Shown here: positions 1 to 63,889 of the stretch, piece by piece
Numbering within the stretch: the stretch's first letter is position 1
Layout of the letters: every line of letters starts with the position of its first letter
Translations under genes and position numbers: made by a program
The notes under the pieces: generated by a model
Seen by the model: the letters and a program-made list of their open reading frames with translations, nothing else
What the model was told of the DNA's origin: nothing
The model's database searches: none
Virus record (IMG/VR): IMGVR_UViG_3300015245_000007
Location: 1 to 63,889 of that record
Direction: 5' to 3' (one strand)
Length of the DNA stretch: 63,889 nt
Origin: a virus

Positions 1-306
1 TACGCCGGCGCCAGCGCGAAGGACGACGAAGCCAAGATCAAGCTATTGCGCACGACGGTGCTCGGCAAAGACAAGGCGGAAGTCGTCGGCGCGGTCGCGA
101 AAATGAAAATCGTCGGCCTGACGAAAAGCGCGATCGAAAGCGGATACGACAAGGCAGAGCAGCGCGTCGACTGGTACGGCAACCCGAATAGCATTTGGGG
201 TTTCAACGGTGGCCTGACTGAAGTTGCGCGCGACCTTCCGAACGGTGACGAGCGCAACGTGCTCGAGCTCGCCGCCGGCGAGATCATGGAGAAGGTCGCG
301 GCCTGA
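1..306 (+). CDS. DUF932-family protein, C-terminal segment (ORF wraps the circular junction; N-terminal part is 63031..63889)
   Basis: Frame open from base 1 to TGA 304-306; bases 1-22 equal 63868-63889 and keep the frame (..LVRYAGASAK|DDEAKIKLL..). Confidence 0.8.
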   Translation, partial: YAGASAKDDEAKIKLLRTTVLGKDKAEVVGAVAKMKIVGLTKSAIESGYDKAEQRVDWYGNPNSIWGFNGGLTEVARDLPNGDERNVLELAAGEIMEKVAA

Positions 307-316
307 TCATCACCTC

Positions 317-387
317 TTGCGCCGGCGGCATGCGGTCGCCGGCGCAACGGGAGGCGATGGGCCTCGGGACTTTGGGGAGGTTTTGAA
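317..387 (+). promoter_or_regulatory. promoter/5' leader element, divergent copy D of a 4-member family
   Basis: Perfect 11-bp stem TTGCGCCGGCG/CGCCGGCGCAA (317-347), second hairpin GAGGC-GATGG-GCCTC (351-365), SD GGGGAGG, ATG 388; same layout as 58069, 58851, 62631. Confidence 0.5.
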
Positions 388-852
388 ATGGCGATATTCG
401 AATCGACATATGTTGAGCCCACAGTGCCGTGCAAGCACTGCGGCACGCCGACCACGTTCACCAGCACGTGCGAATGCAATCGATGCTGGATGCTGCGGTC
501 CCGCGTCGAAAGCGATGTAACGCTGGCGCGCCGGTTCCTCGACGCGAAAGTGCCTCCGGCGCCCGCGCCCGAACCGCTCGACAGCGCAGAGCTGGCCGCC
601 GTTCTTGCCGGCCTGCGCATGATCCAGCGCCGCGGTGTCGACGTCGAGGTGATGGACATTTTCACCGAGGCCGGCGCGCACGACGGTCTTAACGATGACG
701 AGATCGATGCGCTTTGCATAAAGCTGGACGGCGCGGAATCGACCGTGCCGGCACAAGAGCGCATCGACGAATTGACCGCGCAGCTCGAGGCGCTCGCCGC
801 AGAGCAGGCAGACTTGAACCTCGAGGCCAAAGAGTTCGGAGAAAAGCCGTGA
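388..852 (+). CDS. hypothetical protein with N-terminal Cys-rich (zinc-ribbon-like) segment
   Basis: ATG with GGGGAGG SD upstream; CKHCG...CECNRC; acidic helical C-terminus; 154 aa. Confidence 0.7.
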   Translation: MAIFESTYVEPTVPCKHCGTPTTFTSTCECNRCWMLRSRVESDVTLARRFLDAKVPPAPAPEPLDSAELAAVLAGLRMIQRRGVDVEVMDIFTEAGAHDGLNDDEIDALCIKLDGAESTVPAQERIDELTAQLEALAAEQADLNLEAKEFGEKP

Positions 853-944
853 TCAAAATCGCACTGCAGGAAATCGCCGCCGCGCTCGCGATCGGCGCTT
901 TCATTCTCGCAATCGCGGTCTGGGCTATCGCGCTATACCCATGA
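849..944 (+). CDS. possible small single-TM membrane protein (31 aa)
   Basis: GTG overlapping upstream stop (GTGA); hydrophobic IAAALAIGAFILAIAVWAIALY. Confidence 0.3.
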   Translation: MIKIALQEIAAALAIGAFILAIAVWAIALYP

Positions 945-1020
945 ACGAGAAAACCGCGGCGCTATGAACGCCGCGGCCTTCTCAACTCTCAACGCGCACA
1001 CGACACGACAGGAACCAGCG

Positions 1021-1698
1021 ATGTCTTACGTTGAAGGTGGCGACAAATCAAGGGCGCTTTCGCCCGCGCAACGCGCCTGGATCACGCGCCGCGCTCGAGC
1101 GGCGGCCGATGGCCAGGTCTATGCGCCGGCGCCGCGCGCGTCGTCGAAACGAAACGCCGCGCTCGAGGCGTTCGAGCTCGAGGCCAGCCAGGCAATGCCC
1201 GACTGGCACGCGGTCGCGCTGAAGCTTCGCGCCGCGCTCGAGCCGGCAAGCTCGCCGGCTGGCATCGCGGTAACGCGCCAGACGCCCGAGCTGCTCGCGA
1301 TCGCCGCGCCGCAGCTCGCCGACTATCCGGTGACCTGGCGCCAGGTCGACCTTGGGCCGGTCATCGTCTGCAGCTTTGCCGACGGCGAAATCGTCCGCAT
1401 GTCTTTCGCCACCGCAAAGGGCAAGCCGCTCAACATCGCGCGCGGCGTGCGCGTCGCGATCGCAGCCTATCGCTTTCGAATCGCCCGCCGGCGGTTCGGC
1501 TCGTCGCGCCTGCTGGCTGCAAGCGGCTGGATTGATGTCCCGCCGATCGCGTCTTGCGCCGTCACGCTGGACAACCACGCGCGCCAGGTGAAGTTTGATG
1601 CCGAGCTCGTCACCACGGTTTCGGCTCAATGGCGCTCGGCGATCGCCGACGCCGAGATCCCGCTCGCGATCGAAGACCACACAAAGGAAACGCCATGA
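1021..1698 (+). CDS. hypothetical protein carrying N-terminal SPAQRAWITRRARAAA motif
   Basis: ATG 1021 preceded by CACAC..AGGAACCA box (the same box precedes ATG 63031); ATGA overlap with next gene; upstream alternative start 964. Confidence 0.65.
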   Translation: MSYVEGGDKSRALSPAQRAWITRRARAAADGQVYAPAPRASSKRNAALEAFELEASQAMPDWHAVALKLRAALEPASSPAGIAVTRQTPELLAIAAPQLADYPVTWRQVDLGPVIVCSFADGEIVRMSFATAKGKPLNIARGVRVAIAAYRFRIARRRFGSSRLLAASGWIDVPPIASCAVTLDNHARQVKFDAELVTTVSAQWRSAIADAEIPLAIEDHTKETP

Positions 1699-2102
1699 CC
1701 GCGCAAGCCGAACGATTCCACGCCAGCGAGAACCGCGGCCTGTTCCTGGTGCTGATGACCGCTTGCGGCCAGACCGTGCGCGACGTCGCGCAGCTCACCG
1801 GCAACTTAGAGCGCACCGTCAACCGATGGATCGCCGGCCGGTGGGACGTCCCGGCCGACGTCCTGCAGATGCTCGAGCAGCTCGACTTCACGATCGAGCA
1901 TCACGCGATCGCGATACTTGCCGACATGCGGGCCGGAATCTGTCCGCCGACCATGGCCATCACCCGCGCGCCTGGTCCGGTCCCCAATCTGCGCAAGCTG
2001 CCCGAGCTCCCGAACCCCGCGGCCCTGCTGGCGGTCGCCGCCAGGGTCCGCGCCTTCGGTCCAGACCTGGAAACCCGGGTAACGTTTTTGGCCCTGGACT
2101 AG
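1695..2102 (+). CDS. helix-turn-helix DNA-binding protein
   Basis: ATGA coupling to upstream gene; GQTVRDVAQLTGNLERTVNRWIAG looks like an HTH. Confidence 0.6.
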   Translation: MTAQAERFHASENRGLFLVLMTACGQTVRDVAQLTGNLERTVNRWIAGRWDVPADVLQMLEQLDFTIEHHAIAILADMRAGICPPTMAITRAPGPVPNLRKLPELPNPAALLAVAARVRAFGPDLETRVTFLALD

Positions 2103-2223
2103 GGTTTCTCCGGCTGGCCAATCGCCGCCAGGCGCGCCACCATGCGCCCGGCGGCCTTCCCGGCTACCCTCATACGGCCGGACCCAGGAAAACGCGCCCA
2201 CGGGCTTTAAAACCGGTTTCCAG

Positions 2224-2322
2224 TTTGGGAACTTTACCGGGAACGATTGCCGGGAACGAGGCGGGAACGCCGGGAACGATTTTCCCTAACCATCGATAAT
2301 CGCAAAAGCAAATCGTTCCCGG
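2224..2322. repeat. iteron cluster 1 (CCGGGAACGAT family)
   Basis: Forward copies at 2237-2247 and 2270-2280 (exact), variants at 2250-2260 and 2261-2270, inverted copy ATCGTTCCCGG 2312-2322 abutting the helicase stop; 10-13 bp spacing. Confidence 0.75.
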
Positions 2323-4305
2323 TCAACTTTGGTCCCACGGCAAGAGCTCGTCATCGATCGGCTTAAGCACCGGTGCCGGAGGATAGCCCGCAACCTTTCG
2401 ATCGGTGCGCCAGACCCAAGGGTAATTGACGCCGATCAAACGGAACTCGGCGCCTTGCAGCTTGCCCATGGCGAACTGTATCGCCTTTTTGATGCTGTCC
2501 GCCCGCTTGCCCGGATCATCACCCGCATAGGCGCCAATCTCGCGCATGGCATCGGCCCAATGGTCACGGTGAACCGCCCATAGATCGCGCGGCAGACCGG
2601 ATTCGCGCGGCGCCTGCCCGCCCTTGGTCATCAGCGCCTTTTGCAGGCCAGAGAACGCAAGGCGCAGGCGATCGCTGCGGATCTCAAACCCCGGATCGAT
2701 TCTCTTTTTCGGCTCGCCGACGGCCGGCGCGGTGAACAGCTCGCCGGTCGAGGGCGCCTCGACGGCGCAGGACGTGATGTCCTCCCCGTCCTCATCAGTG
2801 CCGAGGACGACTTGCTTGAGCACGAAATCCCATGACACCCCGTCCGCGCCCTCGCGCTGCTTGTCGAGCCCGGCGGACCGCACCTCGCGCTTGTTCTGAT
2901 CAAAGATCGGCTCGCCGGTGCGCGCGACCTTGATCATCGTTTCAAAGTTGTCACCGAGGCTGGTGTGGCCGCGCATGGTTCCGCCGGCATTGACGTGATG
3001 GACGAGCCACAAGCCGCACTTGAATTCGTGGCGCACGCGGTCGATGCGATCGATGATGATTGCGACGTCTCTGCCGCTGATCTCGTCGGCGCCGGACGTC
3101 GCGCGGTTATAGGTGTCAATGATGACAACCTCGATCGGCAGGCTGAAGTGCGCTGCTATGCCCCGGAGCTCTTCCATCAGCATCGTCACGCCTGCATCGT
3201 CGCGGAATAGATTAAACGGCTTTGTGATGCACACGAACGGGATGCGCTCGCCCTTGGCCATGCCGTGCGCGAGCTCATAGGCCGGCATGCGCACGTCGAC
3301 AAAACCTTCCTGCGCCTCGACCGCGCAGTAGACCACCAGGCCAGACTTTACCTTGCGCCCGAAATACTCGAGGCCCCGGGCGATCGACATCGCCATATCG
3401 AATACCAGGAAGCTCTTGCCCGATTGGCGCGCACCATAGATGAGCACCGTCTGCCGGCGCGGAATGATCCCCTTGATCGTCCATTCGTAGCGCGGTCGCG
3501 GCCGATGCATGTTTTCCCAGAACACCGCCCCGAGCTTGGATTCCCACGGCTGCGCCGGCTTGTCCGGAACCTCATCTAACGCGCCGTCATCAAGCTCGCC
3601 GCGCGCGATCTCGGCCGCCTGGCGCACATCACGCGCCCAATTGCGCGCGATCAGGACCGCGTCTTCGTCGTTATCCGGGACATAGGATTCGGCCACAACG
3701 CGCGCGATGTACTGCGATAGCGTCAGATCAGCGACCTTGGGCCGTCCGGTCTCGCCGCCAAGCGCCGCGATCAAGACCGGCAGTTTTAGCTCATAGCCTT
3801 TGTCCGCGGCGTCCCAGAACACATCGAAAATATCGGCGTGAAGGAAAAAGGAAAAATCGCTGGCGCGCACCTCTTCCAGCACCGCATCGATGAGGCCAGG
3901 TTGGGTCGATCGCGATATCAAAAGGCCGATGAGCTCGCGCTCGCTATCATCAGGCGCCGGCATTTGCGTCCGTTCGCCTGGGGCGGATCCTGGCTCCGCG
4001 GTCTGCGCGATCGTCACCAGGTCGCCGGCATGATCGGCGCTCGAGCCGTTCGATTTTTTCGGCGATCGCAGCATCAGCCAGAAATATCGCGTGTCGTCCG
4101 ATACGCTGGCGACATGCTCGGCGAGCTGCTCGGCGCCGCCTCCGATCTCCTGGATGTAGTCGAACCACCGCGCGAATTCGGTGTCGACCTTGATGACCGC
4201 GTCGGGGCCGAAATAGAGTTTCGTTGCGGTGGACTTTTCGGCGTTCGGTTCGCCCATCAGGCGCCGCGCCAATTCCTCAATAGCCGGTGTTGCCCCTTCG
4301 GGCAT
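2323..4305 (-). CDS. replicative helicase-like protein (DnaB-N-like region + RecA-fold AAA_25/RepA-type NTPase)
   Basis: Walker A YGARQSGKSF, LVVYCAVE, GLWLVHHVN; DnaB-N-like ERELIGLLIS..FLHADIFDVFW; ATG 4305 with GAGGGG SD (GTG 4332 alternative). Confidence 0.7.
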   Translation of the reverse strand: MPEGATPAIEELARRLMGEPNAEKSTATKLYFGPDAVIKVDTEFARWFDYIQEIGGGAEQLAEHVASVSDDTRYFWLMLRSPKKSNGSSADHAGDLVTIAQTAEPGSAPGERTQMPAPDDSERELIGLLISRSTQPGLIDAVLEEVRASDFSFFLHADIFDVFWDAADKGYELKLPVLIAALGGETGRPKVADLTLSQYIARVVAESYVPDNDEDAVLIARNWARDVRQAAEIARGELDDGALDEVPDKPAQPWESKLGAVFWENMHRPRPRYEWTIKGIIPRRQTVLIYGARQSGKSFLVFDMAMSIARGLEYFGRKVKSGLVVYCAVEAQEGFVDVRMPAYELAHGMAKGERIPFVCITKPFNLFRDDAGVTMLMEELRGIAAHFSLPIEVVIIDTYNRATSGADEISGRDVAIIIDRIDRVRHEFKCGLWLVHHVNAGGTMRGHTSLGDNFETMIKVARTGEPIFDQNKREVRSAGLDKQREGADGVSWDFVLKQVVLGTDEDGEDITSCAVEAPSTGELFTAPAVGEPKKRIDPGFEIRSDRLRLAFSGLQKALMTKGGQAPRESGLPRDLWAVHRDHWADAMREIGAYAGDDPGKRADSIKKAIQFAMGKLQGAEFRLIGVNYPWVWRTDRKVAGYPPAPVLKPIDDELLPWDQS

Positions 4306-4359
4306 TTTTCTTATCCCCTCGACGTGCCCCACGCACGCGCCGCAGCTTCGCGCGACTCG

Positions 4360-5058
4360 CTATCGCTGCGCAACGCGAACGCTTCGTGAACCTTGTTTTT
4401 TCGGTAGCTGGTTAAAGGCGATGACTCCATGCGTGCGATGAAGCCAGAACGGTACCGGCGGGCCTATGTGGCCGCGCTCGAAAACGAGATAGACGAAATC
4501 GTTTGTGCCGCCTGTCGTCTTGCCGCCGTTGGTGATGACGTGCCCGGGCGGCATCGATGGCCGCGGCGTGAGATAGTAGATTCGCGCGAGCGGAAGAAAG
4601 GGCAGCCAGTTGTGCGCGGCGTTGAAACGCCTGGCTGGCATCACGACGCAGCACTTGCGCTTCGTGAGCTGCACCGCATGCGCAACGAACTTTGCCAGAA
4701 TATGAAACGGCGGATTGAAAACCATGTTGGCCGCCGGCGTCGTGACCTTCATAAAATCGCGCTTGCCGCCGAACTTGCGAAAACCTCGATCGACGATATC
4801 GGTCCCGATCGCCGAGAGACCCGCGGCGATCGCCGCCTCGACGACGCGGCCGAAGCCGCAACACGGATCATAGATCGGACCCTCGAATGTCTCGGCCTTG
4901 AAGAAAGCGACGTTGACCCAGGTCGGTTCTACGTAGTGGCCATCTTGCTCAGGCTCCCAGGATTGCGCCTTGAGCGGGTTTGCTTTCTTGCCTCGATGCA
5001 AATGCCGCTGCGAGTGGCGTGTTGGTTTTCGTAGCAGTCGGCCGGCCCGCACAGTCAT
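4360..5058 (-). CDS. N6-adenine DNA methyltransferase (small, phage type)
   Basis: Motif I DPCCGFGR and motif IV NPPF; ATGA overlap with upstream RuvC-like gene. Confidence 0.7.
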   Translation of the reverse strand: MTVRAGRLLRKPTRHSQRHLHRGKKANPLKAQSWEPEQDGHYVEPTWVNVAFFKAETFEGPIYDPCCGFGRVVEAAIAAGLSAIGTDIVDRGFRKFGGKRDFMKVTTPAANMVFNPPFHILAKFVAHAVQLTKRKCCVVMPARRFNAAHNWLPFLPLARIYYLTPRPSMPPGHVITNGGKTTGGTNDFVYLVFERGHIGPPVPFWLHRTHGVIAFNQLPKKQGSRSVRVAQR

Positions 5059-5567
5059 CGTCGCGCCGCCATGCCGAGCAGGCCCATATTGAAGCGGCTC
5101 ATCATGTCGGGGACTTTCGCAACCAGCGAATAAGCCCAGATGCCGAAGGCGTCGGCCTCATGCTCATTCGTTGCCGCAACGCCAAACATGCGCGCGCAGG
5201 CAATGCGTTGTGCCGGCTCTGCGTTGCCGCGTCCGGTAAAATACTTTCGCGCCGTCTGCACGCTCACCTCGGTGCATGCGATCGCGCGCCTCGAGCATGC
5301 TTGCTCCGTCACATTGCACAGCCCGATCAGCTTGCGCGACGTCGCGAGGTTGGATTTATTGGAGAGGAACGGCGCTTCGAACGCGACCAGCGCCGGCTTG
5401 CCGTAGTCCAGCATCATCTCGAACCAATCGGCATAGGCATTGAGATAGCGCCCGACGTCACGTCCGGTTTCGGGAAGCGTGAATGTTCCCGTCAGCGGCG
5501 TTTCATCGGGCGCGCCGAGGCACCAGCCCGCGAATTTTGCGAGATCCAGGCCAATGGCTTTTCGCAT
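5055..5567 (-). CDS. ruvC: RuvC-like Holliday junction resolvase
   Basis: N-terminal IGLDLAKFAGW and C-terminal EHEADAFGIWAY acidic motifs typical of the RuvC fold; 170 aa. Confidence 0.65.
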   Translation of the reverse strand: MRKAIGLDLAKFAGWCLGAPDETPLTGTFTLPETGRDVGRYLNAYADWFEMMLDYGKPALVAFEAPFLSNKSNLATSRKLIGLCNVTEQACSRRAIACTEVSVQTARKYFTGRGNAEPAQRIACARMFGVAATNEHEADAFGIWAYSLVAKVPDMMSRFNMGLLGMAARR

Positions 5568-6124
5568 CAGTGCGGGAGCTTCGAACCAGGCGGCTTGGGC
5601 TCATCGCCCCGCATGCGCACCACCGAACCGCCGCGTATGCTGTCGTCAATCGTCTTGTTCTGCTCGGCAAGCTTCTTTGCCCATTCCTCCCGCGGCATGC
5701 CGGGCGGGGGCTGCTGCTCGGGGGACTCGACCGCACCCGTCGCGGTCTGGTCTGCGCCGCCTTCGCCGCCTTCGTCGTTATCACCCCCGCGCTCGCCGGC
5801 CTTGCGCTCGCTCTGTTCGGCCCTTGCATCGGCGAACATGTCTTGCGGACAGAGATCGTCTAGCCCGACCTTTATGCGCGCGTCGTCAAACGACTCGAGC
5901 CAGGCATAGAGCGCGGCGCCGTCCATCTTGCGCAGCTTCTGCATGATCTTGGCAACGCCGCGGTGGATGTTCTGGGTTTCTTCGGCCGTCTTGACCAGCT
6001 CGCCGAGCGATCCGGTTGCTGATTGAGCCTTCGCTTTGAAGGCGTCCATCTTGTCGAGATGTTTCGACCAAGTGTCTGCACTCGGCAGCTTCGTTGGTGT
6101 TTTCGGGCTCGCGCGTTCTGCCAT
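5567..6124 (-). CDS. hypothetical protein (acidic, low-complexity centre)
   Basis: ATG 6124 with AGGAG SD 9 nt upstream; TGATG overlap with ruvC-like start. Confidence 0.6.
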   Translation of the reverse strand: MAERASPKTPTKLPSADTWSKHLDKMDAFKAKAQSATGSLGELVKTAEETQNIHRGVAKIMQKLRKMDGAALYAWLESFDDARIKVGLDDLCPQDMFADARAEQSERKAGERGGDNDEGGEGGADQTATGAVESPEQQPPPGMPREEWAKKLAEQNKTIDDSIRGGSVVRMRGDEPKPPGSKLPH

Positions 6125-6373
6125 GGCCTGGCGCTCCTGTTCGAGGTGACGCGGGTACGCGGTGTAAGACGCCGGCCGGGTGACAAACTTGGAAGAAAGC
6201 ACCCGGCCGGACGCTGCGCATGGCCGGTGGGGACCATGCGCCGCAACCGTTCGCGGGGACTATGCGAGGGCTGCGGAGAGCCAGCGTGACGCCGAATCGC
6301 TTCGGGCGCCAGCATCAGGCAAAAGGAATGTTGAAACGTCCCCATTTTGAACGCCGCCCCACGCGGCGCGGTA

Positions 6374-6640
6374 TCAGGCAGATTTCTTCAGCTTTGCCGG
6401 CCGCTGCACACCGAGCGGCCAATTCTCGCCGGCCGGCCAGTTATCGCCGAACCAGCGCAAGGCTTCGTCGTACTTTTCGACATTGAAGCCGCCTGTCTTG
6501 ATGCGATCGAAGAACTTCCAATCGCCCGTGGCTTTCTCGCCGATCGTCGCCGTGCTCTTGCCCGTGGCGGAGCAATAAGCACTCGAGAGCGCGACAAGAT
6601 GGCTGCGGAGAATTTCGGTCTGTGACGTCGGTTTACCCAT
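6374..6640 (-). CDS. hypothetical small protein, first gene of leftward early operon
   Basis: ATG 6640, 88 aa, non-repetitive composition; divergent from XRE gene. Confidence 0.55.
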   Translation of the reverse strand: MGKPTSQTEILRSHLVALSSAYCSATGKSTATIGEKATGDWKFFDRIKTGGFNVEKYDEALRWFGDNWPAGENWPLGVQRPAKLKKSA

Positions 6641-6686
6641 GGGGCGGGACGTTAGCCGATTTAATTCGGTGCGGTCAAGATTAGGG

Positions 6687-6715
6687 TTGCCCTACCGAAA
6701 ATTCTCGGCATAATG
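6687..6715 (+). promoter_or_regulatory. sigma70-like promoter of rightward early operon
   Basis: TTGCCC (6687-6692), 16-17 bp spacer, CATAAT/ATAATG (6709-6715); followed by hairpin GGTTGC-gtggg-GCAACC (6722-6738) and SD GAGAGGGA. Confidence 0.5.
6695..6708. promoter_or_regulatory. candidate operator, imperfect palindrome CCGAAAATTCTCGG inside the promoter spacer
   Basis: CCGA-N6-TCGG, 12/14 self-complementary; same half-sites recur at 56339, 56541, 58859, 62639. Confidence 0.5.
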
Positions 6716-6754
6716 CGCCCTGGTTGCGTGGGGCAACCTGAGAGGGACATTCAC

Positions 6755-7165
6755 ATGCAACGCGAAAAGGCGCGCGGCGCCACCATTGATCGGGCCTATT
6801 TGGTCCAGATCGGAAACCGGCTCAGAGCATCGCGCATGCAGAGAGGCATTTCCCAAAGTGCGCTCGGCAAGCTACTCGACGTCACCTTTCAGCAAGTGCA
6901 AAAATACGAGAAGGGCACCAATCAAATGCCGATCTCGTCAATCCGCCAAGCAGCGAGCGGTCTTGATACCACCGTTTCCTATCTGCTCGGCCTCGATGCC
7001 GAGCAGGCCGCGGCGAGCAAGCGTCAACTCGCAATCGAGCGTATCGATAGCGTTCCGCACGGCCAGGCTGCCCTCGATACACTTTGGAAGTTGACCATAG
7101 TGCCCGATCACGGCCGCGAGTTCGCGCGTCTTTGCCGGATCATCGCGGCTTTCATCCAAGAGTAA
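6755..7165 (+). CDS. XRE-family HTH transcriptional regulator (repressor candidate)
   Basis: ISQSALGKLLDVTFQQVQKYEKGTNQMPISS is a classic HTH_3 pattern; ATG 6755 behind SD GAGAGGGA. Confidence 0.75.
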   Translation: MQREKARGATIDRAYLVQIGNRLRASRMQRGISQSALGKLLDVTFQQVQKYEKGTNQMPISSIRQAASGLDTTVSYLLGLDAEQAAASKRQLAIERIDSVPHGQAALDTLWKLTIVPDHGREFARLCRIIAAFIQE

Positions 7166-7194
7166 TCCACCCGAACATTAAGGGAGACCGATAT

Positions 7195-7548
7195 ATGACT
7201 AACGCGAATGGAAACGACGCGCCGCTCGGCGCGCGCACCGGCCAACAGCAGGAAGAGCAGAAGCGCAACGAACTGACCAATGTCGACGCGATCACCAATC
7301 ATGCCAGCGGCGTATTGGAAAACGTCGCGGTGGCGACCGTCCAGCAGATCGATTCACTTATCGGCAGGCTGCAGGCGATGCGCCTCGAGCTGCTCACCGA
7401 TGTCGCCCGGGTTCGCGCCACCATCCGGGGCCACTTGACGCTCGCCGATCAATTCGGCGCGTCGGTGAATATCATCGGCGAGAGCATCGATAAGCTGCGC
7501 GCCGACAATGCGCGCCTGGTCGACAACGCCAAACATGAGGAAGCATAA
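7195..7548 (+). CDS. hypothetical protein (helical)
   Basis: ATG 7195 with AGGGAG SD at 7181-7186. Confidence 0.6.
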   Translation: MTNANGNDAPLGARTGQQQEEQKRNELTNVDAITNHASGVLENVAVATVQQIDSLIGRLQAMRLELLTDVARVRATIRGHLTLADQFGASVNIIGESIDKLRADNARLVDNAKHEEA

Positions 7549-7551
7549 GCC

Positions 7552-8898
7552 ATGATGGGCGATTTTGACGACGTCCCGCAGCAGGCCGCGCCGCCGCCTG
7601 CAGGATCATCGCGCGGTGGCGAGGTGTTGCCGCCACTGCCGGAAAACCTGCCCGCCGTCATCACAACCGACGTCGTGTTGGCCGAACGGCCGGTCATCAC
7701 CGCGCAGCTCGTCTATCAACCCGGCGGACCGGAGGCGATCATTGCCCGCCTCGAGGCCGAGGTGCGCGCCTTCAAGGGCGACATTTCAACGGAGAAGGGG
7801 CGCGGAGAAATCAAGTCGCTCGCGCACAAGGTCTCGCGCACCAAATCGCTGCTCGACGAAATGGGCAAAGAGCTGACGGAGGGATGGAAGAAAGCCGCGA
7901 AGGTGGTCGACGTCGACCGCAAGAAAATCCGCGATCGCCTCGATGCGCTGCGCGATGAAGCGCGCAAGCCGGTCGACGATTGGGAAGAGTACGAGGAAAA
8001 ACGGATTCAGGGTCACCGCGATGCGCTCACGGTCCTCGAGGATCTCGGAGTCTTCACGTTCGGCGACGATGCCGAGCCGACAGCCAAGATGGTTCACGAT
8101 CGCATCGCAGTGATTGAGGAATTGCCGGCGCGCGACTGGCAAGAGTTTTCAACTCAGGTCGCCGATCGCAGGGCCGCTCTGCTCTTGAACCTTGGCGGCA
8201 TGCTCAAGCGCGCCCAGAAACGCGAGTCAGACGCTGCGGAGCTCGCGGAGCTGCGCCGCCAACAGGCGCAGCGTGCGGCCGATGAAGAGGCAGCGCGCGC
8301 CGCAGCCGAAGCCGCGCGGATCGCGGAAGAGCAGCGCCTGGCCGCCGAACAGGAAGCGGAGCGCGTGCGCCTCGCCGAAGAGCAGCGCCAGCGCGAAGAA
8401 GCCGAGCGCATTCGCGTTGCGGCCGAAGAGGCGCGGATCGCTGCAGAGCAAGCCGCCGCCGCGGAGGCCGAGCGCGTGCGGCTCGCCAATGAGACCGCCG
8501 CCCGCGAAGCGGCGGAACGCGCCGAGGCCGCGCAGGCCGAACGCGATCGCGTGGTCGAGGCGGAACGTCAGCGCCTCGAGCGCGAGCGCGTCGCGGCCGT
8601 CGAAGCGCAGCAAGCCGCGATCGCGAAAGCCGAAGAGAATCGCATCGCCGGCGAGAAGGCCGCGGCGGCGGCGGCGCAAAAAGCGATCGACGACGAACGC
8701 GCGCGCGTTGCCGCTGACCAAGTGCGCGAGAACCAGGCTGCGCTCGATCGCGAGAAGAACAAGCAGCACAACGCGAAAATCAACGGCGAGGTTCTCGCCG
8801 CGCTCCAGCAGCACGCGGGCCTGACGAAAGACGGCGCGAAGGCCGTCGTCGTCGCGATCGCGCAAGGCAAGATCGCTCACACCAAAATCAGTTATTGA
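7552..8898 (+). CDS. coiled-coil protein (DUF1351-like N-terminal half, TolA-like E/A/R-rich repeats)
   Basis: 448 aa; sits directly upstream of exonuclease/RecT as DUF1351 proteins do; EAERVRLAEEQRQREEAERIR.. repeats. Confidence 0.5.
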   Translation: MMGDFDDVPQQAAPPPAGSSRGGEVLPPLPENLPAVITTDVVLAERPVITAQLVYQPGGPEAIIARLEAEVRAFKGDISTEKGRGEIKSLAHKVSRTKSLLDEMGKELTEGWKKAAKVVDVDRKKIRDRLDALRDEARKPVDDWEEYEEKRIQGHRDALTVLEDLGVFTFGDDAEPTAKMVHDRIAVIEELPARDWQEFSTQVADRRAALLLNLGGMLKRAQKRESDAAELAELRRQQAQRAADEEAARAAAEAARIAEEQRLAAEQEAERVRLAEEQRQREEAERIRVAAEEARIAAEQAAAAEAERVRLANETAAREAAERAEAAQAERDRVVEAERQRLERERVAAVEAQQAAIAKAEENRIAGEKAAAAAAQKAIDDERARVAADQVRENQAALDREKNKQHNAKINGEVLAALQQHAGLTKDGAKAVVVAIAQGKIAHTKISY

Positions 8899-8899
8899 A

Positions 8900-9097
8900 A
8901 TGATGAAATGGACCTGGCGCGCCGCCGACGCGATCGCCACCGCAACGCCCGGCAGCGTCGCCATTGAAACCGGCAAGGCGACAATCCTCATGACGCCCGA
9001 CGCCGCGGAGGCGGTCGGCGCGATGATGATTGCCGCCGCCTACGTCTCCCGCTCGATGCAGACCACCGTTCCAGAGGAAAAGAAATCCGATGCCTGA
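8900..9097 (+). CDS. hypothetical small protein
   Basis: ATG 2 nt after upstream stop; 65 aa; 8-nt overlap with exonuclease start. Confidence 0.45.
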   Translation: MMKWTWRAADAIATATPGSVAIETGKATILMTPDAAEAVGAMMIAAAYVSRSMQTTVPEEKKSDA

Positions 9098-10040
9098 CCC
9101 AACACGCGAGTCAATCTCCGCGACCGAAACGCCGGCGCTCTTTAACGCCTCGCCCTATCTCACGAAGCGCATGCTGTACGAGCGCATTGCGAACGGAGTC
9201 GATATCGACTCCCCGGAAAACAACCGCATGGATTGGGGCAAGCGCATGCAGGGCGTCTTGCTGCAGGCAGCGGCCGAGGATCACAAGCTCGACGTCCTGC
9301 CGAACATCGGATCGGACGGAAAGGAAGTCTATATCCGCCGCGGCCGCATCGGCTGCACGCGCGATGCCGTGATCATCGATCCGCAGCGCGGGCCTGGCGC
9401 GCTGGAAATCAAGATGTGCAACGACTATCGCGTATGGCGCGAGAGTTGGGGCTCGGGCGCCACTCCGCCGCGCCACAACGAAGTGCAGCTTCAGCAGCAA
9501 ATCATGGTCGGCGATGGCGTGACGCCATTCACCTGGGGACTGCTCGGCTGTTGGATCGCCGGCGAAATGAAATACTGGAAGCGCGAGCCGATGCCACGCC
9601 TTTGGGCGCAGATCGAAAAAGAGACGACGCAGTTTTATGAGGACGTCGCCGCCAAGAAGGCGCCCGATTGGATCGGCGACCCGGTGGAAATGCCGCTGCT
9701 CACCGAGCTGTTCCCGCCGCGCTTCGCGAAGGTGACGGACTTCACAACGCGCGATGACGCCGAGAAGCTCGCCGAAAAGTGCCTGATGCTCAACTATCAC
9801 AGCAAAGAGCGGCTCGGGCACGCGAAGGCCGAAGATAAATTGAAGGCGGAGTTGCGCGCGCTCCTGCTCGATGCCGAAGAAGGCCGCTTCATTCACGGGA
9901 TCAAGTTCACCGTCAAGCAGTCCGACCGCAAGGGCTATATGGTCCCCGCCGGCAAGACGACGCGCACCGATCTGTATGTGCCGGACGACGTGCCGCGCGG
10001 CAATATCGCTAAAGACTTCACCGCAGACCTTGGAGGCTGA
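9090..10040 (+). CDS. YqaJ/lambda-Exo-like recombination exonuclease (PD-(D/E)xK)
   Basis: ETPALFNASPY..MDWGKRMQ..ALEIKMC pattern; immediately upstream of RecT. Confidence 0.65.
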   Translation: MPDPTRESISATETPALFNASPYLTKRMLYERIANGVDIDSPENNRMDWGKRMQGVLLQAAAEDHKLDVLPNIGSDGKEVYIRRGRIGCTRDAVIIDPQRGPGALEIKMCNDYRVWRESWGSGATPPRHNEVQLQQQIMVGDGVTPFTWGLLGCWIAGEMKYWKREPMPRLWAQIEKETTQFYEDVAAKKAPDWIGDPVEMPLLTELFPPRFAKVTDFTTRDDAEKLAEKCLMLNYHSKERLGHAKAEDKLKAELRALLLDAEEGRFIHGIKFTVKQSDRKGYMVPAGKTTRTDLYVPDDVPRGNIAKDFTADLGG

Positions 10041-10044
10041 TGCC

Positions 10045-11238
10045 GTGGGATCGGAACTCGAAGTTTTGGAAAATCAACTTGCCATCATGCGTCCGCAGTT
10101 CGAGGACGTGCTCGCCGGCATGATGCCGCCCGAACGCCTCATCCGCACGGTGATGGTGTGCGCCGAGAAAACGCCACAGCTTCTGACGTGCACGCGCCAG
10201 AGCCTTTTCAACTCGAGCATGTCGGCCGCGATTCTCGGGCTCGAGTGCGATGGCGTCACCGGCCAGGCCTTCTTGCTGCCATTCAAGAATACAAAAAAAG
10301 GCTGCGTCGATGCGCAACTGCTCATCGGATACAAAGGCTACAATACGCTCGGTGCGCGCGCCGGCCTCACGATCACGGGCCAGGTCATCCGCGAGGGAGA
10401 CGAGATCGACTATCGCCAGGGCACCGGCGCGTTCGTTCATCACAAAATCAAGCTCGGCAACAAGGGCAAGATCATCGGCGCATGGGCGCAGGCCGAGTCG
10501 CGCGATCGCCCGCCGATCGTCGAGCTGCTCGGCATTGATGAAATCGAAGCGATCCGCAAGAAGTCGAAAGCCAGCGCGGCCGGGTTCTCGCCTTGGGACG
10601 ACGTCGCAATCGGATTCCCGGCGATGGCAGGCAAGAGCGCAAAGCGCCGCTTGCCGCGCTCGATGCCGCTCACCGCCGATACGAACCGCTATCACATGGC
10701 CGCGCGCATGGATGAGGCGCACGACGAGCAAGGGCGCTCGTCCTATATCAAGCCGGAGGAAACAGGCCCGCGCCTGGTTCTCGATTCTCCGTTCGCGCCG
10801 ACCGAAGATGTCAACCCGCCGGCCGACGAAGATCTGACCAGGCGACGCGACACGCTCAAAGAGAAGGGCGACGCCGTCGCGAAAGAGGGCATGGCCGCGT
10901 TGCAAGAATGGTGGCAGGGCTCGAGCATCACCGAAGCCGACCGCACGCGCTTTCGCGGCGATCAGCTCAACACCTGGAAGACGACGGCGGCGAGTCTCGA
11001 CTTTCACCGCAGGCAGGCCGCCGAGGATCAAGCCGCGCTCCAGCGTGCCAACAGACCGACCAGCGAATCCGAATACGAGGCCTATTTCAAAGCCTGGCTT
11101 GCGGACATCGCCGGGCCGACGCAAGCGCGCGCGCGCTGGTCTAGCGATGACGAGAAGGGCTTGCGCGATCGCTGCAACGTCTCGGCCGACAAGCGCGAAG
11201 AGCTGTTCGGCGTGATCTCTCAAACCTTCGGAGGCTGA
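10045..11238 (+). CDS. recT: RecT-family single-strand annealing protein
   Basis: GLECDGVTGQAFLLPF, LIGYKGYNTLGARAG, SPWDD motifs; GTG 10045 with GGAGG SD 8 nt upstream. Confidence 0.75.
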   Translation: MGSELEVLENQLAIMRPQFEDVLAGMMPPERLIRTVMVCAEKTPQLLTCTRQSLFNSSMSAAILGLECDGVTGQAFLLPFKNTKKGCVDAQLLIGYKGYNTLGARAGLTITGQVIREGDEIDYRQGTGAFVHHKIKLGNKGKIIGAWAQAESRDRPPIVELLGIDEIEAIRKKSKASAAGFSPWDDVAIGFPAMAGKSAKRRLPRSMPLTADTNRYHMAARMDEAHDEQGRSSYIKPEETGPRLVLDSPFAPTEDVNPPADEDLTRRRDTLKEKGDAVAKEGMAALQEWWQGSSITEADRTRFRGDQLNTWKTTAASLDFHRRQAAEDQAALQRANRPTSESEYEAYFKAWLADIAGPTQARARWSSDDEKGLRDRCNVSADKREELFGVISQTFGG

Positions 11239-11239
11239 C

Positions 11240-11542
11240 ATGGCGCGACGTCGCAACGATATGGGCATCAACAAACCGCGCTGGCCCAAGAGCGGCGAAT
11301 GCCGTGTCTGTCATTGCACAGACGAGTTCGGCTGCGATGCCGGATGCTCTTGGGTCGATCGAGCGCACACGCTTTGCAGCCTATGCACCGGCACAACGGC
11401 CGATCTGCACTACACGCTTTGGGCCATCGGCTACGCTTCGCGGCACTATCCGCAGGAAGCGGCCTTCAAATGGATCGTGCGCGAAGCGCGAGCGGCACGG
11501 CGGCGCCACGACGGATATATGAAAGCCATAGGCATCGCATGA
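11240..11542 (+). CDS. Cys-rich small protein (CRVCHCTDEFGCDAGCSW..LCSLC)
   Basis: ATG 11240 directly after recT stop; 9 Cys in the first 50 aa. Confidence 0.6.
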   Translation: MARRRNDMGINKPRWPKSGECRVCHCTDEFGCDAGCSWVDRAHTLCSLCTGTTADLHYTLWAIGYASRHYPQEAAFKWIVREARAARRRHDGYMKAIGIA

Positions 11543-12153
11543 CCGCGACCGCGTACCCTCTTGCTTGGCCGGCCGGGTGGCCGCGAACACCGCCAGCGGA
11601 ACGCTCGGCCGGCCAGGCCTTTTCGCAAGGCGCCGGCACTGATCGCCGCGCAATCACACTCGACATCGCGCGCAAAAAGCTATTCGACGAATTGGAAATG
11701 CTCGGCGCAACCGACGTCGTACTGTCCGCGAACATCCCCTTGCGTGCCGACGGCTTGCCGCGCTCCGGCGCGACCTGGGGACGCGAGCCAGGCATCGCGC
11801 TCTATTTCACGATGAACGGCCAGCAGCTCGCCATGGCGCGCGATGCCTACGATAATCCGGCCGCTAACGTGCGCTCGCTCGGCATCGCGATCGCCGGGAT
11901 GCGCGCGCTCGAGCGCCACGGCGGCGCGGCGATGGTGCAGCGCGCGTTCTCCGGTTTCTCGGCGCTGCCGCGCCCGAAGTCGTGTTGGGAAATTCTCGGC
12001 ATCCCGCCGCGCTCCGATGCAACGGCGATCCGCAGTGCATGGGTCAAGCTCGCCGCGCGGCATCAGGCCGACGGCGGACCTGGCGGCATGCTGGGGGTCG
12101 TGAACGCAGCGCGCGACAATGCGATACACGAAATCCAAGTTCTGGGTGACTGA
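11539..12153 (+). CDS. hypothetical protein with C-terminal J-domain-like segment lacking HPD
   Basis: ATGA coupling; CWEILGIPPRSDATAIRSAWVKLAARHQAD resembles J-domain helices I-II but reads HQAD, not HPD. Confidence 0.45.
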   Translation: MTATAYPLAWPAGWPRTPPAERSAGQAFSQGAGTDRRAITLDIARKKLFDELEMLGATDVVLSANIPLRADGLPRSGATWGREPGIALYFTMNGQQLAMARDAYDNPAANVRSLGIAIAGMRALERHGGAAMVQRAFSGFSALPRPKSCWEILGIPPRSDATAIRSAWVKLAARHQADGGPGGMLGVVNAARDNAIHEIQVLGD

Positions 12154-12416
12154 TGCGCCGCCGCCGCTTACTCCCGAAGCCGCCAGAGAAGCCGGGCTAT
12201 GTCTGGCTCGCCGGCGCTTGGGTCAAGGCGGAAGACGTGCACGCCTTCGCGCAGAAAACGATTTCTGATTTCGACACCGCGCCGGCGATGATGCGCGCGG
12301 CGCGTCGATCGACCGCCGACGAAGATATCGAACCCTCGATGGAAGCCATTCGCGAGGCCGCCGAACGCGACCGCGCAGAATACGCCGGACCCAAGCCAAA
12401 GCGACGCCGGCGATAA
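12153..12416 (+). CDS. hypothetical protein
   Basis: TGATG coupling; 87 aa, basic termini. Confidence 0.5.
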   Translation: MRRRRLLPKPPEKPGYVWLAGAWVKAEDVHAFAQKTISDFDTAPAMMRAARRSTADEDIEPSMEAIREAAERDRAEYAGPKPKRRRR

Positions 12417-12440
12417 CGACAGGAACAACGGAGTCGACGC

Positions 12441-14354
12441 ATGAACGATACCACCATCAGCTCTGATCATCTCGCGCCCATCACCACGACGCATGCAAAA
12501 CTCGCCGGCGGCAATATGGTGCTCTCAGTCCCGCTCACCGACCTGGTGCTAGGTCACGAGCTAAACCCGAGCATCAATGCGCGGATCGGAGATCCCAACG
12601 AAGGCGTGCCGGAGCTTGCAGCGCTCATCAAGGCGAACAACTGCAAGCTTATTCAAATGCCAATCGCCAAGCCGCTGCCGCGCAACCGCGGTACGATGGC
12701 AACGCAGCAATATGGCGTCTTTGCCGGCAACCGGCGCGCCGGCGCGCTGCGGCTGCTCGCCAACGAGGGCGCGATCGCGAAAGACGAAATGATCGACATC
12801 GTCGTGCGCGATGTCACCGACGCCGAAGCGCTCGAGATTTCACTCGCCGAGAATGTCCATCGCCTGCCGCCGCATCCGGTCGACCAGTTCGAGACCTTCG
12901 TGCGCCTCATCGCAGAGGGCATGAACGTTGAAGAGATCGGCACGCGCTGGTGCATGAAGGAAAAGATGGTTCGCCAGCGCCTGGCGCTCGGCAATCTCTC
13001 GCCCGTGCTCCGCAAATTGCTGCGCGACGACAAGATGAACCTTGGCCAGGCGCAGGCCTTCACGATCGAGCCGGATCACGCGGCGCAAGAGCGCATTTTT
13101 AAATTGTTGAAGGGAAAGTTCGGCGGTCACTTCGGCGAGGGCCAGATCAAATACGAGCTGACCAAGGGCGGCAATCAATCCGCCGCGCTGCTCGAGTTCG
13201 TTGGCCGCGATGGATACATCGCCGCCGGCGGCACCGTGAAGGCCGATCTCTTCGCCGAGGCGCAATATCCCGACGACATTTCGCTTTTGAACAAGCTCGC
13301 CGATGGTCGGATCGAATCCAAGCGCGCCGAGCTGCTCGAGAACGGCTGGTCGTTCGTCGCCGACGAGATGAACAACGAGCCGGGCATCAGCCCGCATTTC
13401 ATAACGCAGATCAAGGTGCGCCCGGTTTACACGCCGCAGCAGGTCGGAACGCTCTCCGAGCTCGAAAAGAAAATGAAGCCGCTCAATTACCACGACGAGC
13501 GCGCGATCAAGCTGCGTACACAGGTCGAGGACATCAAGACGGCCGGCACGCTCGCGGCCTATACCGAAAAGCACAAAAGCGAATCCGGCTGCTGGCTTTC
13601 TTTCAATCGCCATGTCGGCCGCCTGGATATTGTCTATGGCGTGAAGGATCCACGCAAAGAGCCGAAGGCGTCGAAGAGCGCGCGCGCCGGCGCGGGCAGC
13701 TCGCTCTCAAGCGCAAAGCCCAAAGACCCCAATGCGATCAGCCAGAATCTCGAGAAGCAACTCGCCGTGCAGTTCACGGCGGCGATTGCGAAGGTGGTCG
13801 AGGGCGATTCGCAACTCGCACTCTGCGCGCTCATCGCCGGTTTTATGGCCGGCGGCTTTAGCGGCGATCCAGTGCGCGTGCATCACGACGGCCGCGGCAG
13901 CTTCGCCAATCGCGACGACGGCGCCGCCAAGAAGGATTTCAAGTTTTACTTCGCGATGGCGCAGAAAAAGAAACCTGCGGAACGTCTCGCGATCCTGGCG
14001 AAGATCGCCGGCGGCGCGCTCTACCTCGATTGCGCCGACCGGCCTGAATACGACGACGGCGCCACCGAGGCGTTGATCAGGGCTTGCGACGTGAAGCACG
14101 CGCGCGAGGCGATCGCCAGTTCGATCGATTGGAAAATGTATTTCGCCGGCATCAACAAGGCGCAGGCGCTCGAGGCAATCGAGGTTGCGCTTGGCGCCGG
14201 CGAAAAGCAGCGCCTTGCCAACAAATCGAAGCTTGAGGTCGAGGCCGCCGCGATCGCCAAGGTTCCGGCGACCAAATGGCTCCCGCGGGAGTTCCGGACG
14301 GTTCACTATGACGGCCCGGTGGAAAAGGCCAAAAAAGCCGGTTCCAAGAAATAG
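12441..14354 (+). CDS. large ParB/Srx-domain protein (ICE/plasmid-type ParB-like)
   Basis: GNRRAGALRLL, ALEISLAENVHR, HTH EEIGTRWCMKEKMVRQRLAL; 637 aa; no parA partner seen. Confidence 0.7.
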   Translation: MNDTTISSDHLAPITTTHAKLAGGNMVLSVPLTDLVLGHELNPSINARIGDPNEGVPELAALIKANNCKLIQMPIAKPLPRNRGTMATQQYGVFAGNRRAGALRLLANEGAIAKDEMIDIVVRDVTDAEALEISLAENVHRLPPHPVDQFETFVRLIAEGMNVEEIGTRWCMKEKMVRQRLALGNLSPVLRKLLRDDKMNLGQAQAFTIEPDHAAQERIFKLLKGKFGGHFGEGQIKYELTKGGNQSAALLEFVGRDGYIAAGGTVKADLFAEAQYPDDISLLNKLADGRIESKRAELLENGWSFVADEMNNEPGISPHFITQIKVRPVYTPQQVGTLSELEKKMKPLNYHDERAIKLRTQVEDIKTAGTLAAYTEKHKSESGCWLSFNRHVGRLDIVYGVKDPRKEPKASKSARAGAGSSLSSAKPKDPNAISQNLEKQLAVQFTAAIAKVVEGDSQLALCALIAGFMAGGFSGDPVRVHHDGRGSFANRDDGAAKKDFKFYFAMAQKKKPAERLAILAKIAGGALYLDCADRPEYDDGATEALIRACDVKHAREAIASSIDWKMYFAGINKAQALEAIEVALGAGEKQRLANKSKLEVEAAAIAKVPATKWLPREFRTVHYDGPVEKAKKAGSKK

Positions 14355-14540
14355 CCCGCGAGGCTCACAGGCGCTCGCCCATGCGATAAACGGTCCCGGC
14401 GGCTACCACCATACGGGGGAAGCCGCCAGAATGGCTCCTACCCCTGTTTCTAGGTCAAATCGCCGCCCAAAAAGAGGACCGCGCCCGGGTCAACCGGGGC
14501 GGCCAAGTCGTAGGCTTTCATCGGGGGAAGAGCGCGGACC

Positions 14541-15020
14541 CTACCCGGCGCCGAATGGGCCGGTCAAGCCATACCAGAGCATCTGGCGATAGGGCGCCAG
14601 CGGCGAGAACCACCACAGCGACCAGAGCCCCGAGCAGACCCCGGCGATGATCCAGGCGCGCCGGCCCCACACATCGGGCGAGAGCACCTTGATCAGGCAG
14701 AGCATCCCGATCGCCTCGAGCGAGGCCCAGAGCGACGGACTGTAGGCGAACGAGGGCCACGTCATCCATGTGCAATCGGTTTTCGTGTTCTCGCAAAGTC
14801 GACCGTACCAGGTCCAGCCGCGCCAAATCCCCTCGCCGGCGACCAGCGCGCAAATCCCGAGGCCGAGACGCACGCGCATCCGCGTGCGCAAGAGCCGCAT
14901 GTCGTTGTTGAGAAACTCGACATAGAAGAAACGCAGCAAGATCAAAACCACCGGGACCGCCAGGCTGGATACGAGTGAATTGAGAAACTCGTACAGCAGA
15001 GGCGGGAGCGGGTCAGTCAT
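14541..15020 (-). CDS. multi-pass membrane protein (holin or exclusion candidate), last gene of late operon
   Basis: ATG 15020 overlaps upstream stop; about 4 hydrophobic segments, Trp-rich. Confidence 0.55.
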   Translation of the reverse strand: MTDPLPPLLYEFLNSLVSSLAVPVVLILLRFFYVEFLNNDMRLLRTRMRVRLGLGICALVAGEGIWRGWTWYGRLCENTKTDCTWMTWPSFAYSPSLWASLEAIGMLCLIKVLSPDVWGRRAWIIAGVCSGLWSLWWFSPLAPYRQMLWYGLTGPFGAG

Positions 15021-15294
15021 TGTCAACCTTGCCCGGTTCGATATTGCGGCGAAACTGCGCGTTCTTCGCGCGGTGCACCAGCGTGCGCAATGCGTCGCCG
15101 GTTTCGCCCAATCCGTCAAGCTCAGATTGTAAAGCACTGGCATGTTCGCGCAGACGGTCCACACCTTGCCCGAGCTGGTCTAGCTGCTCATCGATCGCGC
15201 CGGCGTCCGTCGATTGGGAGAAGCCCAGCATTTTTCGAACCCTCTGCATCAGCGACGGCCGCCCCTCATTTTTGTCTGGGCACATCGTCGTCAC
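15013..15294 (-). CDS. hypothetical coiled-coil protein
   Basis: 93 aa ORF, overlaps neighbours by 8 and 29 nt. Confidence 0.45.
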   Translation of the reverse strand: MTTMCPDKNEGRPSLMQRVRKMLGFSQSTDAGAIDEQLDQLGQGVDRLREHASALQSELDGLGETGDALRTLVHRAKNAQFRRNIEPGKVDND

Positions 15295-15511
15295 CTCTGA
15301 TGGTAACGCGCAGCATGTTGATTGAGTTCGTCGCCGTATTGATCGCTTCGGTCATCACCGGAATCGTCGCCAGCAACTTCGCCGTCATCTCTTTGCGCTC
15401 GGCCTTCTCCGTCAGGTACAGCCAAACCAGCGGGGGCACCGCGAGCGATCCCAAGGCCTGCAACCCGGTGAAAATCTGATTTAGATCAAAACCCGGCACG
15501 GGCACCGGCAT
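15266..15511 (-). CDS. small N-terminal-TM protein (holin / i-spanin-like candidate)
   Basis: LQALGSLAVPPLVWLYL TM followed by a charged helical tail; downstream of endolysin. Confidence 0.45.
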   Translation of the reverse strand: MPVPVPGFDLNQIFTGLQALGSLAVPPLVWLYLTEKAERKEMTAKLLATIPVMTEAINTATNSINMLRVTIRGDDDVPRQK

Positions 15512-15566
15512 GTCAGGGCACCGGCCGCTTAGAGCACATCAAAGAGCGGCCGGTGTGTGACATTGC

Positions 15567-15944
15567 TCACCCTGAGGTGCCCGACGTCGCGCGATCGATC
15601 GGCATCGCCGCAATCTTGGCGGAGGCCTCGGCGTGCGAATCGCTGGTCGAGATGACATGCAAGAGCGCCGAGGCCTTGCGCGCGATCGGCGCCAGCTCCG
15701 GCGCCACGCTCTTTGCTTGATCAATCAGCACCGCGGCATGCGCGAGCAATGCCTGCGTATCCTTCGCGTACAATAGATCGCGCACCTTGGTGAGCAGCGC
15801 CTGCAGCTCCGACGACTCGAGCATTGCGGCGCCTTGATCGAGCAGCGGCGCCAGCTTGGGCGCCGCCTTCTTCACGTCGTCGACCAGGCCGGGGACCTTG
15901 TTTCCAAGGTCGACCATCTGGGCGAATGTCAGCCCGAACGGCAT
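15567..15944 (-). CDS. hypothetical helical protein
   Basis: ATG 15944, 4 nt after upstream stop; 125 aa. Confidence 0.5.
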   Translation of the reverse strand: MPFGLTFAQMVDLGNKVPGLVDDVKKAAPKLAPLLDQGAAMLESSELQALLTKVRDLLYAKDTQALLAHAAVLIDQAKSVAPELAPIARKASALLHVISTSDSHAEASAKIAAMPIDRATSGTSG

Positions 15945-15948
15945 CGCG

Positions 15949-16224
15949 TTACTTCTTGCCGGCGTCGGGCGGCGGCAGCAGCTCGGGCGGAATGAGCTTG
16001 GCCGCATCGGTGTTCGCGACGACGACGCCGACCAGCTCGGGCGCATGCTTGTCGAGAGCGGCGGCGAGATTGTGCAGCTCGGCCGGATTGTTGATGTTGC
16101 CGGCGATCTTTTTCGCGATGCCCTGAAACACCGTCTTGCCGGCCGACTGAACGTCGGGATCCTCGACCGCCTTCACGGCAAAGCCAAGAAGCCCTTTGAA
16201 GAGGTCCGAATACCAAAAGCTCAT
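15949..16224 (-). CDS. hypothetical protein
   Basis: 91 aa ORF immediately downstream of endolysin. Confidence 0.5.
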   Translation of the reverse strand: MSFWYSDLFKGLLGFAVKAVEDPDVQSAGKTVFQGIAKKIAGNINNPAELHNLAAALDKHAPELVGVVVANTDAAKLIPPELLPPPDAGKK

Positions 16225-16286
16225 AGTGCGCTCCTGTCATGTTGTGCCGCGGGGAATAGTCGCCGCCCGCAGCGTCGGCGATTGCA

Positions 16287-17162
16287 TCAGCCAGGCTGGC
16301 CGGTCTTGGCGAGCTCGGCCAGGCGCAGCTCGAGGCGCGCCACTGTATCGTTGATCGAGCTTCGCGTACCAGGTGCGACGCTCATGCCTTCCGATTTGTG
16401 AAACTCGGCAACGGCTGCTGACGTCTTCGGCCCATATTGGCCGTCGACCGTGATCGTCGCGCCGAGGCTGTGCAACGCCGCCTGAATCCACTCGACCGTG
16501 CCGACGATCTGCGTCCGGTCCGGCGCTGCGGCCGCGGCGGCCGCGACAGGGTCGCCCTCGAGCGCCCACACCTTCGCCAGCTCGGCGGCGCCACCATCGA
16601 ACTGGTTGAGATCGAAGTGACCTTCGACGCCGGCGATCGTGCCCCGGTCGGTGAACTGCCAGAGCGTCGGCTTTGCCCAGCTCGCCGGCGAGACGGCGTG
16701 CGGGCCGTATTGCGCAAGCCAAAGAAGGTGCGAGGCAAAGAAGGGGTCGACCTTTTTACCGAGCAGCCCCTTGATCAGTGAGCCGCTGTAGTACCAGGCG
16801 GGCCGGTGCACGGCGTCCCGGATCCCGGTCAGAAATGTGCGCGCGGTCTCCAGGTTCATCGTATGCGCCTGGTTCTCTTCGTGGTCGAGCGCGAGAAGCG
16901 TCTCCGGCGACGGATCGACCACCGAGAGGAAGTGATCGCGCTGCGCGGTCGCGTCCTCATTCGTACCGAAGTGATAGCCGCCGAACATGAGGCCGGCATC
17001 GGTCGCCATGGCCTTGCGTTCGTGAAACTTCGAATCGGTATAGCCAACGCCCTGTGTCGCTTTGTGAATGACGCCGAGGATGCCGGCGGTTTTCATTCCC
17101 GCGAAGTCCGCAGCCGTGACGGTGTTGTGGTGAGAGAGATCGACGACGTTTCCAGTCGGCAT
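16287..17162 (-). CDS. endolysin: GH25 muramidase + C-terminal peptidoglycan-binding domain
   Basis: VDLSHHN..GVIHKATQG..GGYHFG (GH25); C-terminal DGQYGPKTSAAVAEF (PG_binding_1); ATG 17162 with AGGAG SD. Confidence 0.8.
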   Translation of the reverse strand: MPTGNVVDLSHHNTVTAADFAGMKTAGILGVIHKATQGVGYTDSKFHERKAMATDAGLMFGGYHFGTNEDATAQRDHFLSVVDPSPETLLALDHEENQAHTMNLETARTFLTGIRDAVHRPAWYYSGSLIKGLLGKKVDPFFASHLLWLAQYGPHAVSPASWAKPTLWQFTDRGTIAGVEGHFDLNQFDGGAAELAKVWALEGDPVAAAAAAAPDRTQIVGTVEWIQAALHSLGATITVDGQYGPKTSAAVAEFHKSEGMSVAPGTRSSINDTVARLELRLAELAKTGQPG

Positions 17163-17240
17163 GCTCAAAGCTCCTGTCGGGGATAACCGAATAAGACCGG
17201 CAACGTGACAGCGTGCGCGCGATAAATCAAGTTTCGATCA

Positions 17241-18563
17241 TCAGCCCATGAGCTCGGTGACCTTGTGCTGCGACCACAGCACGCCGCCATAGGCCCGATT
17301 CCCCGTGATGCCGTTGAGAGTCATCGTGCCGGCGATATCTTTCCCAAGCCTGACTTTGAACGTCGTCTGCGCGGTCGACATCGCCAACTGTTGATATTCT
17401 CCGGTCAGATTGAGCGGCGTCTCGCCGCCGGTCAGATCCCATTGCCAGACGGCCGAAAGCGCATCTACGATGTTGTCTTGAAACAGCGCCGCCGCAACCC
17501 TCGGAGAAGAGGCGCCGCTGGTCGGGGCACTGCAACGCAGAACGTATTCGTTTTGCAAAATGTTTACTGGCGACTTCGGCGTGATGTCCCTTGAAAAAAA
17601 CTGAGTCCCTTCGTTGTTCTGCGGAATCGTGTCGTCATAGGGCATAATGGTCGTTCCGGTCGCGACGGCCGCGGACCTGATCAATGTCGTCTGAACGATG
17701 TCGCCGGGCTTCTTCACACCAGGCCCAAAGAGTTGCACGCCATCCGGCGCAACATTATAGACGCCGGCCGTCGCGAGCCCGCTTGACCATTCGACATACC
17801 CGAGAATGCGAAACGGCTTGTTCGTGACCGCGACACCCGAATAGGCAACGCCGAGGTTGTCAGCGGCACCGGCGCCGCCTTCGGCCGTGGTGCTGGTCAC
17901 TCCATCTTCGGAGAGGGGATAGATCGCGAGCGCATTTGAACAATTCTTCGCCGCCAGCCGCAGCGTGCCCGCGTCGTCGATCAGCTCGAGCCAGACGCGG
18001 AATGGCGTCGCATTGATCGCGCCGAGTGTCGATCCGTTGGAGATGACCAGAGACAGCGGCGCCGTGATCTGGCGATAGGCAACCGCGCCACCGTAAAAGG
18101 CCGGATTGCGGAATGACGCCACGATCGGATTGAGCGGAGACGGATCATCACCCGACAATGTCTTGAGCGCGATCGTGAGCGCGTTCGCGTTCACTGACTG
18201 AGTGATCAGGACGTTCGCCAGGTCCTGGGCGGCGCTATTGGCGTACACGACGCGGCATCGCGTGCCATCATTCGCACCCAGCGGATACCAGTCGCCGAAG
18301 TTTGCGGAGAGATCACGAGCTCGCGCCCAATAGAAATACGTGGCGCCCTCGACGACAGAGGCATGGATTGCAGCGTTACGGGCCTCGACGATCTTTATGG
18401 CTTGTGCCCGATCGTTGACGGTCGCTGCCCATATCTCGACCTGGTCGAGCTGGAGCGACGTCGAGCCGCTCACATTGGGGTCGGTCGCCTGCCACGATAA
18501 CGAGACGTGACCGAACTCGTTGATCGGCTGGAGAGCCTGAACATAAATATTCGAGACGGCCAT
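17241..18563 (-). CDS. tail fibre / receptor-binding protein (FN3-like N-terminus)
   Basis: 440 aa; N-terminus resembles the gpJ C-terminal FN3 region (VSLSWQA..YFYWARARD); position in fibre cluster. Confidence 0.55.
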   Translation of the reverse strand: MAVSNIYVQALQPINEFGHVSLSWQATDPNVSGSTSLQLDQVEIWAATVNDRAQAIKIVEARNAAIHASVVEGATYFYWARARDLSANFGDWYPLGANDGTRCRVVYANSAAQDLANVLITQSVNANALTIALKTLSGDDPSPLNPIVASFRNPAFYGGAVAYRQITAPLSLVISNGSTLGAINATPFRVWLELIDDAGTLRLAAKNCSNALAIYPLSEDGVTSTTAEGGAGAADNLGVAYSGVAVTNKPFRILGYVEWSSGLATAGVYNVAPDGVQLFGPGVKKPGDIVQTTLIRSAAVATGTTIMPYDDTIPQNNEGTQFFSRDITPKSPVNILQNEYVLRCSAPTSGASSPRVAAALFQDNIVDALSAVWQWDLTGGETPLNLTGEYQQLAMSTAQTTFKVRLGKDIAGTMTLNGITGNRAYGGVLWSQHKVTELMG

Positions 18564-18965
18564 TTAGCGCGTGAAGCCAGGTGGCGGCACAATGCGAACT
18601 GTGGTCCCCGCGGCCGCCTCTGCCATTTGCTTGGCCTCATAGGCAACGCGCGCGGCATCAAGCACGGCGAGGAAAGGCTCGACGGCGGCGCGGTCTAGGA
18701 TCACTTCGTTGCGCAGGCCTTCGCCGTCAGCAAACGTCATCATGCCCTTGCCGCGTTGAACGGTCTTTGCGCGTTCGCCCTCATCGCCGTCCTCGAGCTC
18801 GATTGCTTCGACATGCGGCTCATCGTCATTCCAGCCGACGCGCACGCAACCTTCGGGGACCGGCGGCATGGTCACCGGAAACTCTGTCACGATCGGGGGG
18901 AGGCCGCCGGCGCGCTCTTCGATCGTTTTGACGGTGCCGGCGCGGACATCTACGGCGATATGCAT
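18564..18965 (-). CDS. hypothetical tail-associated protein
   Basis: ATG 18965 with AGAGG SD; 133 aa. Confidence 0.5.
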   Translation of the reverse strand: MHIAVDVRAGTVKTIEERAGGLPPIVTEFPVTMPPVPEGCVRVGWNDDEPHVEAIELEDGDEGERAKTVQRGKGMMTFADGEGLRNEVILDRAAVEPFLAVLDAARVAYEAKQMAEAAAGTTVRIVPPPGFTR

Positions 18966-18975
18966 CGGTGCACCT

Positions 18976-19305
18976 CTATTGCAAGACCTGGGTTTCGATC
19001 GCGCCGGCATCCTCTTCGCGTTCGGCATGTTCGGCAATATCGCCCTTGTCATCTGGCGTGATGCCATCCGCCTGCGGCGCCACCATCATCACCGGAGCCA
19101 TCATGATATTGACCGCCGCCTCGAGCGAGCGCGCGATCGCCATCGCAATCGGCGGATCAAGCTTGATCTCGATGCATTGATCCGGACCGGCCTGAACGAA
19201 GAACATGAGCGGGCGGCCGGGCTGCGTCTGAATGAGAAAAGGGCCGATCGTGGTTCGATAAAGATCGGCGGGAAGTTGGGGTGCGTTGATCTTTACTTCG
19301 GTCAT
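18976..19305 (-). CDS. hypothetical protein
   Basis: ATG 19305 with AGGAAC SD-like box; 109 aa. Confidence 0.5.
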   Translation of the reverse strand: MTEVKINAPQLPADLYRTTIGPFLIQTQPGRPLMFFVQAGPDQCIEIKLDPPIAMAIARSLEAAVNIMMAPVMMVAPQADGITPDDKGDIAEHAEREEDAGAIETQVLQ

Positions 19306-19333
19306 GGCGCGATGTTCCTGTTCGCCACCTCCA

Positions 19334-19798
19334 TCAGAGCGCGGAGGCCGTCCGCCATAGATCATCGATTTTTTCCGGTGTCCAGTCCAAGGCCTGGCCC
19401 AGCGCGGCCACGATCGGAGAAGCGCGCATGAACTGCGTTTGTCCGCTGATTTTCATCTGCGCGGTGAACCGCTGATCGGCCGGCAGCGCATTGACAGCCG
19501 CGAGGATTGCCGCCGGGATTGTGCCCGTCGCCACCGCTGCGATCGCCTCCGCCTCCGAGATGCTGCCGGCGTGCGCGAGCGCGGTGAAGAACTGCACGTC
19601 GGTGATGATCTCGGGCACGGGCGCCGGCGGCGCCACGTAAGCATCGGGAGTGGTGATGCCATGCTCTTGCATGATCACCTTCCAATCGTAGCCCGCCTTT
19701 CCTTCATGATCGAGCGGGCGATTGTTCGCTGCATCCCACGGGATATCGCCGATGTCGGTCCTGACGGAGGTCCCGAACTGGTCGAGTGTCGGTCTCAT
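19334..19798 (-). CDS. hypothetical protein (fibre assembly candidate)
   Basis: ATGA coupling with upstream fibre-like gene; 154 aa. Confidence 0.5.
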   Translation of the reverse strand: MRPTLDQFGTSVRTDIGDIPWDAANNRPLDHEGKAGYDWKVIMQEHGITTPDAYVAPPAPVPEIITDVQFFTALAHAGSISEAEAIAAVATGTIPAAILAAVNALPADQRFTAQMKISGQTQFMRASPIVAALGQALDWTPEKIDDLWRTASAL

Positions 19799-21354
19799 GC
19801 GAGCCTCACATCTGCCTTGAAGTCAAAACGGAATCCGTTGGACGATCCCGGTGAGTACATGCCGAACCCGAGCTCGTTGGCTTGCTGGACCGTATAGCCG
19901 GCATAGTTGTTGCCGGCGCTGGCGCCGGTCTCAAGAAATATTCTGTTCGCCGTGCCGGCATCGTCATAAGGCACTATCGTTGGCGTGTTTCGCATCGGCC
20001 TTGGGTAGAAGAAGTGAATTAGGATGTCCGTGCCGCCACCGGCCGCCATGATGAAACGCTGGCTGCCAACGGCGGCGGCGCCGACCGCGCGACCCACGCC
20101 ACCACTCCAGTGAAAATATCTCCGGCAAACAAAGTCTTCCTGATCGGCCGGCCGCATCAACGATGGCCAGCGCGCACTGAGCTGCGTTTGATCGAACTGC
20201 GTGAGATCGATGCGAGGAATGATGACCGCGCCCGTGATCTGGAATGTGTCTGTCGTCGCGGCGACCCCGTTCGTGGTCCCCGTGACGCCGGTCAATGATC
20301 CGGCAAACCACGCGCCGGCCGCGCCCGTGAATCCGCTGCCCGAGGCGATGACCACGCCGAAATAAAGGCCGGTGCCATTCGTCTTATTCCATGTGCCCGT
20401 GACGTCGCCCGGGATCGTGAAGGTCTTGAGCTCCCAGGTGTCGGCAACGTTCACCGCGAACGTGACGCCATAGGAGCGGGTGGCCCCGCCCTGAACCGCA
20501 CCGTTGAGGATAACCGCCGAATAATTGCCGGTGCGATGCGCCTTGACCATCACGCCGAAGCTCACCGAGGCCGCGCCGGCGGCGCCGAAGCCTGCGTTGC
20601 TGATGCGCATGCCCTCGATCGGCATAACGAGAAGCATGTAGTCGTTGGATGTCATCGCAGCTTGCGCGGTGCCAACCGTCATCTTGATCGAATTGTTGAA
20701 GCCGGGCGGCGCATCGGTCACTTGCGCTATCGTCGCGACAAATGAGCCGCGGTAGGCCGCGAATACACCATCGACCGTATACTTGACCGACTGCGATCCG
20801 ACAGCCGTCAGCACGACGCCGGTCGTGCCGTTCTCAAGCGAAACCTCCATCGCCGGATTGACGACGTCATTTAGCTCCGCGATCGGATCGAGCGGCGATG
20901 CGCCGATGTTCGCGCGTGCGGTCGAGCCCGTCGCGATCAGCTCCGAAAGGCTGTTGCCGGCAAACAGGCCAACGCCTGTATTCGAATAGGCGAAGATCAC
21001 CCAATTGCCGAACTCGTCCGACATCGCGACGGCGGTCGCGCCGACGGACGTCGTGATGTTCGCTTGCGTCGGCGTCTCGAGCGTAACCGCATTGCGCGTG
21101 ATCGTCTGCACGGCATTCCACTTGACGAACTTGATCAGATTCCGGCCCTTGCCGAATGACGACACAGTGCCCGCGACGCCGGCGAGAATGCGCGAGTTGC
21201 TCACCTTGCCCAGGTTCAAGACGCCGTCTGTGCCGAGCGCGACGCTCCGATAATATGGAGCGCCGAGAAGTCCATTGCCGGAGCTGCGCGCTCGGCGCGC
21301 GAGGCTCATGACCGCTGACCCCTGATTGGGTCCGAACGCGCCGAAGTTTGCCAT
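19795..21354 (-). CDS. tail fibre-like structural protein
   Basis: 519 aa, Gly/Ala/Thr/Val-rich beta-type composition, within fibre cluster. Confidence 0.5.
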   Translation of the reverse strand: MANFGAFGPNQGSAVMSLARRARSSGNGLLGAPYYRSVALGTDGVLNLGKVSNSRILAGVAGTVSSFGKGRNLIKFVKWNAVQTITRNAVTLETPTQANITTSVGATAVAMSDEFGNWVIFAYSNTGVGLFAGNSLSELIATGSTARANIGASPLDPIAELNDVVNPAMEVSLENGTTGVVLTAVGSQSVKYTVDGVFAAYRGSFVATIAQVTDAPPGFNNSIKMTVGTAQAAMTSNDYMLLVMPIEGMRISNAGFGAAGAASVSFGVMVKAHRTGNYSAVILNGAVQGGATRSYGVTFAVNVADTWELKTFTIPGDVTGTWNKTNGTGLYFGVVIASGSGFTGAAGAWFAGSLTGVTGTTNGVAATTDTFQITGAVIIPRIDLTQFDQTQLSARWPSLMRPADQEDFVCRRYFHWSGGVGRAVGAAAVGSQRFIMAAGGGTDILIHFFYPRPMRNTPTIVPYDDAGTANRIFLETGASAGNNYAGYTVQQANELGFGMYSPGSSNGFRFDFKADVRLA

Positions 21355-21375
21355 CTGATCAGCCCTTCAAAGGTT

Positions 21376-21774
21376 TTAGCGGTCGTTGCCCCAGGCCATC
21401 ACGAAGATCGCTTCCGCATTATGCGTAGAGGCGAGCAACTGATAGCCCGACGGCAGGACCGTGTATTTTTCCGGCACCGAATAATCGATATCGTCCTCTG
21501 CGCTCTTGACGGATGCCGATGGCACCAGAGCCACGACATTTAACTCGTCGATCAGCGTATAGGTCGCGCTGCCGTCGAAGATGAAAAATCTGACCATGCC
21601 GATCGTGGTCGTATCGCGCGCCTTGAACTTGAGGCGCTCAATCTTGGTGCCATTGGCGGAGCCGGTGAGAATGGCCGCGGAGAGCGAACCGGTACCGTCA
21701 CGGTTTGCATTCGCGCTCGAGACAAGAGCTCGACCATATTTCGGGGTGACGAAGTATTCTGCCGCTGCCGCCAT
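21376..21774 (-). CDS. hypothetical structural protein
   Basis: ATG 21774 with GGAGA SD; 132 aa. Confidence 0.5.
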   Translation of the reverse strand: MAAAAEYFVTPKYGRALVSSANANRDGTGSLSAAILTGSANGTKIERLKFKARDTTTIGMVRFFIFDGSATYTLIDELNVVALVPSASVKSAEDDIDYSVPEKYTVLPSGYQLLASTHNAEAIFVMAWGNDR

Positions 21775-21799
21775 GATTCAGTTCTCCAGAGGTTGAGGG

Positions 21800-22216
21800 T
21801 TAGCGCGAAAGCATCCAACCCAATTGCGTGAGTTGAGCAAATCCGAGCGCGAGGGCCGCGGCCGTCGGTGTACCGGCGATCGCGACGCCCGAGCCGATCG
21901 TGGTCATGCCGATCGCGGTCCTGGCGTCGGTCTGATTGAGCCAGGCCGGCGGGCCGCTGCCGCTCAGGACGCGGCCCAGCATCGTGAATTGCGCAGTGTC
22001 GGCGAACTTTACCGGCGTCAGCGTGCTATCGGCGACGCCGGCGATCAATTGTCCCGAGACCCAGGATTGCGTTGCCAGCAACCAGCCGCCGGCTGTCGTG
22101 CCATCGTGAATCCGGATGCTCTTCGCCGTGGTGTCGTAAGTCGGTTCTGCCTGCGCGCCCGTGAACGTGGCATGCGCTGCGGCCGAACCTCTTCGCAATT
22201 GGATTTGGATAGACAT
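21800..22216 (-). CDS. tail-fibre N-terminal-domain protein (Mtd-N / hyaluronidase-N-like)
   Basis: IQLRRGSAAAHATFTG..EPTYDTTAKSIRIHDGTTAGGW matches the common fibre N-terminal motif; AGGAG SD. Confidence 0.55.
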   Translation of the reverse strand: MSIQIQLRRGSAAAHATFTGAQAEPTYDTTAKSIRIHDGTTAGGWLLATQSWVSGQLIAGVADSTLTPVKFADTAQFTMLGRVLSGSGPPAWLNQTDARTAIGMTTIGSGVAIAGTPTAAALALGFAQLTQLGWMLSR

Positions 22217-22228
22217 GCATCGCGCTCC

Positions 22229-23230
22229 TTAAGGGACCGTACCGTAGTCGACGAAGTCGGTCGGTGCCGCGGTGATGAGACCATAGTCGGGGCTACCGAG
22301 AACTAGCGCGCTCGCTGCGGCCGCGGCTGCAGACGCTGCGGAGTTGGAGGCAAAGCTGCTCGCCGAGTTCGAGTAGCTTTGCGCGATCGTCGACCAATGA
22401 TAGCTCGAGCGTGTGCCGACGCCGTTGACATCCAGGCCGACGGCTTTCTGTGCCCAATCGGCCGAGAGTTGGACATTCTGCGACGTGACCGTCACATAGC
22501 CCTGCACCGTCGTTTGCAGGTTGACGGCGTTGTTGTAGATGATGAGCGCAGCATTCGCATAATGCAGCGATGAGCGCGTGCCGAAGGCCGTCACGTCGGT
22601 ATTGGGCGGAGCCGAGGCCCAGGCTTGCGCTATCGCGACCTGAGCCGTGGCAAGCACCACTTGCGCGGCCGCGAGGCTGACTTGCGCCGCGCCGTTCGTC
22701 GTGGCCGCCGTCGCTTGCTGCGAAGCGATCACCGAATAATGCAGCGAGGATCTTGAGCCTCCCGCCGCACCAGGAACGTTCGTGTTGTACGCAGTGTTGG
22801 CCCAAGCCTGTGAGAGCGTCGCCGAGTTTGCACTGGTGACCGCCGAGGCCGCACTATCCGCCGCCGCCGCGATAGCCTGGTCGCGGAACGCCACGGTGTC
22901 GGTCGGGATCGATTGCAGGCGCTGGTAATAGTTCGCGACGAACCAGCCATAGCGGCGCGCATCGGTCGGATCGATGCCGGCGCTGATCGTGTAGGCGCCC
23001 GCGACGATGTTGCCGCCGGGCCAGACATAGGCAAGCTTGAGGTGAGAATCGTCCGTGATCTCGAGAACCGGGACCGCCACACCGCCCATCGAGAACCAGT
23101 CCGCAAAACTGATTCCGGTAAAGGCTGTCAGTCCGACGCCGGTCACGATATCGCTTCCGGTGTTTACGGTCGCGTGAGTGCCGGTGCCGCTGTCGGCGTT
23201 GGTGCCGTAGATATATGGGCGGATCGTCAT
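22229..23230 (-). CDS. tail fibre protein with repeated (S/T)RSS(L/Y)H(Y/W) modules
   Basis: Three spaced repeats GGSRSSLHYS / GTRSSLHYA / GTRSSYHWS each followed by Ala-rich segments; AGAGGGG SD. Confidence 0.6.
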   Translation of the reverse strand: MTIRPYIYGTNADSGTGTHATVNTGSDIVTGVGLTAFTGISFADWFSMGGVAVPVLEITDDSHLKLAYVWPGGNIVAGAYTISAGIDPTDARRYGWFVANYYQRLQSIPTDTVAFRDQAIAAAADSAASAVTSANSATLSQAWANTAYNTNVPGAAGGSRSSLHYSVIASQQATAATTNGAAQVSLAAAQVVLATAQVAIAQAWASAPPNTDVTAFGTRSSLHYANAALIIYNNAVNLQTTVQGYVTVTSQNVQLSADWAQKAVGLDVNGVGTRSSYHWSTIAQSYSNSASSFASNSAASAAAAAASALVLGSPDYGLITAAPTDFVDYGTVP

Positions 23231-23238
23231 GGGCCCCT

Positions 23239-26200
23239 CTAATCGCTACCTAGCAGGTTTCTGGGTTCTGACACGACGATATCTGCCGCCAGGATCATGT
23301 TGACGTTGGTGCCGACCGCATGCGAGGCGGTGTCACCGCTCGCGACGATCGACAGCAAATGATTTCCCGGCGGGAGATTTGGAATCTGCACCATCATGAA
23401 GCTCTGCACGCCGGCAACACCGCCCGCGGCCGGCGCCGCGAATGAGCCAAACCTATAAAGCTCGGAACTGTTGATATACAGGGAAAAGTGTCCCGTATCG
23501 CCGGCGAACGCATTGATTGATCCGCGCACGCCCATGAAGACGGTTGCGACGCCACGCAGGATCGTAGCCGAGCGATTGAGCAGCACCGTCGTAGGACAAG
23601 GGGCGTTCGGGCTCCAAACAAAGTTGGTGTTCGGCAAAAACGCGGTGCGCTGATAGAGCGCCGCGTCAGCCTGGAAGTTGTTCGCAGTCAACGTTTGGGC
23701 CGCGATGCGGTCGCCAGTCAGCGACCCGACTTGAATGTGCTGGGAGGTTATCGTCTGAGCCGCGATCTTGGTGCCTGTGAGCGAGCCGTCGATCACCATA
23801 TCGCCGCGCAGTCCGAAATAGGCTCCGCCGTTCACCGTGCCGGGCACCAGCACCGCGGTCGCCACGCCACCGGGCGGCGCGAATAGTATCTTGTCGATCT
23901 CGAAAATGAATTGCGAGAGCTGCGTGCTATCGACACCCGTCGTCGAGATCAAACGCACGCCGGAGAATCGCGCCGCGGTCCCATTTTCCTGGCTCATGCG
24001 CACGGCCCAATAGCCGGTCATCGAGCCATCGAAGTTCGTGCGCGCCGTGATCTCCTGTTGCACCGTGTTCGTGACGCCGTTGACCGTCGTCTGCACCTGG
24101 GAGAGCGATGTGGCCTGTGCCGATACGGCGCCCTCGACGATCCCGACCCGGCCGCTGAGTGTGTTCTGCGCAGAGGCGAGCGCAGACAATCCGAGCGTCG
24201 GCGAATCCAGCCGTGCCGTGATGTCGCTCAGTGACCCGGAGATCACTGTCACGCTGCCGGCGACGCTCGTCACCTGGCTCGCCAGCGTCTGCACGGCATC
24301 GCCGCGCGCGCTGATCTCGCCGGAGAGCGCAGCCGACACGGTGGTGATCTGAGAGGCAATGGATTGATCGGCATCCTGGCGCGTATCGCTCTCGACCTTT
24401 ACGCGCGCGACTGCGTCCTGTTGCGCAAATATGGCGCGGTCGTGAGCGAAGGCTGCAAAGTCCGCCGACTGCTGCGCGCCGTCGACCTGGAAGGCGATAT
24501 AACTTTGGAGCTGCGCGGTCAGATTATCGAAGGCGACTTTCATCGGAGTGGCGCCGATCCCGGTCAGCGTATAGGCGTGGAAGCCGACGCTCGATAGCGA
24601 CTGCAGACCGCCGCGGTGACGATTGAACGACGGGAATTTAAAATAGAGCGTCTGGCCGATGCGATCCGATGAATACGGCCATTTGAACAGGCCGCTATCG
24701 ATGCGCACCACCGGCTCGCCGGCCGCGTGCACCACGGGGAACGTCGAGAACGATCCTCGCACCAGGTACGTGAGATCATATTGATTCGACGACGTGAGCG
24801 TTGCGGTCCCGTAGCTGATGAATTCGCCGCCGACATAGAGCAGCGTGTTGTAGGCGCGCGCGTCAGCCTGCGTTGCCGTCATCAGGTCGCCGGAGCTCTG
24901 CGAAAGGTCGACGTGCAGCGTGTTCGTCTGGTCGATCGTCTGTCCGCCGGCTACCGCGGTAAAGGCCGGCAAGCCGCCGATCGTGCCCATGCGCGCCTTG
25001 CCGTTGACTTGGCCAAGGAGTCGGTATGGCCCCGCGCTATCGTCCGCCGCCCACACCTCGCAGCCGCCCCATTCGACGCTTGAGCCCGAGATCCCGAAAT
25101 AGACATACAGACCCTGGCTAAGCGCGGACGTCGGTTCGAAGATCACTGGCGCGTTGATATCGCCGGGCGGCTGGCTGTAGTCGGCTTGGAATCCGGTCGA
25201 GGGCTGAAACGAATACTGCGCCGAGGTGCCGGCGCCGCCGAGATATTCCTCAGCCTTGAACTGAAGAATCCCATCGTCGCGCTCGCTGATCTCGCTGATG
25301 CGCACCCATTGGTGATCGAGGCCGAGAACCGAATCGGTCAGGGACACGATGTCCATCACCTCGAGCAGCGCATACCGCTGATCAAGCATGAACTCATAGT
25401 CGTTCGGGACCGCCAGGCGCTGGAGCTGCAAATGCGCCGAGAGCTGCGCGACGGCCGGATCGCAAAGCAGGTGCTGCTGAAGCGCGGCATTCTGAATGAG
25501 GCCATAGGCATCGATGCGCGCCTGGTCTTTCGCCTGCGCCAGGTCGACATTGTAATCTTTCGCGCGATTGCGAAATTCGATCTTGATCGAATTGACGATG
25601 TCGGACGGCCTGCGCGTGAGCAGCTTGACCGGATCATCGTTCGGGCTGTCGGTGAAAAAATCATCGTCGCCGAGATCATATTGCGGCGTCGCCGGCGGCA
25701 CGTAGGAAAAGCCGTGTCCCGAAACCGCTTCGTCGCCATAGGGCACGATATCGAGAACGCCGGACGAGAACCGCGCCGCCGAATTCGTCACCAGGCACAG
25801 CTCGTTGACGATGTCGGCCGCGCTGCGCTGCTCGCCATAGCCGGGCGAGAGCACCAGGCCGGAGGCCCGCGTATAATTTTGGTAGTTCGTCAGCGCGGCG
25901 ATGCGCGAGGCCGGGAAGACGTTGCTGTAATGCGGGCTCGTCAGGATGTCGACCATGATGCGCGAGGCATCGCTATCGCCGCTCGAGATCGCGGCGTCAT
26001 AGAGCAGCGCCTGCACCAGGATCGAATGGTTCGGCATTTCTGCGGTCGTGCCGAGCTGGTAATTGGCCGCCGCGATATAGGCAAAGCCGTTGTAGCCGCG
26101 CGCCTGGCTCGGGTGGTTCGTCGTGAGATAGCCCCACGGCGTTTGCGGATACGTCCCGAGGAACGTCGAGAAGCCGAGCGCCGACAGCGTCGTGACGGCC

Positions 26201-26523
26201 TTGCTCTGCCAGACCGTGCCGGGCATTGCGGCAATCGGCCCCTCGCAGATCGCGAAGGCGAACGCGGCGCTGTAAGTGTATGTCGGGCTTGCGGGCGCAG
26301 GCGATCCGAAGATGCCGCCCTTGCCGGCGCCGCCGGCCGCATCGTTCTGCTGCTGCGTCGCGGTGAAGTCGCCATAGAAGATGCAATTGATGGCGGCGCG
26401 TTGCGTGCCGTAGAGGATCGGCACCACGCCGCCGAATGCGCTCGTCTGCACCGGCACGCCGGTGACGTTCTGCGTCTTGTTCGCCTGCGCTTCGGGCTGC
26501 TTTGATCCGAATAGGAAGCTCAT
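23239..26523 (-). CDS. host-specificity / central tail fibre protein (gpJ- and GTA g15-like)
   Basis: 1094 aa; N-terminus FLFGSK..VPILYGTQRA..; follows NlpC/P60 and BR0599-like genes; ATGA coupling at 26520-26523. Confidence 0.75.
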   Translation of the reverse strand: MSFLFGSKQPEAQANKTQNVTGVPVQTSAFGGVVPILYGTQRAAINCIFYGDFTATQQQNDAAGGAGKGGIFGSPAPASPTYTYSAAFAFAICEGPIAAMPGTVWQSKAVTTLSALGFSTFLGTYPQTPWGYLTTNHPSQARGYNGFAYIAAANYQLGTTAEMPNHSILVQALLYDAAISSGDSDASRIMVDILTSPHYSNVFPASRIAALTNYQNYTRASGLVLSPGYGEQRSAADIVNELCLVTNSAARFSSGVLDIVPYGDEAVSGHGFSYVPPATPQYDLGDDDFFTDSPNDDPVKLLTRRPSDIVNSIKIEFRNRAKDYNVDLAQAKDQARIDAYGLIQNAALQQHLLCDPAVAQLSAHLQLQRLAVPNDYEFMLDQRYALLEVMDIVSLTDSVLGLDHQWVRISEISERDDGILQFKAEEYLGGAGTSAQYSFQPSTGFQADYSQPPGDINAPVIFEPTSALSQGLYVYFGISGSSVEWGGCEVWAADDSAGPYRLLGQVNGKARMGTIGGLPAFTAVAGGQTIDQTNTLHVDLSQSSGDLMTATQADARAYNTLLYVGGEFISYGTATLTSSNQYDLTYLVRGSFSTFPVVHAAGEPVVRIDSGLFKWPYSSDRIGQTLYFKFPSFNRHRGGLQSLSSVGFHAYTLTGIGATPMKVAFDNLTAQLQSYIAFQVDGAQQSADFAAFAHDRAIFAQQDAVARVKVESDTRQDADQSIASQITTVSAALSGEISARGDAVQTLASQVTSVAGSVTVISGSLSDITARLDSPTLGLSALASAQNTLSGRVGIVEGAVSAQATSLSQVQTTVNGVTNTVQQEITARTNFDGSMTGYWAVRMSQENGTAARFSGVRLISTTGVDSTQLSQFIFEIDKILFAPPGGVATAVLVPGTVNGGAYFGLRGDMVIDGSLTGTKIAAQTITSQHIQVGSLTGDRIAAQTLTANNFQADAALYQRTAFLPNTNFVWSPNAPCPTTVLLNRSATILRGVATVFMGVRGSINAFAGDTGHFSLYINSSELYRFGSFAAPAAGGVAGVQSFMMVQIPNLPPGNHLLSIVASGDTASHAVGTNVNMILAADIVVSEPRNLLGSD

Positions 26524-26987
26524 GCCGGCGGCGCCCAATAGCTGTAGAAGCGCCGCGGCCGCCAGCTATTGGATCGATCCTCCGTCATGACATTGAGCCA
26601 GCTTGCGCTGACGGCATCCTCGATCGACACGGTTCGGCCGCGGTAGGCGTGGATCACCATCGGCCATTCTTTTACGATCGCCGCATGACTGAAGCATCGC
26701 CCGAACTTCCACACCGCAACATCGCCGGGCTTTGGCTCGTCCGAAATCTGGCGCGCGAATCTCTCGATGGTTTGGAGGTAGAATTCCTCGCCGCGGTTGA
26801 GGTTGAAGTCCTGCGGATAGTAGGGCACTTCGAAATCCGTGATCAGGCCGGCCTCAACGAACACCTCGACCAGGAGCGTGCCGCAATCGACGCCGACGCC
26901 TTTGACGCGCCCGAGGTGATGATACGGCGTGCGCAACCAGCTCTCGGCGATCGCCACCACGTTCGCGCGCTGCGCCTCTTCGCTCAT
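26520..26987 (-). CDS. NlpC/P60-family cell-wall peptidase (GTA g14-like tail protein)
   Basis: WLRTPYHHLGRVKGVGVDCGTLLVEVF catalytic-Cys context, ..HAAIV..; ATGA coupling both sides. Confidence 0.7.
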   Translation of the reverse strand: MSEEAQRANVVAIAESWLRTPYHHLGRVKGVGVDCGTLLVEVFVEAGLITDFEVPYYPQDFNLNRGEEFYLQTIERFARQISDEPKPGDVAVWKFGRCFSHAAIVKEWPMVIHAYRGRTVSIEDAVSASWLNVMTEDRSNSWRPRRFYSYWAPPA

Positions 26988-27856
26988 ACTGCTGTTTCCG
27001 CCGCGGGAATGTCCGGCACGCCGCGAAAGTTGACGTGATTGAGAAAGCGGCTTGTGCACCGCGTCTCCGTCTTATCGCAGCCTGGGTACGCCGTGAAGGT
27101 GTCGAGCGGTTGCGGTGTGACGGGCAGCGGAGAAGCGAGAATGAGAGTTGCCACGCCGTCAAAGGTTCGAATCATGCGCGCCATCGTCGCGGCGACGCCA
27201 TCGTTGAACACGATCGAACCAAGATCGAGATCATCCGGCGCCGAGATCGCGCCGGTCACGATCACCCGGTTCGTCGTTCCGGCGAGCACGACGCCAGGAA
27301 TCGCGAAGGCTGCGCGACTGAGCGTGCATCCGGTATCGTAAAGCGTATTCAGACAGCCTGGCTGGAAGAGGTTGATCGGCAATTGCTTGTTGAGCCGCTC
27401 GGTATGGCTGTTGATCGAGAAGTAGACGCCCGATCGGCCGACGTCGACCTGACCGACCAGGCCAGAGAATCGGAGCACGGTGCCGACCGACACATCGCCA
27501 TAGATCGGCATGTAGGCGCGTTCGTAGTCGAATTCGGCACCCTGAAATAATCCGACCTTGATCGCAACGCGGAACGGCACGCTGCCGACTGTCGAGGATC
27601 CCGGCAGCACGGTGAACATCAGCGTCGAAACGTCGGTGCCGATCTTTTCTGTGACCTGGGGAAAGGCGCTTTCGGTGAAGCAATACGGCCCCGTCTGTCC
27701 GCCGGCGGTGAAGAGGTGGCCGGCCGACGTGATGTCCCGATCGCCGGTGCAATAGCGCAGCTTGGTGCCATCGATGAGCGTAAAGGTGAGCAATGCCGCG
27801 GTGACGAATTGCCGCGAGGCGAGAAGGTCGCGCAGTGCGGGCGATGACGGTCTCAT
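26984..27856 (-). CDS. DUF2163/BR0599-like tail tip protein (GTA g13-like)
   Basis: C-terminal GCDKTETRCTSRFLNHVNFRGVPDIP signature; ATG 27856 in ATGA overlap. Confidence 0.65.
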   Translation of the reverse strand: MRPSSPALRDLLASRQFVTAALLTFTLIDGTKLRYCTGDRDITSAGHLFTAGGQTGPYCFTESAFPQVTEKIGTDVSTLMFTVLPGSSTVGSVPFRVAIKVGLFQGAEFDYERAYMPIYGDVSVGTVLRFSGLVGQVDVGRSGVYFSINSHTERLNKQLPINLFQPGCLNTLYDTGCTLSRAAFAIPGVVLAGTTNRVIVTGAISAPDDLDLGSIVFNDGVAATMARMIRTFDGVATLILASPLPVTPQPLDTFTAYPGCDKTETRCTSRFLNHVNFRGVPDIPAAETAV

Positions 27857-28455
27857 TTTAGGCTCTGAAACTTGACGCTCTTGACGCTCCACAACGTCGC
27901 GAGAAACTTCTCAAAGCTCATCGTGTCGTCGGTGAACTCGCAGGGGAAGTAGTATGAGAAATCCGCCGTGATGGCGGTCCCGTTGCCGGGCGGCGCCGAG
28001 AACGTGATCATGCCAGGCGTTGCCGATCCCCAGACCGTCATCGTCACGCCCGCCTGCGTGACGCCATTGATCTTCGCGGCCGTGAGCACGTTCGGCGCCA
28101 GCACCGGCATCGTTGCGCCGCCGAACGTGCGCTGAAGCTGGAACGTCGACTTGACGCCATCGCCGGTCGCGATCGCCTGCGCCGTCACGGCGTTGTCGTC
28201 CGGATCAGCAAAGAGCCAGGAATCGAACCTGCCTTGGCGCTTGTTGAAAAAGCCCTCTAACGTCTGCATCTCGCCGAACGCGATCGCCGCGCGCAGATAG
28301 TTATAGGTGAGCTCCCATTGGTAGAGCGGATAGGACCACAGTGCGATGGCGACGCGCTTGCCCGACACGTTGCGCTGAATGTTGTTGCTCCACACCGACG
28401 AGCGCGTGACGGGAAAGCCAAGCCCATTGAGCACCGGATAAACCTGCGTCGACAT
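27853..28455 (-). CDS. distal tail protein (DUF2460 / GTA g12-like)
   Basis: 200 aa directly downstream of tape measure; GLGFPVTRSSVWSNNIQ.. Confidence 0.55.
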   Translation of the reverse strand: MSTQVYPVLNGLGFPVTRSSVWSNNIQRNVSGKRVAIALWSYPLYQWELTYNYLRAAIAFGEMQTLEGFFNKRQGRFDSWLFADPDDNAVTAQAIATGDGVKSTFQLQRTFGGATMPVLAPNVLTAAKINGVTQAGVTMTVWGSATPGMITFSAPPGNGTAITADFSYYFPCEFTDDTMSFEKFLATLWSVKSVKFQSLK

Positions 28456-28459
28456 GGGT

Positions 28460-30550
28460 TCACCTATTCAGGTTGCGCGCGGCGGCGCGACCGGCCGCCG
28501 CAACGCCGTCCTTGTTTTCCATCAGCCACGATCGCATGCCACGTTGGTCTATCGTGTTGATGTGAAGGTGAACGTCGCCGCCGGCATCGTTGCCGCTCTC
28601 GAGCATCTTGCGGAACGCCGCGGCTGGCCCTGCAGGAATGATCGTCTCGCCACGGTGCACCGTCGCCGTCGTGTCGCGCGGAATGCGCCAGGCGCCAACG
28701 TCGAACGAGGGCAGCACCGCCGTCGCCGCCGCCATCGTCGCCGCGCCGGCGGCGATGCCTTCGGCCGGCGCGAGCGGCCCGACAATCGGCGCCTGGTTGG
28801 CGGTGACGCCCGCGATCGTGATGCCGACCGACGACAAGATTGATTTTAGCGCATTGGCGATCGTGGTGAATATCCCGGTGGCAGCGCCGGCGGTCTCTGC
28901 CGCGGTGCGCGTCGCAACGCCGGTCGTGGTCGCCGTCGTCTTGGCGAGCTCGGCCGCGGCCCAATTGAGCGCAGTTTTTTCCGCGAACGAGATGAATTGC
29001 AGCGTCAGGTCCGCGAGGATGTTTTTCCAGGCCTGCGCCCACGTCGTCGTGCCAGACAGCAACCCCTTGAGCTGCGAATCCCATGCGCCTTGTATCGTCG
29101 AGAAAAGCTGCTCGTATTTTGCCTGCTGCTTGGCGATCGAATCGTTATTGATCTTTTGGATATCCAATTCGTGCTTGGCGCGCGCGACCTTGATTTTTGC
29201 CAGCACCTGCTCGCGCTTGACCGCATCGCCGGCGAGCGCCGCGGCTTCCTTATTCAGCAGCAAGAGCGAGGTCTGATACTGCTCTTCGGTCGACCGCAGC
29301 AGGATCGCGTTTTTCTGGTTCTCGGTGATCTGGTATTGCGAGACCTGGGCGTTGAGGTTTTCCTTTTGCTGCTCGAGCTGGATGGCCGAAACCTGCCGCT
29401 CCGCCTCGAGGCGGATTTTAGCAATCTCGCCCGCCTTGTTTGCGCCTGCGGTCAAGCCTCCCGCGCTCTTCGTTCCGGCCGGACTGGCATCCGGAATAGG
29501 CGCATTCGGTCCGCCGGCGAGCGTCGTTTCTTTCAAGCTGGCGATCGCCTCGAGCGCGGTCTTGCGCATCTTGCCGAAGGCATCGAGCTTGGATTGCAGC
29601 GCATCGAGCGCCGCATGCGCGCCGGCTTCAGTCTGGTTGCCGAGCTTCGTCTGGACGTACTGATAGATCGTGAAGACGTTGAAAATCGCTTCGCCGACCG
29701 TGCCAGCGAACTTGACGAAGCCGGCGGCGACATCGAAGGCCCATTCGATAATCGTCTTGGTGGTTTCTTTCATGCCGGAAATGAGGCCCGGCGCCTGTCC
29801 GCGGAACCAGGTCGCGAACGCAGTGAGGTACGGCAGCACGGCGTTGCCGATCGCCTCCTTGATGCCCATAAACGAGAGCTCGAGCTCATGCATCGAGGCC
29901 TTGTAAGCTTTCGCGTTCGCCGCGGCCTGCGGCGTCACCTCGAGGCCGAGCTCCTTCAGGTCTTTGGCGGCCTGCTCAAAGCTCGCGGCATTGAGCTTCA
30001 TAAAGCCGGCGATGTCGCCGGCGCCGCGGCCGAAGATGACTTGGCTTGCGATATTGCGGTCGGTGCCCTCCTTGTAATTCTTGAGCGTCGCAATCGCGTT
30101 CATCATCAGGCGATCGCCGTTCAGGAATTCGCCGTTAGCATCGCGCGTCGCCATGCCGGTCTTGCGGATGGTCTCTTCGTTCTGGCGCACCTGGCGGTCG
30201 AGGCGCAGCGACGAGCTCACATAATCGTCGACCGTGTTGCCGGTACCTTGGAGCTGCACGCGCAATTGCTGCGCAGCCTCCGAGTTGATGCCGAGCGCCT
30301 TTTGCAGCTTGAGCACTTCGCTCGCGGCCGTCGTCGCGGAGTCTACAAAGCTCTTGAACACCAGGCCGCCCGCCGCCACGGCGGCCACGCCTAGGATTGC
30401 CTTGTTGAGCTGCTCGAACGGTGTCTGCAGGCCTCCGATGCTCGATTTGACGCGATCGGTGAACTGCGACACCTGCGTGCCGGCCTGAGCCAGGCCGTTG
30501 GTCAGGCCTGCGATCTGCGCGCCAAATTGTACGGCAACGTCATCGGCCAT
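28460..30550 (-). CDS. tape measure protein
   Basis: 696 aa, helical Ala/Gln/Lys-rich, Gly/Ala-rich hydrophobic C-terminal third; between GT chaperone and distal tail genes. Confidence 0.8.
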   Translation of the reverse strand: MADDVAVQFGAQIAGLTNGLAQAGTQVSQFTDRVKSSIGGLQTPFEQLNKAILGVAAVAAGGLVFKSFVDSATTAASEVLKLQKALGINSEAAQQLRVQLQGTGNTVDDYVSSSLRLDRQVRQNEETIRKTGMATRDANGEFLNGDRLMMNAIATLKNYKEGTDRNIASQVIFGRGAGDIAGFMKLNAASFEQAAKDLKELGLEVTPQAAANAKAYKASMHELELSFMGIKEAIGNAVLPYLTAFATWFRGQAPGLISGMKETTKTIIEWAFDVAAGFVKFAGTVGEAIFNVFTIYQYVQTKLGNQTEAGAHAALDALQSKLDAFGKMRKTALEAIASLKETTLAGGPNAPIPDASPAGTKSAGGLTAGANKAGEIAKIRLEAERQVSAIQLEQQKENLNAQVSQYQITENQKNAILLRSTEEQYQTSLLLLNKEAAALAGDAVKREQVLAKIKVARAKHELDIQKINNDSIAKQQAKYEQLFSTIQGAWDSQLKGLLSGTTTWAQAWKNILADLTLQFISFAEKTALNWAAAELAKTTATTTGVATRTAAETAGAATGIFTTIANALKSILSSVGITIAGVTANQAPIVGPLAPAEGIAAGAATMAAATAVLPSFDVGAWRIPRDTTATVHRGETIIPAGPAAAFRKMLESGNDAGGDVHLHINTIDQRGMRSWLMENKDGVAAAGRAAARNLNR

Positions 30551-30551
30551 T

Positions 30552-31216
30552 TTACTGAATCATCCCGGTTGGAAACATGGAGACGAGATCCTCGAGCGGG
30601 CTGTAGTCCTTTGGCTTGCGCGGCTTTTGGATGAGCTCCATAGCCAGCGCAGATTGAAAGACCACTTCATTCAGCGGCGGGGTGATGAGCCATTCCGCTT
30701 GAAGCGCACGCAAACGCGAGATCGTCAGCGTGTTCTCTACGTAGTCCCAGGTCCAGCCTGTTCTTGCGCAGACGGAGGCGATGGCGCCGCGCCAATCGGG
30801 CCGCTCGCGAGCGCCTCCGCCACCTCCAAAGGGCCTGGCACGCTCTTGCCCTCTTCGGGAAACATGCCGGCTTGCTTGGCGACGGTCATGCACGCGGGGA
30901 TGAGCTGCAGCAGGCCGAACGGCCAATCGTCCATCGCCTCGCGCGTCACCTCCGGATAGTTGCGCACGATGCCGAGCCACACGACCTCGACCATGCGATT
31001 GAAGTGATCCTCAGTGATCTTGACTTGCGGCGTCTCGCCACTCTTCAACGCTGCGGCCATGTGCGCGAAAACCGTCATCATGTCATAGACGATTTCCGAG
31101 ACCTTGCCGGCTTGCTTCGCCGCGAGCTCCGGTATCTTGAACGTCCTGGCGTTCGCGCCCTTGCCGAGCGTGATGCTCGGTGCATCCCGCATGTCGATCG
31201 CGTCGTTTTTTTCCAT
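30552..31216 (-). CDS. tail assembly chaperone frameshift product (gpGT-like; -1 shift at 30827-30833)
   Basis: -1 frame ORF 30552..30980 overlaps the 3' end of G; after the slip the reading is PFGGGGGARERPDWRGAIA.. Confidence 0.65.
30737..31216 (-). CDS. tail assembly chaperone (gpG-like)
   Basis: Between tail tube and tape measure; ATG 31216 (GTG 31246 in GTGA overlap is an alternative start). Confidence 0.7.
   Translation of the reverse strand: MEKNDAIDMRDAPSITLGKGANARTFKIPELAAKQAGKVSEIVYDMMTVFAHMAAALKSGETPQVKITEDHFNRMVEVVWLGIVRNYPEVTREAMDDWPFGLLQLIPACMTVAKQAGMFPEEGKSVPGPLEVAEALASGPIGAAPSPPSAQEQAGPGTT
30827..30833 (-). promoter_or_regulatory. -1 programmed ribosomal frameshift slippery heptamer C_CCU_UUG
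   Basis: mRNA reads ggC CCU UUG gag in the G zero frame (X_XXY_YYZ phasing), 30 codons before the G stop. Confidence 0.65.
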
Positions 31217-31242
31217 TGTCCCCGTGTCCTGCCGCGTTGCCG

Positions 31243-31983
31243 TCACTCAGTCATGTTGAGCGTGCCGAGATTGCGCGAGGCGTCGGCGAACGCCTGCATG
31301 TCCAAATCCTCGATCATCCAATCCTTGTTTTTGAACGGCATTGCGACTTTGCCGGCGACGACAGAATTGAATTTCAGGTAAAGGTTCTTCTTATTCCCGC
31401 CCTGGTCGACCCATTGCTCTTTGAGATAGAGCGCGAACGTCGGGAGCGGGCCCATCAGTTGCGAGGCCATCAGAATCGATTTCCCGCTCACCAGCGTATA
31501 GCTGTAATAGATCGATTTTAGGCCGGTCTCCGCGGTGTTGAAGGTATAGACGCCGGCGGCGACGCTATAGGCATTGATCGCCGGCGCCGAGGCAACCGGG
31601 GTCATCTGCGATCCGTCGGCATTGAACACGCCAAGATCTTCCGCGAAGGTCGCCGCGTTCACCGTGGTGATGATCTTCGGGGATCCCGTCGGCGTGCCGG
31701 TCTCGGCCTGCGCCATGTCGGTTGAGCCGGTCGCCGCCGTCTGGTTCAGGAACATGTCGCCGAACTGGGTCAGCTTCATGTTGGCGAACTTGGCCTTCAA
31801 CACCACCTTGAGCTCGCCGCCGCCGACCGCGTCCGCAAGATTGTATTGGCCGTTGAGCGGAACGAGCGTCCGATCAAAATCGACGCTCACCTCTTGCACC
31901 GTACCCAGAAAGGCCGGTTGAGCGTTTGCGATATCGGTTCGCTTCGCGATCAGCGTGCCGATGCCGAAGAAGAATTGAGACAT
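31243..31983 (-). CDS. major tail (tube) protein
   Basis: 246 aa, position upstream of G/GT, beta-rich composition. Confidence 0.7.
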   Translation of the reverse strand: MSQFFFGIGTLIAKRTDIANAQPAFLGTVQEVSVDFDRTLVPLNGQYNLADAVGGGELKVVLKAKFANMKLTQFGDMFLNQTAATGSTDMAQAETGTPTGSPKIITTVNAATFAEDLGVFNADGSQMTPVASAPAINAYSVAAGVYTFNTAETGLKSIYYSYTLVSGKSILMASQLMGPLPTFALYLKEQWVDQGGNKKNLYLKFNSVVAGKVAMPFKNKDWMIEDLDMQAFADASRNLGTLNMTE

Positions 31984-31999
31984 GATCCGCGCTCCCTTT

Positions 32000-32437
32000 T
32001 CAGACGGTTAGCACATGAACCGGCACCACGGCGACGGCCTGCCCGTCGACGTCGCCAGGGTCTTTTAGCGTGTCTCCCTCAATCCAGGCATCTTGCACTT
32101 GCGGGAAGAGGCCGAGATCGCAGCGGTTTGTCAGCTTGTCCACGGCAAAGGCCCCATCGACCGACTCGAGCAGCGCGTTAAATCGCATCGTCGTGATGGT
32201 TGTCGCATAGTCGCCGTAAAAGTCATAGACCAGCAGCTTGACGCGCAGGATGCGATACGTCGGCACCGCGATATTGGTGCGCGTGTTCGTCTCGCCGTCC
32301 TCGAGCCAGCGCAACGCCGGCTTGTCGGCGTCGTTGATCTTGTCCCAGGGATCGAAGCGCCGCATCGCGCTCTTGAACGCGACCAGGCCGGTGACGTGCG
32401 TGAACAGAGCAGCCATCGCGGTCTCGCGGGCGATCAT
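32000..32437 (-). CDS. tail terminator / tail completion protein candidate
   Basis: 145 aa between gp10-like gene and tail tube; ATGA coupling. Confidence 0.45.
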   Translation of the reverse strand: MIARETAMAALFTHVTGLVAFKSAMRRFDPWDKINDADKPALRWLEDGETNTRTNIAVPTYRILRVKLLVYDFYGDYATTITTMRFNALLESVDGAFAVDKLTNRCDLGLFPQVQDAWIEGDTLKDPGDVDGQAVAVVPVHVLTV

Positions 32438-32937
32438 TTGGCGAGCCCCTCGCGCACGGCGTCTTTGAGACCTTCCGTGATTTGCGTTTGAAGGTCGCGC
32501 ATGCCCGAGCGCATATAGGACCGCTCCGGCATGTTGATGACGTGCGCCTTGGTATAGCCGGCGATGCCCTTGGATCCAGCTTTCGCCTTCGATACGAAAA
32601 CCGCGCCCTTGCCCGCGATCACCATATAGGGCTGGCCGCCAGGGTGATTGATCGTGCCGCCGAATTCGTGGATGGCCGCATACTTCACATTCGCCGAGAA
32701 CACGCGGCCGATGATCTCGTCTTTCGTCTCGCGCACTTCGGAGTGGATGCTCGATTTCAGATCGCCGGTGATGATGCCCAGCACCTGGCCCGACAGCTTG
32801 TTGAGCTTGATGTGCGCCTCGAGCTTCAAAGCCAGCGACGTCACCTTGCGACGTAGCGACATACGGACCTTATCGGGAATGTAGCGCGTGAAACGCTGCA
32901 TCAGCTCGCGGTCGCCGACCAGCACTGCATTGATCAT
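32434..32937 (-). CDS. HK97 gp10-like head-tail joining protein
   Basis: YAAIHEFGG motif, SGQVLGIITGDLKSS; ATG 32937 in ATGA overlap. Confidence 0.65.
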   Translation of the reverse strand: MINAVLVGDRELMQRFTRYIPDKVRMSLRRKVTSLALKLEAHIKLNKLSGQVLGIITGDLKSSIHSEVRETKDEIIGRVFSANVKYAAIHEFGGTINHPGGQPYMVIAGKGAVFVSKAKAGSKGIAGYTKAHVINMPERSYMRSGMRDLQTQITEGLKDAVREGLAK

Positions 32938-33746
32938 CCGACCGGTACCTTTGCTTGATATCGGCCGATGATCGCGGCGACGAACTTCGGCACGCCGGAA
33001 TTGTCGAACGCCGTCGTCTGCTGGCCCTGCAGCGTGTGCGAGGTTTGCCCAATGCGATCGCGATATCGATATCGCTCGGCGCACCATTCCGTCACGCCCT
33101 GCCAGATGTCGGCCGGGATATAGCTGTACGAGACCAGCACCGCGGTGCCGTTGTCGGCGCTGTTGAAATTGTATTTGCCGGCGGTGGCGACGTCGACTTG
33201 GTATTGGCCAACGCCAGGCGTACCGCTCACGCGCGTCATCGTCACGCCTGCGGCCGTTTTCACACCTTCGTCACGTCCCCACACCCCGGCCAACGCGCTC
33301 ACCGTGACCGCGCCCGCGGCGATCGTGGCCGGCTCATCCGGAATGAAATAGCCGTCAACATAGGAGATCACGACGCCGCCTGGCGCACGCGAGAAGCCGA
33401 ATCCGTTCAAGGTCAGGCGCTGCAGGTTCGCCGGCGGCAGACCGTCGAAGGGCTCGAGCAGATATCCAGCGGTCCCGAACGTCGTCGCGGCCGGGATGGC
33501 AACGCCGGCAATCATCAGTGAGCTCACCGAGATCACGGGCGCCGTCGGCAACATGACATAGTTGCCGGCGACACCCTGCAGCGTTCGCGTCACGCTGCGC
33601 TTGAAAATGGTATCGCGAACGATCTGTTGCAGGAACGCGATGCTGCACGCGGACACCAGGCCAGAGAGCAGCGCGTCATCAGTCGCGTTTTGAACTTTGA
33701 GCCACGACTTGACGGCGGTCAGCGTAGTCAGATCGTTCGCGCCCAT
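32934..33746 (-). CDS. head-tail connector protein (gp6-like N-terminus, extended C-terminus)
   Basis: DLTTLTAVKSWLKV..DDALLSGLVSACS..FLQ resembles Phage_connect_1; 270 aa. Confidence 0.55.
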   Translation of the reverse strand: MGANDLTTLTAVKSWLKVQNATDDALLSGLVSACSIAFLQQIVRDTIFKRSVTRTLQGVAGNYVMLPTAPVISVSSLMIAGVAIPAATTFGTAGYLLEPFDGLPPANLQRLTLNGFGFSRAPGGVVISYVDGYFIPDEPATIAAGAVTVSALAGVWGRDEGVKTAAGVTMTRVSGTPGVGQYQVDVATAGKYNFNSADNGTAVLVSYSYIPADIWQGVTEWCAERYRYRDRIGQTSHTLQGQQTTAFDNSGVPKFVAAIIGRYQAKVPVG

Positions 33747-33752
33747 TGATCA

Positions 33753-34304
33753 TCACTCGCCGCGCGGCGGGGGCGGCGGAACGGGTGTGAGCGGCGCCGG
33801 CGGCGCGAGAGGCGCCGCGGGCGGGTCGGGCGGGAACGGCACCTGTTCGGGCTGCTGCTTGACGTCATGCGCGCGCTGTTCGTTGCCGATCGCGTTCGCA
33901 TCGATGGCCGCGGCTTTCTCGAGCATGTCGACCTGCGTACCGCGTGCCAGCGTCTCGGCCGCGCTCGCGCGCTGCTCGCGTGTCGGGTTCGATATCGGCA
34001 TCGAATCTGTCGGCGGCTTCATGTGCTGCGCCATCATCGTCGCGATCGATCGCGTATCGAAATAGCCCTCATGCACCGGCGTTCCGTCCGCCGTCGTCAC
34101 GACGAATTGCCCGGGCTTCGGTTCGGTGACCGTGAGCGAGTCCCGTTCGTCGTCGGTCGCATAGCGCGCGCCGTGCGTTTCCGTCATTTCCTTGGCGAGC
34201 AGGTCCGGCACAAACGCATAGCCGTTTTCGTCAGAGACGAAGCTCTCGCCGGTCGGGCCATGGGTAAAGGGCTGGTTCGGTTCGGCAGTGCGGATTCGTT
34301 TCAT
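33753..34304 (-). CDS. hypothetical head-associated protein with Pro-rich C-terminus
   Basis: 183 aa immediately downstream of capsid gene; C-terminal PPDPPAAPLAPPAPLTPVPPPPP. Confidence 0.5.
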   Translation of the reverse strand: MKRIRTAEPNQPFTHGPTGESFVSDENGYAFVPDLLAKEMTETHGARYATDDERDSLTVTEPKPGQFVVTTADGTPVHEGYFDTRSIATMMAQHMKPPTDSMPISNPTREQRASAAETLARGTQVDMLEKAAAIDANAIGNEQRAHDVKQQPEQVPFPPDPPAAPLAPPAPLTPVPPPPPRGE

Positions 34305-34342
34305 CTGTCGGTGTCCTTCGCGTGTTCGTCGTGATGGGGCAA

Positions 34343-34367
34343 CGCCCGGCGGGCACGGTGCCCGCCA
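34343..34367 (-). terminator. GC-rich hairpin downstream of the capsid gene (attenuator/terminator candidate)
   Basis: mRNA CCTGGCGGGCA-ccg-TGCCCGCCGGG, 10/11 bp stem; no clear U-tract. Confidence 0.35.
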
Positions 34368-34397
34368 GGCGCTAATCCGTCAACATCGCCCGGGGGT

Positions 34398-35909
34398 TTA
34401 AGCCCCGGCGATATTCGAGATCACGCCGAACGCCGGCGGGAAATAATTCTGCAAGAGCTCGTCCGAATAGACGCCGTACTCATAGCGGCGGGTCTTGAGC
34501 GGCCACTCGAGCTGATAGTAGTCGCGGCGGGTCTTGACCTGCAGCACGTTCGCGACGTTGGAAAGCGGGTACGGCACCTGGTCGGTATAAAACATGATCA
34601 TGCCGGGCGGCATGTTCGGGTGCAGATGGATTCCGATTTCCTGCGCGCCGGCCATCGTGAACTTGTTGAGGTACGACTTCACCATGAAGCCGCCCTTCAG
34701 GTTGCCCTGGTCGACGTTGATGACGAATCGTGTCGCGGTGTTCGTGCCGCCCTGCAGGATGGCCTTATAGATCGCGGATTGCGCGGCCGAACCGATATAC
34801 ATGTCGGTCGGCGAGAGACGCAGGTTGTCCCAGAACCACTGCAACGCGGTGTCGATCTCGACCACGCCGCCCTCGGTGTCCGCGGTCAGCGGCGTGCCGG
34901 TACCGGCAACGCCGGTCGCCAGACGCAGAACGTAGGAGCCAGAACCCGGAGTCCAGATTTGCGAGAGCAGGCCGTCGAAGACGAACGAGTTTTGGCTAAA
35001 GTCCGCGGTGAACGACGCGGGCGTCTGCGTCCCCGTCGCGTTGGCGATAATCTTGACGCTGTTGATTGTCGAGATCGCGCCGAGAACTTCCGCGCCGGCG
35101 AGACCCCAGAACCAGGCGTATCCGACCGCGCCATTGATCGCGGGGATCGAAGCCGTCGCGCTGCCGGTGGCGCCGGTGACGGCGACGGTCGCATTCGCCG
35201 ACTTCTGCCCGGTGCCGGCGTTGTAGAATTGCACGTTGCCGTCGGCGAGCGTGCGGTTGCCCGAGACAGGTATCGACGTCGCCGAGACGAGCGATTGATC
35301 GGCCGCAACATAGGCCTCATGCGTGAGCGCGACCGCGATCACGGAAAGCGTGATGGTGGCGAGCGTGCCGCCCGAGGCGGAGGCGACGAGCGTCGGCGTG
35401 CCGGCGGTGCCGAGCGCAATCGAAGCATTGCCGCCGACCAGCAAGCCCTCTTCGCCGATCATCACGGCGCGCAACAGGTTGAGCACCGCGAGCGCCTTGA
35501 CGTCGTCAAAGCCCTTGGCCGCCAGGTCCGCCTCGAACGTCACATAGTCCTCGAGGCCGATCGTCTTGTAGGGCGCCGTATAATCCTTCGTCGCGACCGC
35601 TTGCACGGGAGCGCGCAAGCCCTGCGCGACGCCAAGGCCGGTCTTGCCGGTGTTGACCGCGGTGACCGCTTTCCAGTTCGTGGCGATGCCCGTGCCGCCG
35701 CCGACGCGCGGGATGCGGTTGCGCAGCGGAGTGATGACGGGAACGAAAGATTTCGCCGGTCCCTCGAGATCATAAGCGGTAATGCCGGTGGTCTGAGAGG
35801 CGGACTGATTCCACGCTTTGAGCAGATCATCGGGAATCAACCCGGTCACTGCGCCCTTGCTCAACGCATCGCGAATTGCCGCGAGCGTCTCGGCCGAAAA
35901 GTTCGACAT
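34398..35909 (-). CDS. major capsid protein
   Basis: 503 aa; ATG 35909 with GGAG SD; follows protease-scaffold gene; Gly/Ala/Thr-rich. Confidence 0.75.
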   Translation of the reverse strand: MSNFSAETLAAIRDALSKGAVTGLIPDDLLKAWNQSASQTTGITAYDLEGPAKSFVPVITPLRNRIPRVGGGTGIATNWKAVTAVNTGKTGLGVAQGLRAPVQAVATKDYTAPYKTIGLEDYVTFEADLAAKGFDDVKALAVLNLLRAVMIGEEGLLVGGNASIALGTAGTPTLVASASGGTLATITLSVIAVALTHEAYVAADQSLVSATSIPVSGNRTLADGNVQFYNAGTGQKSANATVAVTGATGSATASIPAINGAVGYAWFWGLAGAEVLGAISTINSVKIIANATGTQTPASFTADFSQNSFVFDGLLSQIWTPGSGSYVLRLATGVAGTGTPLTADTEGGVVEIDTALQWFWDNLRLSPTDMYIGSAAQSAIYKAILQGGTNTATRFVINVDQGNLKGGFMVKSYLNKFTMAGAQEIGIHLHPNMPPGMIMFYTDQVPYPLSNVANVLQVKTRRDYYQLEWPLKTRRYEYGVYSDELLQNYFPPAFGVISNIAGA

Positions 35910-36008
35910 GTGGTGAAACTCCAAAGCCCTGCAAGCCAGCGACCGAACGCGGCCTTGCAGGCGCGCGTGTGATTGTGATTGGCGCATCTGCGCCGGTTCA
36001 CTATCCGC

Positions 36009-36076
36009 CCGGTCTCCCGTGGGTCGCGGCGGCTTGGCTTTGGAAGGACCGCCGCTCCGGTCTCCCGTGGGTCGCG
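36009..36076 (-). repeat. two copies of a 20-nt direct repeat (plus strand CCGGTCTCCCGTGGGTCGCG) in the capsid 5' leader
   Basis: Exact copies at 36009-36028 and 36057-36076; each lies in the loop of a GC stem (36048-36056/36077-36085 9 bp; 36005-36009/36028-36032 5 bp). Confidence 0.8.
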
Positions 36077-36090
36077 AGCGGCGGTGCTTT

Positions 36091-38133
36091 CTAGCCCGTG
36101 ATGCGCATAGGTGTCCGCTGCGCAACTTTTGTCAAGAGTAGCCCGCGCTCCATTTCGGGCATCGCCTCGAGCTGCGCGGCAAGTTTCGTCATATCGGGCC
36201 GCTCCACACCAGGCAGGCCGTCACCCTCGCGGTCGACCGATCGCACCGAACCTTTCGGCGCCGCCGGCATCGCCTCGACGGTCTCGACACGCTTGAGCAG
36301 CTCGCCGAGCTTGCCGGTGAGATCGCCGACGGCCTTCGACAATTCGCTGTTGAGCGCCACGGCTTTCTGCAGCTCGCCGGCCTCGGCCGCCTTTTCCATG
36401 CAATCGGCGCCGAGCTCATTCGCCGCATCATGGATGCCCTGAATCCGCTTTTTGTCGGCCGACGAATTGCGCGCGCCGACCTTCTCGAGCAGCGGCCAGG
36501 CCTTCGCCAGCGGATTTTCGCCGGCAGCTTTCGCGAGCTCGGTGTTGGCTTCGCCGAGAACCTTCATCAGCGCGTCAAAGTGGTGATAGTTCACCTTGCC
36601 GGCGGCAAGCTCCAGGATCCCGACCAGCATCGGCGCGTCGGTCGAGACGAACAGCTCGCCGGTCTCTTCCACCACCATGTTGCGCAGCACCGAGCAAAGC
36701 GAGGCCAGCGCGGTCTTGAGCTGCGCCGGGATGGGGGAGCTGTCCCCCTCGCGGCTCGTCTCGCTTTCGACGCTCTGGCGCAACCAGTTCAATTCACTGA
36801 GCAGGCCCGCCAGGCGCGAGACATCGGACAGGTCTTTCGCAAACTCGTCCGCGGTCACGACCTTGACCACCGGCGGCGCATCTTTCGCTAGCTTTTCCGG
36901 CTCGCCGGTCGGCGGCACGATCACGACGGTGGCGAGCTTCGCCATCAGGCCAGGCCAGCCATCGGCCTGCGTTGCTTCGGTGATGACCTTCGACACCGGA
37001 CCATCGTCGGGCGTCGTGCGCAGCGCGACAAAGCCTTGCTGGAATCGCTCCGGCACGTCGTCGCCCGCCTTCCAGGTCTTGGCGAACGCTGCGAGCGCGG
37101 CGCCGTCCATCGGCCCGCTTTCGGCGCGTCGATCGAGCGCGGCCGACACTTTGCCCAGAAGATCCGACAGCGGCTTGACGGTTTCGGCAACGCTCGCCTT
37201 GGCGTCGCATTCGGCATTGTGCGCGATCGCGGCGGCCTTCGTTTCGTGCGTCGTGTTATCGCGCGCAACCCATTTTTGCAGAACGCCGTCTTTGCCTTGC
37301 TGCGAGGCGATCGCAGCGGCGGCCGGGTCGACCTTCGGCGGGATGTCGGCGGGCGGCTGCACGATCGGCACAACCTTTTTGAGCAGCTCGGCCTCGGCCG
37401 CGGTCACATATTCATGCCAGTCGTCGGCGCCCTCTTTGCCGGCCGCTTTCGCGAGCTCGCGCGCCTTGCCCTCAACCAGGCCGATCGGCTGCGGCTCGGC
37501 ATCGCCGATCTTGACGAGCCCGGCTTGCTGGCCGAGCGCGCGCGTTTCCGCAACGCCGTCCGCCTTGGTGAATTCGAACGTCGCGCCAGGAATGCACGGA
37601 CGGTCGACCAGCGAGATTTCTTGAATGACCGGCGTGTAGCGCTTGATCAGCGGGTTCGTCGGATCGGGCCAGCGTTTGGCATAGCCGCCGCCAGGCGAGA
37701 ATCCAGTGAGCACGCCGGCCTCGACCAGCGCCCACGCCTGATCGTCGACCACGTGCGCCTTGCCGAGAATCTGCTTGTTGGCGTCGTCGAAAATATAGCC
37801 CTCGACGAAGAGGCCGGCCGCGCTCTTCGTGTGCATGACGCGCAGGTTGCCGAAGTTCTTGCCCCCGCTCGCGGCCGTCTGCTCATCGGCGAACTTCTGG
37901 AACGCCTCTTTCGCGGTGTCATAGTCCATGATCTCTTTCGACCGGTCCTCAACCTCGATGCCGACCGGTCCGACGACGATGCGGGTTTTCGCGTCGACCT
38001 TGGTGAAGGGAAAGAAGCCGGCGAATCGATCGGCACCAGGCGCGGGGCCGGCATCTTTCGCGAGCGGGATCATCGGCGCGATCGCGAGCAGGGCGGCGGC
38101 CGACGTCATCAGACGATAGCGATGCTTGAACAT
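36091..38133 (-). CDS. prohead protease (XkdF/S78-like) fused to a long helical scaffold-like C-terminal region
   Basis: FTKVDAKTRIVVGPV..EDRSKEIMD..LRVMHTKSAAG..GVLTGFSPGG protease pattern; about 450 aa helical tail; ATG 38133 with AGGAG SD. Confidence 0.65.
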   Translation of the reverse strand: MFKHRYRLMTSAAALLAIAPMIPLAKDAGPAPGADRFAGFFPFTKVDAKTRIVVGPVGIEVEDRSKEIMDYDTAKEAFQKFADEQTAASGGKNFGNLRVMHTKSAAGLFVEGYIFDDANKQILGKAHVVDDQAWALVEAGVLTGFSPGGGYAKRWPDPTNPLIKRYTPVIQEISLVDRPCIPGATFEFTKADGVAETRALGQQAGLVKIGDAEPQPIGLVEGKARELAKAAGKEGADDWHEYVTAAEAELLKKVVPIVQPPADIPPKVDPAAAAIASQQGKDGVLQKWVARDNTTHETKAAAIAHNAECDAKASVAETVKPLSDLLGKVSAALDRRAESGPMDGAALAAFAKTWKAGDDVPERFQQGFVALRTTPDDGPVSKVITEATQADGWPGLMAKLATVVIVPPTGEPEKLAKDAPPVVKVVTADEFAKDLSDVSRLAGLLSELNWLRQSVESETSREGDSSPIPAQLKTALASLCSVLRNMVVEETGELFVSTDAPMLVGILELAAGKVNYHHFDALMKVLGEANTELAKAAGENPLAKAWPLLEKVGARNSSADKKRIQGIHDAANELGADCMEKAAEAGELQKAVALNSELSKAVGDLTGKLGELLKRVETVEAMPAAPKGSVRSVDREGDGLPGVERPDMTKLAAQLEAMPEMERGLLLTKVAQRTPMRITG

Positions 38134-38194
38134 GTCTTGGACTCCTGTTGCCGGCGCCGCCGGCTGTTGCGGGACCGCCGAACGCTGCGCGCGA

Positions 38195-38851
38195 TCAGCA
38201 GAGATAGTTGATCGTGAAATTCTTCGTGCCATCCGGCGCCGACGTCGGCGAGATCGTGCCTGCCACCGTGTCGATCGTGCCGATGGCCTCGGCGGTGGTG
38301 CCGACCTTTTCCTTGAGCACCTGCATCGATCCGCCATTGACGCCAGATTGCGTCGGCAGCGCCAGGTCCGCAGCGACACCAATGCCGAGCGTGCCATCGC
38401 CGCCACCGACCAGTCCGGAGACGACGCCGGCGGTGAGGTTGAGAAAGGCGTTGGCGGTTTTCAGCGTTTGCGTCGAGGCGGCGATCAGCGAAAGCACCTC
38501 CGATAGTGTCTGACCGTTGATGCCAACGCCGGTCAACGTGAGAAGGCCGCCGGTGATCGCCGTCACGATGACTTGCCGCACTTGAAGCTTGCGCGCGCAA
38601 TCCGGTTGCGCGGCGATCGTGATCGCGCCGTTGGCGGCGATCGCCGCGGCCTTGATCGAGACGAGCTCCGCGGCGATCGGCGCCAGGATGACGCATTGCT
38701 CGGCGAACGCGCGGCTAAGGCCGGCCTGCTGCGCCTCGAATGCATACTTGCTATCGATGATGAATATGCCGTTTGCGTTCGGGGCATATTTGTTGCCGTC
38801 GCGATCGATGAAGCCGGGGACGCCGGGGCCGAAGAAGCTTTGAATCGCCAT
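38195..38851 (-). CDS. hypothetical structural protein between portal and protease
   Basis: 218 aa, Gly/Ala/Ile/Thr-rich; ATG 38851, 2 nt after portal stop. Confidence 0.5.
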   Translation of the reverse strand: MAIQSFFGPGVPGFIDRDGNKYAPNANGIFIIDSKYAFEAQQAGLSRAFAEQCVILAPIAAELVSIKAAAIAANGAITIAAQPDCARKLQVRQVIVTAITGGLLTLTGVGINGQTLSEVLSLIAASTQTLKTANAFLNLTAGVVSGLVGGGDGTLGIGVAADLALPTQSGVNGGSMQVLKEKVGTTAEAIGTIDTVAGTISPTSAPDGTKNFTINYLC

Positions 38852-38853
38852 GG

Positions 38854-41181
38854 TCAGGTCTCCTGTTGGGGTTGATCTTCGTCGCTTGGCTCTTCGACAA
38901 TCGGAACGAGTGCGCAGCGGCAGCGTGGATGACCCGGCGGTGCCATGTCGCCGGATTGAAATGCGTCGTCGAGGTCGATCGGTCCCTCTTCCTCATTGGC
39001 GGCGCAAATATCTTCGTCAACATCGTCGTCGCCGGCGGTCGACCAGAGTTTTTTCGTCTGCACACCGGCCTCATCGCGCGCAACCTTGTAGCCCTCGAGC
39101 GCGCCCATCGAATTGGCGCTGCGGATTTCCGTGCGCGCGATCAGCTCGGCGCGCTCTGCAGAGAACGTCGTCGACTCCGACAGTTCGGTGATGATGTCGT
39201 CAAGCGACATATTGTCGTCGAGACCGCGCGAGATCACGCCGCGCACGACGTCGCGCGTGGTGTCGTCTATTCCCGAAATCAGGTCGCCGATGCTGTCGCT
39301 CGCATAGTTTACGGCGCGGTCGAATACCTGGTCGACCAGGTCCGACTGGTCGAGAACACCGAGCTGCGCCAGCGCGGCCTTGCCAGCATCGGCAGCAACG
39401 CTCTGCAAAACCTCTTCGGTCGCATCCTTGATCACGTCGAATCCAAAATCGATCTTCGCGGAGGCCTTGCGGCCGCGCTTGGTATTGGCGTCGTCGGCCT
39501 TGGCCAGGTCTTTCAGCTCGCGGCGCACGTGCTCGAGCGTGGCGACGCGCGCGTTCTGCAGCGCCTTTGCCCACATCGATTTAAGGTGCGTGGTCGCGAG
39601 CGAGGGAAACGCGCGCGTCTCGGAGATCGGCGCCAGGCGCCGCGTCTTGGGCTTGGCGCGTTTGCCGAGCGGCTGATTCCAGCCATTCAGCAGCGCCTTT
39701 TCGAGCGCCGCTTTCGTCTTGGCGCCAGGCTTCGGCGGCGCCGTTTTACCGGGCGGCGTTTTTCCTGGCGGTTGCGGCGGCGCATTGGGATCACCAGGAT
39801 GCATCATGATCGGCGCCGGCGGCGGCTCCGGTTCGTCGACCACCGACACATAGCCGGTCGCCGTCTTGACCATCGGCCGCGCCGCCATGCCGCCGGCGGC
39901 CGGCAGCCCGCGCGTCTCACGTACTTCGTCGATCGACATGATGCCAGCGCCCGCAAGCGCAACATCGATTTCCCCTTGCACCTTGGGGTCAATGTCCCGC
40001 TCTTCGTCCCAGGCAAATTCAAGATCGGATGAATTGAAGTTCTCGCGGATGATGCGATCGATCAGCCGCTTAATCCAAACCTGAATGGGTCCGAGGCCTT
40101 CCTCGAGCGCGCGATCGTGGGCGCTCTCCGACGTCGCGCGATTCATTTGCGCGACGAAGGGCTCAGGCGAGATCGAGAACGCATAGCAGATCACGCGCGC
40201 GAGCCATTCGTCGTACATGTCCTTGAGCGGCGGCTGGCGCGTCTCATAGACCTTGGTCCCTCCGGGAACGAAGCGGCCCATGCGGCGCGCCGCGAGATCG
40301 CCGCTATGCAGCGAGTCCCACCAGGCCTGAAAATCCTTGATGTCATTCGACGTGAAGGCCTCGGGCATGCCGATCACGGCATCGGGCATGTTGCCGTCTT
40401 TGTAGTAGCGGATCTGGTGCACCGCGCGCAGCAAGGCGATGTTCACCGTCATCAACACTTGCTCAACCGGCGGATAACCGTAGACGCCATTCACTTGCTT
40501 GTTGCGCGGCGCGTAGAGCATTTCGTCGGTCGTGTAGAGCGGGCCCGGCACGCCCTTAAGCACCTGCTGAAACGCCGGCTCCGGCACGCGCGGGATGCGG
40601 CCGGCATCGTCGATCAGCGGCTTGATCGTCGCGCCGTCGACCAGCTCGAGCGCGAAGAGGCCGCCACCCCGATTCGGCCATCGGTAGATGGTGACCGCAT
40701 CCGTCGTGAGCAGCTCATAGACGAGCTTGCGAATCCACGTCGCCCAATCGTCCTGCCCATCTGGCTTGTGGAGAAACTCGGTGATCGCCTCGATGCGCGG
40801 ATCGCCGCCAGGCTTCGGCGTTGCGATCTGGCCAGGTTTCTTGCGCTTGCGGATTGTCCAGTCGAGGCCGTCGACCTGGTCTTGCCTGGTCGAGATCGCC
40901 ATCGCCACCAGGTCGCAGTTCTTGGCGAGCGCGCGCAGCGTCTCGAACGAAGGGCGAAGGACTTCGGTCGCGCGCGGCTGATAGTTGATGTTGAAGGCGA
41001 CGGGATAATCGTATTGCCGCCCTTTGACCTCCGGCGGCGTCGCCGGCTGAAACGGCGCGAGCGGGCCGAACCATCCCGACCCGAATTGCGCGCTCGCCGT
41101 CACCCGCGAGCCCAAGGAATACTTCAGCGCATAGCTGGATTCCAATAGCGTGAGCTTGGCGCCAGCGGTCGGCTCCGGCAT
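38854..41181 (-). CDS. portal protein fused to a Mu F / SPP1 gp7-like minor head domain
   Basis: 775 aa; portal-like N-terminal about 450 aa; C-terminus ERAELIARTEIRSANS..PPGHPRCRCALVP is the MuF signature. Confidence 0.7.
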   Translation of the reverse strand: MPEPTAGAKLTLLESSYALKYSLGSRVTASAQFGSGWFGPLAPFQPATPPEVKGRQYDYPVAFNINYQPRATEVLRPSFETLRALAKNCDLVAMAISTRQDQVDGLDWTIRKRKKPGQIATPKPGGDPRIEAITEFLHKPDGQDDWATWIRKLVYELLTTDAVTIYRWPNRGGGLFALELVDGATIKPLIDDAGRIPRVPEPAFQQVLKGVPGPLYTTDEMLYAPRNKQVNGVYGYPPVEQVLMTVNIALLRAVHQIRYYKDGNMPDAVIGMPEAFTSNDIKDFQAWWDSLHSGDLAARRMGRFVPGGTKVYETRQPPLKDMYDEWLARVICYAFSISPEPFVAQMNRATSESAHDRALEEGLGPIQVWIKRLIDRIIRENFNSSDLEFAWDEERDIDPKVQGEIDVALAGAGIMSIDEVRETRGLPAAGGMAARPMVKTATGYVSVVDEPEPPPAPIMMHPGDPNAPPQPPGKTPPGKTAPPKPGAKTKAALEKALLNGWNQPLGKRAKPKTRRLAPISETRAFPSLATTHLKSMWAKALQNARVATLEHVRRELKDLAKADDANTKRGRKASAKIDFGFDVIKDATEEVLQSVAADAGKAALAQLGVLDQSDLVDQVFDRAVNYASDSIGDLISGIDDTTRDVVRGVISRGLDDNMSLDDIITELSESTTFSAERAELIARTEIRSANSMGALEGYKVARDEAGVQTKKLWSTAGDDDVDEDICAANEEEGPIDLDDAFQSGDMAPPGHPRCRCALVPIVEEPSDEDQPQQET

Positions 41182-41234
41182 TTCGTGCGGCCCCTTGGGC
41201 GCCTCTCCAGCAAGGCGACAATCGCGCTATATCA

Positions 41235-42875
41235 TCACGCTAGACGCCCGTCGAGATTTCCCGCCGCGATCGCCGCCGCCTTCTTTGCCATTTCGGCCTG
41301 TTGCTCGCGCATGAAGTCGAGGTACCCGCGGCCCTTGAAGTTCGGGTTCGCATAGGCCAGCACCAGCGCATCCCAATCGTCGGGCGACGGGATTTTATCG
41401 GCGATCATGTCCTCTTTGGACTGCATGAGAATCAGGCCGCGGCTTGTCGTCTCGTATTTGATAACCGCCGCCTGGCCTGCGGTCTCTTCGTCCTTAAGGT
41501 CGATCTCGCCGGCTACGAACATATCGCGCACGGCCCAATTGATTTCGGCTTTTAGGTTCTTGAAGCGCTGTTTTTCCTTGGCGCCAAAGCACGGCGCGCC
41601 GACATTGACCGGGACCACGACGAACGACGGCAGGCGTTCGGGATCATCCGGCCTCTTGAGCTTATCCTCGCGCTGCATCTCGAGCAGGCGGTCCGTCACG
41701 CCGCCGCCGAGGCCTGCGTCATCGATCTTGACCCGCGTTGCCCCGGTCGCCCGCACCGCGATGACGATCCGGCCGACGACGTGCATCAGGTCGCGCTTGC
41801 GGAATTTGTCTATCTTGCGCGCGACGGCGCCGCGCCTGTGGAAAATCACCGTCGCGTTGCCGTTCTCCGATCGCGCGACGTCAACGCCGAGCTCGTTCGG
41901 ATCGGTCGGCGGCAGCTCTTGCGCGAGCGCGGCCGTGATGAAGCGCAGCGGCACCAGGCCGCCCTCTGCCTGGTCGGGAAATTCGCCCTTGACCTTCGAT
42001 GACCAGAACGGGTGATCTTCGCCCCAATCTTTGCGCTTCTCTTCGACCCAGGTGCGCGACACCAGCAGCGGGCTAAGCCAATCGGGGACCGCCTCGCCAG
42101 TGAAGTTCGGACTTTCGAAAGCATTGATGGCGATGTGATTCCAGCCAGAGCCAGGCAGCGAGACGTGGCGGAATTGGGTATCGGGATCATCCGGATTGCC
42201 GATCGCCAGGATGCGCGCGTCATCGTTCGCGATCAGCGTGTCGGCCGCATTCCATATTGTCTTGTCGACGCCACAGGCCTCATCGAGCAGCACCAGCACA
42301 TAGCGCGCGTGGATGCCCTGAAACGCCGTCGCATCCTTTGGGGCCCGGCCGAAGCCGACCAGCTCGTTGCCGAAGAACCATTCAATCTGGTTGACCTTGC
42401 CCGGAAGGTGGGCGGCCTTGTGAATGCGGTTGATCTCGCGCCAGAGCAGCGCGCGGACCTGGGCATAGGTCGGCGCCGTCGAGACGACGAAAGCCTCACC
42501 AGGCTTGTGACTCGAGAGCCACCACGCCGCGATGCCGGCGGCCACATACGTCTTGCCGACATCGTGGCAGGATGTGACGACGGTGCGGCGGTTATCGCGG
42601 ACGGAAAGACAAATCTGTTTCTGCTTGGACCACAGAACCCCGCCGCAACCCTTCTCGATGAACCCGACGGGATCGGCGGCATAGATGCCGAAGCGGTTGG
42701 CCTCGACGTCTTGCTCAATGCGTTGTCGCGCCTCCATCAGCTCGCGCAGGCGCTTGAGCTTCGCCACCACTTCCGGCGTCGCCGGCAGGCTGTTGACCAG
42801 CTTCTGCCACTGACCGCTCGAGCTGTCGGATGGCTCTGTCAAGATCCTCGACTGTTGGGGTGAGGAATCGGTCAT
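41235..42875 (-). CDS. terL: terminase large subunit
   Basis: Walker A-like SCHDVGKTYVAAG, LVLLDEA Walker B, nuclease half; start uncertain (ATG 42875 overlaps terS by 161 nt; ATG 42737 alternative). Confidence 0.75.
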   Translation of the reverse strand: MTDSSPQQSRILTEPSDSSSGQWQKLVNSLPATPEVVAKLKRLRELMEARQRIEQDVEANRFGIYAADPVGFIEKGCGGVLWSKQKQICLSVRDNRRTVVTSCHDVGKTYVAAGIAAWWLSSHKPGEAFVVSTAPTYAQVRALLWREINRIHKAAHLPGKVNQIEWFFGNELVGFGRAPKDATAFQGIHARYVLVLLDEACGVDKTIWNAADTLIANDDARILAIGNPDDPDTQFRHVSLPGSGWNHIAINAFESPNFTGEAVPDWLSPLLVSRTWVEEKRKDWGEDHPFWSSKVKGEFPDQAEGGLVPLRFITAALAQELPPTDPNELGVDVARSENGNATVIFHRRGAVARKIDKFRKRDLMHVVGRIVIAVRATGATRVKIDDAGLGGGVTDRLLEMQREDKLKRPDDPERLPSFVVVPVNVGAPCFGAKEKQRFKNLKAEINWAVRDMFVAGEIDLKDEETAGQAAVIKYETTSRGLILMQSKEDMIADKIPSPDDWDALVLAYANPNFKGRGYLDFMREQQAEMAKKAAAIAAGNLDGRLA

Positions 42876-43149
42876 GCTGTCCCAGGTAGTGTTTCGACAT
42901 ATGGATGACCATCGTCACCCCGGCGCTATTGGCGAGCTGCGCGTGGCGCCACTGTAAGCGCTTGAGGCTTTGCTTGGCGAAGTTCTCGCCGTTGGTCCAA
43001 GCCTGTTCAAACTCCGGCTCGCTCGCAATGCGGCGCGTGATCGTATGACGCGACACGCCGAAGAACGCCGCGATTTCCTCTTGCGTGCAAAACATGTTGC
43101 ACAGCTTTTCGAAGTTCTCGAGGTTGAGCTCTATTTTGGCCTTCGCCAT
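42715..43149 (-). CDS. terS: terminase small subunit (HTH type)
   Basis: CTQEEIAAFFGVSRHTITRRI HTH; directly upstream of terL; GGAGA SD. Confidence 0.6.
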   Translation of the reverse strand: MAKAKIELNLENFEKLCNMFCTQEEIAAFFGVSRHTITRRIASEPEFEQAWTNGENFAKQSLKRLQWRHAQLANSAGVTMVIHMSKHYLGQHDRFLTPTVEDLDRAIRQLERSVAEAGQQPAGDAGSGGEAQAPARADGGATTH

Positions 43150-43203
43150 CTAATCAGTCTCCGCCAGCATCGGCGCCAGCTTAGGCACAGGTTTCCTTTT
43201 TTG

Positions 43204-43232
43204 TCGACAAGGGTCGGCGGTTCACCTAAAAT
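43204..43232 (+). promoter_or_regulatory. strong sigma70-like promoter of the rightward radical-SAM operon
   Basis: TCGACA (43204-43209), 17-bp spacer, TAAAAT (43227-43232); divergent from terS. Confidence 0.55.
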
Positions 43233-43256
43233 CATCGGCGAACCATGGAGCCAATC

Positions 43257-44069
43257 ATGCGCGAGCTTAAGATCAATCCGGACGGTGTGTCCCTCAAAGG
43301 GTGCTCTTACATTTACCCGCCTCAGGGCCAGGCCGGCGAATACTCGGCGCTCGCCGCCAACCCCTATCGCGGCTGCGGCCACGGCTGCGCCTACTGCTAC
43401 GTGCCGCTCATCACCAAGCAACCGCGGCCGGAGTTCGACGCCGGCGCCGTCGTGCGGCCGCATTATCTCGAAAGCCTGCACGCCGACGCCAAGAAATATC
43501 AGCGCGCCGGCATCACCGCACAGGTGATGATTTCCTTCACGTCCGATCCCTACCACCCGGGCAACACCGAGACGACGACGGCCGCGCTCCACATTCTGCG
43601 CAACCATGGCCTGGGTTTCTGCACACTGACCAAGGGCGGCACGCGCGCGCTTCAGGACATCGATTTGTTTCGTCCCGATCGCGACGCCTTCGCCTCGACA
43701 CTCACCACGCTTGACCCGCAGTTCTCGAAAAAGTGGGAGCGCAACGCCGCGTTGCCGGCAGACCGCCTCGACGCACTCCGCACGTTTCACCACAAGGGGA
43801 TTTTTACCTGGGTCTCGCTCGAGCCGACGCTCGACGTCGAGGCCTCGCTCGCGATCGTGGAAGCGACTCACACCTTCGTCGATCTCTACAAGGTGGGGCG
43901 CGCCAACTATGTGAAGGAAATCACGACCGTCACCAATTGGCGCGACTACACCGAGCGCATGATCGCAAAGCTCGGCCGGCTGAAGAAACTGCACTACATC
44001 AAGCATGACCTTCAGCCCTACTTGCCGACCGGCTATCACAATCCGTTGCGCGTCAGGCAGCACCACTGA
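43257..44069 (+). CDS. radical SAM protein, SplB/COG1533 (DNA repair photolyase-like) type
   Basis: NPYRGCGHGCAYCY CX3CX2C cluster; ISFTSDPYHP, TLTKGG, VSLEP blocks; ATG 43257 with GGAG SD (ATG 43245 alternative). Confidence 0.7.
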   Translation: MRELKINPDGVSLKGCSYIYPPQGQAGEYSALAANPYRGCGHGCAYCYVPLITKQPRPEFDAGAVVRPHYLESLHADAKKYQRAGITAQVMISFTSDPYHPGNTETTTAALHILRNHGLGFCTLTKGGTRALQDIDLFRPDRDAFASTLTTLDPQFSKKWERNAALPADRLDALRTFHHKGIFTWVSLEPTLDVEASLAIVEATHTFVDLYKVGRANYVKEITTVTNWRDYTERMIAKLGRLKKLHYIKHDLQPYLPTGYHNPLRVRQHH

Positions 44070-44070
44070 C

Positions 44071-44613
44071 ATGCAAAACGGGACGCTCCGCAAATTCGAC
44101 GGTCGCTTGCTGCTCATGCCCTGCAGCGCGACGAAGCTCGACCACGCCGACCAGCCGCGGCGCCTCTATCTCGGCCCCATGTGGCAGACGCTGCGCGAGC
44201 ACCTCGGCGACATGCCGTGGGAAAACGTCTTCGTGCTCTCCGGCGAATATGGATTCATCAGCTCGCTCAACTTCATTCAGACCTATGACGGCGTGCTGAC
44301 GTCCGCGAAGGCCGATCGCATGATTGCGCGCGGCGTCGAGGGCGGCAACGATCATCACGGCGCGAGCAGCAACGGCGGACCATGCCCGAGCAACGTCCTG
44401 GTCTCGCCAGGCCGCAAGGGTCAACAGCCGTTCGATCGCGTGCTCTGCGCCGGCGCCAACGACTATCGGCGCGTGCTGCAGCACTTCATTGCGGAGTGGA
44501 TTAACGCCGGGCTGATCAAACCCGACGCCAGGATTTTTCACGTGGTCGGCGGCATCGGAGAGCAGCGCCAGCAGCTCGGCCGGTGGCTGCGCAAAGAAGA
44601 GGGGTTTTTCTGA
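44071..44613 (+). CDS. DUF6884-like protein (partner of the radical SAM gene)
   Basis: Starts 2 nt after rSAM stop; LLLMPCSATK..LYLGPMW..VFVLSGEYGF..TYDGVLT pattern recalled for DUF6884. Confidence 0.5.
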   Translation: MQNGTLRKFDGRLLLMPCSATKLDHADQPRRLYLGPMWQTLREHLGDMPWENVFVLSGEYGFISSLNFIQTYDGVLTSAKADRMIARGVEGGNDHHGASSNGGPCPSNVLVSPGRKGQQPFDRVLCAGANDYRRVLQHFIAEWINAGLIKPDARIFHVVGGIGEQRQQLGRWLRKEEGFF

Positions 44614-44777
44614 TGGCCGACGACGTTCAAACGCGCGAGTTGCCGTCCGACGAATGGAAGCGCGGACCGGGCGGCAACTGGTTTCGGTACGCGGCCTGGC
44701 GCGATAGCGCGCCGACGGTCATCGGCTACGGCTGCACCGCGCGCGAGGCGCGCAACGATCTCGAGCGGGGCAAGTGA
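44613..44777 (+). CDS. hypothetical small protein
   Basis: TGATG coupling; 54 aa. Confidence 0.45.
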   Translation: MADDVQTRELPSDEWKRGPGGNWFRYAAWRDSAPTVIGYGCTAREARNDLERGK

Positions 44778-44780
44778 CCC

Positions 44781-45011
44781 ATGTGCGACGACGAAGAGCG
44801 GCCAGGTCCGCATAACTTTGAAGATACGTTCGGCTGCGCCGGCTGCACGTGCACCATGTCGACGACGCATTCTGCATCGATCGATCCGCCAGAGCCGATC
44901 CGCGATCCCTGGTGCCCGGTGCACTCCGGCCGAGATCCCGACGCGGAGCTTGAGCAGAGCCGCGAGGATAACGCCTACTTTGATTCCATCCCTCGAGACG
45001 AAGAGGACTGA
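44781..45011 (+). CDS. hypothetical acidic Cys-containing protein
   Basis: 76 aa ORF, tight spacing. Confidence 0.45.
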   Translation: MCDDEERPGPHNFEDTFGCAGCTCTMSTTHSASIDPPEPIRDPWCPVHSGRDPDAELEQSREDNAYFDSIPRDEED

Positions 45012-45013
45012 CC

Positions 45014-45196
45014 ATGGCACGCACTCCCACGATGCAACGCTGTTTCAACTGCGGCGCCGAACTCGGCGTTTTCATCGCGGTTGACCCGCTCGACCATTGC
45101 GGCGCGCCAGCATGCGCGCGCGAGGCTCGCGATTGCCTGCAAGAGCAACGCGAAGAGGCGCACGCGCGGCTCGATCGCGATCTCGGGTACGACTGA
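45014..45196 (+). CDS. hypothetical zinc-ribbon-like small protein
   Basis: CFNCG...HCGAPAC; 60 aa. Confidence 0.45.
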   Translation: MARTPTMQRCFNCGAELGVFIAVDPLDHCGAPACAREARDCLQEQREEAHARLDRDLGYD

Positions 45197-45426
45197 TGAC
45201 TGACTATCTCGTTTGGAGCAATGAGCATGCGGCTTGGTGGGCGCCCGGCGGCCGCGGCTACACGACGTTGACGCACATGGCCGGTCGCTACTCCAAAGAG
45301 CAGGCGGACGAGATCTGCCGGCAGGCCAATTTTCGTCCAGGCGACATCAACGAGGTGGCGGTCATCGCGCCGTCGCTCAATCATGCGCGCGAGCAATTCC
45401 TCTATCAGGCGAGGCACCCGCAATGA
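45196..45426 (+). CDS. hypothetical protein
   Basis: TGATG coupling; 76 aa. Confidence 0.5.
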   Translation: MTDYLVWSNEHAAWWAPGGRGYTTLTHMAGRYSKEQADEICRQANFRPGDINEVAVIAPSLNHAREQFLYQARHPQ

Positions 45427-45710
45427 AGACACTGCAAAAGCTGGTCGGCATGAAATACCACGGCACCGAACGCATCGTCGCATCAATGGCCGATGGCTAC
45501 ACTGTTGGCCTTATCCGCGAGCCCAAGAACGAGCACGATCGCCACGCAATCCAGGTGTGGGCGGACGAGCGCCTGCTCGGTTATCTCGCCAAGCCCGACA
45601 ATCGAAACCTCGCCATCGCGATGGATTTGCGCGCTGTCACCTCGATGATGGGGACGCTCCGCCCCAACACTCCCGAGCGCTGGCCAATGGTCGAGGTGGA
45701 AGAGCCATGA
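45423..45710 (+). CDS. HIRAN-domain protein
   Basis: VGMKYHG..VGLIREPKNEHDRHAIQVWADERLLGYL matches the HIRAN core; ATGA coupling. Confidence 0.6.
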   Translation: MKTLQKLVGMKYHGTERIVASMADGYTVGLIREPKNEHDRHAIQVWADERLLGYLAKPDNRNLAIAMDLRAVTSMMGTLRPNTPERWPMVEVEEP

Positions 45711-45958
45711 CACCTTTCCCCGATCGCGAGGTTGCGGTGCGCATGACGGGCCGCGAATGGACTGCGCTGCTCGGGCGCATCGTCGGCTCTACGCCGCACC
45801 CGGGTTATCTCAGCGCATTAGGCCGCGAGCAATTCAACATCGCTTCCGGCAAGCTGCAAGAGCAGCTTATGGCGGCAAGCAGTGCGTCACCCGGCGGCGA
45901 CGTCGTGCCGCTATTCGGCAGCAAGAGGAAATCAGGCCATGACGGCGAAAGTCGGTAA
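45707..45958 (+). CDS. hypothetical protein
   Basis: ATGA coupling; 83 aa. Confidence 0.45.
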   Translation: MTPFPDREVAVRMTGREWTALLGRIVGSTPHPGYLSALGREQFNIASGKLQEQLMAASSASPGGDVVPLFGSKRKSGHDGESR

Positions 45959-46358
45959 CTGGATTCGCATGAACGAAAGCGGCGCGATCGGCGAGGTGAT
46001 CGAGGCCTCGGCCAACAGCTGGAAGATCAAATATCAAACGACGCAGCACCCGACGTCGCAGGCGCCGAGGATCAATCACGAAACGACGCAATGGGTCGCG
46101 CTCGGCACCTTCAAGCTCATCGCCAATCCGAACGTGCTCGAGTTCGTTTGTTTCGTCCATCGCGACGACATTGCCGGCATCCCGGACATGGAATTTGTCG
46201 TTCAATGGGACGGCCCGCGCGTGCCGGATTTGATCATCACGCCGGAAGGCGTGCGCCTGGTCGCGCCGGCGGAATATCCCGGCGATCGCTATCTCTACAG
46301 GCCAGCCACGCTGGTCTGCGATCTGCGCGGCGCGGAAAAGTTCGGTGAGCCGTCATGA
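45939..46358 (+). CDS. hypothetical protein
   Basis: ATG 45939 behind AGGAAA; 139 aa. Confidence 0.5.
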   Translation: MTAKVGNWIRMNESGAIGEVIEASANSWKIKYQTTQHPTSQAPRINHETTQWVALGTFKLIANPNVLEFVCFVHRDDIAGIPDMEFVVQWDGPRVPDLIITPEGVRLVAPAEYPGDRYLYRPATLVCDLRGAEKFGEPS

Positions 46359-46693
46359 CGGCCGGCGATCAGCGTTATGTCGCGCGGCGCGGCTCGGCCA
46401 TCGTCCAGGTGGTTTGGGCCGGCGGGATGCGCGATCTCAATCCGCGCCTGGACCTGGCGCGCCATTCGCCCACGGGATTCGGATGGGGCTATGAGGGGAG
46501 CGGGCCGGCGCAACTCGCGCTCGCGATGCTGGCCGATGCCCTCGGCGACGACGAGCGCGCCCGCAAGCTCTATCAACTCTACAAAAGCGAGCGCATCGCC
46601 AAATTGAACGGCCAGGTCGGGTTCCTTATCGCGGCCTCGACCGTCCGCCTCGATGCCGCGATCATCGAGTCTCGAATGGCCGGCAAGGATTGA
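46355..46693 (+). CDS. DUF6166-like protein
   Basis: HSPTGFGWGYEGSGPAQLALAML signature; ATGA coupling. Confidence 0.55.
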   Translation: MTAGDQRYVARRGSAIVQVVWAGGMRDLNPRLDLARHSPTGFGWGYEGSGPAQLALAMLADALGDDERARKLYQLYKSERIAKLNGQVGFLIAASTVRLDAAIIESRMAGKD

Positions 46694-46748
46694 CCCTCGG
46701 CCGCCACAGCCCGCCACAGCGATTATTTCACGACCGGAGCACCGTCCT

Positions 46749-47135
46749 ATGTCCGACGAAACAGCGCGCCCCACGGCCACCAAAACCAGGCAATTCCCCG
46801 TCGACGTTTTGACGCCAGGCGCCAAGCGCCGGCGCCTCGAGCTCACGATGGCGCCGGTACCGGCCTATGCGGAGCTCGCCGCCAAGGTCGCGCCGCTCAT
46901 TGGCGGCTCAATCGAGCACGTGCGCATATGGGACAAGCACCAGGAAATTTACGCCTCGATGTTCGTCGACGAGCAATCGATTTCCAAGGGTCTGCCGCGC
47001 AACGAGGCCGCGACCAAGATTTACCGCGCGAACATGATCGCGCACTCGAAAGACCCCCGCGCCAAGCTCGACCCCGAGCGCCTGCCCGCCATCTATGGCG
47101 CAGCCGTCGTTTTCAAATGCAATGTCTGGCGTTGA
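46749..47135 (+). CDS. hypothetical protein
   Basis: ATG 46749 with GGAG upstream; 128 aa. Confidence 0.5.
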   Translation: MSDETARPTATKTRQFPVDVLTPGAKRRRLELTMAPVPAYAELAAKVAPLIGGSIEHVRIWDKHQEIYASMFVDEQSISKGLPRNEAATKIYRANMIAHSKDPRAKLDPERLPAIYGAAVVFKCNVWR

Positions 47136-47184
47136 CGTTTCCGCAATCGCCGAATATCTTCGGTACATCACAGAGAGGTGCACC

Positions 47185-47580
47185 ATGGGACGCAGGCCGA
47201 GCCTGACAGACGAACAGAAAGATCTGATCGCGGAATTGCGCGAGGGCCGCGGGTGGTCCTACGCGCGGATCGCCATCAAGCTCAAGATCGCCGAAGGTTC
47301 GGTCTCTTGGTATTGCTTGAAGCAAGGCATCGAGAAGCCAGGCCGCAAAATTCCGGTCCTGCGGCAACCGCAAACAAAGCCCTTCACCCGGCACGGCCGA
47401 ACGGTGCGGCCATTCTCGCCGGAAGAGGACGCGAAGATGCTCGAGCTCTCCGCCGAGGGTCTCAAGCCAGCGGCGATCGCGCGCGCGCTCGGCAATCGCC
47501 GACCGAACAGCATCACCGGCCGGCTCTACACGCTGGCGCGACACCAGGACCGCGCGGATGCATCCCAGGGAATAGGATGA
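47185..47580 (+). CDS. DNA-binding protein: Hin-like HTH + GcrA-like segment
   Basis: GWSYARIAIKLKIAEGSV HTH; FSPEEDAKMLELSAEGLKPAAIARALGNRRPNSITGRLYTL resembles the GcrA N-domain; AGAGAGG SD. Confidence 0.5.
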   Translation: MGRRPSLTDEQKDLIAELREGRGWSYARIAIKLKIAEGSVSWYCLKQGIEKPGRKIPVLRQPQTKPFTRHGRTVRPFSPEEDAKMLELSAEGLKPAAIARALGNRRPNSITGRLYTLARHQDRADASQGIG

Positions 47581-47777
47581 CCACCGCGGGCGGACCATAT
47601 CTGCAGTACCGCATTCGCGCCCTCGAAAATGAGGCGCGCGAGCGCGAGGTTCACGCCAATGCATTAGAGGCCGACGCTCTTGCCGAACGACAAGGCGCGC
47701 AGCGATGCCGAAAAACGGCAGAGTATCTCAAAAGCTACGCGGTGCCCGCGGGGAGGATGACCGATGCCAAACAATAA
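47577..47777 (+). CDS. hypothetical coiled-coil protein
   Basis: ATGA coupling; 66 aa. Confidence 0.45.
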   Translation: MTTAGGPYLQYRIRALENEAREREVHANALEADALAERQGAQRCRKTAEYLKSYAVPAGRMTDAKQ

Positions 47778-47964
47778 GACCGCCAGACACCGCCGCTACG
47801 AACGCGCGATCGTCGCAATGTGGAAAGCGCACCAGGCGCTCGGCGAGATCATGGAGCTTCAAGCACCGGGCGACGACAGCCGAACTGTGCTGCGAAACCA
47901 GATCGGCGAATATGCCGGCTATCTCGAAACCGCGACGTGGTGGCGCGACAAGGAATCCGCTTGA
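47764..47964 (+). CDS. hypothetical protein
   Basis: 66 aa, 14-nt overlap upstream. Confidence 0.45.
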   Translation: MPNNKTARHRRYERAIVAMWKAHQALGEIMELQAPGDDSRTVLRNQIGEYAGYLETATWWRDKESA

Positions 47965-48350
47965 TGGCCGCGTTCGGATGCAAGGTTCGTTTCGTCCCGC
48001 CCTACATCGCCGGCAGGAAGGGCGGTACTATTCGTGCGCACCGCAAAGACGGCCGAGACCACGCGCAACTCGGCGGCGAGATACACCTCTACACCGGCTT
48101 GCGCACGCCGCGCGCCTATCTCTTCGGCCGAGAGACATGTGTCGATTACTTGCCGATACGTCTCGCCTTTAAACGCCGGCCTCTTGTGGCCTGGCCAAAG
48201 CGCACCATCATCGCGCGCGCGGATCTCGATCGCTTCGCCGTGTTCGACGGCTTTGAGAACTTCGACGACATGGAAGCCTTTTGGCAGGCGACGCACCGCG
48301 TTGAAGAGTTCAACGGCGGTTGGATTTTGTGGAAGGATAAGCCGCTATGA
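47964..48350 (+). CDS. hypothetical protein, tentatively ASCH/PUA-like
   Basis: TGATG coupling; GGTIRAH..GGEIHLYTGLRT..CVDYLPIRL loosely ASCH-like. Confidence 0.35.
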   Translation: MAAFGCKVRFVPPYIAGRKGGTIRAHRKDGRDHAQLGGEIHLYTGLRTPRAYLFGRETCVDYLPIRLAFKRRPLVAWPKRTIIARADLDRFAVFDGFENFDDMEAFWQATHRVEEFNGGWILWKDKPL

Positions 48351-48586
48351 AAATCGAACTCGAGCCGACCGGCACATTCGAGACCGTGAGCCAGGCGAGC
48401 GGTCGCGTGCAATGCCGCATCTGGCGCGGCACATACAACGGCGCGCGGGTCATCGCCTATATCCCGTGCGTCGGTCTCCACAAAGACGCTTCGCCGGAAG
48501 AGCAGGCGCAATGGGAGAAAGAGCTGCGCCTGGTGAAGGCCGATCGGGAGCTCGTCTCGTTCGATATGAGAATGGTGCTCGACTGA
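48347..48586 (+). CDS. hypothetical protein
   Basis: ATGA coupling; 79 aa. Confidence 0.5.
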   Translation: MKIELEPTGTFETVSQASGRVQCRIWRGTYNGARVIAYIPCVGLHKDASPEEQAQWEKELRLVKADRELVSFDMRMVLD

Positions 48587-48807
48587 TGACCGGCCTCTTG
48601 CTCTGGCTCATCATTGGCGAGCTCATCACCATCAGCGTGACCCGCGTGGTCAACTTCGCCGACGTCGCGCGCTTCACCAACCAGAAGGCGCTCGCCATCT
48701 ACGGCCGCCGCATGCCGCCGTTCGTGCCGTATATTTGGGCCGCTCTGATCGTTGTGCTATGGCCGGTTTTCTTGATTATGGCGGCGGTCTATATACTTCG
48801 GAAGTGA
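48586..48807 (+). CDS. two-TM small membrane protein
   Basis: TGATG coupling; LLLWLIIGELITISV and IWAALIVVLWPVFLIMAAVYIL. Confidence 0.5.
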   Translation: MTGLLLWLIIGELITISVTRVVNFADVARFTNQKALAIYGRRMPPFVPYIWAALIVVLWPVFLIMAAVYILRK

Positions 48808-48811
48808 CGCC

Positions 48812-49060
48812 ATGTCGGACAACAGCCGCATTCGCTTGGACGATCTATTCGAAGGTCTCGACGACGAAGAGATTGTCGGCGTCGCGCTGATCGCTAAGAG
48901 CGGCAAGGTGCGCGTTTGGGCTTCCGACCAAATCGTTCAAGACGCAAGCTATGCCTGGCTCGGGCGCCAGATCGAGGCGTGCGGCAAGGTCGCCGAGGGC
49001 ATGGGCCAAGAGGAAACGCCGCCCAACTTCGGCGAGGCCACGCCGAGAACGAGGCACTGA
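48812..49060 (+). CDS. hypothetical protein
   Basis: 82 aa ORF. Confidence 0.45.
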   Translation: MSDNSRIRLDDLFEGLDDEEIVGVALIAKSGKVRVWASDQIVQDASYAWLGRQIEACGKVAEGMGQEETPPNFGEATPRTRH

Positions 49061-49233
49061 TGGCGATCGCCGCCGACAACTTCAATCGCTTGCGCCAGCT
49101 CGTCATCGATTGGCGCAACGCGATGGACGATCGCATAGGCTCGCGCAAGGAAGAGCTCGAAACTGATCAAGAGCGCGAAGAGTACCTCGCGATCATCGCC
49201 GAGCTTGAAAACTTCTGGGAGCGCCGGCGATGA
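49060..49233 (+). CDS. hypothetical small protein
   Basis: TGATG coupling; 57 aa. Confidence 0.4.
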   Translation: MAIAADNFNRLRQLVIDWRNAMDDRIGSRKEELETDQEREEYLAIIAELENFWERRR

Positions 49234-49406
49234 ACTGGACACAAGACGATCAAGACGAAGCGGTTCGCGCGCGCCGAGAGATCGCCGCAGAATATCAAAG
49301 GGCTCGACGACGCGGGCCGCGCTGGGCCGCCTGGCTCCTCGATAAATGCGTTAGCGTCGCCCTATGGGCCGAGCGCGAAGGCAAGCGACTACTGCGGGGC
49401 GGATGA
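49230..49406 (+). CDS. hypothetical small protein
   Basis: ATGA coupling both ends; 58 aa (below the ORF-track cutoff, read directly from sequence). Confidence 0.4.
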   Translation: MNWTQDDQDEAVRARREIAAEYQRARRRGPRWAAWLLDKCVSVALWAEREGKRLLRGG

Positions 49407-49558
49407 AGATGATCACGCGCGAGGACATACCGGCGATTTGGCACAAGCTGCCGGCGGAGCTCAAGCGGCGATGGTGGGGCGAAACAGACTACGGCCGACT
49501 CGAGCCGTCGTCCGAGCTGCTCGATGCGATCGCGGCGGCCGCGGGACTCGCCACATGA
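49403..49558 (+). CDS. hypothetical small protein
   Basis: ATGA coupling; 51 aa. Confidence 0.4.
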   Translation: MKMITREDIPAIWHKLPAELKRRWWGETDYGRLEPSSELLDAIAAAAGLAT

Positions 49559-49842
49559 GACGAGAGAACCGCGGCGGCCGGATGATCCACGGTTATCAAT
49601 ATCACCTCAACCAAAAGCTCGCGGCGTCGCACGTCGAGAACGAACGCGGCTGGCGAATCCCGAACACCGTCGAGGAAGGCTTTGAAGCCCTGAACCTCTC
49701 GCTGTGGTGGCTGCATTATCGCGTGCTCTGGTTTCACCTCGGCGTGCTGTCCTCGACCGCGCGCGATCGCGAAGAGGCCTGGCATAACGCGCGGATTTAT
49801 CTCAATCGAGCGCGGCAGTGTCCTCGGCCGCGGCTTCCATGA
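49555..49842 (+). CDS. hypothetical protein
   Basis: ATGA coupling; 95 aa; last gene before a hairpin. Confidence 0.45.
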   Translation: MRRENRGGRMIHGYQYHLNQKLAASHVENERGWRIPNTVEEGFEALNLSLWWLHYRVLWFHLGVLSSTARDREEAWHNARIYLNRARQCPRPRLP

Positions 49843-49848
49843 AACGGC

Positions 49849-49883
49849 AAACCCCGCGGCCCTTCGTCGGCGCCGCGGGGTTT
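49849..49883 (+). terminator. intrinsic-terminator-like hairpin
   Basis: AAACCCCGCGGC (49849-49860) / GCCGCGGGGTTT (49872-49883), perfect 12-bp stem, 11-nt loop. Confidence 0.45.
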
Positions 49884-49964
49884 CCAGGCTTTTGGGTCCT
49901 ATAGGAACGCCCCGGTGCTGATCAGGCAGGCGACGTCCGCAACCCATTTCACTGGGGGGTGTTT

Positions 49965-50213
49965 ATGAAACGCAAGATAGACCAGCGCACGCCGGCGTCA
50001 AGCCGCATTGCGTGCGAAGTGCCGTTCTGCCGGCACGGCACCAGGCGCTATCCGGCCGGCTCGAGGTGGGTCTGTGCTGATCATTGGCGGCTGACGAGCA
50101 AGAGCTGGCGCCGGCGGCTGCGGCTCTTTCGCAAGCGGCGTCGATATGATCTCGCCGGCATCATGTGGGACCGCTTGCGCGACCAGGCTATCGAGCGCGC
50201 CGGCGGCCTCTGA
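49965..50213 (+). CDS. hypothetical basic Cys/His-containing protein
   Basis: ATG 49965 behind GGGGGG; CEVPFCRH..CADH. Confidence 0.45.
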   Translation: MKRKIDQRTPASSRIACEVPFCRHGTRRYPAGSRWVCADHWRLTSKSWRRRLRLFRKRRRYDLAGIMWDRLRDQAIERAGGL

Positions 50214-50222
50214 AACGAAGAA

Positions 50223-50245
50223 CGCCGCCCCGATCGGAGGCGGCG
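50223..50245 (-). terminator. hairpin between convergent genes (bidirectional terminator candidate)
   Basis: CGCCGCC / GGCGGCG stems around a CCGATCGG core; on the minus strand followed by TTCTTCGTTTC. Confidence 0.5.
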
Positions 50246-50294
50246 CCTTGGCCCGCGGGCCTTCATTGTCGGCGCGATGCCGACGTGGAACGTT

Positions 50295-50648
50295 TTAGGG
50301 CGACGGGGTCGCGGCGGCGACCGGAGCGACTACCGGGGGAATCAATGCGCCGAGAGCGTCAGCCTGGGCATTGATATTCTTCACCGCACCGGCGAGGGCT
50401 TCGTCGTCTTCGGCTTCATGCGCGTCGACAATCGCCTGTGCGGATGTCTTGATACTGGCGGCAACAGCGCTGACCTGGGTGGTGAGGTTCGCGATCGCGG
50501 CGGCGATTGCGTCGAGTTCGGCTTTCGTGGCCATGGAGTGCTCCAATCGTCTGAGGGTTGAGAGGACGGCTTGTGACGTCGTGTGATCATAGTTCGATTG
50601 CGGGGCCGCCTGTTGCTGCCGCGCTATGACGTGATCCCACCACCCCAT
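50295..50648 (-). CDS. hypothetical Ala-rich helical protein
   Basis: ATG 50648 with AGAGGA SD; internal ATG 50534 also has GGAG. Confidence 0.5.
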   Translation of the reverse strand: MGWWDHVIARQQQAAPQSNYDHTTSQAVLSTLRRLEHSMATKAELDAIAAAIANLTTQVSAVAASIKTSAQAIVDAHEAEDDEALAGAVKNINAQADALGALIPPVVAPVAAATPSP

Positions 50649-50699
50649 TGTTCGTGTCCTCTGGTTGCGGCGAGACCATAGGCTGCCGACGATTTCCGG

Positions 50700-51359
50700 T
50701 CAAGCCGCCGCGGCCTTCACTTTGTAGGGGAGCCCGCGAAACACGACACCGATATAGGCGACGGCCATTCCGGTCTTGCCGTGCGCCTCCCAGCGCTCGA
50801 GCACCTCGCAGCGCATGCGCTCGGCCAGGCCGGCGATCGTGCGATTCGTGAGCTGGTCGCGCCAGCGGTTGAGCCCGGTGAAGCGCGGATTGAGCTGCGC
50901 GAGCTCTTGCACCGCGCCTGGCACGTTGTTCGCCTTGTACGACAGACCAGCGCCATCGGTGAACGCGAATCCGATCAGCTCGGCCGGCGCGACCGGCCGG
51001 CGGTCGGCAATGATGACCGCTTGCTCCCAGGGGATCCCGTAGGCGTCGAGATCAAACACGTTATAGGCGCGAAGGTCGATCGACCGGAGCACGCGGCGAT
51101 TGTCCGCGACATACATCAGCCGGCGGCGATCGCGAATGTACTTCTGATCGCAGCCGCAATAGGCCTCGGCCCTCGACCAGGCGCCCGCGAACATCTGGCC
51201 GCTGCCGGCGAACGCATCGAACACGTGCCGCGGCTTCGGCATCGCCTCGAGCACCTGATTGCGGATTTGGAGCTTGGCCTTTTCCGCCGCCGGATTGTTG
51301 TCGACCTTCTTTGCGCTATCGCGGCCGACGCCGAGCTTGTTGATGCGCTTGCGCTTCAC
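50700..51359 (-). CDS. SAM-dependent methyltransferase-like protein (Trm1/TcmP-like motifs)
   Basis: DAFAGSG (motif I) and FDLDAYG (DxDPxG-like); GTG 51359 in GTGA overlap. Confidence 0.5.
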   Translation of the reverse strand: MKRKRINKLGVGRDSAKKVDNNPAAEKAKLQIRNQVLEAMPKPRHVFDAFAGSGQMFAGAWSRAEAYCGCDQKYIRDRRRLMYVADNRRVLRSIDLRAYNVFDLDAYGIPWEQAVIIADRRPVAPAELIGFAFTDGAGLSYKANNVPGAVQELAQLNPRFTGLNRWRDQLTNRTIAGLAERMRCEVLERWEAHGKTGMAVAYIGVVFRGLPYKVKAAAA

Positions 51360-51586
51360 GGCTTGCCTTCCTCGAGAATGAGCACTGCCGGCGAGAACGA
51401 CGCTTCTTGCGCGTGCTGCTCGGTGTCGAACCATTCCACGAACAGCACCGCGCTATCGGGATCATCTTCCAACGTACCATGGTCGACCACGACCATCACC
51501 GGGCCGCCGCTCTTCAGCCGAACGAGTGCGCCGATCGGCGTGTCGGCCTTCGCGATCCTCGTAATTCCGGCAGTTACTTTCGCCAT
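51356..51586 (-). CDS. YodC/DUF2158-like small protein
   Basis: GALVRLKSGGPVMVV signature; GGAGGGGA SD. Confidence 0.55.
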   Translation of the reverse strand: MAKVTAGITRIAKADTPIGALVRLKSGGPVMVVVDHGTLEDDPDSAVLFVEWFDTEQHAQEASFSPAVLILEEGKP

Positions 51587-51590
51587 GTCG

Positions 51591-51875
51591 TCAACTCCCC
51601 TCCATGATGATTTTCGGTTTCTCGCCATAGCGCGGCGCAAGCAATGCAGGCGCCAGCGGAGCGCGGAGCGTGGTGCCATAGGCGCCGATCCACGGTTGGT
51701 CCGGATTGCCCTCGGTGCACTCGATGCCCTTGAAGCCAAATTCAACGCCGCAGTCGCGGCACCAGACGCGCACGACGAACATAAACTCGACGCGATCGGT
51801 CATCGGCACCAGCAAGCGCGCCACCTGGTTCTGCACCTGAAACCGTTCGTGCTTGCAGCTATTCGGTATCGACAT
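51591..51875 (-). CDS. hypothetical Cys-containing protein
   Basis: 94 aa; C7, CRDC, C53. Confidence 0.45.
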   Translation of the reverse strand: MSIPNSCKHERFQVQNQVARLLVPMTDRVEFMFVVRVWCRDCGVEFGFKGIECTEGNPDQPWIGAYGTTLRAPLAPALLAPRYGEKPKIIMEGS

Positions 51876-52440
51876 TGATCGTTCCTAGCTCCACTTCGAC
51901 GCCGGGAAATTCCGCCATCAGCACCTCGAGGCGGTTGAGCGCCGCGGCCTGGTGCTGCAGGGGACCGCGCACGGCGATCCAGAACACGTCATCGACCGAC
52001 GACGTCGCGACGCGCTTCACCTCGAGCGGATCCCCGTCATCACGCATGGACTCGAGCTCGTCCGCATCAAAGCCGGCGGCGCCGAGCAGCTCGTCATCAC
52101 CGATGGAGTCGACCACCTGGCGCAGCGTGGCGGCGTTCCAGTGCGAGTCCTCGGGCAGCTTGTTGAGCGCCAGGCCGAGCGCCGAGTACAGCGCCGGCGT
52201 CAGGCCCTCGACGACGATGCACATTTCGTTTGTTCGGCCGAGACGCAGCAGCGCCTGCAGCGTCGCGTGGCCGCCGATGATCTGGCCGTCGGGCTGTACG
52301 ATGATCCAGTCGACATATCCGAATGTATCTATTGACTCGGCAATGTTCGCGATCTGCGCGTCGCCGTGCTCACGCGCATTGCGCGGATCATTCTTGAGCG
52401 CGGCGAGATCGAACGCGCGATTAGTAACAGTTGCGGCCAT
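51859..52440 (-). CDS. ParB-like nuclease (ParB N-terminal/Srx) domain protein
   Basis: LKNDPRNAREH..IVQPDGQIIGGHATLQAL; 193 aa. Confidence 0.6.
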   Translation of the reverse strand: MAATVTNRAFDLAALKNDPRNAREHGDAQIANIAESIDTFGYVDWIIVQPDGQIIGGHATLQALLRLGRTNEMCIVVEGLTPALYSALGLALNKLPEDSHWNAATLRQVVDSIGDDELLGAAGFDADELESMRDDGDPLEVKRVATSSVDDVFWIAVRGPLQHQAAALNRLEVLMAEFPGVEVELGTINVDTE

Positions 52441-52648
52441 CGGCTTTCTTTCTCGCGAAGTGATCATGCAGGACAATCATGCCGCCGGCATAGACGCCAG
52501 GTCCGGTACGCAACACCGCCGCCATCTCATACTTTGCCCATGCATGCAGAATGCCGGTGGGCGATTCCCAGACGATCCACTCTTTGCGCGATTGGTCTTT
52601 GCGCAGCATGAACCCGAAGGTGCTCGGGTGCCCGACGTTGCCGCTCAT
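52421..52648 (-). CDS. hypothetical protein
   Basis: 75 aa; ATGA coupling upstream. Confidence 0.4.
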   Translation of the reverse strand: MSGNVGHPSTFGFMLRKDQSRKEWIVWESPTGILHAWAKYEMAAVLRTGPGVYAGGMIVLHDHFARKKADGRNCY

Positions 52649-52980
52649 GTGCCGACCTTTGTGCCGTCATCGCACCAGGTAAAATTGCCGGCGGCGCCGA
52701 TCGAGAAATAGCTGCGGCAGGTACAGCAGAACGTCGAGGTGTAGTAGCTCGGATCGCGCGCCATGGTCTCGGCGCATTGTACGGGCGCCGTCGTGACACC
52801 GCCGCATATGCTGTGGAGATAGTCGCGGCGGACCGGCCGCTTCGTCGGCGTCGTCATCAGCTCGGTGGGGCACATCGCCCAATGATCGGCGTGCTGACCG
52901 TCGGCCAGGCGCTCCGCGGTCGGCGCCGGCGAGCTCGCCGGCATGGTTGGCTCTTCGCCCTTGACGGTGCACCTGGTCAT
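52645..52980 (-). CDS. hypothetical Cys-rich protein
   Basis: ATG 52980 (TAATG junction); 111 aa. Confidence 0.45.
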   Translation of the reverse strand: MTRCTVKGEEPTMPASSPAPTAERLADGQHADHWAMCPTELMTTPTKRPVRRDYLHSICGGVTTAPVQCAETMARDPSYYTSTFCCTCRSYFSIGAAGNFTWCDDGTKVGT

Positions 52981-53183
52981 TAGCCGTCCGCCATGATGGT
53001 CTGCGCTTTGATGCACGCCTGGCGCATAGCCTCGATCGCCGCGACACCGCCGAAGCTATTATCAATGCCGGCGCGGACATTGGTGGCCAGCGCCAGCATG
53101 TCGAGCCGGTCACTATGCTTTTCGAGCTCGAGCGCGAACAGCTCGCGCAGCTCGGTGTCACTCAGAATGCATCTCAACGTCAT
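52980..53183 (-). CDS. hypothetical small protein
   Basis: ATG 53183 with GGGAGA SD; 67 aa. Confidence 0.45.
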   Translation of the reverse strand: MTLRCILSDTELRELFALELEKHSDRLDMLALATNVRAGIDNSFGGVAAIEAMRQACIKAQTIMADG

Positions 53184-53601
53184 GGCTGCGTTTCTCCCTG
53201 AGCTTGGCGCGGATCCAGCCCGCGCATATTGGCGCATTGGTGATGCGCTTGCCATCGTCCGTCACGTGCGATTCGAATAGCGCATTGCCGGTCGCGCAGG
53301 CCTCGCGCGCGTCGAATGGCAGGCGCTTGTGGCAATAGAACAGGCCGTCGCCCTCGACCGTGTTGCGGATGATCTGCCAGAACCGCCCGTCGACCTGTTC
53401 GGGCGAACCCGCCATGAAGGCGCAATTGGTGCAGGGCTCGAGCGCCGGTACCAGACGCGTCTCACGTTCCCATGCCTTGCCGCAACTCACGCACCCGTCG
53501 ATCATCACCACGCCGTTGTGTGCTTCGGCTGCAGACACCGCGCGGACGTCGCCGCCGCCGCAGGCGGGGCACGTGTCGCCGGCGATCGCGAGCAACGTCA
53601 T
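53158..53601 (-). CDS. hypothetical multi-CxxC zinc-finger protein
   Basis: CPACG, CVSCG, CTNC, ..FYCHKR..; 147 aa. Confidence 0.5.
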   Translation of the reverse strand: MTLLAIAGDTCPACGGGDVRAVSAAEAHNGVVMIDGCVSCGKAWERETRLVPALEPCTNCAFMAGSPEQVDGRFWQIIRNTVEGDGLFYCHKRLPFDAREACATGNALFESHVTDDGKRITNAPICAGWIRAKLREKRSHDVEMHSE

Positions 53602-54035
53602 TCTGCACCTGGTGCGGTGTAGAGCTCGGCGCGCACCGCGGCGTCTTTCGCCTCGAGCAGCTTGCGCAGCGCGACGGTGCGCTCAGGATTGCGCGGAAGA
53701 TCCCGCACGATCTTATGCGCCATCTCGCCGAACGGCCTTGACACGCGCGCCAGGCGCTCAGGCAAATGCGAATAGGCGAAGAACTGCAAAATCGGTTCGT
53801 GGTCGGGATGTGGCATCGTCGACTCCGGTTTAATGTTGATGGGGTCTCGCAGAGTTAAGCACGCGCACACGCCGCGCTGACCGCAGCGCGGACATACGCC
53901 GGCAACGATTTTATCGAACGCCACACGCCACGGACATTCGAGGCAGCGCGTCTTGTCGGTCGGATAATCGATCGGCGGGCAATCGTCACAAAGGCCGCCT
54001 GGAAGCTCGAGGCCGTCAAGGCGATGTATCATCAT
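53598..54035 (-). CDS. Cys-rich N-domain fused to a conserved helical phage domain (..ALRKLLEAKDAAVRA)
   Basis: CDDC..CLEC..CPRCG..CAC N-terminus; C-terminus FFAYSHLPERLARVSRPFGEMAHKIV..RTVALRKLLEAKDAAVRA. Confidence 0.5.
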   Translation of the reverse strand: MMIHRLDGLELPGGLCDDCPPIDYPTDKTRCLECPWRVAFDKIVAGVCPRCGQRGVCACLTLRDPINIKPESTMPHPDHEPILQFFAYSHLPERLARVSRPFGEMAHKIVRDLPRNPERTVALRKLLEAKDAAVRAELYTAPGAE

Positions 54036-54295
54036 GGCTTAATCAGCCTCCCGCCAGGCGCGCGGATCAAAACCGCATTCGGATAGACTTCCTTGAACGC
54101 CGCCATCACCTGCGCGTGGTCTGTGTCGTCGAGGTACATAACGATCGGCGCCGCATCATCGAGCGAGTCATCGCCGCAGCGGCCGACTTCGGCCGACACG
54201 AACGCCATCAGCTTCGCGACCTGGTCGCCCTGGCGCAGCATGTTGTCCCGCGCCAGATCATCGAGAAATTCTCTACAGCGATCGCGCAGCGGCAT
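54032..54295 (-). CDS. hypothetical protein
   Basis: ATG 54295, 4 nt after upstream stop; 87 aa. Confidence 0.45.
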   Translation of the reverse strand: MPLRDRCREFLDDLARDNMLRQGDQVAKLMAFVSAEVGRCGDDSLDDAAPIVMYLDDTDHAQVMAAFKEVYPNAVLIRAPGGRLIKP

Positions 54296-54299
54296 GCGC

Positions 54300-54755
54300 T
54301 TAAACCTTTGTCGGGAAGATGGAAAAATCCCTGCGGCGCTCGTCAAGCAGCGGAACGCCGCGACGTGCGGCTTCCTTTTCAAGCAGCCTCACTCCGCTGT
54401 CGTTGGTCTCGCACCCGGCGATGATAAACTTGGCGCCGATGCCGATACGCGTAAAATCAAATTCCTTGCCGATGCCCTTGAGCATTTCCTCGAGAGCCAG
54501 GCGCGGGATTTGGATCATCACGACGGGGACGCCGTCGCCTGTGCCTTCCGGGATCACTGCGAACACCGGCTTGCGATTGATGGCAGCGGCGCCGCCTTCA
54601 GCCTCGCGCGTGAGACCGATGCCATGCATGTCGATCGTGCCATCGCTTGCAAACGCTTGATCGTATCCGGCAACGCGCAGCTTGCCGGCGATCTCATCAT
54701 AGGTGCCGGGCGAAACTTCCAGCTCGGCATAGGTGTGGGTCTGGCGCAGTGTCAT
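54300..54755 (-). CDS. hypothetical protein
   Basis: ATG 54755 with GGAGG SD; 151 aa. Confidence 0.5.
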   Translation of the reverse strand: MTLRQTHTYAELEVSPGTYDEIAGKLRVAGYDQAFASDGTIDMHGIGLTREAEGGAAAINRKPVFAVIPEGTGDGVPVVMIQIPRLALEEMLKGIGKEFDFTRIGIGAKFIIAGCETNDSGVRLLEKEAARRGVPLLDERRRDFSIFPTKV

Positions 54756-54858
54756 GGCGATCGCCTCCGGTTGAGGCGCGCAGCGTATCCGCACCGAAAT
54801 TATTCGGCAAGTGTGGAATAGATCAATTCGGCCATGGCGAGCGCGACGAAGGCCGCGA

Positions 54859-54972
54859 TCAGACAGACAATCGAAAAGCCAACGAGGCCGCGCAGGTCAG
54901 ACCATAGATCGTCCAGAGCCCGCCGGCGGCCATCAGGTAGAGCACCAGATATCCGGTCAGCATCGCTTTCAT
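54859..54972 (-). CDS. possible 37-aa hydrophobic peptide
   Basis: ATG one codon after the DUF3309 stop, same frame (TGA GCC ATG); MKAMLTGYLVLYLMAAGGLWTIYGL.. Confidence 0.3.
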   Translation of the reverse strand: MKAMLTGYLVLYLMAAGGLWTIYGLTCAASLAFRLSV

Positions 54973-54975
54973 GGC

Positions 54976-55140
54976 TCAGAGCCTCCCGAGCAGCACCAGG
55001 ATCAGCAGAATCACAATTACCAGGCCGAGGCCACCGCCGCCGTAATAGCCGGAGCCGTAGAACGGCGCGCCGCCTATGCCTGAGAAGCCGCCGAGCAGCG
55101 CGATGACGAGAATAATCAAAATGATCGTGCCGAGTGACAT
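54976..55140 (-). CDS. DUF3309-family small membrane protein (54 aa)
   Basis: MSLGTIILIILVIALLGG..GGGLGLVIVILLILVLLGRL is the family pattern; GGAGGG SD; below the ORF-track cutoff. Confidence 0.65.
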   Translation of the reverse strand: MSLGTIILIILVIALLGGFSGIGGAPFYGSGYYGGGGLGLVIVILLILVLLGRL

Positions 55141-55331
55141 GGCGAATCCCTCCTGTGACGGACATCACGGCTGGGACCATAGCAGAATGAGGCACCAGAC
55201 GATGACGAACAGGAGCAACGAGTTCGCGGCCCGAATGATCCGCCGGCGCCACGGGATCGGCACGCGCCACCACGTCGGCGGATACGCAGGATGCGGCCGC
55301 ACCTCGCGGCGATATCGATTAAGCTGCGGCG

Positions 55332-55907
55332 TCACGGTCCCGACCCATGAGGCGGCACGCGCCTTCCTGGGTCGGCGCGCTCAAGCATGTCAGGCCACAG
55401 GCGCAACATCGTTGTGCGCGCATTGGTGATGGTCAGAGCCAGGCCTGGCGATGCGGTCTTTCGCTTTTGCTCGAGCAGCTCATAGACGTGAACAACCGCC
55501 ATCCATTCGAAGTCGTGCGGCTTGCCAGACGGCATATCGTCGAGCGGGTTTCTTCCGGCGTGCAGCTCGCGCGCGAGGCGCGCATGGTTCGGCGAGACGA
55601 ATGGATTAGGTTGGCCGATCAGGCGCGCGAGCTCGTTGAGCGGATCGGCCGACGCTTTCACCGAGCCGTCGCAAATCTGTTCACCGCGCAGCGAGAACGT
55701 CGACTCCGGCCAAGTGGTCTCGGCGATCTCGAACGCGCCGGCGTTGAACCGCCCGATCGGCGACAACTCCGATTCTGGCGGTCCCCACGCTCGCAAGCGC
55801 CATGGGCGCAGCATCCCGGCCAGCACCGACACGAAGATGGCGATCGCAGTAAGCGCGTGCATCCACCAGGGCATTTCGCGCGCGGTCTCGTAAAGGGTTT
55901 GCATCAT
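55332..55907 (-). CDS. membrane-anchored hypothetical protein
   Basis: ATG 55907 in ATGA overlap; TM ALTAIAIFVSVLAGML; 191 aa. Confidence 0.5.
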   Translation of the reverse strand: MMQTLYETAREMPWWMHALTAIAIFVSVLAGMLRPWRLRAWGPPESELSPIGRFNAGAFEIAETTWPESTFSLRGEQICDGSVKASADPLNELARLIGQPNPFVSPNHARLARELHAGRNPLDDMPSGKPHDFEWMAVVHVYELLEQKRKTASPGLALTITNARTTMLRLWPDMLERADPGRRVPPHGSGP

Positions 55908-56311
55908 GGCAGCTTGTCCATTGCTGTGAGGGTTGAGAGCGCGCGGTGCAGCGCGGGCGGGTCGTTCAAGATCGTGGCGATATCGCCGAACTGGTTGAAC
56001 AGGGGCACGCGCTGGCCAAGCACGTTGGTGCACCACAGCTCCGCCATGCCGTGAAAGTCTCGCATGATGATTCCTGATCGCGCGCCTGGTGCCGGCTTCT
56101 CTGGCTCTGCCGGCTTCACCTCGCGCCAGGTCGTGTTCGTCGCACCAGCACTCGAGAACGAGCCAGGCGCGCCTGCGCTCCGCGCGCCCATGGCTTGACG
56201 CAATACGGATTCGTGCGTCGCCGTCGCCACTTGCTCGAGCGCAGCCTTGAGCCGCGCCTCGAGCTGTGCGCGGGTCTTTGCGTCGGAGGCATCCCAATTC
56301 ATTTGCGCCAT
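55904..56311 (-). CDS. hypothetical protein, first gene of the leftward 56311-50295 operon
   Basis: ATG 56311; 135 aa; palindromic promoter element 24 nt upstream. Confidence 0.5.
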   Translation of the reverse strand: MAQMNWDASDAKTRAQLEARLKAALEQVATATHESVLRQAMGARSAGAPGSFSSAGATNTTWREVKPAEPEKPAPGARSGIIMRDFHGMAELWCTNVLGQRVPLFNQFGDIATILNDPPALHRALSTLTAMDKLP

Positions 56312-56334
56312 CGTTGCAGCATGCCATTGCCGAT

Positions 56335-56358
56335 TATTTTCGGCAATGCTAATCTGCG
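56335..56358. promoter_or_regulatory. perfect palindrome CATTGCCGA-ttattt-TCGGCAATG (operator/bidirectional promoter candidate)
   Basis: 9-bp arms; contains GCCGA-N6-TCGGC; TTGCCG -35-like hexamers readable on both strands. Confidence 0.55.
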
Positions 56359-56533
56359 CGCGATCGCGGATGCCGGTGAGACTCTGAGAGCCCCGGCGCT
56401 GCGGTCACGATCGGCCGGCGAGACCCCGTGTTTGCGCGTCCTGAACATGACGGCTAGGAGGCAGCGCGCAAGTGAACGAGGCCGGCGCCCGCGGGTTTCC
56501 TCTCACCGGCTCATCTTGCCGGCCGATCACCTC

Positions 56534-56580
56534 TTGCATCGCCGATAATATTCGGTCACCCTGCGCCGGTCGGGTGAAAC
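56534..56580 (+). promoter_or_regulatory. promoter-like element with GCCGA-N6-TCGGT operator and downstream hairpin
   Basis: CACCTCTTGCAT (the same CACCTCTTGC precedes the 317 element), GCCGATAATATTCGGT 56541-56556, hairpin TCACCC-N10-GGGTGA 56556-56577. Confidence 0.45.
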
Positions 56581-56830
56581 GCCGTTTGTGGATGCGGTCT
56601 GTGTGCGCACCGCTCTATAGCCGGCGAAAATCGGTGCTGCTCGGAGCGCCTGTGCCCCTCTCAACCGCCGGAGCTGCGCGCACTGCGGCACCGGCGGGGA
56701 GTTTCAGACGCGGGCCTGAGTGAGAGTGCCCCCTCCCCTGCGCACCCGCAGGGGTTCAAGCTCAGGCGCGCTGGCCGCGCGAGCGCCGTCGACCAACCCC
56801 GGGTCGGCGGCGTTCGTGTCTCGAGGGACC

Positions 56831-57127
56831 ATGATCAGCGATAGCGCCAGCCGTCTCGGCCTCTTGCCCTATGAGCGCGTCGTGCTCGAGGTGTTCTGCA
56901 TCAACGAGCCTCTATGCCGCCGCGAGGTGCACCAGCTCGCCGGCTACTCCGAGGGGACATGCAGTCGTGCCATGGCGAAGCTTCGGCGAATCGGGTTGCT
57001 CGAGCGAACGCAGTTCGGGCGGTTCAACTGTCCATGGACGGCGACCGATCGCGGCAAGATCGCGTTCGCCCTCATCGCCGGTCGCGAATTGATACGGCGC
57101 AATGCGCGCCGCAGACAGCCCGCATAA
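56831..57127 (+). CDS. MarR-like winged-helix DNA-binding protein
   Basis: LLPYERVVLEV..REVHQLAGYSEGTCSRAMAKLRRIGLLER; GAGGGA SD. Confidence 0.55.
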   Translation: MISDSASRLGLLPYERVVLEVFCINEPLCRREVHQLAGYSEGTCSRAMAKLRRIGLLERTQFGRFNCPWTATDRGKIAFALIAGRELIRRNARRRQPA

Positions 57128-57482
57128 TTCACGCCCAAATCACGGTCAGGTCACGATAGGAACGGACGGCGAACCTGCAGTCTGGCGCTGCAGCTTGCGG
57201 ACAGGCCATGAACGCAGTCGCGCCGCCGAGCTGGTGAACAGTTCGGCGGCGCGGGGGTGGTGAACGCCGGGCTCGCCTTCTGGGTCCGCCGAGCAACACG
57301 ATCGTGCGCCGCGGCCGCGCAGCGGTCAAGCGAAGAGCTGACTTAGACCCTTCGGGCCTCGAATGAGCCCGCGAAAATTATCGCGCTCGTCATCACCGGC
57401 AGCATAACGAGCATCACACCAAGCCCGCACGCGCAGCATGCGTTTCACGTGAAAAAACCGCTCGAGGTAATCGCCAGCATTA

Positions 57483-57543
57483 CCGGGAACGATCGCAAAA
57501 ATCGTTCCCGGCAATCGTTCCCGGTTCCCGAAATCGTTCCCGG
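57483..57543. repeat. iteron cluster 2 (CCGGGAACGAT family)
   Basis: Forward copy 57483-57493 and inverted copy 57501-57511 form a palindrome around CGCAAAA; more inverted copies at 57514-57524 and 57533-57543, partial TTCCCG 57525-57530. Confidence 0.8.
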
Positions 57544-58068
57544 CATAACCTCGCACGCGCGAGCCGGCCCCAAAGCGGCCGTTCGGTTATAGGCTCTGAT
57601 GCATTGGAGATTGTAGTCTCTGGCACTCGGCGCGGAAAGAGCGAGCGCCATAGCGCGACGCGACTTTACGCGCGGTGAGAGTTAGCAAGGTGGAGAGGCT
57701 GGGTTAAAGATACCGCGCGGGGCAGTTAAGCTCAGATGTTTGAGATACTGTAGGCTGCCTGGCGTCAGCAAGAGGCGCCTAAGAGCGCTGGCGCGCGGCG
57801 CCTTTGCTTCCGCGCGTTCTACTGCTGCGCGAGGCTGATTTCTCGATTGCGCTTATTTTGATCGAAAGAGAAATCACAAGCGCGTGAGGCCGCGTTCGCG
57901 GTGCGTTCTCCGATCGCCATTTTCTCTTACGGCTGCAATAGCTCCTCGCGCGCCAGCGCGTCGCGATCGGCCCGGGATTTGCCCGACATTCACCGGCGCC
58001 AGGTGGTCAAAAGGGGTTGACAGGTTTCCGGCCCCGACCGGGAACGGAGAGGTTTTATATCCTGCCGG

Positions 58069-58165
58069 TTGCGAAAACGAACCTATTGCAATCTTTTCAA
58101 TATTCAGGCACAAACAGATCACGGACGGCGCTGGCCGGTTCCGGACCCAAAGGGGAAAGCCTCAG
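58069..58165 (+). promoter_or_regulatory. conserved promoter/5' leader element, copy A (upstream of radC-like gene)
   Basis: TTGCGA..TTGCAA hairpin, then GGACGGCGCTGGCCGGTTCC hairpin (58123-58142), AAAGGGGAAAG SD, ATG 58166; near-identical core in copies B and C. Confidence 0.6.
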
Positions 58166-58840
58166 ATGACCCTCTCTCCCGCCCAGAAAGCCGCCGCCAC
58201 CCGCCGCGCCCGCAAGGCCGCCATGATCGCCCCCGCCCGGGCGCCCGGCCTCGCCGACGCCGGCCAGCTCGGCGACCTGGCGTTGCTGGCGACTTTCATT
58301 GGCCAGCAGGCCGACGTCTTGATCCGCGAATTTGGCACCCTCGCCGCGACCGTCGCAGCCCCGCTCGAGCGGATCGCCGAGCTGACGGGCACGACCACCG
58401 CGCGGACCGTGAAGGCGCTCGCCATGGCCGCCATCAGCGTTACCCGGGGCGAGCTCGCCGGCAAATGCTGCCTCTCCAGTTTCGCGGCCGTGACGGACTA
58501 CCTCCGGGCCTCCATGCGGACCGAAGGAACCGAGCAATTTCGCGTTCTCTTCCTGAACAAGCGCAACGAGCTGGTCGCCGACGAAGTGATGGGCGTCGGC
58601 ACGATCGACCACGTTCCGGTTTACCCGCGCGAGGTTGCCAAGCGCGCCCTGGAGCTCGGCGCCAGCGCCATCTTTCTTTCGCACAATCACCCGTCGGGCG
58701 ACCCGACGCCGTCGAGCGCCGACGTCGAAATGACCAAAGAGCTGGTCAAGGTGATGGGCGTTTTCGGGATCGCGATTTACGACCACATCATTGTCGGCCG
58801 GAACGACATCGCCTCGCTCAAGGGTCTGCGGATGATGTGA
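58166..58840 (+). CDS. radC: RadC-like JAB/MPN-domain protein
   Basis: FRVLFLNKRNELV..HVPVYPREV..AIFLSHNHPSGDPTPSSADVEMT (JAMM HxHPSG); N-terminal SPAQKAAATRRARKAA motif. Confidence 0.8.
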   Translation: MTLSPAQKAAATRRARKAAMIAPARAPGLADAGQLGDLALLATFIGQQADVLIREFGTLAATVAAPLERIAELTGTTTARTVKALAMAAISVTRGELAGKCCLSSFAAVTDYLRASMRTEGTEQFRVLFLNKRNELVADEVMGVGTIDHVPVYPREVAKRALELGASAIFLSHNHPSGDPTPSSADVEMTKELVKVMGVFGIAIYDHIIVGRNDIASLKGLRMM

Positions 58841-58850
58841 AAAATAAGGT

Positions 58851-58928
58851 TTGCGTTCGCCGATAAAACTCGGCACACTATCCACCTGGGACGGCATAGG
58901 CCGGCCCCCACTCCGAAGGGAAAAGACC
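58851..58928 (+). promoter_or_regulatory. conserved promoter/5' leader element, copy B
   Basis: TTGCGT, GCCGA-taaaac-TCGGC (58859-58874), GGGACGGCATAGGCCGGCCCCC (58888-58909), CACTCCGAAGGGAAAAG SD, ATG 58929. Confidence 0.6.
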
Positions 58929-59465
58929 ATGACGACGACAGCCCCCGAAATGAACGCCGCACACAAAGCCTGGGCGACGCGCCGCGCCCGCGCCGCGGCC
59001 GCCGCGCTGATGACCAGCGTTGCAGCGATGCCGGCACCAGCGCCGGTCGAGGCCAAGCCCGCCGGCGTGCACAACGTCCACACCTCCGCGGATCTGGTCG
59101 GCATCGGCGCCGTTGCGCCCGTGATCTTTCGCGGCACGCAAGCTGTGACTGACTGCCAGCTCGTCGAGATCAGCGTCGACGATTCGGCCGTCGGCTCCGG
59201 CCGCCGCCTCTTCGTCGTGCTCGAGGAAGGCGATAAAATGGTTCGGCTGTTCTCGCCGGCAAAGCTCGTCACGATCACGGTCGACCGAAAGTATTTCGAC
59301 AAATACGGCTACTGGCCGGCGCGCGGCGTGAAGCGCTCGCGCGTCGCCGAGATCATCCGCCGCAACATCGCGCTCGCCGACAAGATCAACGCGGCCAAGC
59401 TCGAGGACGCGGTATCCGACGGCGGCGCGGACGCGGTCGCCGCGCTCCAGCTCCTGGAAGGGTGA
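58929..59465 (+). CDS. hypothetical protein with N-terminal AHKAWATRRARAAAA motif
   Basis: ATG 58929 behind leader B; 178 aa. Confidence 0.6.
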   Translation: MTTTAPEMNAAHKAWATRRARAAAAALMTSVAAMPAPAPVEAKPAGVHNVHTSADLVGIGAVAPVIFRGTQAVTDCQLVEISVDDSAVGSGRRLFVVLEEGDKMVRLFSPAKLVTITVDRKYFDKYGYWPARGVKRSRVAEIIRRNIALADKINAAKLEDAVSDGGADAVAALQLLEG

Positions 59466-59468
59466 GCC

Positions 59469-59705
59469 ATGTCGATTTATCGCAACGTGCTCCAGATGGA
59501 AGTCCGCGCCTCGAGCGGTGATGCAGCGGCGGGCGGCTTTATCGCCGCCTGCCACAGTGGCAACGACGTCCTGACGTGCCGATGGGTCTATGGCCATCCA
59601 CATGAGTGGAAGATCAACGGCAAGATCGTGACCCGGCCGGCGGCCGCGTTGTGGCTCACCGATACGTGGCCAGCGCGCAAGGCAACATGGGGGTTGACGT
59701 CATGA
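59469..59705 (+). CDS. hypothetical protein
   Basis: 78 aa, 3 nt after upstream stop. Confidence 0.45.
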   Translation: MSIYRNVLQMEVRASSGDAAAGGFIAACHSGNDVLTCRWVYGHPHEWKINGKIVTRPAAALWLTDTWPARKATWGLTS

Positions 59706-59911
59706 GAGCGCCCACGATTTCCGAAACCGGCGCGCGCGCGTATCGCGCCGGCATACCGGCATCCGGAAACCCGTTCGCGATCGGCTCGCAGGCGCGCACG
59801 CTCTGGGCGCGCGGCTGGCGCGAAGCGAAAACCGAGGCGGCGATCGCCGCGGCCGGTCGCGCGCTTGACACTTCGCTCGCCGCCACCCGCCGCGCCGTGC
59901 GGAGGCGGTGA
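59702..59911 (+). CDS. Rmf/CrpP-fold-like small protein
   Basis: AYRAGIPASGNPFAIGSQARTLWARGWREAK resembles the Rmf/CrpP pattern; ATGA coupling. Confidence 0.45.
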   Translation: MRAPTISETGARAYRAGIPASGNPFAIGSQARTLWARGWREAKTEAAIAAAGRALDTSLAATRRAVRRR

Positions 59912-59912
59912 C

Positions 59913-60650
59913 GTGGTCCAGCCCGCTACATTTCTGCGTCGCCTCGAGATCGATTCGCGAGCGCGTCGCAAGCAGCCGACACTGATATCGCTTTTCAGCG
60001 GTTGCGGCGGTGCTGCGCTCGGCATCCGCCAGGCCGGATTTGAGGTGCGCGTATTCGTCGAGTTTGACGAGACGTGCTGCGAGACTCTCGCGGCCAATTG
60101 GATCAAGCCGCCGCGCGGCGCGCCGAAGTCAGAGCGGCGGCCGTGGCACCAGCGCCGCGACCCGGTGATAATGCGCGCGGACCTAACCAAGCTCTCGACT
60201 GCCGAGATACTCGCCGCGGCCGAGCTCGCGATCGGCGAGGCCGATTGCCTCGAGGGCGGGTTTCCGTGCCAGGGCTTTTCGACGTCGGGCAAGCGCATGA
60301 TCGATGATCCGCGCAATCGCCTTTACCGCGAATGCGTGCGCGTGATCGGCGAGGCGCTTCCGCGGTTCTTCGTTCTGGAAAACGTGCCAGGCCTGATCAG
60401 CATGGGCGGCGGCACTGTCATGTGCCAAATCTGCGAGGACCTGGCCGAGGTCGGCTATGACGTGCAGTGGGATATTCTCAACGCCGCGGACTTCGGCGTG
60501 CCGCAGAATCGCAAGCGCGTTTTCATTCTCGGCCACCGCGTCGACCACATGCACATTGCCGGCAAGCGCGTCCAGCTCTTCATGGGCGCAGCGCCAGGCG
60601 CGATTTATCACCCCGAGTTTTTCCTCAAACGGTTGGAGAAGATCCGATGA
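59913..60650 (+). CDS. DNA (cytosine-5) methyltransferase, N-terminal catalytic half only (motifs I-VIII)
   Basis: LFSGCGG (I), GGFPCQGFS (IV), FVLENVPGL (VI), QNRKRVFILG (VIII); ORF ends 35 aa later with no TRD or motifs IX/X; GTG 59913 with GGAGG SD. Confidence 0.7.
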   Translation: MVQPATFLRRLEIDSRARRKQPTLISLFSGCGGAALGIRQAGFEVRVFVEFDETCCETLAANWIKPPRGAPKSERRPWHQRRDPVIMRADLTKLSTAEILAAAELAIGEADCLEGGFPCQGFSTSGKRMIDDPRNRLYRECVRVIGEALPRFFVLENVPGLISMGGGTVMCQICEDLAEVGYDVQWDILNAADFGVPQNRKRVFILGHRVDHMHIAGKRVQLFMGAAPGAIYHPEFFLKRLEKIR

Positions 60651-60982
60651 CGCACGACAAGAACGCCGCCGATACGTGCCTGCCTTATGATGCGACCGCG
60701 CGCAATCTCGCCAAGCTCCCCGAAATGTGCGCCGTGTTTCAGCGCCACAATCCTGTCGGTCAGCGTATCTGCATGATCAAGCGCGGCGAGAGCGGATACT
60801 ATGCGACCGATTGGGACGGCTCGCACATGACGCCCGACCAGGCCGAATGGACCGTCAACGAAATCAATTCCCGCCTCGAGGTGACGGCCGCGCAGGCGCT
60901 GGCGATGGTGATCGGTTCAATGAACGGCTGGCACGTCCCGGGCGCGGATCCCGATCGCCACACCGCGCGAGCGTTCGCATGA
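60647..60982 (+). CDS. hypothetical protein
   Basis: ATGA coupling; 111 aa; no methyltransferase motifs. Confidence 0.5.
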   Translation: MTHDKNAADTCLPYDATARNLAKLPEMCAVFQRHNPVGQRICMIKRGESGYYATDWDGSHMTPDQAEWTVNEINSRLEVTAAQALAMVIGSMNGWHVPGADPDRHTARAFA

Positions 60983-61257
60983 GCCGGCCCTCGATCGACC
61001 ACGGGCTGTTGAGCCCAAGCGGGCGCATGAGCAAGCGCGCTCGAGCGGCCGCAATGAAGCGCACCGCGCTCGAGCTCTTCGGACCTGGTGGACTTGCTCG
61101 GCCAGGCCCGCCGCCGCAACCGACGCAGCGCGAGCGCCTGTTGCGCGAGGCCGCGCAGTGTCGCGACTTCGCCGCGCGCGGTCTAACGCCGCGCGCTCTG
61201 CTCAAACAGGCGGAACGCTGCGAGCGTCTGGCCGCCGAGCTCGAGGACAAGCCATGA
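60979..61257 (+). CDS. hypothetical protein
   Basis: ATGA coupling; 92 aa. Confidence 0.45.
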   Translation: MSRPSIDHGLLSPSGRMSKRARAAAMKRTALELFGPGGLARPGPPPQPTQRERLLREAAQCRDFAARGLTPRALLKQAERCERLAAELEDKP

Positions 61258-61466
61258 CCCTCGATAAGCGATCACTCGAGAGCTGGCGCAAGCTGGCGCT
61301 CTACTTCAAAGATCGATACTCGCCGGCGCAGCTCGACGCGATCGCGTGCGCCTGCTTTGAGAAAACCGAACGCGGCGAGGCGACCAACTTGCTGCACGAG
61401 GCCGCGCGGATCACCGGCACGCAATGCCAGTGCATCACGTGTCAGGATATAAGGCGCGCGCCATGA
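61254..61466 (+). CDS. hypothetical Cys-containing protein
   Basis: ATGA coupling; 70 aa; CQCITC. Confidence 0.45.
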   Translation: MTLDKRSLESWRKLALYFKDRYSPAQLDAIACACFEKTERGEATNLLHEAARITGTQCQCITCQDIRRAP

Positions 61467-61765
61467 CGTTGCCCTGTCTCAAAGGCCGGTGTCGGTCGCC
61501 GTTGGCCTGTCATTCGTTCGGCTATTGCCGTGAGCTAAACTTGACGCGCTTCACGGTCGCAAGGCCGGTGCCGGAACGCGCGCCGGCGATATGCGATATC
61601 GGAACATACGACGGCCAGGCTGGTGCGATCATCGATATCGAAGTCGATCACGACCAGGACGAAAGGCGCGCAATGACGTTCGCCGTGATCCAGCTCGATG
61701 GCGGCGCTACAATTCGTTTGAGGTTGCCCGACGTGAACGGGCGGTGGAAGAAACGGGAGACGTAG
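61463..61765 (+). CDS. hypothetical protein
   Basis: ATGA coupling; 100 aa. Confidence 0.45.
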   Translation: MTLPCLKGRCRSPLACHSFGYCRELNLTRFTVARPVPERAPAICDIGTYDGQAGAIIDIEVDHDQDERRAMTFAVIQLDGGATIRLRLPDVNGRWKKRET

Positions 61766-61767
61766 AC

Positions 61768-62370
61768 ATGTGCAGGTTTTTGATATCCGTGGCGCTCGGT
61801 TCGCTCGCCGCGTTTTTTATCCTGGTGATGCTGTTGCCGGCTAGGCAAGCTTGCGCCGGCGCCTGGTATTCGACCGAACCGCCCTCGAGACAGACGCCAC
61901 TGCCGGATTATTCCACCGTGCGAGAGCCGCCCGCGCCGGCGCCGATCGTGACGCCCGCGCAAATCTCAATACCCGCATTAAAGCCGGCCAACCCGCGGCC
62001 GGTACCGGAGAGCGGCACGATCGTGATCGATGGCGGCGACAACATGGGCGGTTCGATCAAGGCGCATGAGGCGCAAGTGCGCGCCGCGATCGCGCGCGGG
62101 CAGAGCGTCGTGCTCGACGACGCAATATGGTCGGCGGCCACGCTCTGGTTGATGGTGCCGGCGGACAAGATCTGCGCGACCGATCGCGCCATACTCGGAT
62201 TTCATTGGATGACCAACATGCTGACCCATGCGCCGATGAAGGACGAGACGGCGCGCGTTTTCAAACTTTATCCCGCGCACGTGCAAGCCGCGATCACGCG
62301 CAAGGGCGGGCTCGGCCCGGAAGATATCCGGATCAAGGCAACAGACCTGGTGCGGAGGTGCGAGCCATGA
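61768..62370 (+). CDS. secreted/periplasmic protein candidate (signal peptide; possibly ClpP/COG3904-like fold)
   Basis: MCRFLISVALGSLAAFFILVMLLPARQACA signal-like N-terminus; Pro-rich linker; 200 aa. Confidence 0.45.
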   Translation: MCRFLISVALGSLAAFFILVMLLPARQACAGAWYSTEPPSRQTPLPDYSTVREPPAPAPIVTPAQISIPALKPANPRPVPESGTIVIDGGDNMGGSIKAHEAQVRAAIARGQSVVLDDAIWSAATLWLMVPADKICATDRAILGFHWMTNMLTHAPMKDETARVFKLYPAHVQAAITRKGGLGPEDIRIKATDLVRRCEP

Positions 62371-62564
62371 CGCCAGAACAACAAGCCGCATATGTCATCG
62401 CGCAGGCAGCTTGCGCGATGGCGGAGATCGCCGGCATGCAAGCTGAAAACCAGATGTGCGCTCTTCGGGGCGAACCGCTCGCCTATGGCGAGGGTGCATT
62501 CACCTCAGTGATCGAGCGGAATTGCATCCACCACAACGGCGTGCTGACCCTCTTTCGGTCATGA
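62367..62564 (+). CDS. hypothetical small protein
   Basis: ATGA coupling; 65 aa. Confidence 0.45.
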   Translation: MTPEQQAAYVIAQAACAMAEIAGMQAENQMCALRGEPLAYGEGAFTSVIERNCIHHNGVLTLFRS

Positions 62565-62630
62565 AGATTTAAAGGCCAAAGGTGAGAAAACGATCCTGTA
62601 AAATAAATTGGCGCCCGCGGTCGAATTGAC

Positions 62631-62709
62631 TTGCGGTCGCCGAGTTTATTCGGCAATCTCTTTTCACAGGGACGGCGCTGGCCGGTCCCCACTCCAGAGG
62701 GAAGCCCGA
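62631..62709 (+). promoter_or_regulatory. conserved promoter/5' leader element, copy C
   Basis: TTGCGG, GCCGA-gtttat-TCGGC (62639-62654), GGGACGGCGCTGGCCGGTCCCC (62669-62690), CACTCCAGAGGGAAG SD, ATG 62710. Confidence 0.6.
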
Positions 62710-62988
62710 ATGTCTAGCTCATTCTCCGTTAACGTCCATGTCGACTACCAGGTCACACCGGCCGGCCAGTCGGTGCAGGTTGTCGCCGGGTACGACATTA
62801 ACCGTTATCCGGGTGCGGGTACCGGCAGCGTGATTGTCGGCCGCAAAATCAATCCCTCGAAGAAAACCCCTTGGGGCGCCCAAGTCGAAGAGCTTTGGGA
62901 AACTCAAGAGGAAGCGCAGGCGGCGGCCGATCGTGCCAACGCCGGAAACTGCGAGGGCATCGCCTTCGCCTCCTACAGCGACGACTGA
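62710..62988 (+). CDS. hypothetical protein
   Basis: ATG 62710 behind leader C; 92 aa. Confidence 0.55.
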   Translation: MSSSFSVNVHVDYQVTPAGQSVQVVAGYDINRYPGAGTGSVIVGRKINPSKKTPWGAQVEELWETQEEAQAAADRANAGNCEGIAFASYSDD

Positions 62989-63030
62989 CCCTCACTTTCA
63001 TCACTCACACACACACCAGGAACCACGATC

Positions 63031-63889
63031 ATGAACACGACCACCACCACCCGCCCCCGCTCCGTCCGCGCCAGCGGCACGACTTTGACGCAGGCCAACG
63101 CGCAGTGGGAAAGCCGCCCGGCCGATCAGCGTTTCGGCTCGCTCGCCGCCATGCTGGCGGTTGCCGACCACGACAAGACGACGGCGACCGTCGCCGAGAT
63201 CAAGGCCAACGCGCTGCGCGCCATCGCACGCGGTCCCGACATCGCGATCGAAGGCGAGGGCATTATGGGCGGCGCGCTCACGAATTGGAGCTTTGGCCAG
63301 CTCGCGCATATCGCCAAAGCGCCGGCCGCCTATCTGCGCACGCTGTCGCCGAAGCTCGCGGCGGCTGCCATCAACGAAGGCCTCGACAAGCACGCCGACG
63401 CCTACACGCAAGAGGATGGCGAGGGCCGCCAGCTTCTGTTTTCCGGCAAGGGCAAAGACCTGACCGCGCGCGCCATCACCTCGCAGAAATACGGCCGCGT
63501 CTGGAATGTGGACTTGATCCGCGAGCTGATGAAGCTCGAGGCCTCGGGCCCGTGGCAGCCCGCGCCGGAGGCCTTCGACGGCTCGCGCGGCTTGTACCTC
63601 GGCGATCGCGACATGTTCGCTTTCATGGTCGATAACGAGCGCCGCATATTCGAGACCGACAAGGGCGGCGGCCTCGGCCGCGGATTCTTCCTGACGAACA
63701 ACGAAGTCGGCGGCGGCGCCTTCAACATTCTGTCATTCCTCTACGAGTATGTTTGCGGCAATCACCGAGTCTGGGGCGCGCAGCAAATCGAAGAGACGCG
63801 CGTGATCCACATCGGCGGCGGCCGTCACGAGAAGGTGCTCGAGACGCTCGGCCGCGAGCTGGTACGCTACGCCGGCGCCAGCGCGAAGG
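63031..63889 (+). CDS. DUF932-family (phage/plasmid-like) protein, N-terminal segment; continues at 1..306
   Basis: ATG 63031 behind CACACACACC-AGGAACCA; ..WSFGQLA..YGRVWN..GLYLGDRDMFAFMV..GFFLTNNEVGGGAF.. typical of DUF932; no stop before the window end. Confidence 0.75.
   Translation, partial: MNTTTTTRPRSVRASGTTLTQANAQWESRPADQRFGSLAAMLAVADHDKTTATVAEIKANALRAIARGPDIAIEGEGIMGGALTNWSFGQLAHIAKAPAAYLRTLSPKLAAAAINEGLDKHADAYTQEDGEGRQLLFSGKGKDLTARAITSQKYGRVWNVDLIRELMKLEASGPWQPAPEAFDGSRGLYLGDRDMFAFMVDNERRIFETDKGGGLGRGFFLTNNEVGGGAFNILSFLYEYVCGNHRVWGAQQIEETRVIHIGGGRHEKVLETLGRELVRYAGASAK

Follow-up and report, generated by a model that had tools for sequence, protein, structure and literature searches.

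Two clusters of short repeats as a probable replication origin system read by a DnaB-type helicase in a metagenomic tailed phage

Described origin systems and how the phage locus compares

Replicative helicases of the DnaB family generally need a separate initiator and a separate loader, such as DnaA with DnaC or DciA, or the O protein of phage lambda with P. To our knowledge, the self-loading initiator-helicases that have been described (P4 alpha, SaPI Rep, viral SF3 helicases and MCM-like proteins) all belong to other superfamilies. In iteron plasmids (P1 incC/incA, F, RK2 and pPS10), phased direct repeats adjoin an AT-rich region, extra clusters outside the origin serve titration or handcuffing, and inverted copies serve autoregulation. 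Plasmid Rep initiators are dedicated winged-helix proteins that recruit host DnaB via DnaA and DnaC, whereas in the phage genome described here the helicase itself is proposed to be the reader of the repeats. The ATPase family of this helicase, AAA_25/RepA-like, also includes RSF1010 RepA and the mycobacteriophage “RepA-like helicases”, for which we know of no C-terminal domain of the type reported below. The window analysed in this study is a whole metagenomic contig of 63,889 nt, and its two repeat clusters can be compared with several of these systems. According to a passage in one source, the iterons of RSF1010 are bound by a separate protein, RepC (PMC4234260).

The closest described layout is that of satellite P4, in which the alpha protein binds the origin repeats through a C-terminal winged helix (PMC4234260). 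In the annotated P4 record, the alpha gene (4636-6969, minus strand) is followed by a terminator and then, directly 3', by crr (4291-4590) with ten type-1 repeats, and six more type-1 repeats are found in ori (9086-9809), which is approximately 4.7 kb from crr. Repeats occur in mixed orientation at both crr and ori. Like P4, the window has two clusters of one short repeat that are in mixed orientation and kilobases apart, one directly 3' of a helicase gene and the other in a distant non-coding region: cluster 1 (2225-2322) abuts the helicase stop codon, and cluster 2 (57483-57543) is located about 8.5 kb away across the contig junction, if the assembly is circular. Also, the P4 initiator is itself the helicase, as we propose for the window. 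However, P4 alpha is a Toprim primase joined to an SF3-type helicase, whereas the window protein combines a DnaB-N-like domain with an AAA_25 ATPase (SF4/RecA-type). The repeats are unrelated (TGTTCACC in P4 versus CGTTCCCGG in the window), and P4 is an 11.6-kb satellite whereas the window is a 64-kb tailed phage. With Pfam and hhalign, neither a Toprim domain, an SF3 domain nor an alpha-type winged helix was found in the window protein, and its C-terminal domain showed no homology to the C-terminus of P4 alpha (hhalign probability 0.1).

A second parallel is provided by the SaPI elements. SaPI Rep is a self-loading helicase whose C-terminal winged-helix domain reads iterons of 5-6 nt; these follow directly after rep, flank an AT-rich centre and point in opposite directions on its two sides, and no loader is involved (PMC9371898). 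Cluster 1 has the same anatomy beside the helicase stop codon, with five forward iterons, a 31-nt AT-rich spacer and one inverted iteron at the stop codon (five versus one). In contrast, the SaPI Reps are relatives of the SF3/MCM groups among the AAA+ helicases and their origin is a single locus, whereas the window protein has an SF4 ATPase (AAA_25/RecA-type with a DnaB N-domain, rather than the AAA+ SF3/MCM-like type) and the window carries a second, distal cluster. As the layout is shared but the ATPase differs from both and the C-terminal domain shows no homology to that of alpha, these comparisons point to a P4/SaPI-like way of working without membership in either family.

Repeat clusters in the phage genome

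The contig ends in a 22-nt terminal direct repeat (1-22 and 63868-63889), which suggests that it is a circular assembly. Judged by eye, the sequence over the contig junction reads as one plus-strand ORF. Two further assemblies of the same phage (L005 and L006, 99.99-100% identical to the window) break at window coordinates 1 and 25; as they are nearly identical to the window, they were uninformative on variation. The genome is that of a tailed phage, with genes for the large terminase, portal, tape measure, tail, baseplate hub (phiJL001 Gp84/BR0599 type) and endolysin. It also encodes RecT, YqaJ, a RuvC-like protein, two DNA methyltransferases, a RadC-like JAB protein, an XRE-type HTH protein (6755-7165) and a ParB-like protein. 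No integrase, transposase or ParA was found in approximately 70 window ORFs scanned and, given that no integrase was among them, the phage may be either a plasmid prophage or virulent. No close cultured relative was detected (megablast of positions 1-8000 against cultured phages gave no match), and tblastn matches of the helicase among cultured phages were only 24-35% identical. Relatives of the helicase are present in Bradyrhizobium chromosomes, and from this sequence affinity the host is likely to be a soil alphaproteobacterium. We found no tRNA genes in the window, and no Rfam families at the gathering threshold, with sub-threshold noise only in the cluster 2 region. GC skew showed no interpretable switch and no origin signal. 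Similarly, there were no DnaA boxes near either cluster of the window (four one-mismatch matches versus 3.4 expected). Elsewhere, three imperfect direct repeats at 8296-8465 (plus strand; 53-nt copies with 51- and 66-nt spacing) are located within ORF 7552-8898, which codes for a protein of 448 aa, conserved but of unknown function (PHROG 1376), whose gene is syntenic in two of the relatives discussed below (L001 and L003).

An earlier note on this DNA had described a 220-bp non-coding gap between an HTH gene and the 3' end of the helicase gene, with four forward copies of an 11-mer at 2237, 2250, 2261 and 2270 and one inverted copy at 2312-2322. The gap and all five copies were recovered at these positions. 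The HTH gene (1695-2102, plus strand) converges with the helicase ORF, and the 220 nt between its stop at 2102 and the helicase stop codon (2323-2325) contain cluster 1, a non-coding array (2225-2322) whose last base directly precedes that stop codon. Its distal arm (2225-2280, plus strand) consists of five forward CCGGGAACGAT-type iterons: a degenerate copy, TTGGGAACTTT, at 2225-2235 (7/11 matches), which is a sixth member of the cluster and was absent from the earlier list; an exact CCGGGAACGAT at 2237-2247; a copy with one mismatch at 2250-2260 (10/11); a copy with 8/11 matches at 2261-2271, in which the 7-mer core CGGGAAC is intact; and a second exact CCGGGAACGAT at 2270-2280. The start-to-start distances of these copies are 12, 13, 11 and 9 nt, which places the forward iterons roughly on one face of the helix. 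The proximal arm is the single inverted iteron (2312-2322, minus strand), which is exact and ends one base before the helicase stop codon. The two arms are separated by an AT-rich spacer of 31 nt (2281-2311), which contains ATCGCAAAA and is a candidate DNA-unwinding element; the 40-nt segment 2279-2318 has a GC content of 0.38 compared with 63% for the genome, and is among the roughly ten sites of lowest GC in the genome.

Cluster 2 is located at 57483-57543, also non-coding and where the earlier note had placed a second cluster of the same 11-mer, and holds four exact copies and one partial copy in mixed orientation. A forward iteron (57483-57493, plus strand) is separated by a 7-nt spacer, CGCAAAA, from three inverted copies (57501-57511, 57514-57524 and 57533-57543, minus strand), with the partial iteron GTTCCCG at 57524-57530. 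The flanking sequence was likewise said to be shared, and indeed ATCGCAAAA occurs at both clusters (2299-2307 and 57492-57500), preceding an inverted copy in each. Besides, the clusters are joined by a perfect 24-nt inverted repeat (2236-2259 and 57502-57525). Short direct repeats near helical spacing in non-coding DNA, of which iteron origins have at least three, are thus found in both clusters (five forward in cluster 1 and four inverted in cluster 2), and an AT-rich unwinding region adjoins them at cluster 1; cluster 2 has only the 7-nt spacer, with AT-rich patches 300-550 nt away. These patches (57836-57875 and 58080-58119) rank among the six 40-mers of highest AT content in the genome, and both belong to the stretch of approximately 1 kb without coding signal (57128-58165) that hosts cluster 2. 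This stretch follows a small wHTH gene, the “MarR-like” ORF (56831-57127, with Met 56831 as the most plausible start; 98 aa, weak wHTH), and the RadC-like gene probably starts near 58166. A lone CCGGGAACG is found in the same stretch, outside both clusters, at 58038-58046, where a TTGACA precedes it by 16 nt. The stretch further contains a GC hairpin whose T-tail is weak (57785-57802). Although the 11-bp inverted repeats of the clusters can themselves fold into hairpins, no T-tract was present on either strand and a terminator scan found none at the clusters; a terminator function was rejected because no T-tract follows the hairpins.

The distribution of the repeat is not that of a chance motif. 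The earlier note had suggested counting exact and one-mismatch 11-mers across the genome, and in this count all seven exact copies of CCGGGAACGAT were inside the two non-coding clusters, which additionally hold one copy with one mismatch and three degenerate copies. At up to one mismatch there were 10 matches, compared with 2.07 expected, and none of 100 shuffled sequences reached 10. Beyond the clusters, only two one-mismatch matches occurred (40262 and 53899), both in coding sequence and equal to chance expectation. The 7-mer core was not enriched genome-wide (16 copies versus 11.6 expected), and 11 of the 16 copies were within three non-coding places. The two clusters are the only sites in the genome where five or more copies of any 7-mer are found within 100 nt, a density of five copies per 100 nt that was seen in none of 40 Markov-simulated genomes. 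Chance is therefore excluded as the source of the clustering.

Helicase relatives and the C-terminal domain

We compared the gene neighbourhoods of seven relatives; their helicases share 37-45% identity with that of the window. The relatives were obtained through a protein homology search, followed by retrieval of the contigs encoding the homologues; a locus-level search with the helicase in viral and genome contigs confirmed no relatives. In five independent lineages, the start of a short-repeat array coincides with the helicase stop codon or is no more than about 15 nt from it, and the motif is lineage-specific: GTCCCGG, GTCCCTGT or GTGACA. At this position, L001 and L002 have seven copies of GTCCCGG, L003 has six copies of GTCCCG(G), L008 has four copies of TGTCCCTGT with 21-nt spacing, and L009 has three copies of GTGACA. 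In L004, three copies of GTGACA, the first of them overlapping the stop codon, are followed by a 40-nt AT-rich stretch and three more copies. In most relatives, a distal second cluster is also found in non-coding DNA (17832-17885 in L001, 8965-9014 in L008, 9604-9621 in L009 and 5136-5151 in L004), so that the combination of a stop-codon array with a distal cluster is conserved across diverged relatives. The two clusters are in direct, not inverted, relative orientation in L001 and L008. No array was found at the helicase stop codon in L007 and in L128, a Bradyrhizobium erythrophlei prophage; each of these carries four ATGTCCC copies in a long non-coding region, next to DNA that is strongly AT-rich. 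Among the genes, only the helicase is common to all these loci. The HTH gene of the window (1695-2102) has no counterpart at the loci of the relatives, and its product showed no similarity to the proteins encoded downstream of the L001 and L003 arrays. A motif that varies by lineage while its position is kept is what would be expected from a co-evolving pair of protein and DNA site.

Several additional features were observed at these loci. In the L001 locus (21.9 kb), GTCCCGG occurs 27 times versus 3 expected, with approximately 13 copies beyond the two clusters and some of them in coding sequence; this dispersed motif could reflect a broader DNA-binding role. L001 also has a perfect DnaA box, TTATCCACA, at 17916-17924, about 30 nt from its second iteron cluster. 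Since no equivalent was found near a cluster in the window or in the other relatives, the box is not a feature of the family. Strong GC hairpins are present in the non-coding regions with distal iterons of the window (~57770-57790), L003 (~4470-4495), L007 (~1770-1795) and L128 (~3660-3690). The sequence CTAAGAGCGC is common to the hairpins of the window and L003, and in L007 and L128 a GGGGCC-loop-GGCCCC hairpin is located just before the AT-rich stretch and the iterons. These hairpins could be terminators or conserved elements. A separate scan of viral contigs for CGTTCCCGG-N(1-14)-CGTTCCCGG gave at least 117 loci, of which only one had a helicase match, a weak one (L092, 24% identity), and it proved a dead end. 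In the loci with four or more copies, most distances between copies were divisible by 3, so that these may be coding repeats.

The putative initiator-helicase of the window (2323-4305, minus strand) has 660 aa as called, and the longest ORF extends to 4332. A DnaB-N-like domain (3685-3954, minus strand) precedes an AAA_25 RecA-type ATPase (2989-3543, minus strand) with an intact Walker A motif, GARQSGKS. Pfam detected the AAA_25 domain (E = 1.2e-30), a weak match to the DnaB N-terminal domain and nothing else, and the profile of the helicase family matched the N-terminal domain of solved DnaB structures (6bbm, E = 1.9e-4). No primase domain was detectable in the protein. Its last ~100 residues form a separate domain that is conserved family-wide and follows a variable, flexible linker. 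At E-values up to 10, Pfam gave no match for either the N-terminal 126 aa or this C-terminal domain. In a library of 1.84 billion representative proteins, the C-terminal domain was found in 1,407 clusters at 50% identity, in nearly every case as the C-terminal part of a helicase or primase-helicase body 420-1,100 aa long. The domain, which in the window helicase corresponds to 2323-2736 (minus strand), is also found among the 1,407 clusters as stand-alone proteins of 110-190 aa; these may represent fragments of genes, or separate regulators with the same fold.

The C-terminal domain (2407-2673, minus strand), our proposed iteron reader, has a predicted winged-helix topology: an AlphaFold2 model (pLDDT 83, core above 90) has the element order H-S-H-H-S-S, which is that of a winged helix. 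Foldseek against the PDB with this model yielded no significant match (best E = 1.1). The weak matches were mostly winged-helix domains (Rok, cullin WHB, BaeR, ORC WH and BlaI), and no Rep structure was among the best 50 PDB matches listed. A fold search of BFVD returned uncharacterised homologues only, and PDB sequence searches with the profile of the domain and with the whole helicase gave no match covering it. The domain is thus predicted, from topology only, to be winged-helix-like, and may plausibly bind DNA. Across relatives, its putative recognition helix groups by iteron type. A residue that is Arg in 90% or more of the family is Phe in the window helicase alone, and the window alone uses GTTCCC in place of GTCCC. 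This pairing of recognition helix and iteron is suggestive, confounded as it is by phylogeny and with the Arg-to-Phe change being a single case.

Alternative readings and proposed mode of initiation

The earlier note had left three functions side by side for the clusters: origin iterons, partition sites, or multi-site binding for a recombinase or regulator. From the sequence comparisons, the first of these is strongly favoured by the stop-codon arrays in the relatives of five lineages, the AT-rich centre of cluster 1 and the predicted winged-helix-like domain, and the others lost ground, since no ParA, integrase or transposase was found in the approximately 70 ORFs scanned, the HTH gene is not conserved and cluster 1 lies between convergent 3' ends, a place where a promoter would not be expected. 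Taking these observations together, we consider it probable that the two clusters are the iterons of a phage replication origin system and that they are read by the phage's own helicase, which is the best supported binder among the candidates of the earlier note. Our best reading is a two-part iteron origin with a self-loading initiator-helicase, in which both the binding and the origin activity are inferred.

Of the other readings, we regard as unlikely, but as the strongest competitor to be weighed, the one in which the repeats are operator or titration sites of a separate phage regulator and act in transcription rather than in replication initiation. Candidate regulators are the HTH protein (1695-2102), the wHTH protein (56831-57127), the XRE-type protein (6755-7165) and a further HTH protein (47095-47580). 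Indeed, a small HTH or wHTH gene is found upstream of each cluster, cluster 2 and the lone copy at 58038 are upstream of the RadC-like operon, three motif copies are located in the divergent promoter region of the helicase operon in L003, and the L001 motif is dispersed well outside its clusters. However, the promoter-proximal copies are also compatible with autoregulation by an initiator, which is known for iteron plasmids, and cluster 1 itself, between two convergent 3' ends, has no promoter-like site. One identical motif is found in both clusters, but the two small HTH proteins are not related to each other. Beside the arrays of the relatives the HTH gene lacks a homologue, and the position at the stop codon is conserved while neighbouring genes change.

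Still less probable, in our view, is that the clusters are centromere-like (parS-type) sites of the ParB-like protein, serving maintenance of a plasmid prophage. This protein (12441-14354, plus strand; 637 aa) matches the ParB HTH domain with a score slightly over the Pfam cutoff (23.2 versus 22.6 bits) and ParB_N below cutoff, and has PHROG ParB-like matches; its long C-terminal part matches PHROG 7783, a family of unknown function. P1 parS consists of multi-copy sites in mixed orientation around an AT-rich spacer, which the clusters loosely recall, and the failure to find an integrase in the ~70 ORFs scanned would also suit a plasmid prophage. On the other hand, no ParA-type ATPase was found among the ORFs scanned, and a parA-parB operon with an adjacent parS is not seen in the window, where the clusters are ~10 kb and ~19 kb from the ParB-like gene. 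Besides, it is the helicase stop codon that the array follows, and no ParB-like homologue was present in the retrieved flanks of array-bearing relatives (the syntenic position in L001 is occupied by an RNase T gene). Sites of recombination, transposition or packaging, such as transposon-like ends, integrase arm sites or terminase-binding pac/cos repeats, are very improbable. The mirror-image clusters, linked by the 24-nt inverted repeat, and the breaks of three assemblies near window coordinate 1 would fit such a role. However, the breaks are 2.2 kb from cluster 1 and inside coding sequence, and the TerL gene (41235-42875) is 15-25 kb from either cluster. Neither a transposase nor an integrase was detected in the ORFs scanned, and the clusters of L001 and L008 are in direct orientation, unlike paired transposon ends or integrase arms.

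Returning to the reading by the phage's own helicase, initiation could proceed as follows. The helicase would recognise CGTTCCCGG-type sites via its C-terminal winged-helix-like domain and oligomerise on the phased array beside its own gene. It would then unwind cluster 1 at its AT-rich 31-nt spacer, towards which the iterons converge, and load itself there, with no separate loader, and its DnaB-like N-domain would probably recruit host primase. In this scheme the binding of the repeats by the C-terminal domain, melting and loading at cluster 1, and the role of cluster 2 are all inferred. By analogy with P4, where ori and crr cooperate, the second distal cluster may work with the first as a partner element, possibly by looping; or it could be a titration or handcuffing site that limits initiation. 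Alternatively, given the ParB-like protein and the failure to find an integrase in the ORFs scanned, the second cluster might determine copy number if the phage lives as a plasmid prophage. Autoregulation, as in iteron plasmids, could in addition come from the CCGGGAACGAT-N7-ATCGTTCCCGG palindrome of cluster 2 and from the lone site that precedes the RadC operon.

What these data point to is not a new principle, but a P4/SaPI-style initiator-helicase origin that appears to be built on a DnaB-type helicase with a previously undescribed C-terminal domain. We suggest more tentatively, with somewhat less than even confidence, that the ~1,400 clusters represent a family of DnaB-type (SF4, AAA_25) phage and prophage helicases that are self-loading initiators, with a novel winged-helix-like origin reader and with iterons at their own stop codon. 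If a DnaB-like helicase does read its own iterons, it would represent an independent evolutionary route to the fusion of initiator and helicase. In many uncultured phages of alphaproteobacteria and in Bradyrhizobium prophages, origins could then be predicted by a simple rule, namely, to check the helicase stop codon. Natural variants in specificity (GTTCCCGG, GTCCCGG, GTCCCTGT and GTGACA) offer material for studying co-evolution of a protein and its DNA site, and compact replicons for soil alphaproteobacteria are possible. The family is apparently widespread, and in it a DnaB-like helicase may find its own origin.

Follow-up and report, generated by a model that had tools for sequence, protein, structure and literature searches.

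A palindrome shared by nine dispersed promoters of an alphaproteobacterial siphovirus genome and its likely role as the operator of a CI/Cro-type switch

The switch region

Two genes lie back to back at 6374-7165 of the window (the whole stretch of DNA analysed here, 63,889 bp, which is the entire single-contig record IMGVR_UViG_3300015245_000007). The rightward gene (6755..7165, plus strand) encodes a 136-aa XRE/HTH_3 protein, hereafter XRE, which stands in the position of CI and has no S24 peptidase domain. The leftward gene (6374..6640, minus strand) encodes an 88-aa protein assigned to phrog_7669; it stands in the Cro position and is the first gene of the leftward operon. The two genes are divergent and 114 bp apart. 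A preliminary description of this DNA had recognized the gap between the ATG codons at 6640 and 6755 (6641-6754) as a divergent switch; its boundaries were confirmed and the reading as a switch is supported. The same description passed over what the comparisons below suggest is the key gene, the 88-aa gene at 6374-6640.

Each direction has a predicted promoter of its own. The leftward promoter (6649..6678, minus strand) consists of a -35 box TTGACC (6673-6678), an 18-nt spacer and a -10 box TAACGT (6649-6654), and its spacer carries the putative operator CCGATTTAATTCGG (6656..6669), a palindrome of the form CCGA-N6-TCGG. Because only 8 nt separate the -10 box from the ATG at 6640, and no ribosome-binding site precedes that ATG, the mRNA would be leaderless or near-leaderless. 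The rightward (XRE) promoter, TTGCCC-N16-CATAAT (6687..6714, plus strand; TTGCCC 6687-6692, CATAAT 6709-6714), carries the putative operator CCGAAAATTCTCGG (6695..6708) in its spacer; this promoter had been noticed before and is present, with a spacer of 16 nt. The predicted mRNA of XRE has at its 5' end a hairpin GGTTGC-N4-GCAACC (6723..6738, plus strand), the stability of which did not differ from that of shuffled sequence. Its 3' arm is one half of an 8-bp inverted repeat, GGTTGCCC (6685-6692) and GGGCAACC (6731-6738), previously described as bracketing the promoter. The repeat is present; its long-range reading was rejected, as the two halves are better read as the -35 box and the 3' arm of the local leader hairpin. 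One more exact copy of the palindrome, CCGAATCGCTTCGG, has a G/C-richer spacer; it lies at 6292-6305, between the 88-aa gene and the gene that follows in the leftward operon, and may act as a weak site or fold into a small hairpin.

Genome organization

The genome in the window is that of a siphovirus, complete and assembled as a circle. It is classed in IMG/VR under direct terminal repeats and rated 100 % complete by CheckV. Since the ends of the window share an exact 22-bp overlap (1-22 and 63868-63889), the assembly is a circle of 63,867 bp, and joining the ends restores the frame of a DUF932 gene that runs off the right end and continues in frame at position 1. Our own codon-bias gene call gave about 97 genes and roughly 10.5 % intergenic DNA. 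Terminase, portal, tape measure and tail proteins (PHROG matches) are encoded on the minus strand from about 43.1 to 15 kb, and the portal is 44 % identical to those of the Brevundimonas siphoviruses Strzyga and Polewnik. In these two structural relatives the early modules are unrelated to those of the window and the palindrome is absent.

A DNA similarity search against known phages returned nothing for the switch region, no relatives of the helicase were found in IMG/VR, and Rfam (gathering and E-value thresholds) and tRNA scans were likewise empty. When integrase and resolvase genes were looked for in this complete genome, there was no match to PF00589 or PF00239, so that lysogeny, and a true CI role for XRE along with it, is conjectural.

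Copy number and placement of the palindrome

Exact CCGA-N6-TCGG occurs 13 times in the whole genome against 3.26 copies expected, and none of 100 shuffles reached 13. Eight of the 13 copies have at least five A/T among the six spacer positions (6656, 6695, 47150, 54794, 56330, 56542, 58860 and 62640), and the motif is often extended to GCCGA-N6-TCGGC. For such A/T-spacer copies, a first-order Markov model gives an analytic expectation of 0.16 for the genome as a whole (Poisson P about 1e-11) and of 0.018 for its intergenic part. All eight fall in the intergenic tenth of the genome (P about 1.5e-8). The copies with G/C-rich spacers, four of five of which lie within genes, look like background where they are inside genes. 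A ninth site, with one mismatch, is found at 43225 on the strongest promoter-like site of its region. In an unbiased palindrome count (all 4- and 5-mers, spacers of 2-10 nt), CCGA-N6-TCGG ranked first of all palindromes tested by intergenic copies (9 intergenic, 4 coding).

The preliminary description had claimed five occurrences, all on dispersed promoters, and would have been refuted had the motif proved equally frequent in coding regions. The motif is far commoner outside genes, and an operator-like palindrome common to dispersed promoters is supported. The five occurrences are real and were an undercount of the eight A/T-centred intergenic copies and the one-mismatch ninth, a second copy (6656) having been missed within the switch region itself. 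The sites GCCGA-N6-TCGG(C/T) at 56541-56556, 58859-58874 and 62639-62654 are present where they had been reported. The perfect 9+9 palindrome reported at 56339-56354 is also real, and its site needs a shift of 10 nt, to 56329-56344.

We also considered whether the motif, in place of a protein operator, might be a small hairpin of RNA or DNA or a target of methylation or of a restriction-modification system. At least three DNA methyltransferase-like proteins are encoded by the phage, and one site (62639-62654) came up as a hairpin in a terminator scan. An enzyme target, however, needs neither an A/T-rich spacer nor a promoter-only location; stems of 4-5 bp are too weak, and the majority of the sites precede the predicted starts of transcription. 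This explanation is exceedingly unlikely. Leader hairpins 3' of the operator sites were not more stable than shuffled sequence.

Overlap with promoter cores

Every one of the nine sites overlaps a predicted sigma-70-like promoter core, in one of three registers. In the first register (6695(+), 6656(-), 56542(+), 58860(+) and 62640(+)), TTGnnn is followed by 2-3 nt, the 14-mer and the -10 box. Apart from the two switch sites, it comprises CCGATAATATTCGG (56542..56555), which begins 2 nt past TTGCAT, has a weak -10 box and lies upstream of a doubtful winged-helix ORF; CCGATAAAACTCGG (58860..58873), within TTGCGT-N17-CACACT; and CCGAGTTTATTCGG (62640..62653), within TTGCGG-N17-CAATCT. The last two promoters are each followed by the leader motif GGACGGCnnnGGCCGG and then by the genes at 58929 and 62710, respectively.

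In the second register (47150(+), 54794(-) and 43225(+)), the A/T-rich centre of the site doubles as the -10 hexamer. The centre of CCGAATATCTTCGG (47150..47163), TATCTT, is the -10 box of TTGACG-17-TATCTT (47132-47160), upstream of a gene for a two-HTH protein at 47185. On the minus strand the centre of CCGAAATTATTCGG (54794..54807), AATAAT, is the -10 box of TTGATC-16-AATAAT (54826-54799), which heads a leftward operon from 54755 to 50295. The one-mismatch site CCTAAAATCATCGG (43225..43238) has as its centre the -10 box of TCGACA-17-TAAAAT (43204-43232), at the head of a plus-strand operon from 43257. The third register is that of 56330, where the half-sites provide TTGCCG -35 boxes on both strands. 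Here CCGATTATTTTCGG (56330..56343) lies within the 9+9 palindrome CATTGCCGA/TCGGCAATG (56325-56348), and the promoters are TTGCCG-17-CATGCT leftward, for the putatively leaderless gene at 56311, and TTGCCG-17-TAATCT rightward.

The earlier view that the palindrome sits in promoter spacers beside TTGC-type -35 boxes holds for some sites and fails for those of the second and third registers. Since the register varies, we read the palindrome as an independent protein-binding site laid over promoters and not as a fixed promoter element. Several of the -10 hexamers are weak by E. coli rules, which was counted against the operator-promoter model.

The sites at 56330 and 56542 lie upstream of a 98-aa MarR-like ORF (56831..57127, plus strand), which had been named as one of two candidate regulators and for which these sites could be autoregulatory operators. 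Its similarity to winged-helix families (HTH_Crp_2, TrmB and ArsR, E 0.001-0.01) is weak. All of its Pfam/NCBIfam winged-helix hits (HVO_A0261_N, HTH_Crp_2, TrmB and ArsR) are sub-threshold, its coding score of 5.1 is the lowest of all called genes, it has no homologue in phages or in the PDB, and it is missing from the other motif-bearing lineage described below. It is therefore not supported as a binder: that this ORF reads the site is very improbable, and that it is the regulator, acting on its own operators, is if anything more so.

Transcription units

The nine operator-bearing promoters head the replication operon (6640 to 2323), the XRE-recombination operon (6755 to 14354) and seven further units in the right arm, which consist of small accessory genes; the last unit crosses the junction via DUF932 to 2102. 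The leftward replication operon begins with the 88-aa gene, followed by genes for a RuvC-like protein, a methyltransferase and a DnaB/AAA_25 helicase. Apart from radC, no non-late transcription unit lacks such a promoter. The promoter of radC (58069 onward) aligns with those at 58860 and 62640, of which it is a paralogue; it has the same leader and a decayed operator. The leader motif occurs in three exact copies (58123-58138, 58889-58904 and 62670-62685), each about 40 nt before the start codon (of radC, 58929 and 62710, respectively), and the small 5' hairpin of GGACGGCnnnGGCCGG was no more stable than shuffled sequence. The minus-strand starts at 6640 and 56311 both lie 6-8 nt past a predicted -10 box without a ribosome-binding site, which suggests leaderless mRNAs for both genes.

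On the late side, a 144-aa ORF (42715-43149, minus strand) with an HTH (NMFCTQEEIAAFFGVSRHTITRRI) is small-terminase-like and overlaps the long-ORF start of the large terminase; it is probably the small terminase and the first gene of the late operon. A palindrome TTGTCGACAA (43201-43210) offers TCGACA -35 boxes in both directions. A candidate for a middle or late regulator is encoded directly 3' of the operator at 47150 (47185-47580, plus strand): a protein of 131 aa with two motifs of HTH/Myb type (HTH_23, HTH_32, Myb and phrog_323, 'transcriptional regulator').

Separately, an 11-mer, ATCGTTCCCGG, forms two clusters (2237-2322 and 57483-57543) of four copies each, of which three are direct and one is inverted. 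Of the clusters, one adjoins the end of the helicase gene and the other lies in a 1-kb gene-poor stretch; in total there are 10 hits against 2.3 expected.

The 88-aa protein and its relatives

The 88-aa protein matches phrog_7669 (E=1.2e-19, residues 10-87), a family listed as 'unknown function' for which there is no Pfam model; searches of Pfam and NCBIfam gave no match. When 1.84 billion representatives were searched with a profile, 1745 clusters matched at E<=0.001. The AF2 model of the protein is a four- to five-helix bundle (pLDDT 80), and its Foldseek matches are almost all XRE-type HTH proteins, at non-significant values (E>2). When residues of its putative HTH were assigned to bases, two alternative helix registers both fitted.

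Gene order is conserved in this family. A homologue is the first gene divergent from an annotated or evident CI repressor in all seven annotated alphaproteobacterial phages (Rivra, RS1, RR1-A, phiAX1, ThpS-P1, AmM-1 and RHph_N3_2), and it faces a CI-like gene in 74 of 80 IMG/VR viral loci. By synteny, then, the 88-aa gene is assigned as the Cro-position gene of a widespread switch type. The relatives carry two or three palindromes of their own in the divergent gap, with 4-N4/6/8-4 geometry and typically A/T-rich centres: CGTA-N6-TACG in RR1-A, CGGT-N6-ACCG in RHph_N3_2, CGGG-N6-CCCG in phiAX1, and GGTA-N4-TACC, GGGA-N4-TCCC and others elsewhere. The RR1-A site lies in the spacer after TTGACA, placed as in the window. 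Across the relatives operator and module co-vary, and the half-sites group with the protein sequences.

Among bacterial genomes the closest homologues of the 88-aa protein are those of Hansschlegelia (50 % identity) and Chelatococcus (42-44 %). Their layout is TTGACG, 3 nt and TCGGA-N4-TCCGA, again with the placement seen in the window. The palindrome TCGGA-N4-TCCGA shares a 16-bp frame with GCCGA-N6-TCGGC, and three of the five outer positions are identical.

The collection was also scanned for two A/T-centred CCGA-N6-TCGG sites 15-45 bp apart. Among the 53 viral stretches recovered, most of them tandem repeats, there was one true relative, IMGVR_UViG_3300048892_000042. Two of its sites abut a homologue of the 88-aa gene (42 % identity), which is the only significant protein match between this genome and the window, and a third site lies 0.9 kb off, in the next divergent gap. 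The XRE-like gene across the sites has a different, unrelated recognition helix. In a 93 %-identical variant of this genome both sites and the promoter block are unaltered. In a more distant lineage (L140; 3091-3230 of JGI Ga0668521_003178, compared with L134 5736-5800) both switch sites have lost one half-site each (CCTACTCAAATCGG and CCGATTGATTTCTA; CCTA..TCGG and CCGA..TCTA) and the third, CCGAAAATTTTCGG, is intact. Metagenome and genome scans for closer relatives of the 88-aa protein gave only the 93 %-identical variant, plus 70 prophage loci with other operators.

We consider it likely, on these grounds, that CCGA-N6(A/T-rich)-TCGG is the operator of a CI/Cro-type switch that was copied onto dispersed early promoters.

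The XRE protein

XRE matches Pfam HTH_3 (33.9 bits; cut-off 23). The nearest solved sequences are the 434 repressor and P22 C2, and it aligns with the 434 DNA-binding domain. Its AF2 model gave Foldseek TM values of 0.8-0.9 to C.AhdI and to the P22 c2 and 434 N-terminal domains, and C.BclI was also matched. The C-terminus of the model forms a three-helix part with a possible role in oligomerisation. In its 4-6-4 geometry CCGA-N6-TCGG agrees with the 434 operator, ACAA-N6-TTGT.

It may be asked whether XRE, as a 434-type repressor under its own control, is the sole binder of all the sites, with the 88-aa protein binding elsewhere or not binding DNA at all. The clear HTH_3 domain with 434/P22-like sequence and fold, the geometry of the 434 operators and the site in the promoter of XRE itself all favour this. 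However, no close homologue of XRE was found among 5.8 billion proteins, the matches being at most 56 % identical and confined to the HTH, and no XRE homologue stood beside the Cro-like genes in any of the roughly 150 loci examined. The XRE of the other CCGA-N6-TCGG lineage, moreover, has a different recognition helix. The recognition helix of the window protein, TFQQVQKYEKGTN, is identical in all ten aligned members of a subfamily that are otherwise only 30-37 % identical to XRE, and these members share no upstream palindrome. That XRE acts alone is thus unlikely. In 80 viral loci with relatives of XRE, the motif was near the XRE gene in none. XRE, the other candidate of the preliminary description, remains plausible as a regulator, and nothing ties it specifically to CCGA.

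We presume that the subfamily with helix TFQQVQKYEKGTN may be the alphaproteobacterial PraR/PhrR group. The PraR site in alphaproteobacteria is CAAC-N5-GTTG (PMC5527310), of which the window has 23 matches with one mismatch allowed against 18.5 expected, none of them on operator-bearing promoters. One could also imagine a phage without lysogeny apparatus in which the 88-aa protein alone runs a genome-wide early shut-off via the nine operators and XRE, with the helix of a wide alphaproteobacterial subfamily, is a copy of a host regulator that the phage carries and that targets promoters of the host and not phage DNA; we hold this to be quite improbable.

A host transcription factor that recognises CCGA-N6-TCGG and ties the early promoters to a host signal is a further conceivable reader, given that the motif occurs in two unrelated phages of similar G+C content. 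Against it, the motif travels with the 88-aa gene, the differing palindromes of the relatives at the same position follow the phage module and not a common host, and the PraR site, the sole alphaproteobacterial XRE site checked, is not enriched. Such a factor is very unlikely.

Predicted reader of the operator

Shared operator class was predicted equally well by N-terminal identity of the CI proteins (AUC 0.80) and by identity of the Cro-like proteins (AUC 0.81), and the two are correlated (r=0.70). This is the pattern expected of co-inherited modules in which both proteins read the operators; as the two values are nearly equal, the family comparison does not separate a CI reader from a Cro reader. 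We therefore take as default the model of the family, in which both proteins would bind. For the phage of the window, the 88-aa protein is probably the best-supported predicted binder and XRE the second. The 88-aa protein reads the site with somewhat better than even probability; for XRE the chances are about even, and it may share the site with the 88-aa protein, as CI and Cro of lambda do.

Comparison with known systems

Among known systems the lambdoid CI/Cro switches are the closest, and of these phage 434. Shared with them are the divergent repressor and cro-position genes, with palindromic operators overlapping both promoters. Shared with 434 in particular are operators that lie over back-to-back promoters and are palindromes of 14 bp, with half-sites of 4 bp on either side of an uncontacted, A/T-rich centre of 6 bp. 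The lambdoid switch has three operators, whereas that of the window has two. Unlike in lambdoid phages, the CI-position protein of the window has only 136 aa and lacks the S24 cleavage domain of an inducible repressor, the genome has no integrase, and the Cro-position protein belongs to a different family (phrog_7669) from lambdoid Cro. The window also has seven further single operators on dispersed promoters, in place of one OL cluster.

The CI/phrog_7669 modules of alphaproteobacterial temperate phages (Rhizobium RR1-A and RHph_N3_2, Agrobacterium Rivra, Acetobacter phiAX1, Aurantimonas AmM-1 and Rhodovulum RS1) have a Cro-position protein of the same family (30-43 % identity), the same placement of palindromes in promoter spacers and operator frames of 12-16 bp, as in the window. 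Their CI proteins are of 205-290 aa, against 136 aa for XRE, and their half-sites are CGTA, CGGT, CGGG and GGGA, against CCGA. In RR1-A and RHph_N3_2, the two phages checked, the operators are confined to two clusters, one on either side of the repressor gene, in the manner of OL and OR of lambda, whereas in the window single operators are spread across a 21-kb arm of short transcription units. To our knowledge, none of the operators of these phages has been tested experimentally.

Dispersed operator sets, in which a single repressor specificity has many sites across the genome and silences many early transcription units, are also formed by the operators of P1 C1 and by the conserved inverted repeats of Streptomyces phage phiC31. 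The P1 operators are asymmetric and the sites of the window palindromic. In the cluster A mycobacteriophages L5 and Bxb1, dispersed stoperators with one repressor specificity silence many early units (PMC9283540, PMC6550527). Stoperators are asymmetric, a monomer reads them, and they also stop elongation within operons, whereas the sites of the window are palindromic and lie on promoter cores; asymmetric, transcription-oriented sites within operons and off promoters were not found among them.

Proposed mechanism

We infer that the sites are bound and that binding represses. The switch at 6374-7165 would comprise XRE in the CI position and the phrog_7669 protein in the Cro position, with back-to-back promoters and one operator in each spacer, and seven more sigma-70-like promoters would carry single operators on the -35 box, the spacer or the -10 box. 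On entry, host RNA polymerase would fire the nine promoters. The Cro-position protein, made from a leaderless or near-leaderless mRNA, would accumulate and, perhaps together with XRE, occupy the operators. A dimer on the site would keep RNA polymerase off the promoter, so that the early and accessory operons would be shut off together; P-radC would escape control. If the phage can persist without integration, XRE could hold the same promoters off in a carrier state. The lack of an integrase or resolvase and of a cleavage domain in XRE weighs against this last role.

Conclusions

The feature is real and strongly non-random, and it is a familiar kind of phage gene control; the assignment of the regulator has likely been corrected here. 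The control principle is textbook knowledge, and the gain lies in annotation and parts and not in concept. For this 64-kb alphaproteobacterial phage a working transcription map is now available, with nine early promoters predicted to be operator-controlled, one unregulated radC promoter and a separate late operon. The family phrog_7669, which spans about 1,700 sequence clusters from phages and prophages of alphaproteobacteria, gains a proposed function as a Cro-like operator-binding repressor, and its natural pairs of protein variant and palindrome would be a ready-made set for studying changes in HTH specificity.

Follow-up and report, generated by a model that had tools for sequence, protein, structure and literature searches.

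A phage radical-SAM gene with recurrent ParB_N-like and methyltransferase neighbours, and its isolated adjacency to a DUF6884 gene

The gene pair and its surroundings

The locus lies in a 63.9-kb stretch of viral DNA (the window, by which we mean all of the DNA analysed), where two plus-strand genes adjoin behind a sigma-70-like promoter. The promoter, TCGACA-17-TAAAAT (43204..43232, plus strand), matches 10 of 12 positions and is the sole site with at least 10/12 matches on either strand of the whole window, in agreement with an earlier note that had called it the best promoter there. The ORF of gene 1, a radical-SAM gene (Pfam PF04055, phrog_13321), spans 43245-44069 on the plus strand and encodes 274 aa. 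Its true start is likely to be ATG 43257 rather than the ORF start at 43245, because a GGAG Shine-Dalgarno sequence, read from the sequence at 43247..43250 of the plus strand, lies 6 nt before that ATG and the N-termini of the homologues align there. Gene 1 ends with TGA 44067-44069, and gene 2 (44071-44613, plus strand), which encodes a stand-alone DUF6884 protein of 180 aa (Pfam PF21818), starts with ATG 44071, so that the tight spacing previously described is right and 1 nt separates the two genes. The promoter is present upstream of the radical-SAM homologues in 9/134 cases and is not conserved.

The pair does diverge from terS, as had been read from the letters. The gene upstream of gene 1 is a terminase small subunit (42715..43149, minus strand; phrog_309, E 1.5e-7), and on the far side from gene 1 the PHROG matches continue with the terminase large subunit TerL (41235..42875, minus strand; phrog_2, E 3.8e-31) and the portal. 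In the other direction lies a variable accessory block of mostly small plus-strand ORFs (44614..50650), which sits between the radical-SAM gene and its usual neighbours, a methyltransferase gene and a ParB_N-like gene. The ORFs of this block have almost no homologues among 248 related loci, and their PHROG matches are to families of unknown function and one D5-like regulator. By these comparisons, the block is essentially unique to this phage. No nucleotide match to the window was found among the nearest cultured phages.

The radical-SAM and DUF6884 proteins

Gene 1 carries the cluster motif NPYRGCGHGCAYCY, and the three cysteines of its CX3CX2C cluster (C44, C48 and C51) are invariant across all homologues. 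Its score against Pfam Radical_SAM PF04055 is 46.4 bits (E 6e-12), above the cut-off of 29.5, and its match to phrog_13321 has an E-value of 2e-24, which bears out the first assignment of the protein as radical SAM. Among its more than 3000 homologues, the best 120 all have at least 70% identity, and 64-73% identity is kept among radical-SAM loci from Alphaproteobacteria and Betaproteobacteria isolates and from contigs assigned to Acidobacteriota and Chloroflexota. The long radical-SAM ORFs in the Acidobacteria loci are ambiguous run-on frames. Gene 1 encodes a radical-SAM enzyme of the SPL/COG1533-like superfamily that is specific to phages and very strongly conserved.

The more specific proposal, that gene 1 is SplB-like and belongs to the COG1533 group, stands as a relation of superfamily and fold. 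In NCBIfam, gene 1 scores 55.9 bits against PA0069 (cut-off 360), 40.5 bits against Rv2578c (cut-off 430) and 41.2 bits against radical SAM mobile pair B (cut-off 410), all so far under the cut-offs that the relation to these families is at superfamily level only. A profile search of PDB sequences finds no match, spore photoproduct lyase (SPL) included, at E<=1. The AlphaFold2 model (pLDDT 87.7) has a partial TIM-barrel fold with 66 PDB matches at E<=1e-3, and the 50 fold matches listed are all radical-SAM enzymes. The best TM-scores in this search with a predicted structure are to SPL, at 0.61-0.63, only slightly above SuiB or viperin. Gene 1 thus shares with SplB and with the COG1533 proteins PA0069 and Rv2578c the partial TIM barrel and an NPYxGCxHxCxYCY-type motif, and one gene 1 homologue has an intein inside the cluster motif, as the Rv2578c family also contains inteins. 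Unlike SplB, gene 1 is phage-borne, has about 270 aa, lacks a sequence match and has extra cysteines that are not conserved across the family; against PA0069 and Rv2578c, it reaches 40-56 bits where the cut-offs are 360-430. Radical SAM mobile pair A/B (TIGR04471/TIGR04470) also combines a COG1533-like radical-SAM protein, mobile elements and a fixed partner, but the partner of gene 1 is not a second radical-SAM protein and the score is 41 bits against 410. Two further cysteines, C20 and C126, are invariant within the soil clade only; C126 is the one that might correspond to the hydrogen-donor Cys of SPL. Both are replaced in distant homologues, and we reject on these grounds both an RlmN/Cfr-like two-cysteine mechanism and an SPL-like Cys donor. 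Gene 1 has no match in PADLOC.

Gene 2 is a DUF6884 protein, also as first described, with 34.8 bits against Pfam PF21818 (gathering threshold 30) and the motifs CSATK (residues 18-22), LYLGP, LSGEYGF (LSGEYG at 56-61) and YDGVL; the motif definition of the family is CxxxK plus LSxxxG (PMC11701544). Residues C18, K22 and S57 are invariant in 20 relatives, and a GGIGEQRxQL motif is invariant too. The predicted structure (pLDDT 89.9) matches viral DUF6884 proteins in BFVD, namely KS14 gp8 (E 9e-15, TM 0.70) and those of phages Kronos, Mendokysei and ChaoS9. The PDB fold search gives nothing below E 0.1, sequence searches find no relatives with solved structures, and there is no YaaA Pfam match. 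In PADLOC, gene 2 matches PDC-M57A, component A of the candidate defence system PDC-M57 (E 1.4e-7), and, weakly, DpdC (E 0.022). DpdC is a DUF6884-domain protein whose direct target is a base in dsDNA (PMC10164549; bioRxiv 10.1101/2025.02.24.639861); it is a second-step enzyme that converts preQ0-DNA to ADG-DNA (PMC10164549). Gene 2 shares with it the DUF6884 domain and the CxxxK and LSxxxG motifs, yet gene 2 is a 180-aa stand-alone protein that matches the 319-position DpdC profile only weakly, and none of the DpdA (TGT-like), DpdB and preQ0 synthesis genes of the Dpd system is found among the larger ORFs of the window. A role of gene 2 as the DpdC of a 7-deazaguanine pathway is rejected on a Pfam search of the 20 larger non-structural ORFs, which finds no TGT/Que domains. 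For another DUF6884 member, YfjM, base flipping has been predicted by Pfam curators and an interaction with DNA lesions has been reported (PMC11701544). Gene 2 most likely encodes a stand-alone enzyme that processes DNA bases, with a YaaA/DpdC-type fold and a Cys-Lys motif at its active site.

One reading of these likenesses, which we consider unlikely, is the repair of injected DNA. Gene 1 would be a light-independent lyase, analogous to SPL, that undoes UV or desiccation damage to virion DNA immediately after injection, and gene 2, a relative of YfjM and YaaA, would recognise damaged or abasic sites; the two would have a theme of early genome repair in common and form no obligate pair. The best TM-scores to SPL agree with this reading, as do the affinity of gene 1 with COG1533-type families annotated 'DNA repair photolyase', its place as first gene of its unit behind a strong host-type promoter, the reported interaction of YfjM with lesions and the occurrence of radical-SAM homologues in early recombination operons as well (RecT, ERF and YqaJ operons). 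Sequence similarity to SPL, however, is not detected and C126 is not conserved in distant homologues. In addition, the recurrent linkage to ParB and methyltransferase genes beside packaging genes, described below, suits modification better, and DUF6884 is never found with the radical-SAM gene at the other loci checked.

Genomic neighbours across related loci

We surveyed neighbourhoods in regions of ±6-8 kb around anchor genes. The earlier note had proposed that the radical-SAM and DUF6884 genes are a functional pair, and the survey does not bear this out. A DUF6884 gene is found within ±6 kb at none of the 167 other radical-SAM loci, with no borderline matches, and at none of 80 methyltransferase-anchored loci (0/80); conversely, a radical-SAM gene is found at 0/~45 other DUF6884 places, which comprise 42 fetched loci (some duplicated) and three plasmid regions. 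Among more than 290 related places, the adjacency is seen in this window only, and in GenBank phages the homologues of gene 1 and those of gene 2 occur in disjoint sets of phages. The claim of a pair is unsupported because the families are found together no more often than chance would give, an outcome that the note itself had held to count against it. As part of the explanation that we favour, genes 1 and 2 probably adjoin by an accident of insertion and belong to no conserved system. The 1-nt spacing implies that they are co-expressed, and a cooperation specific to this phage is conceivable.

Such a cooperation could, by analogy with Dpd, take the form of a phage-specific pathway of two enzymes in which the radical-SAM protein modifies a base and the DUF6884 enzyme converts the product in the manner of DpdC. 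We regard this as very improbable. The 1-nt spacing and common promoter, the role of DpdC as a second-step DNA enzyme (PMC10164549) and the weak PADLOC match all point towards it, but the adjacency is confined to one place among those surveyed, the large ORFs include no DpdA/TGT or preQ0 genes, and the relatives of gene 2 occupy unrelated contexts, among them lysogeny modules and plasmid accessory regions. DUF6884 is also present on 69 plasmids, amid DndB, antirestriction and toxin-antitoxin genes. Across the loci checked, DUF6884 genes have no conserved neighbour; DUF5417, upstream proteins of 511-547 aa and DndB were each considered as a partner, and none is common to different contexts. DUF6884 genes travel on their own between temperate phages and plasmids, without a fixed partner.

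Other genes recur beside the radical-SAM gene. The gene at 50700..51359 (minus strand) encodes a small SAM-dependent methyltransferase with a Trm1-like motif IV (VFDAFAGSG ... FDLDAYGIP). The protein has no significant Pfam, NCBIfam or PHROG match. The best PDB match of its profile is Trm1 (2dul, E 0.011), over motif IV, which aligns with DLDPFGSP of Trm1, and its relatives have weak TRM1 matches in NCBIfam. Of what had been suggested for this gene, the methyltransferase identity is retained and extended by its recurrent association, together with ParB, with the radical-SAM gene, and the TcmP identity is dropped, there being no NCBIfam match at E<=1. The gene at 51859..52476 (minus strand) encodes a ParB_N-like protein (phrog_620, E 3.5e-31), which also matches the N-terminal part of the phrog_498 'DNA methyltransferase' (E 1.4e-28). 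Fusions of ParB and a DNA methyltransferase (phrog_498) are well known in phages. Their N-terminal domain is homologous to the ParB-like protein here, and a place near packaging genes is their typical site too. In contrast to these fusions, the ParB and methyltransferase genes are separate here, the methyltransferase is of a small Trm1-like family without a Pfam, PHROG or NCBIfam model where that of phrog_498 is of N6_N4 type, and about half of the ParB/methyltransferase loci add a radical-SAM gene.

The methyltransferase family has more than 1100 homologues, and the radical-SAM family more than 3000, in sequence data from soil and gut. In 67 of 168 radical-SAM loci the methyltransferase gene stands beside the radical-SAM gene, and in 64 of the 168 both ParB and methyltransferase lie at most 6 kb from it. 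When the methyltransferase is the anchor, ParB adjoins it immediately upstream in 78/80 loci, a near-obligate association, and a radical-SAM gene occurs within 8 kb in 44/80, always 3' of the methyltransferase. The trio is present in 8 of the 17 radical-SAM clusters defined at 60% identity, and it has two architectures, convergent in the soil clade and elsewhere co-directional and contiguous. The co-directional form includes Dulem virus 36 and contigs binned to Akkermansia, Bacteroidota, Cloacimonadota and Kiritimatiellia. The order ParB, methyltransferase, radical-SAM is kept, contiguous and overlapping, in seven deep lineages at 20-40% identity. The block adjoins packaging modules of differing terminase and portal families, so inherited synteny alone does not explain the linkage. 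The window contains all three genes, with the methyltransferase and ParB genes about 7 kb from the radical-SAM gene; together with two other loci (L200 and L202), the window indicates that the two can be 6-7 kb away. About 60% of the radical-SAM loci have no ParB/methyltransferase within 6 kb, and one has none within 10 kb, so that the radical-SAM enzyme has no strict need of these two proteins. Our literature search on the trio, on COG1533 in phages and on N2-methylguanine in phage DNA found nothing relevant. We propose that the ParB_N-like, methyltransferase and radical-SAM genes form a module; their linkage recurs across independent lineages and different architectures.

It is quite unlikely, in our view, that this link is positional only, with the three genes as independent accessory genes of a packaging-side hot spot and the radical-SAM enzyme acting alone on some other substrate, such as a nucleotide, a protein or a signal molecule of a defence system. 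Consistent with it, most radical-SAM loci have no ParB/methyltransferase nearby and some are in early operons, the radical-SAM gene is on the opposite strand in the soil clade, the gene 1 fold search gives similar scores for viperin and RiPP maturases, and none of the best 120 methyltransferase homologues is fused to ParB or radical-SAM. Set against this are the contiguous overlapping order, kept through such deep divergence and beside different packaging families, and the invariable position of the radical-SAM gene 3' of the methyltransferase.

A proposed role on phage DNA

The explanation that we favour, with a confidence somewhat above even, is that genes 1 and 2 form no system, that phage DNA is the substrate of the radical-SAM enzyme, and that gene 2 acts independently. 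The ParB-like protein, a putative DNA loader, and the methyltransferase resemble the well-known phage ParB-methyltransferase fusions divided between two genes, and the radical-SAM enzyme probably works with this split module. The ParB-like protein would bring the methyltransferase to DNA; the methyltransferase, a putative amino-methyltransferase of Trm1-like type, would methylate a base; and the radical-SAM enzyme would then apply a 5'-deoxyadenosyl radical to that DNA. It might convert the methylated base further or act in parallel with the methylation, and do so either before the DNA is packaged or soon after it enters the cell. In the window, the radical-SAM gene is inverted and has its own sigma-70-like promoter beside terS, and a hypervariable accessory block of 6.6 kb lies between it and the methyltransferase and ParB genes. 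Gene 2 opens that block. By our reading it was inserted into a hypervariable slot, is simply carried on the transcript of gene 1 and is probably coupled to it in translation. Its product would most likely flip out and process a damaged or modified DNA base.

Several results support DNA as the substrate. These are the match of the ParB-like protein to the phrog_498 N-terminal domain, the motif IV alignment of the methyltransferase with Trm1, the radical-SAM homologues in RecT, ERF and YqaJ operons, the intein within the cluster motif of one homologue, the best gene 1 TM-score, which is to SPL, and for DUF6884 the action of DpdC on a dsDNA base and the predicted base flipping of YfjM. The general idea of DNA-directed enzymes, already put forward for this locus, fits this evidence, though not in the form of a radical-SAM/DUF6884 pair. 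As a tentative possibility, the trio may constitute an undescribed three-component pathway of phage DNA hypermodification, in which an exocyclic amine would be methylated and then undergo a radical-mediated conversion, similar to the Trm5-then-TYW1 logic of wybutosine synthesis. In this phage, the DUF6884 enzyme might contribute one more step.

As a pair, genes 1 and 2 are not conserved; they would otherwise have made a new early-infection system. DUF6884 is a solo gene of mobile elements that deserves study by itself, and Pfam, NCBIfam and PHROGs contain no model for the methyltransferase family linked to the radical-SAM gene. The radical-SAM gene linked to ParB and this methyltransferase is a testable lead for new phage DNA modification or repair chemistry.

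Layout and family assignment of the two genes

Gene 1 (43245-44069, + strand, 274 aa), a radical-SAM gene, and gene 2 (44071-44613, + strand, 180 aa), a DUF6884 gene, are co-directional ORFs with one base between the stop of the first and the start of the second (TGAcATG). They lie behind a sigma-70-like promoter at 43204-43232 (TCGACA-17-TAAAAT), the only site in the entire window, on both strands, that matches at least 10 of 12 consensus positions. The divergent genes upstream of gene 1 are terS, TerL and portal. The layout described in the earlier note, two genes behind a near-consensus promoter diverging from terS, is confirmed. Given a transcription start about 7 nt past the -10 element, the GGAG at 43247-43250 and the ATG at 43257 form a coherent leader, and therefore the true start of gene 1 is probably 43257.

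HMM searches bear out both family calls. The gene 1 product, in which NPYRGCGHGCAYCY is present, matches Pfam Radical_SAM above threshold (E 6e-12) and is a member of phrog_13321, a function-unknown family; its hits on three COG1533-type families of NCBIfam (PA0069, Rv2578c and 'mobile pair B') are all sub-threshold. Gene 2 reaches 34.8 bits against Pfam DUF6884 (threshold 30), and also matches phrog_5935, the PADLOC candidate PDC-M57A (E 1e-7) and, weakly, DpdC. Its product has both motifs that the Pfam curators give for DUF6884, CxxxK and LSxxxG (PMC11701544).

Contexts of the DUF6884 gene

The survey comprised 80 genomic and 80 viral loci centred on radical-SAM homologues, plus 14 viral loci centred on homologues of gene 2; HMMs of the two families were run against six-frame translations of all of them. 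With the window excluded, a DUF6884 gene is found within ±6 kb in 0/167 radical-SAM loci, and a radical-SAM gene in none of the fetched DUF6884 loci; a cut-off relaxed to E 10 brings in no real hits. The DUF6884 gene is likewise absent from 80 further methyltransferase-anchored loci, the radical-SAM gene is absent from 23 metagenome loci of gene 2 relatives, and in GenBank the two families occupy disjoint sets of phages. The earlier note had proposed a functional pair, to be given up if the families did not co-occur beyond chance; no co-occurrence was found, so the data do not support the proposed radical-SAM/DUF6884 system. A better description of the region is that of a conserved phage radical-SAM gene accompanied by an acquired DUF6884 passenger.

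Gene 2 is the first member of a 6.6-kb block of small genes, a hypervariable accessory slot for which the equivalent stretch of 248 related loci contains almost no homologues. One protein of this block (46355-46693, + strand, 112 aa) has a 49%-identical homologue at L170:6462-6830, directly downstream of the DUF6884 gene of that viral contig; gene 2 shows no other shared neighbour, and this one is seen at a single locus. Neighbour clustering gives no gene common to the different DUF6884 contexts. Close homologues of gene 2 number only 22. Residues C18, K22 and S57 and the C-terminal motif GGIGEQRxQL do not vary among 20 relatives. Relatives at 54-63% identity are recorded in three contexts: a lysogeny module, with a repressor and a serine recombinase next to the gene; behind an unrelated protein of 511-547 aa; and near another ParB. 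In Burkholderia phage KS14 the homologue sits beside an invertase and a repressor. The family is also present on 69 plasmids, among DndB, antirestriction, ArdC-like and toxin-antitoxin genes. On a Burkholderia contaminans plasmid (NZ_CP090645.1), the DUF6884 gene divergently adjoins a DndB (ParB-like) gene, with a nucleoside 2-deoxyribosyltransferase and an antirestriction gene nearby, which hints at DNA-modification or anti-restriction neighbourhoods for DUF6884 on plasmids.

The predicted fold of gene 2 (pLDDT 89.9) has no PDB neighbour below E 0.1; it resembles viral DUF6884 proteins as well as one viral protein under the name YaaA. DpdC, the sole characterised relative, converts a base within dsDNA independently of partners (PMC10164549), base flipping is predicted for YfjM by the Pfam curators (PMC11701544), and no DpdA or preQ0 genes are found among the larger non-structural ORFs of the window. 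The best reading of gene 2 is therefore that of a predicted solo DNA-base-processing enzyme carried by mobile elements.

Linkage of the radical-SAM gene to a methyltransferase and a ParB_N-like gene

Clustering of the neighbours of the radical-SAM gene gives one recurrent non-overlapping cluster, which splits into a SAM-methyltransferase-like protein and a ParB_N-like protein, each of about 200 aa. In the window these lie at 50700-51359 (- strand) and 51859-52476 (- strand). Both are within 6 kb in 64/168 radical-SAM loci. When loci are anchored on the methyltransferase, the ParB_N-like gene adjoins and almost always precedes it (78/80), and in 44/80 a radical-SAM gene occurs no more than 8 kb away, always 3' of the methyltransferase. 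There are two architectures. One, that of the large soil clade, places the radical-SAM gene on the opposite strand, flanked by the methyltransferase and terS. The other has the ParB, methyltransferase and radical-SAM genes contiguous and co-directional, as in Dulem virus 36, several viral contigs, and contigs binned to Akkermansia, Bacteroidota, Cloacimonadota and Kiritimatiellia; in this form, the radical-SAM protein reaches only 33-40% identity and the methyltransferase about 20%. The trio is found in 8 of the 17 radical-SAM clusters formed at 60% identity. In the co-directional lineages, the block sits just upstream of packaging genes from different terminase/portal families, which speaks against synteny by simple inheritance.

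Not every locus shows this linkage, so it is not obligate. The methyltransferase/ParB pair is missing within 6 kb in about 60% of radical-SAM loci, a figure that overestimates true absence because the window and two other loci (L200, L202) have the pair 6-7 kb away; in the window, the hypervariable slot has moved that pair and the radical-SAM gene apart. The radical-SAM gene is better described as belonging to a loosely linked ParB-like/Trm1-like-methyltransferase module, located elsewhere in the window, for which we found no description in the profile libraries and literature searched.

The ParB-like protein matches phrog_620 (E 3.5e-31) and, within the 633-position 'DNA methyltransferase' profile phrog_498, the 135 positions at the N-terminal end. 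It is thereby a free-standing counterpart of the ParB domain found in phage ParB-methyltransferase fusions. The methyltransferase, credited with TcmP-like motifs in the earlier note, turns out not to be TcmP: it has no significant match in Pfam, NCBIfam or PHROGs. The best PDB match of its family profile is to Trm1 (E 0.011, over DLDPFGSP), with the likeness confined to motif IV, a weak match that nevertheless agrees with a candidate amino-methyltransferase. Its more than 1100 homologues are all 'hypothetical proteins' of about 200 aa, and VLDxFAGxG (motif I) and DxDAYGSP (motif IV) are conserved. The window also encodes RadC (57884-58840), a C5-cytosine DNA methyltransferase (59865-60650), a second, long ParB (12441-14354, 637 aa, phrog_7783), RecT (9871-11238) and a DnaB-like helicase (2323-4332); no integrase is found among the ORFs scanned.

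Conservation and possible role of gene 1

Gene 1 has more than 3000 homologues, of which the top 120 each share 70% identity or more. Those at about 73-75% follow RecT in a Mesorhizobium prophage, ERF and YqaJ in a Bradyrhizobium MAG, and a Cro-like regulator in a temperate phage; in a Bradyrhizobium prophage the homologue is likewise divergent from terS and is followed by a 63-aa gene. The extra cysteines C20 and C126 are not kept family-wide, so that neither an RlmN-type methyl-Cys mechanism nor an SPL-type Cys donor is left as a general feature of the family.

Across loci L010-L069, from Bradyrhizobium, Variovorax and Ramlibacter isolates, Ca. Chloroploca and Acidobacteriota-binned contigs, radical-SAM homologues are 64-73% identical, unusually high for a phage accessory gene, and the adjoining methyltransferases just 45-55%. 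One homologue, on a contig binned to Planctomycetaceae (L061:2294-4171), has an intein-like insertion of about 350 aa that interrupts the CX3CX2C motif itself (LTPDT...ISHN between GCGHGCAYC and CYVP), comparable to the arrangement in the NCBIfam 'intein-containing Rv2578c' family. In three Acidobacteria loci, a conserved function-unknown protein of about 500 aa is in the radical-SAM frame with no stop between, upstream in L022 and L032 and downstream in L018, as is a primase/DUF3631-like region in L011; these may be either real fusions or run-on frames in GC-rich DNA.

The predicted fold is a radical-SAM barrel (pLDDT 87.7), with the highest query-normalised TM-scores (0.61-0.63) to spore photoproduct lyase. 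These scores exceed those of SuiB, viperin and LipA by only a little. The main rival reading, that gene 1 is a light-independent repair enzyme like that lyase, agrees with this ranking. The SPL-like superfamily, the linkage to the ParB and methyltransferase genes, a location beside packaging genes or within recombination operons, the intein exactly in the CX3CX2C motif of one homologue, and the extreme conservation across phyla together point to phage DNA as the substrate. We tentatively favour a role in which gene 1 would act, together with the split ParB-methyltransferase, in post-replicative DNA modification.
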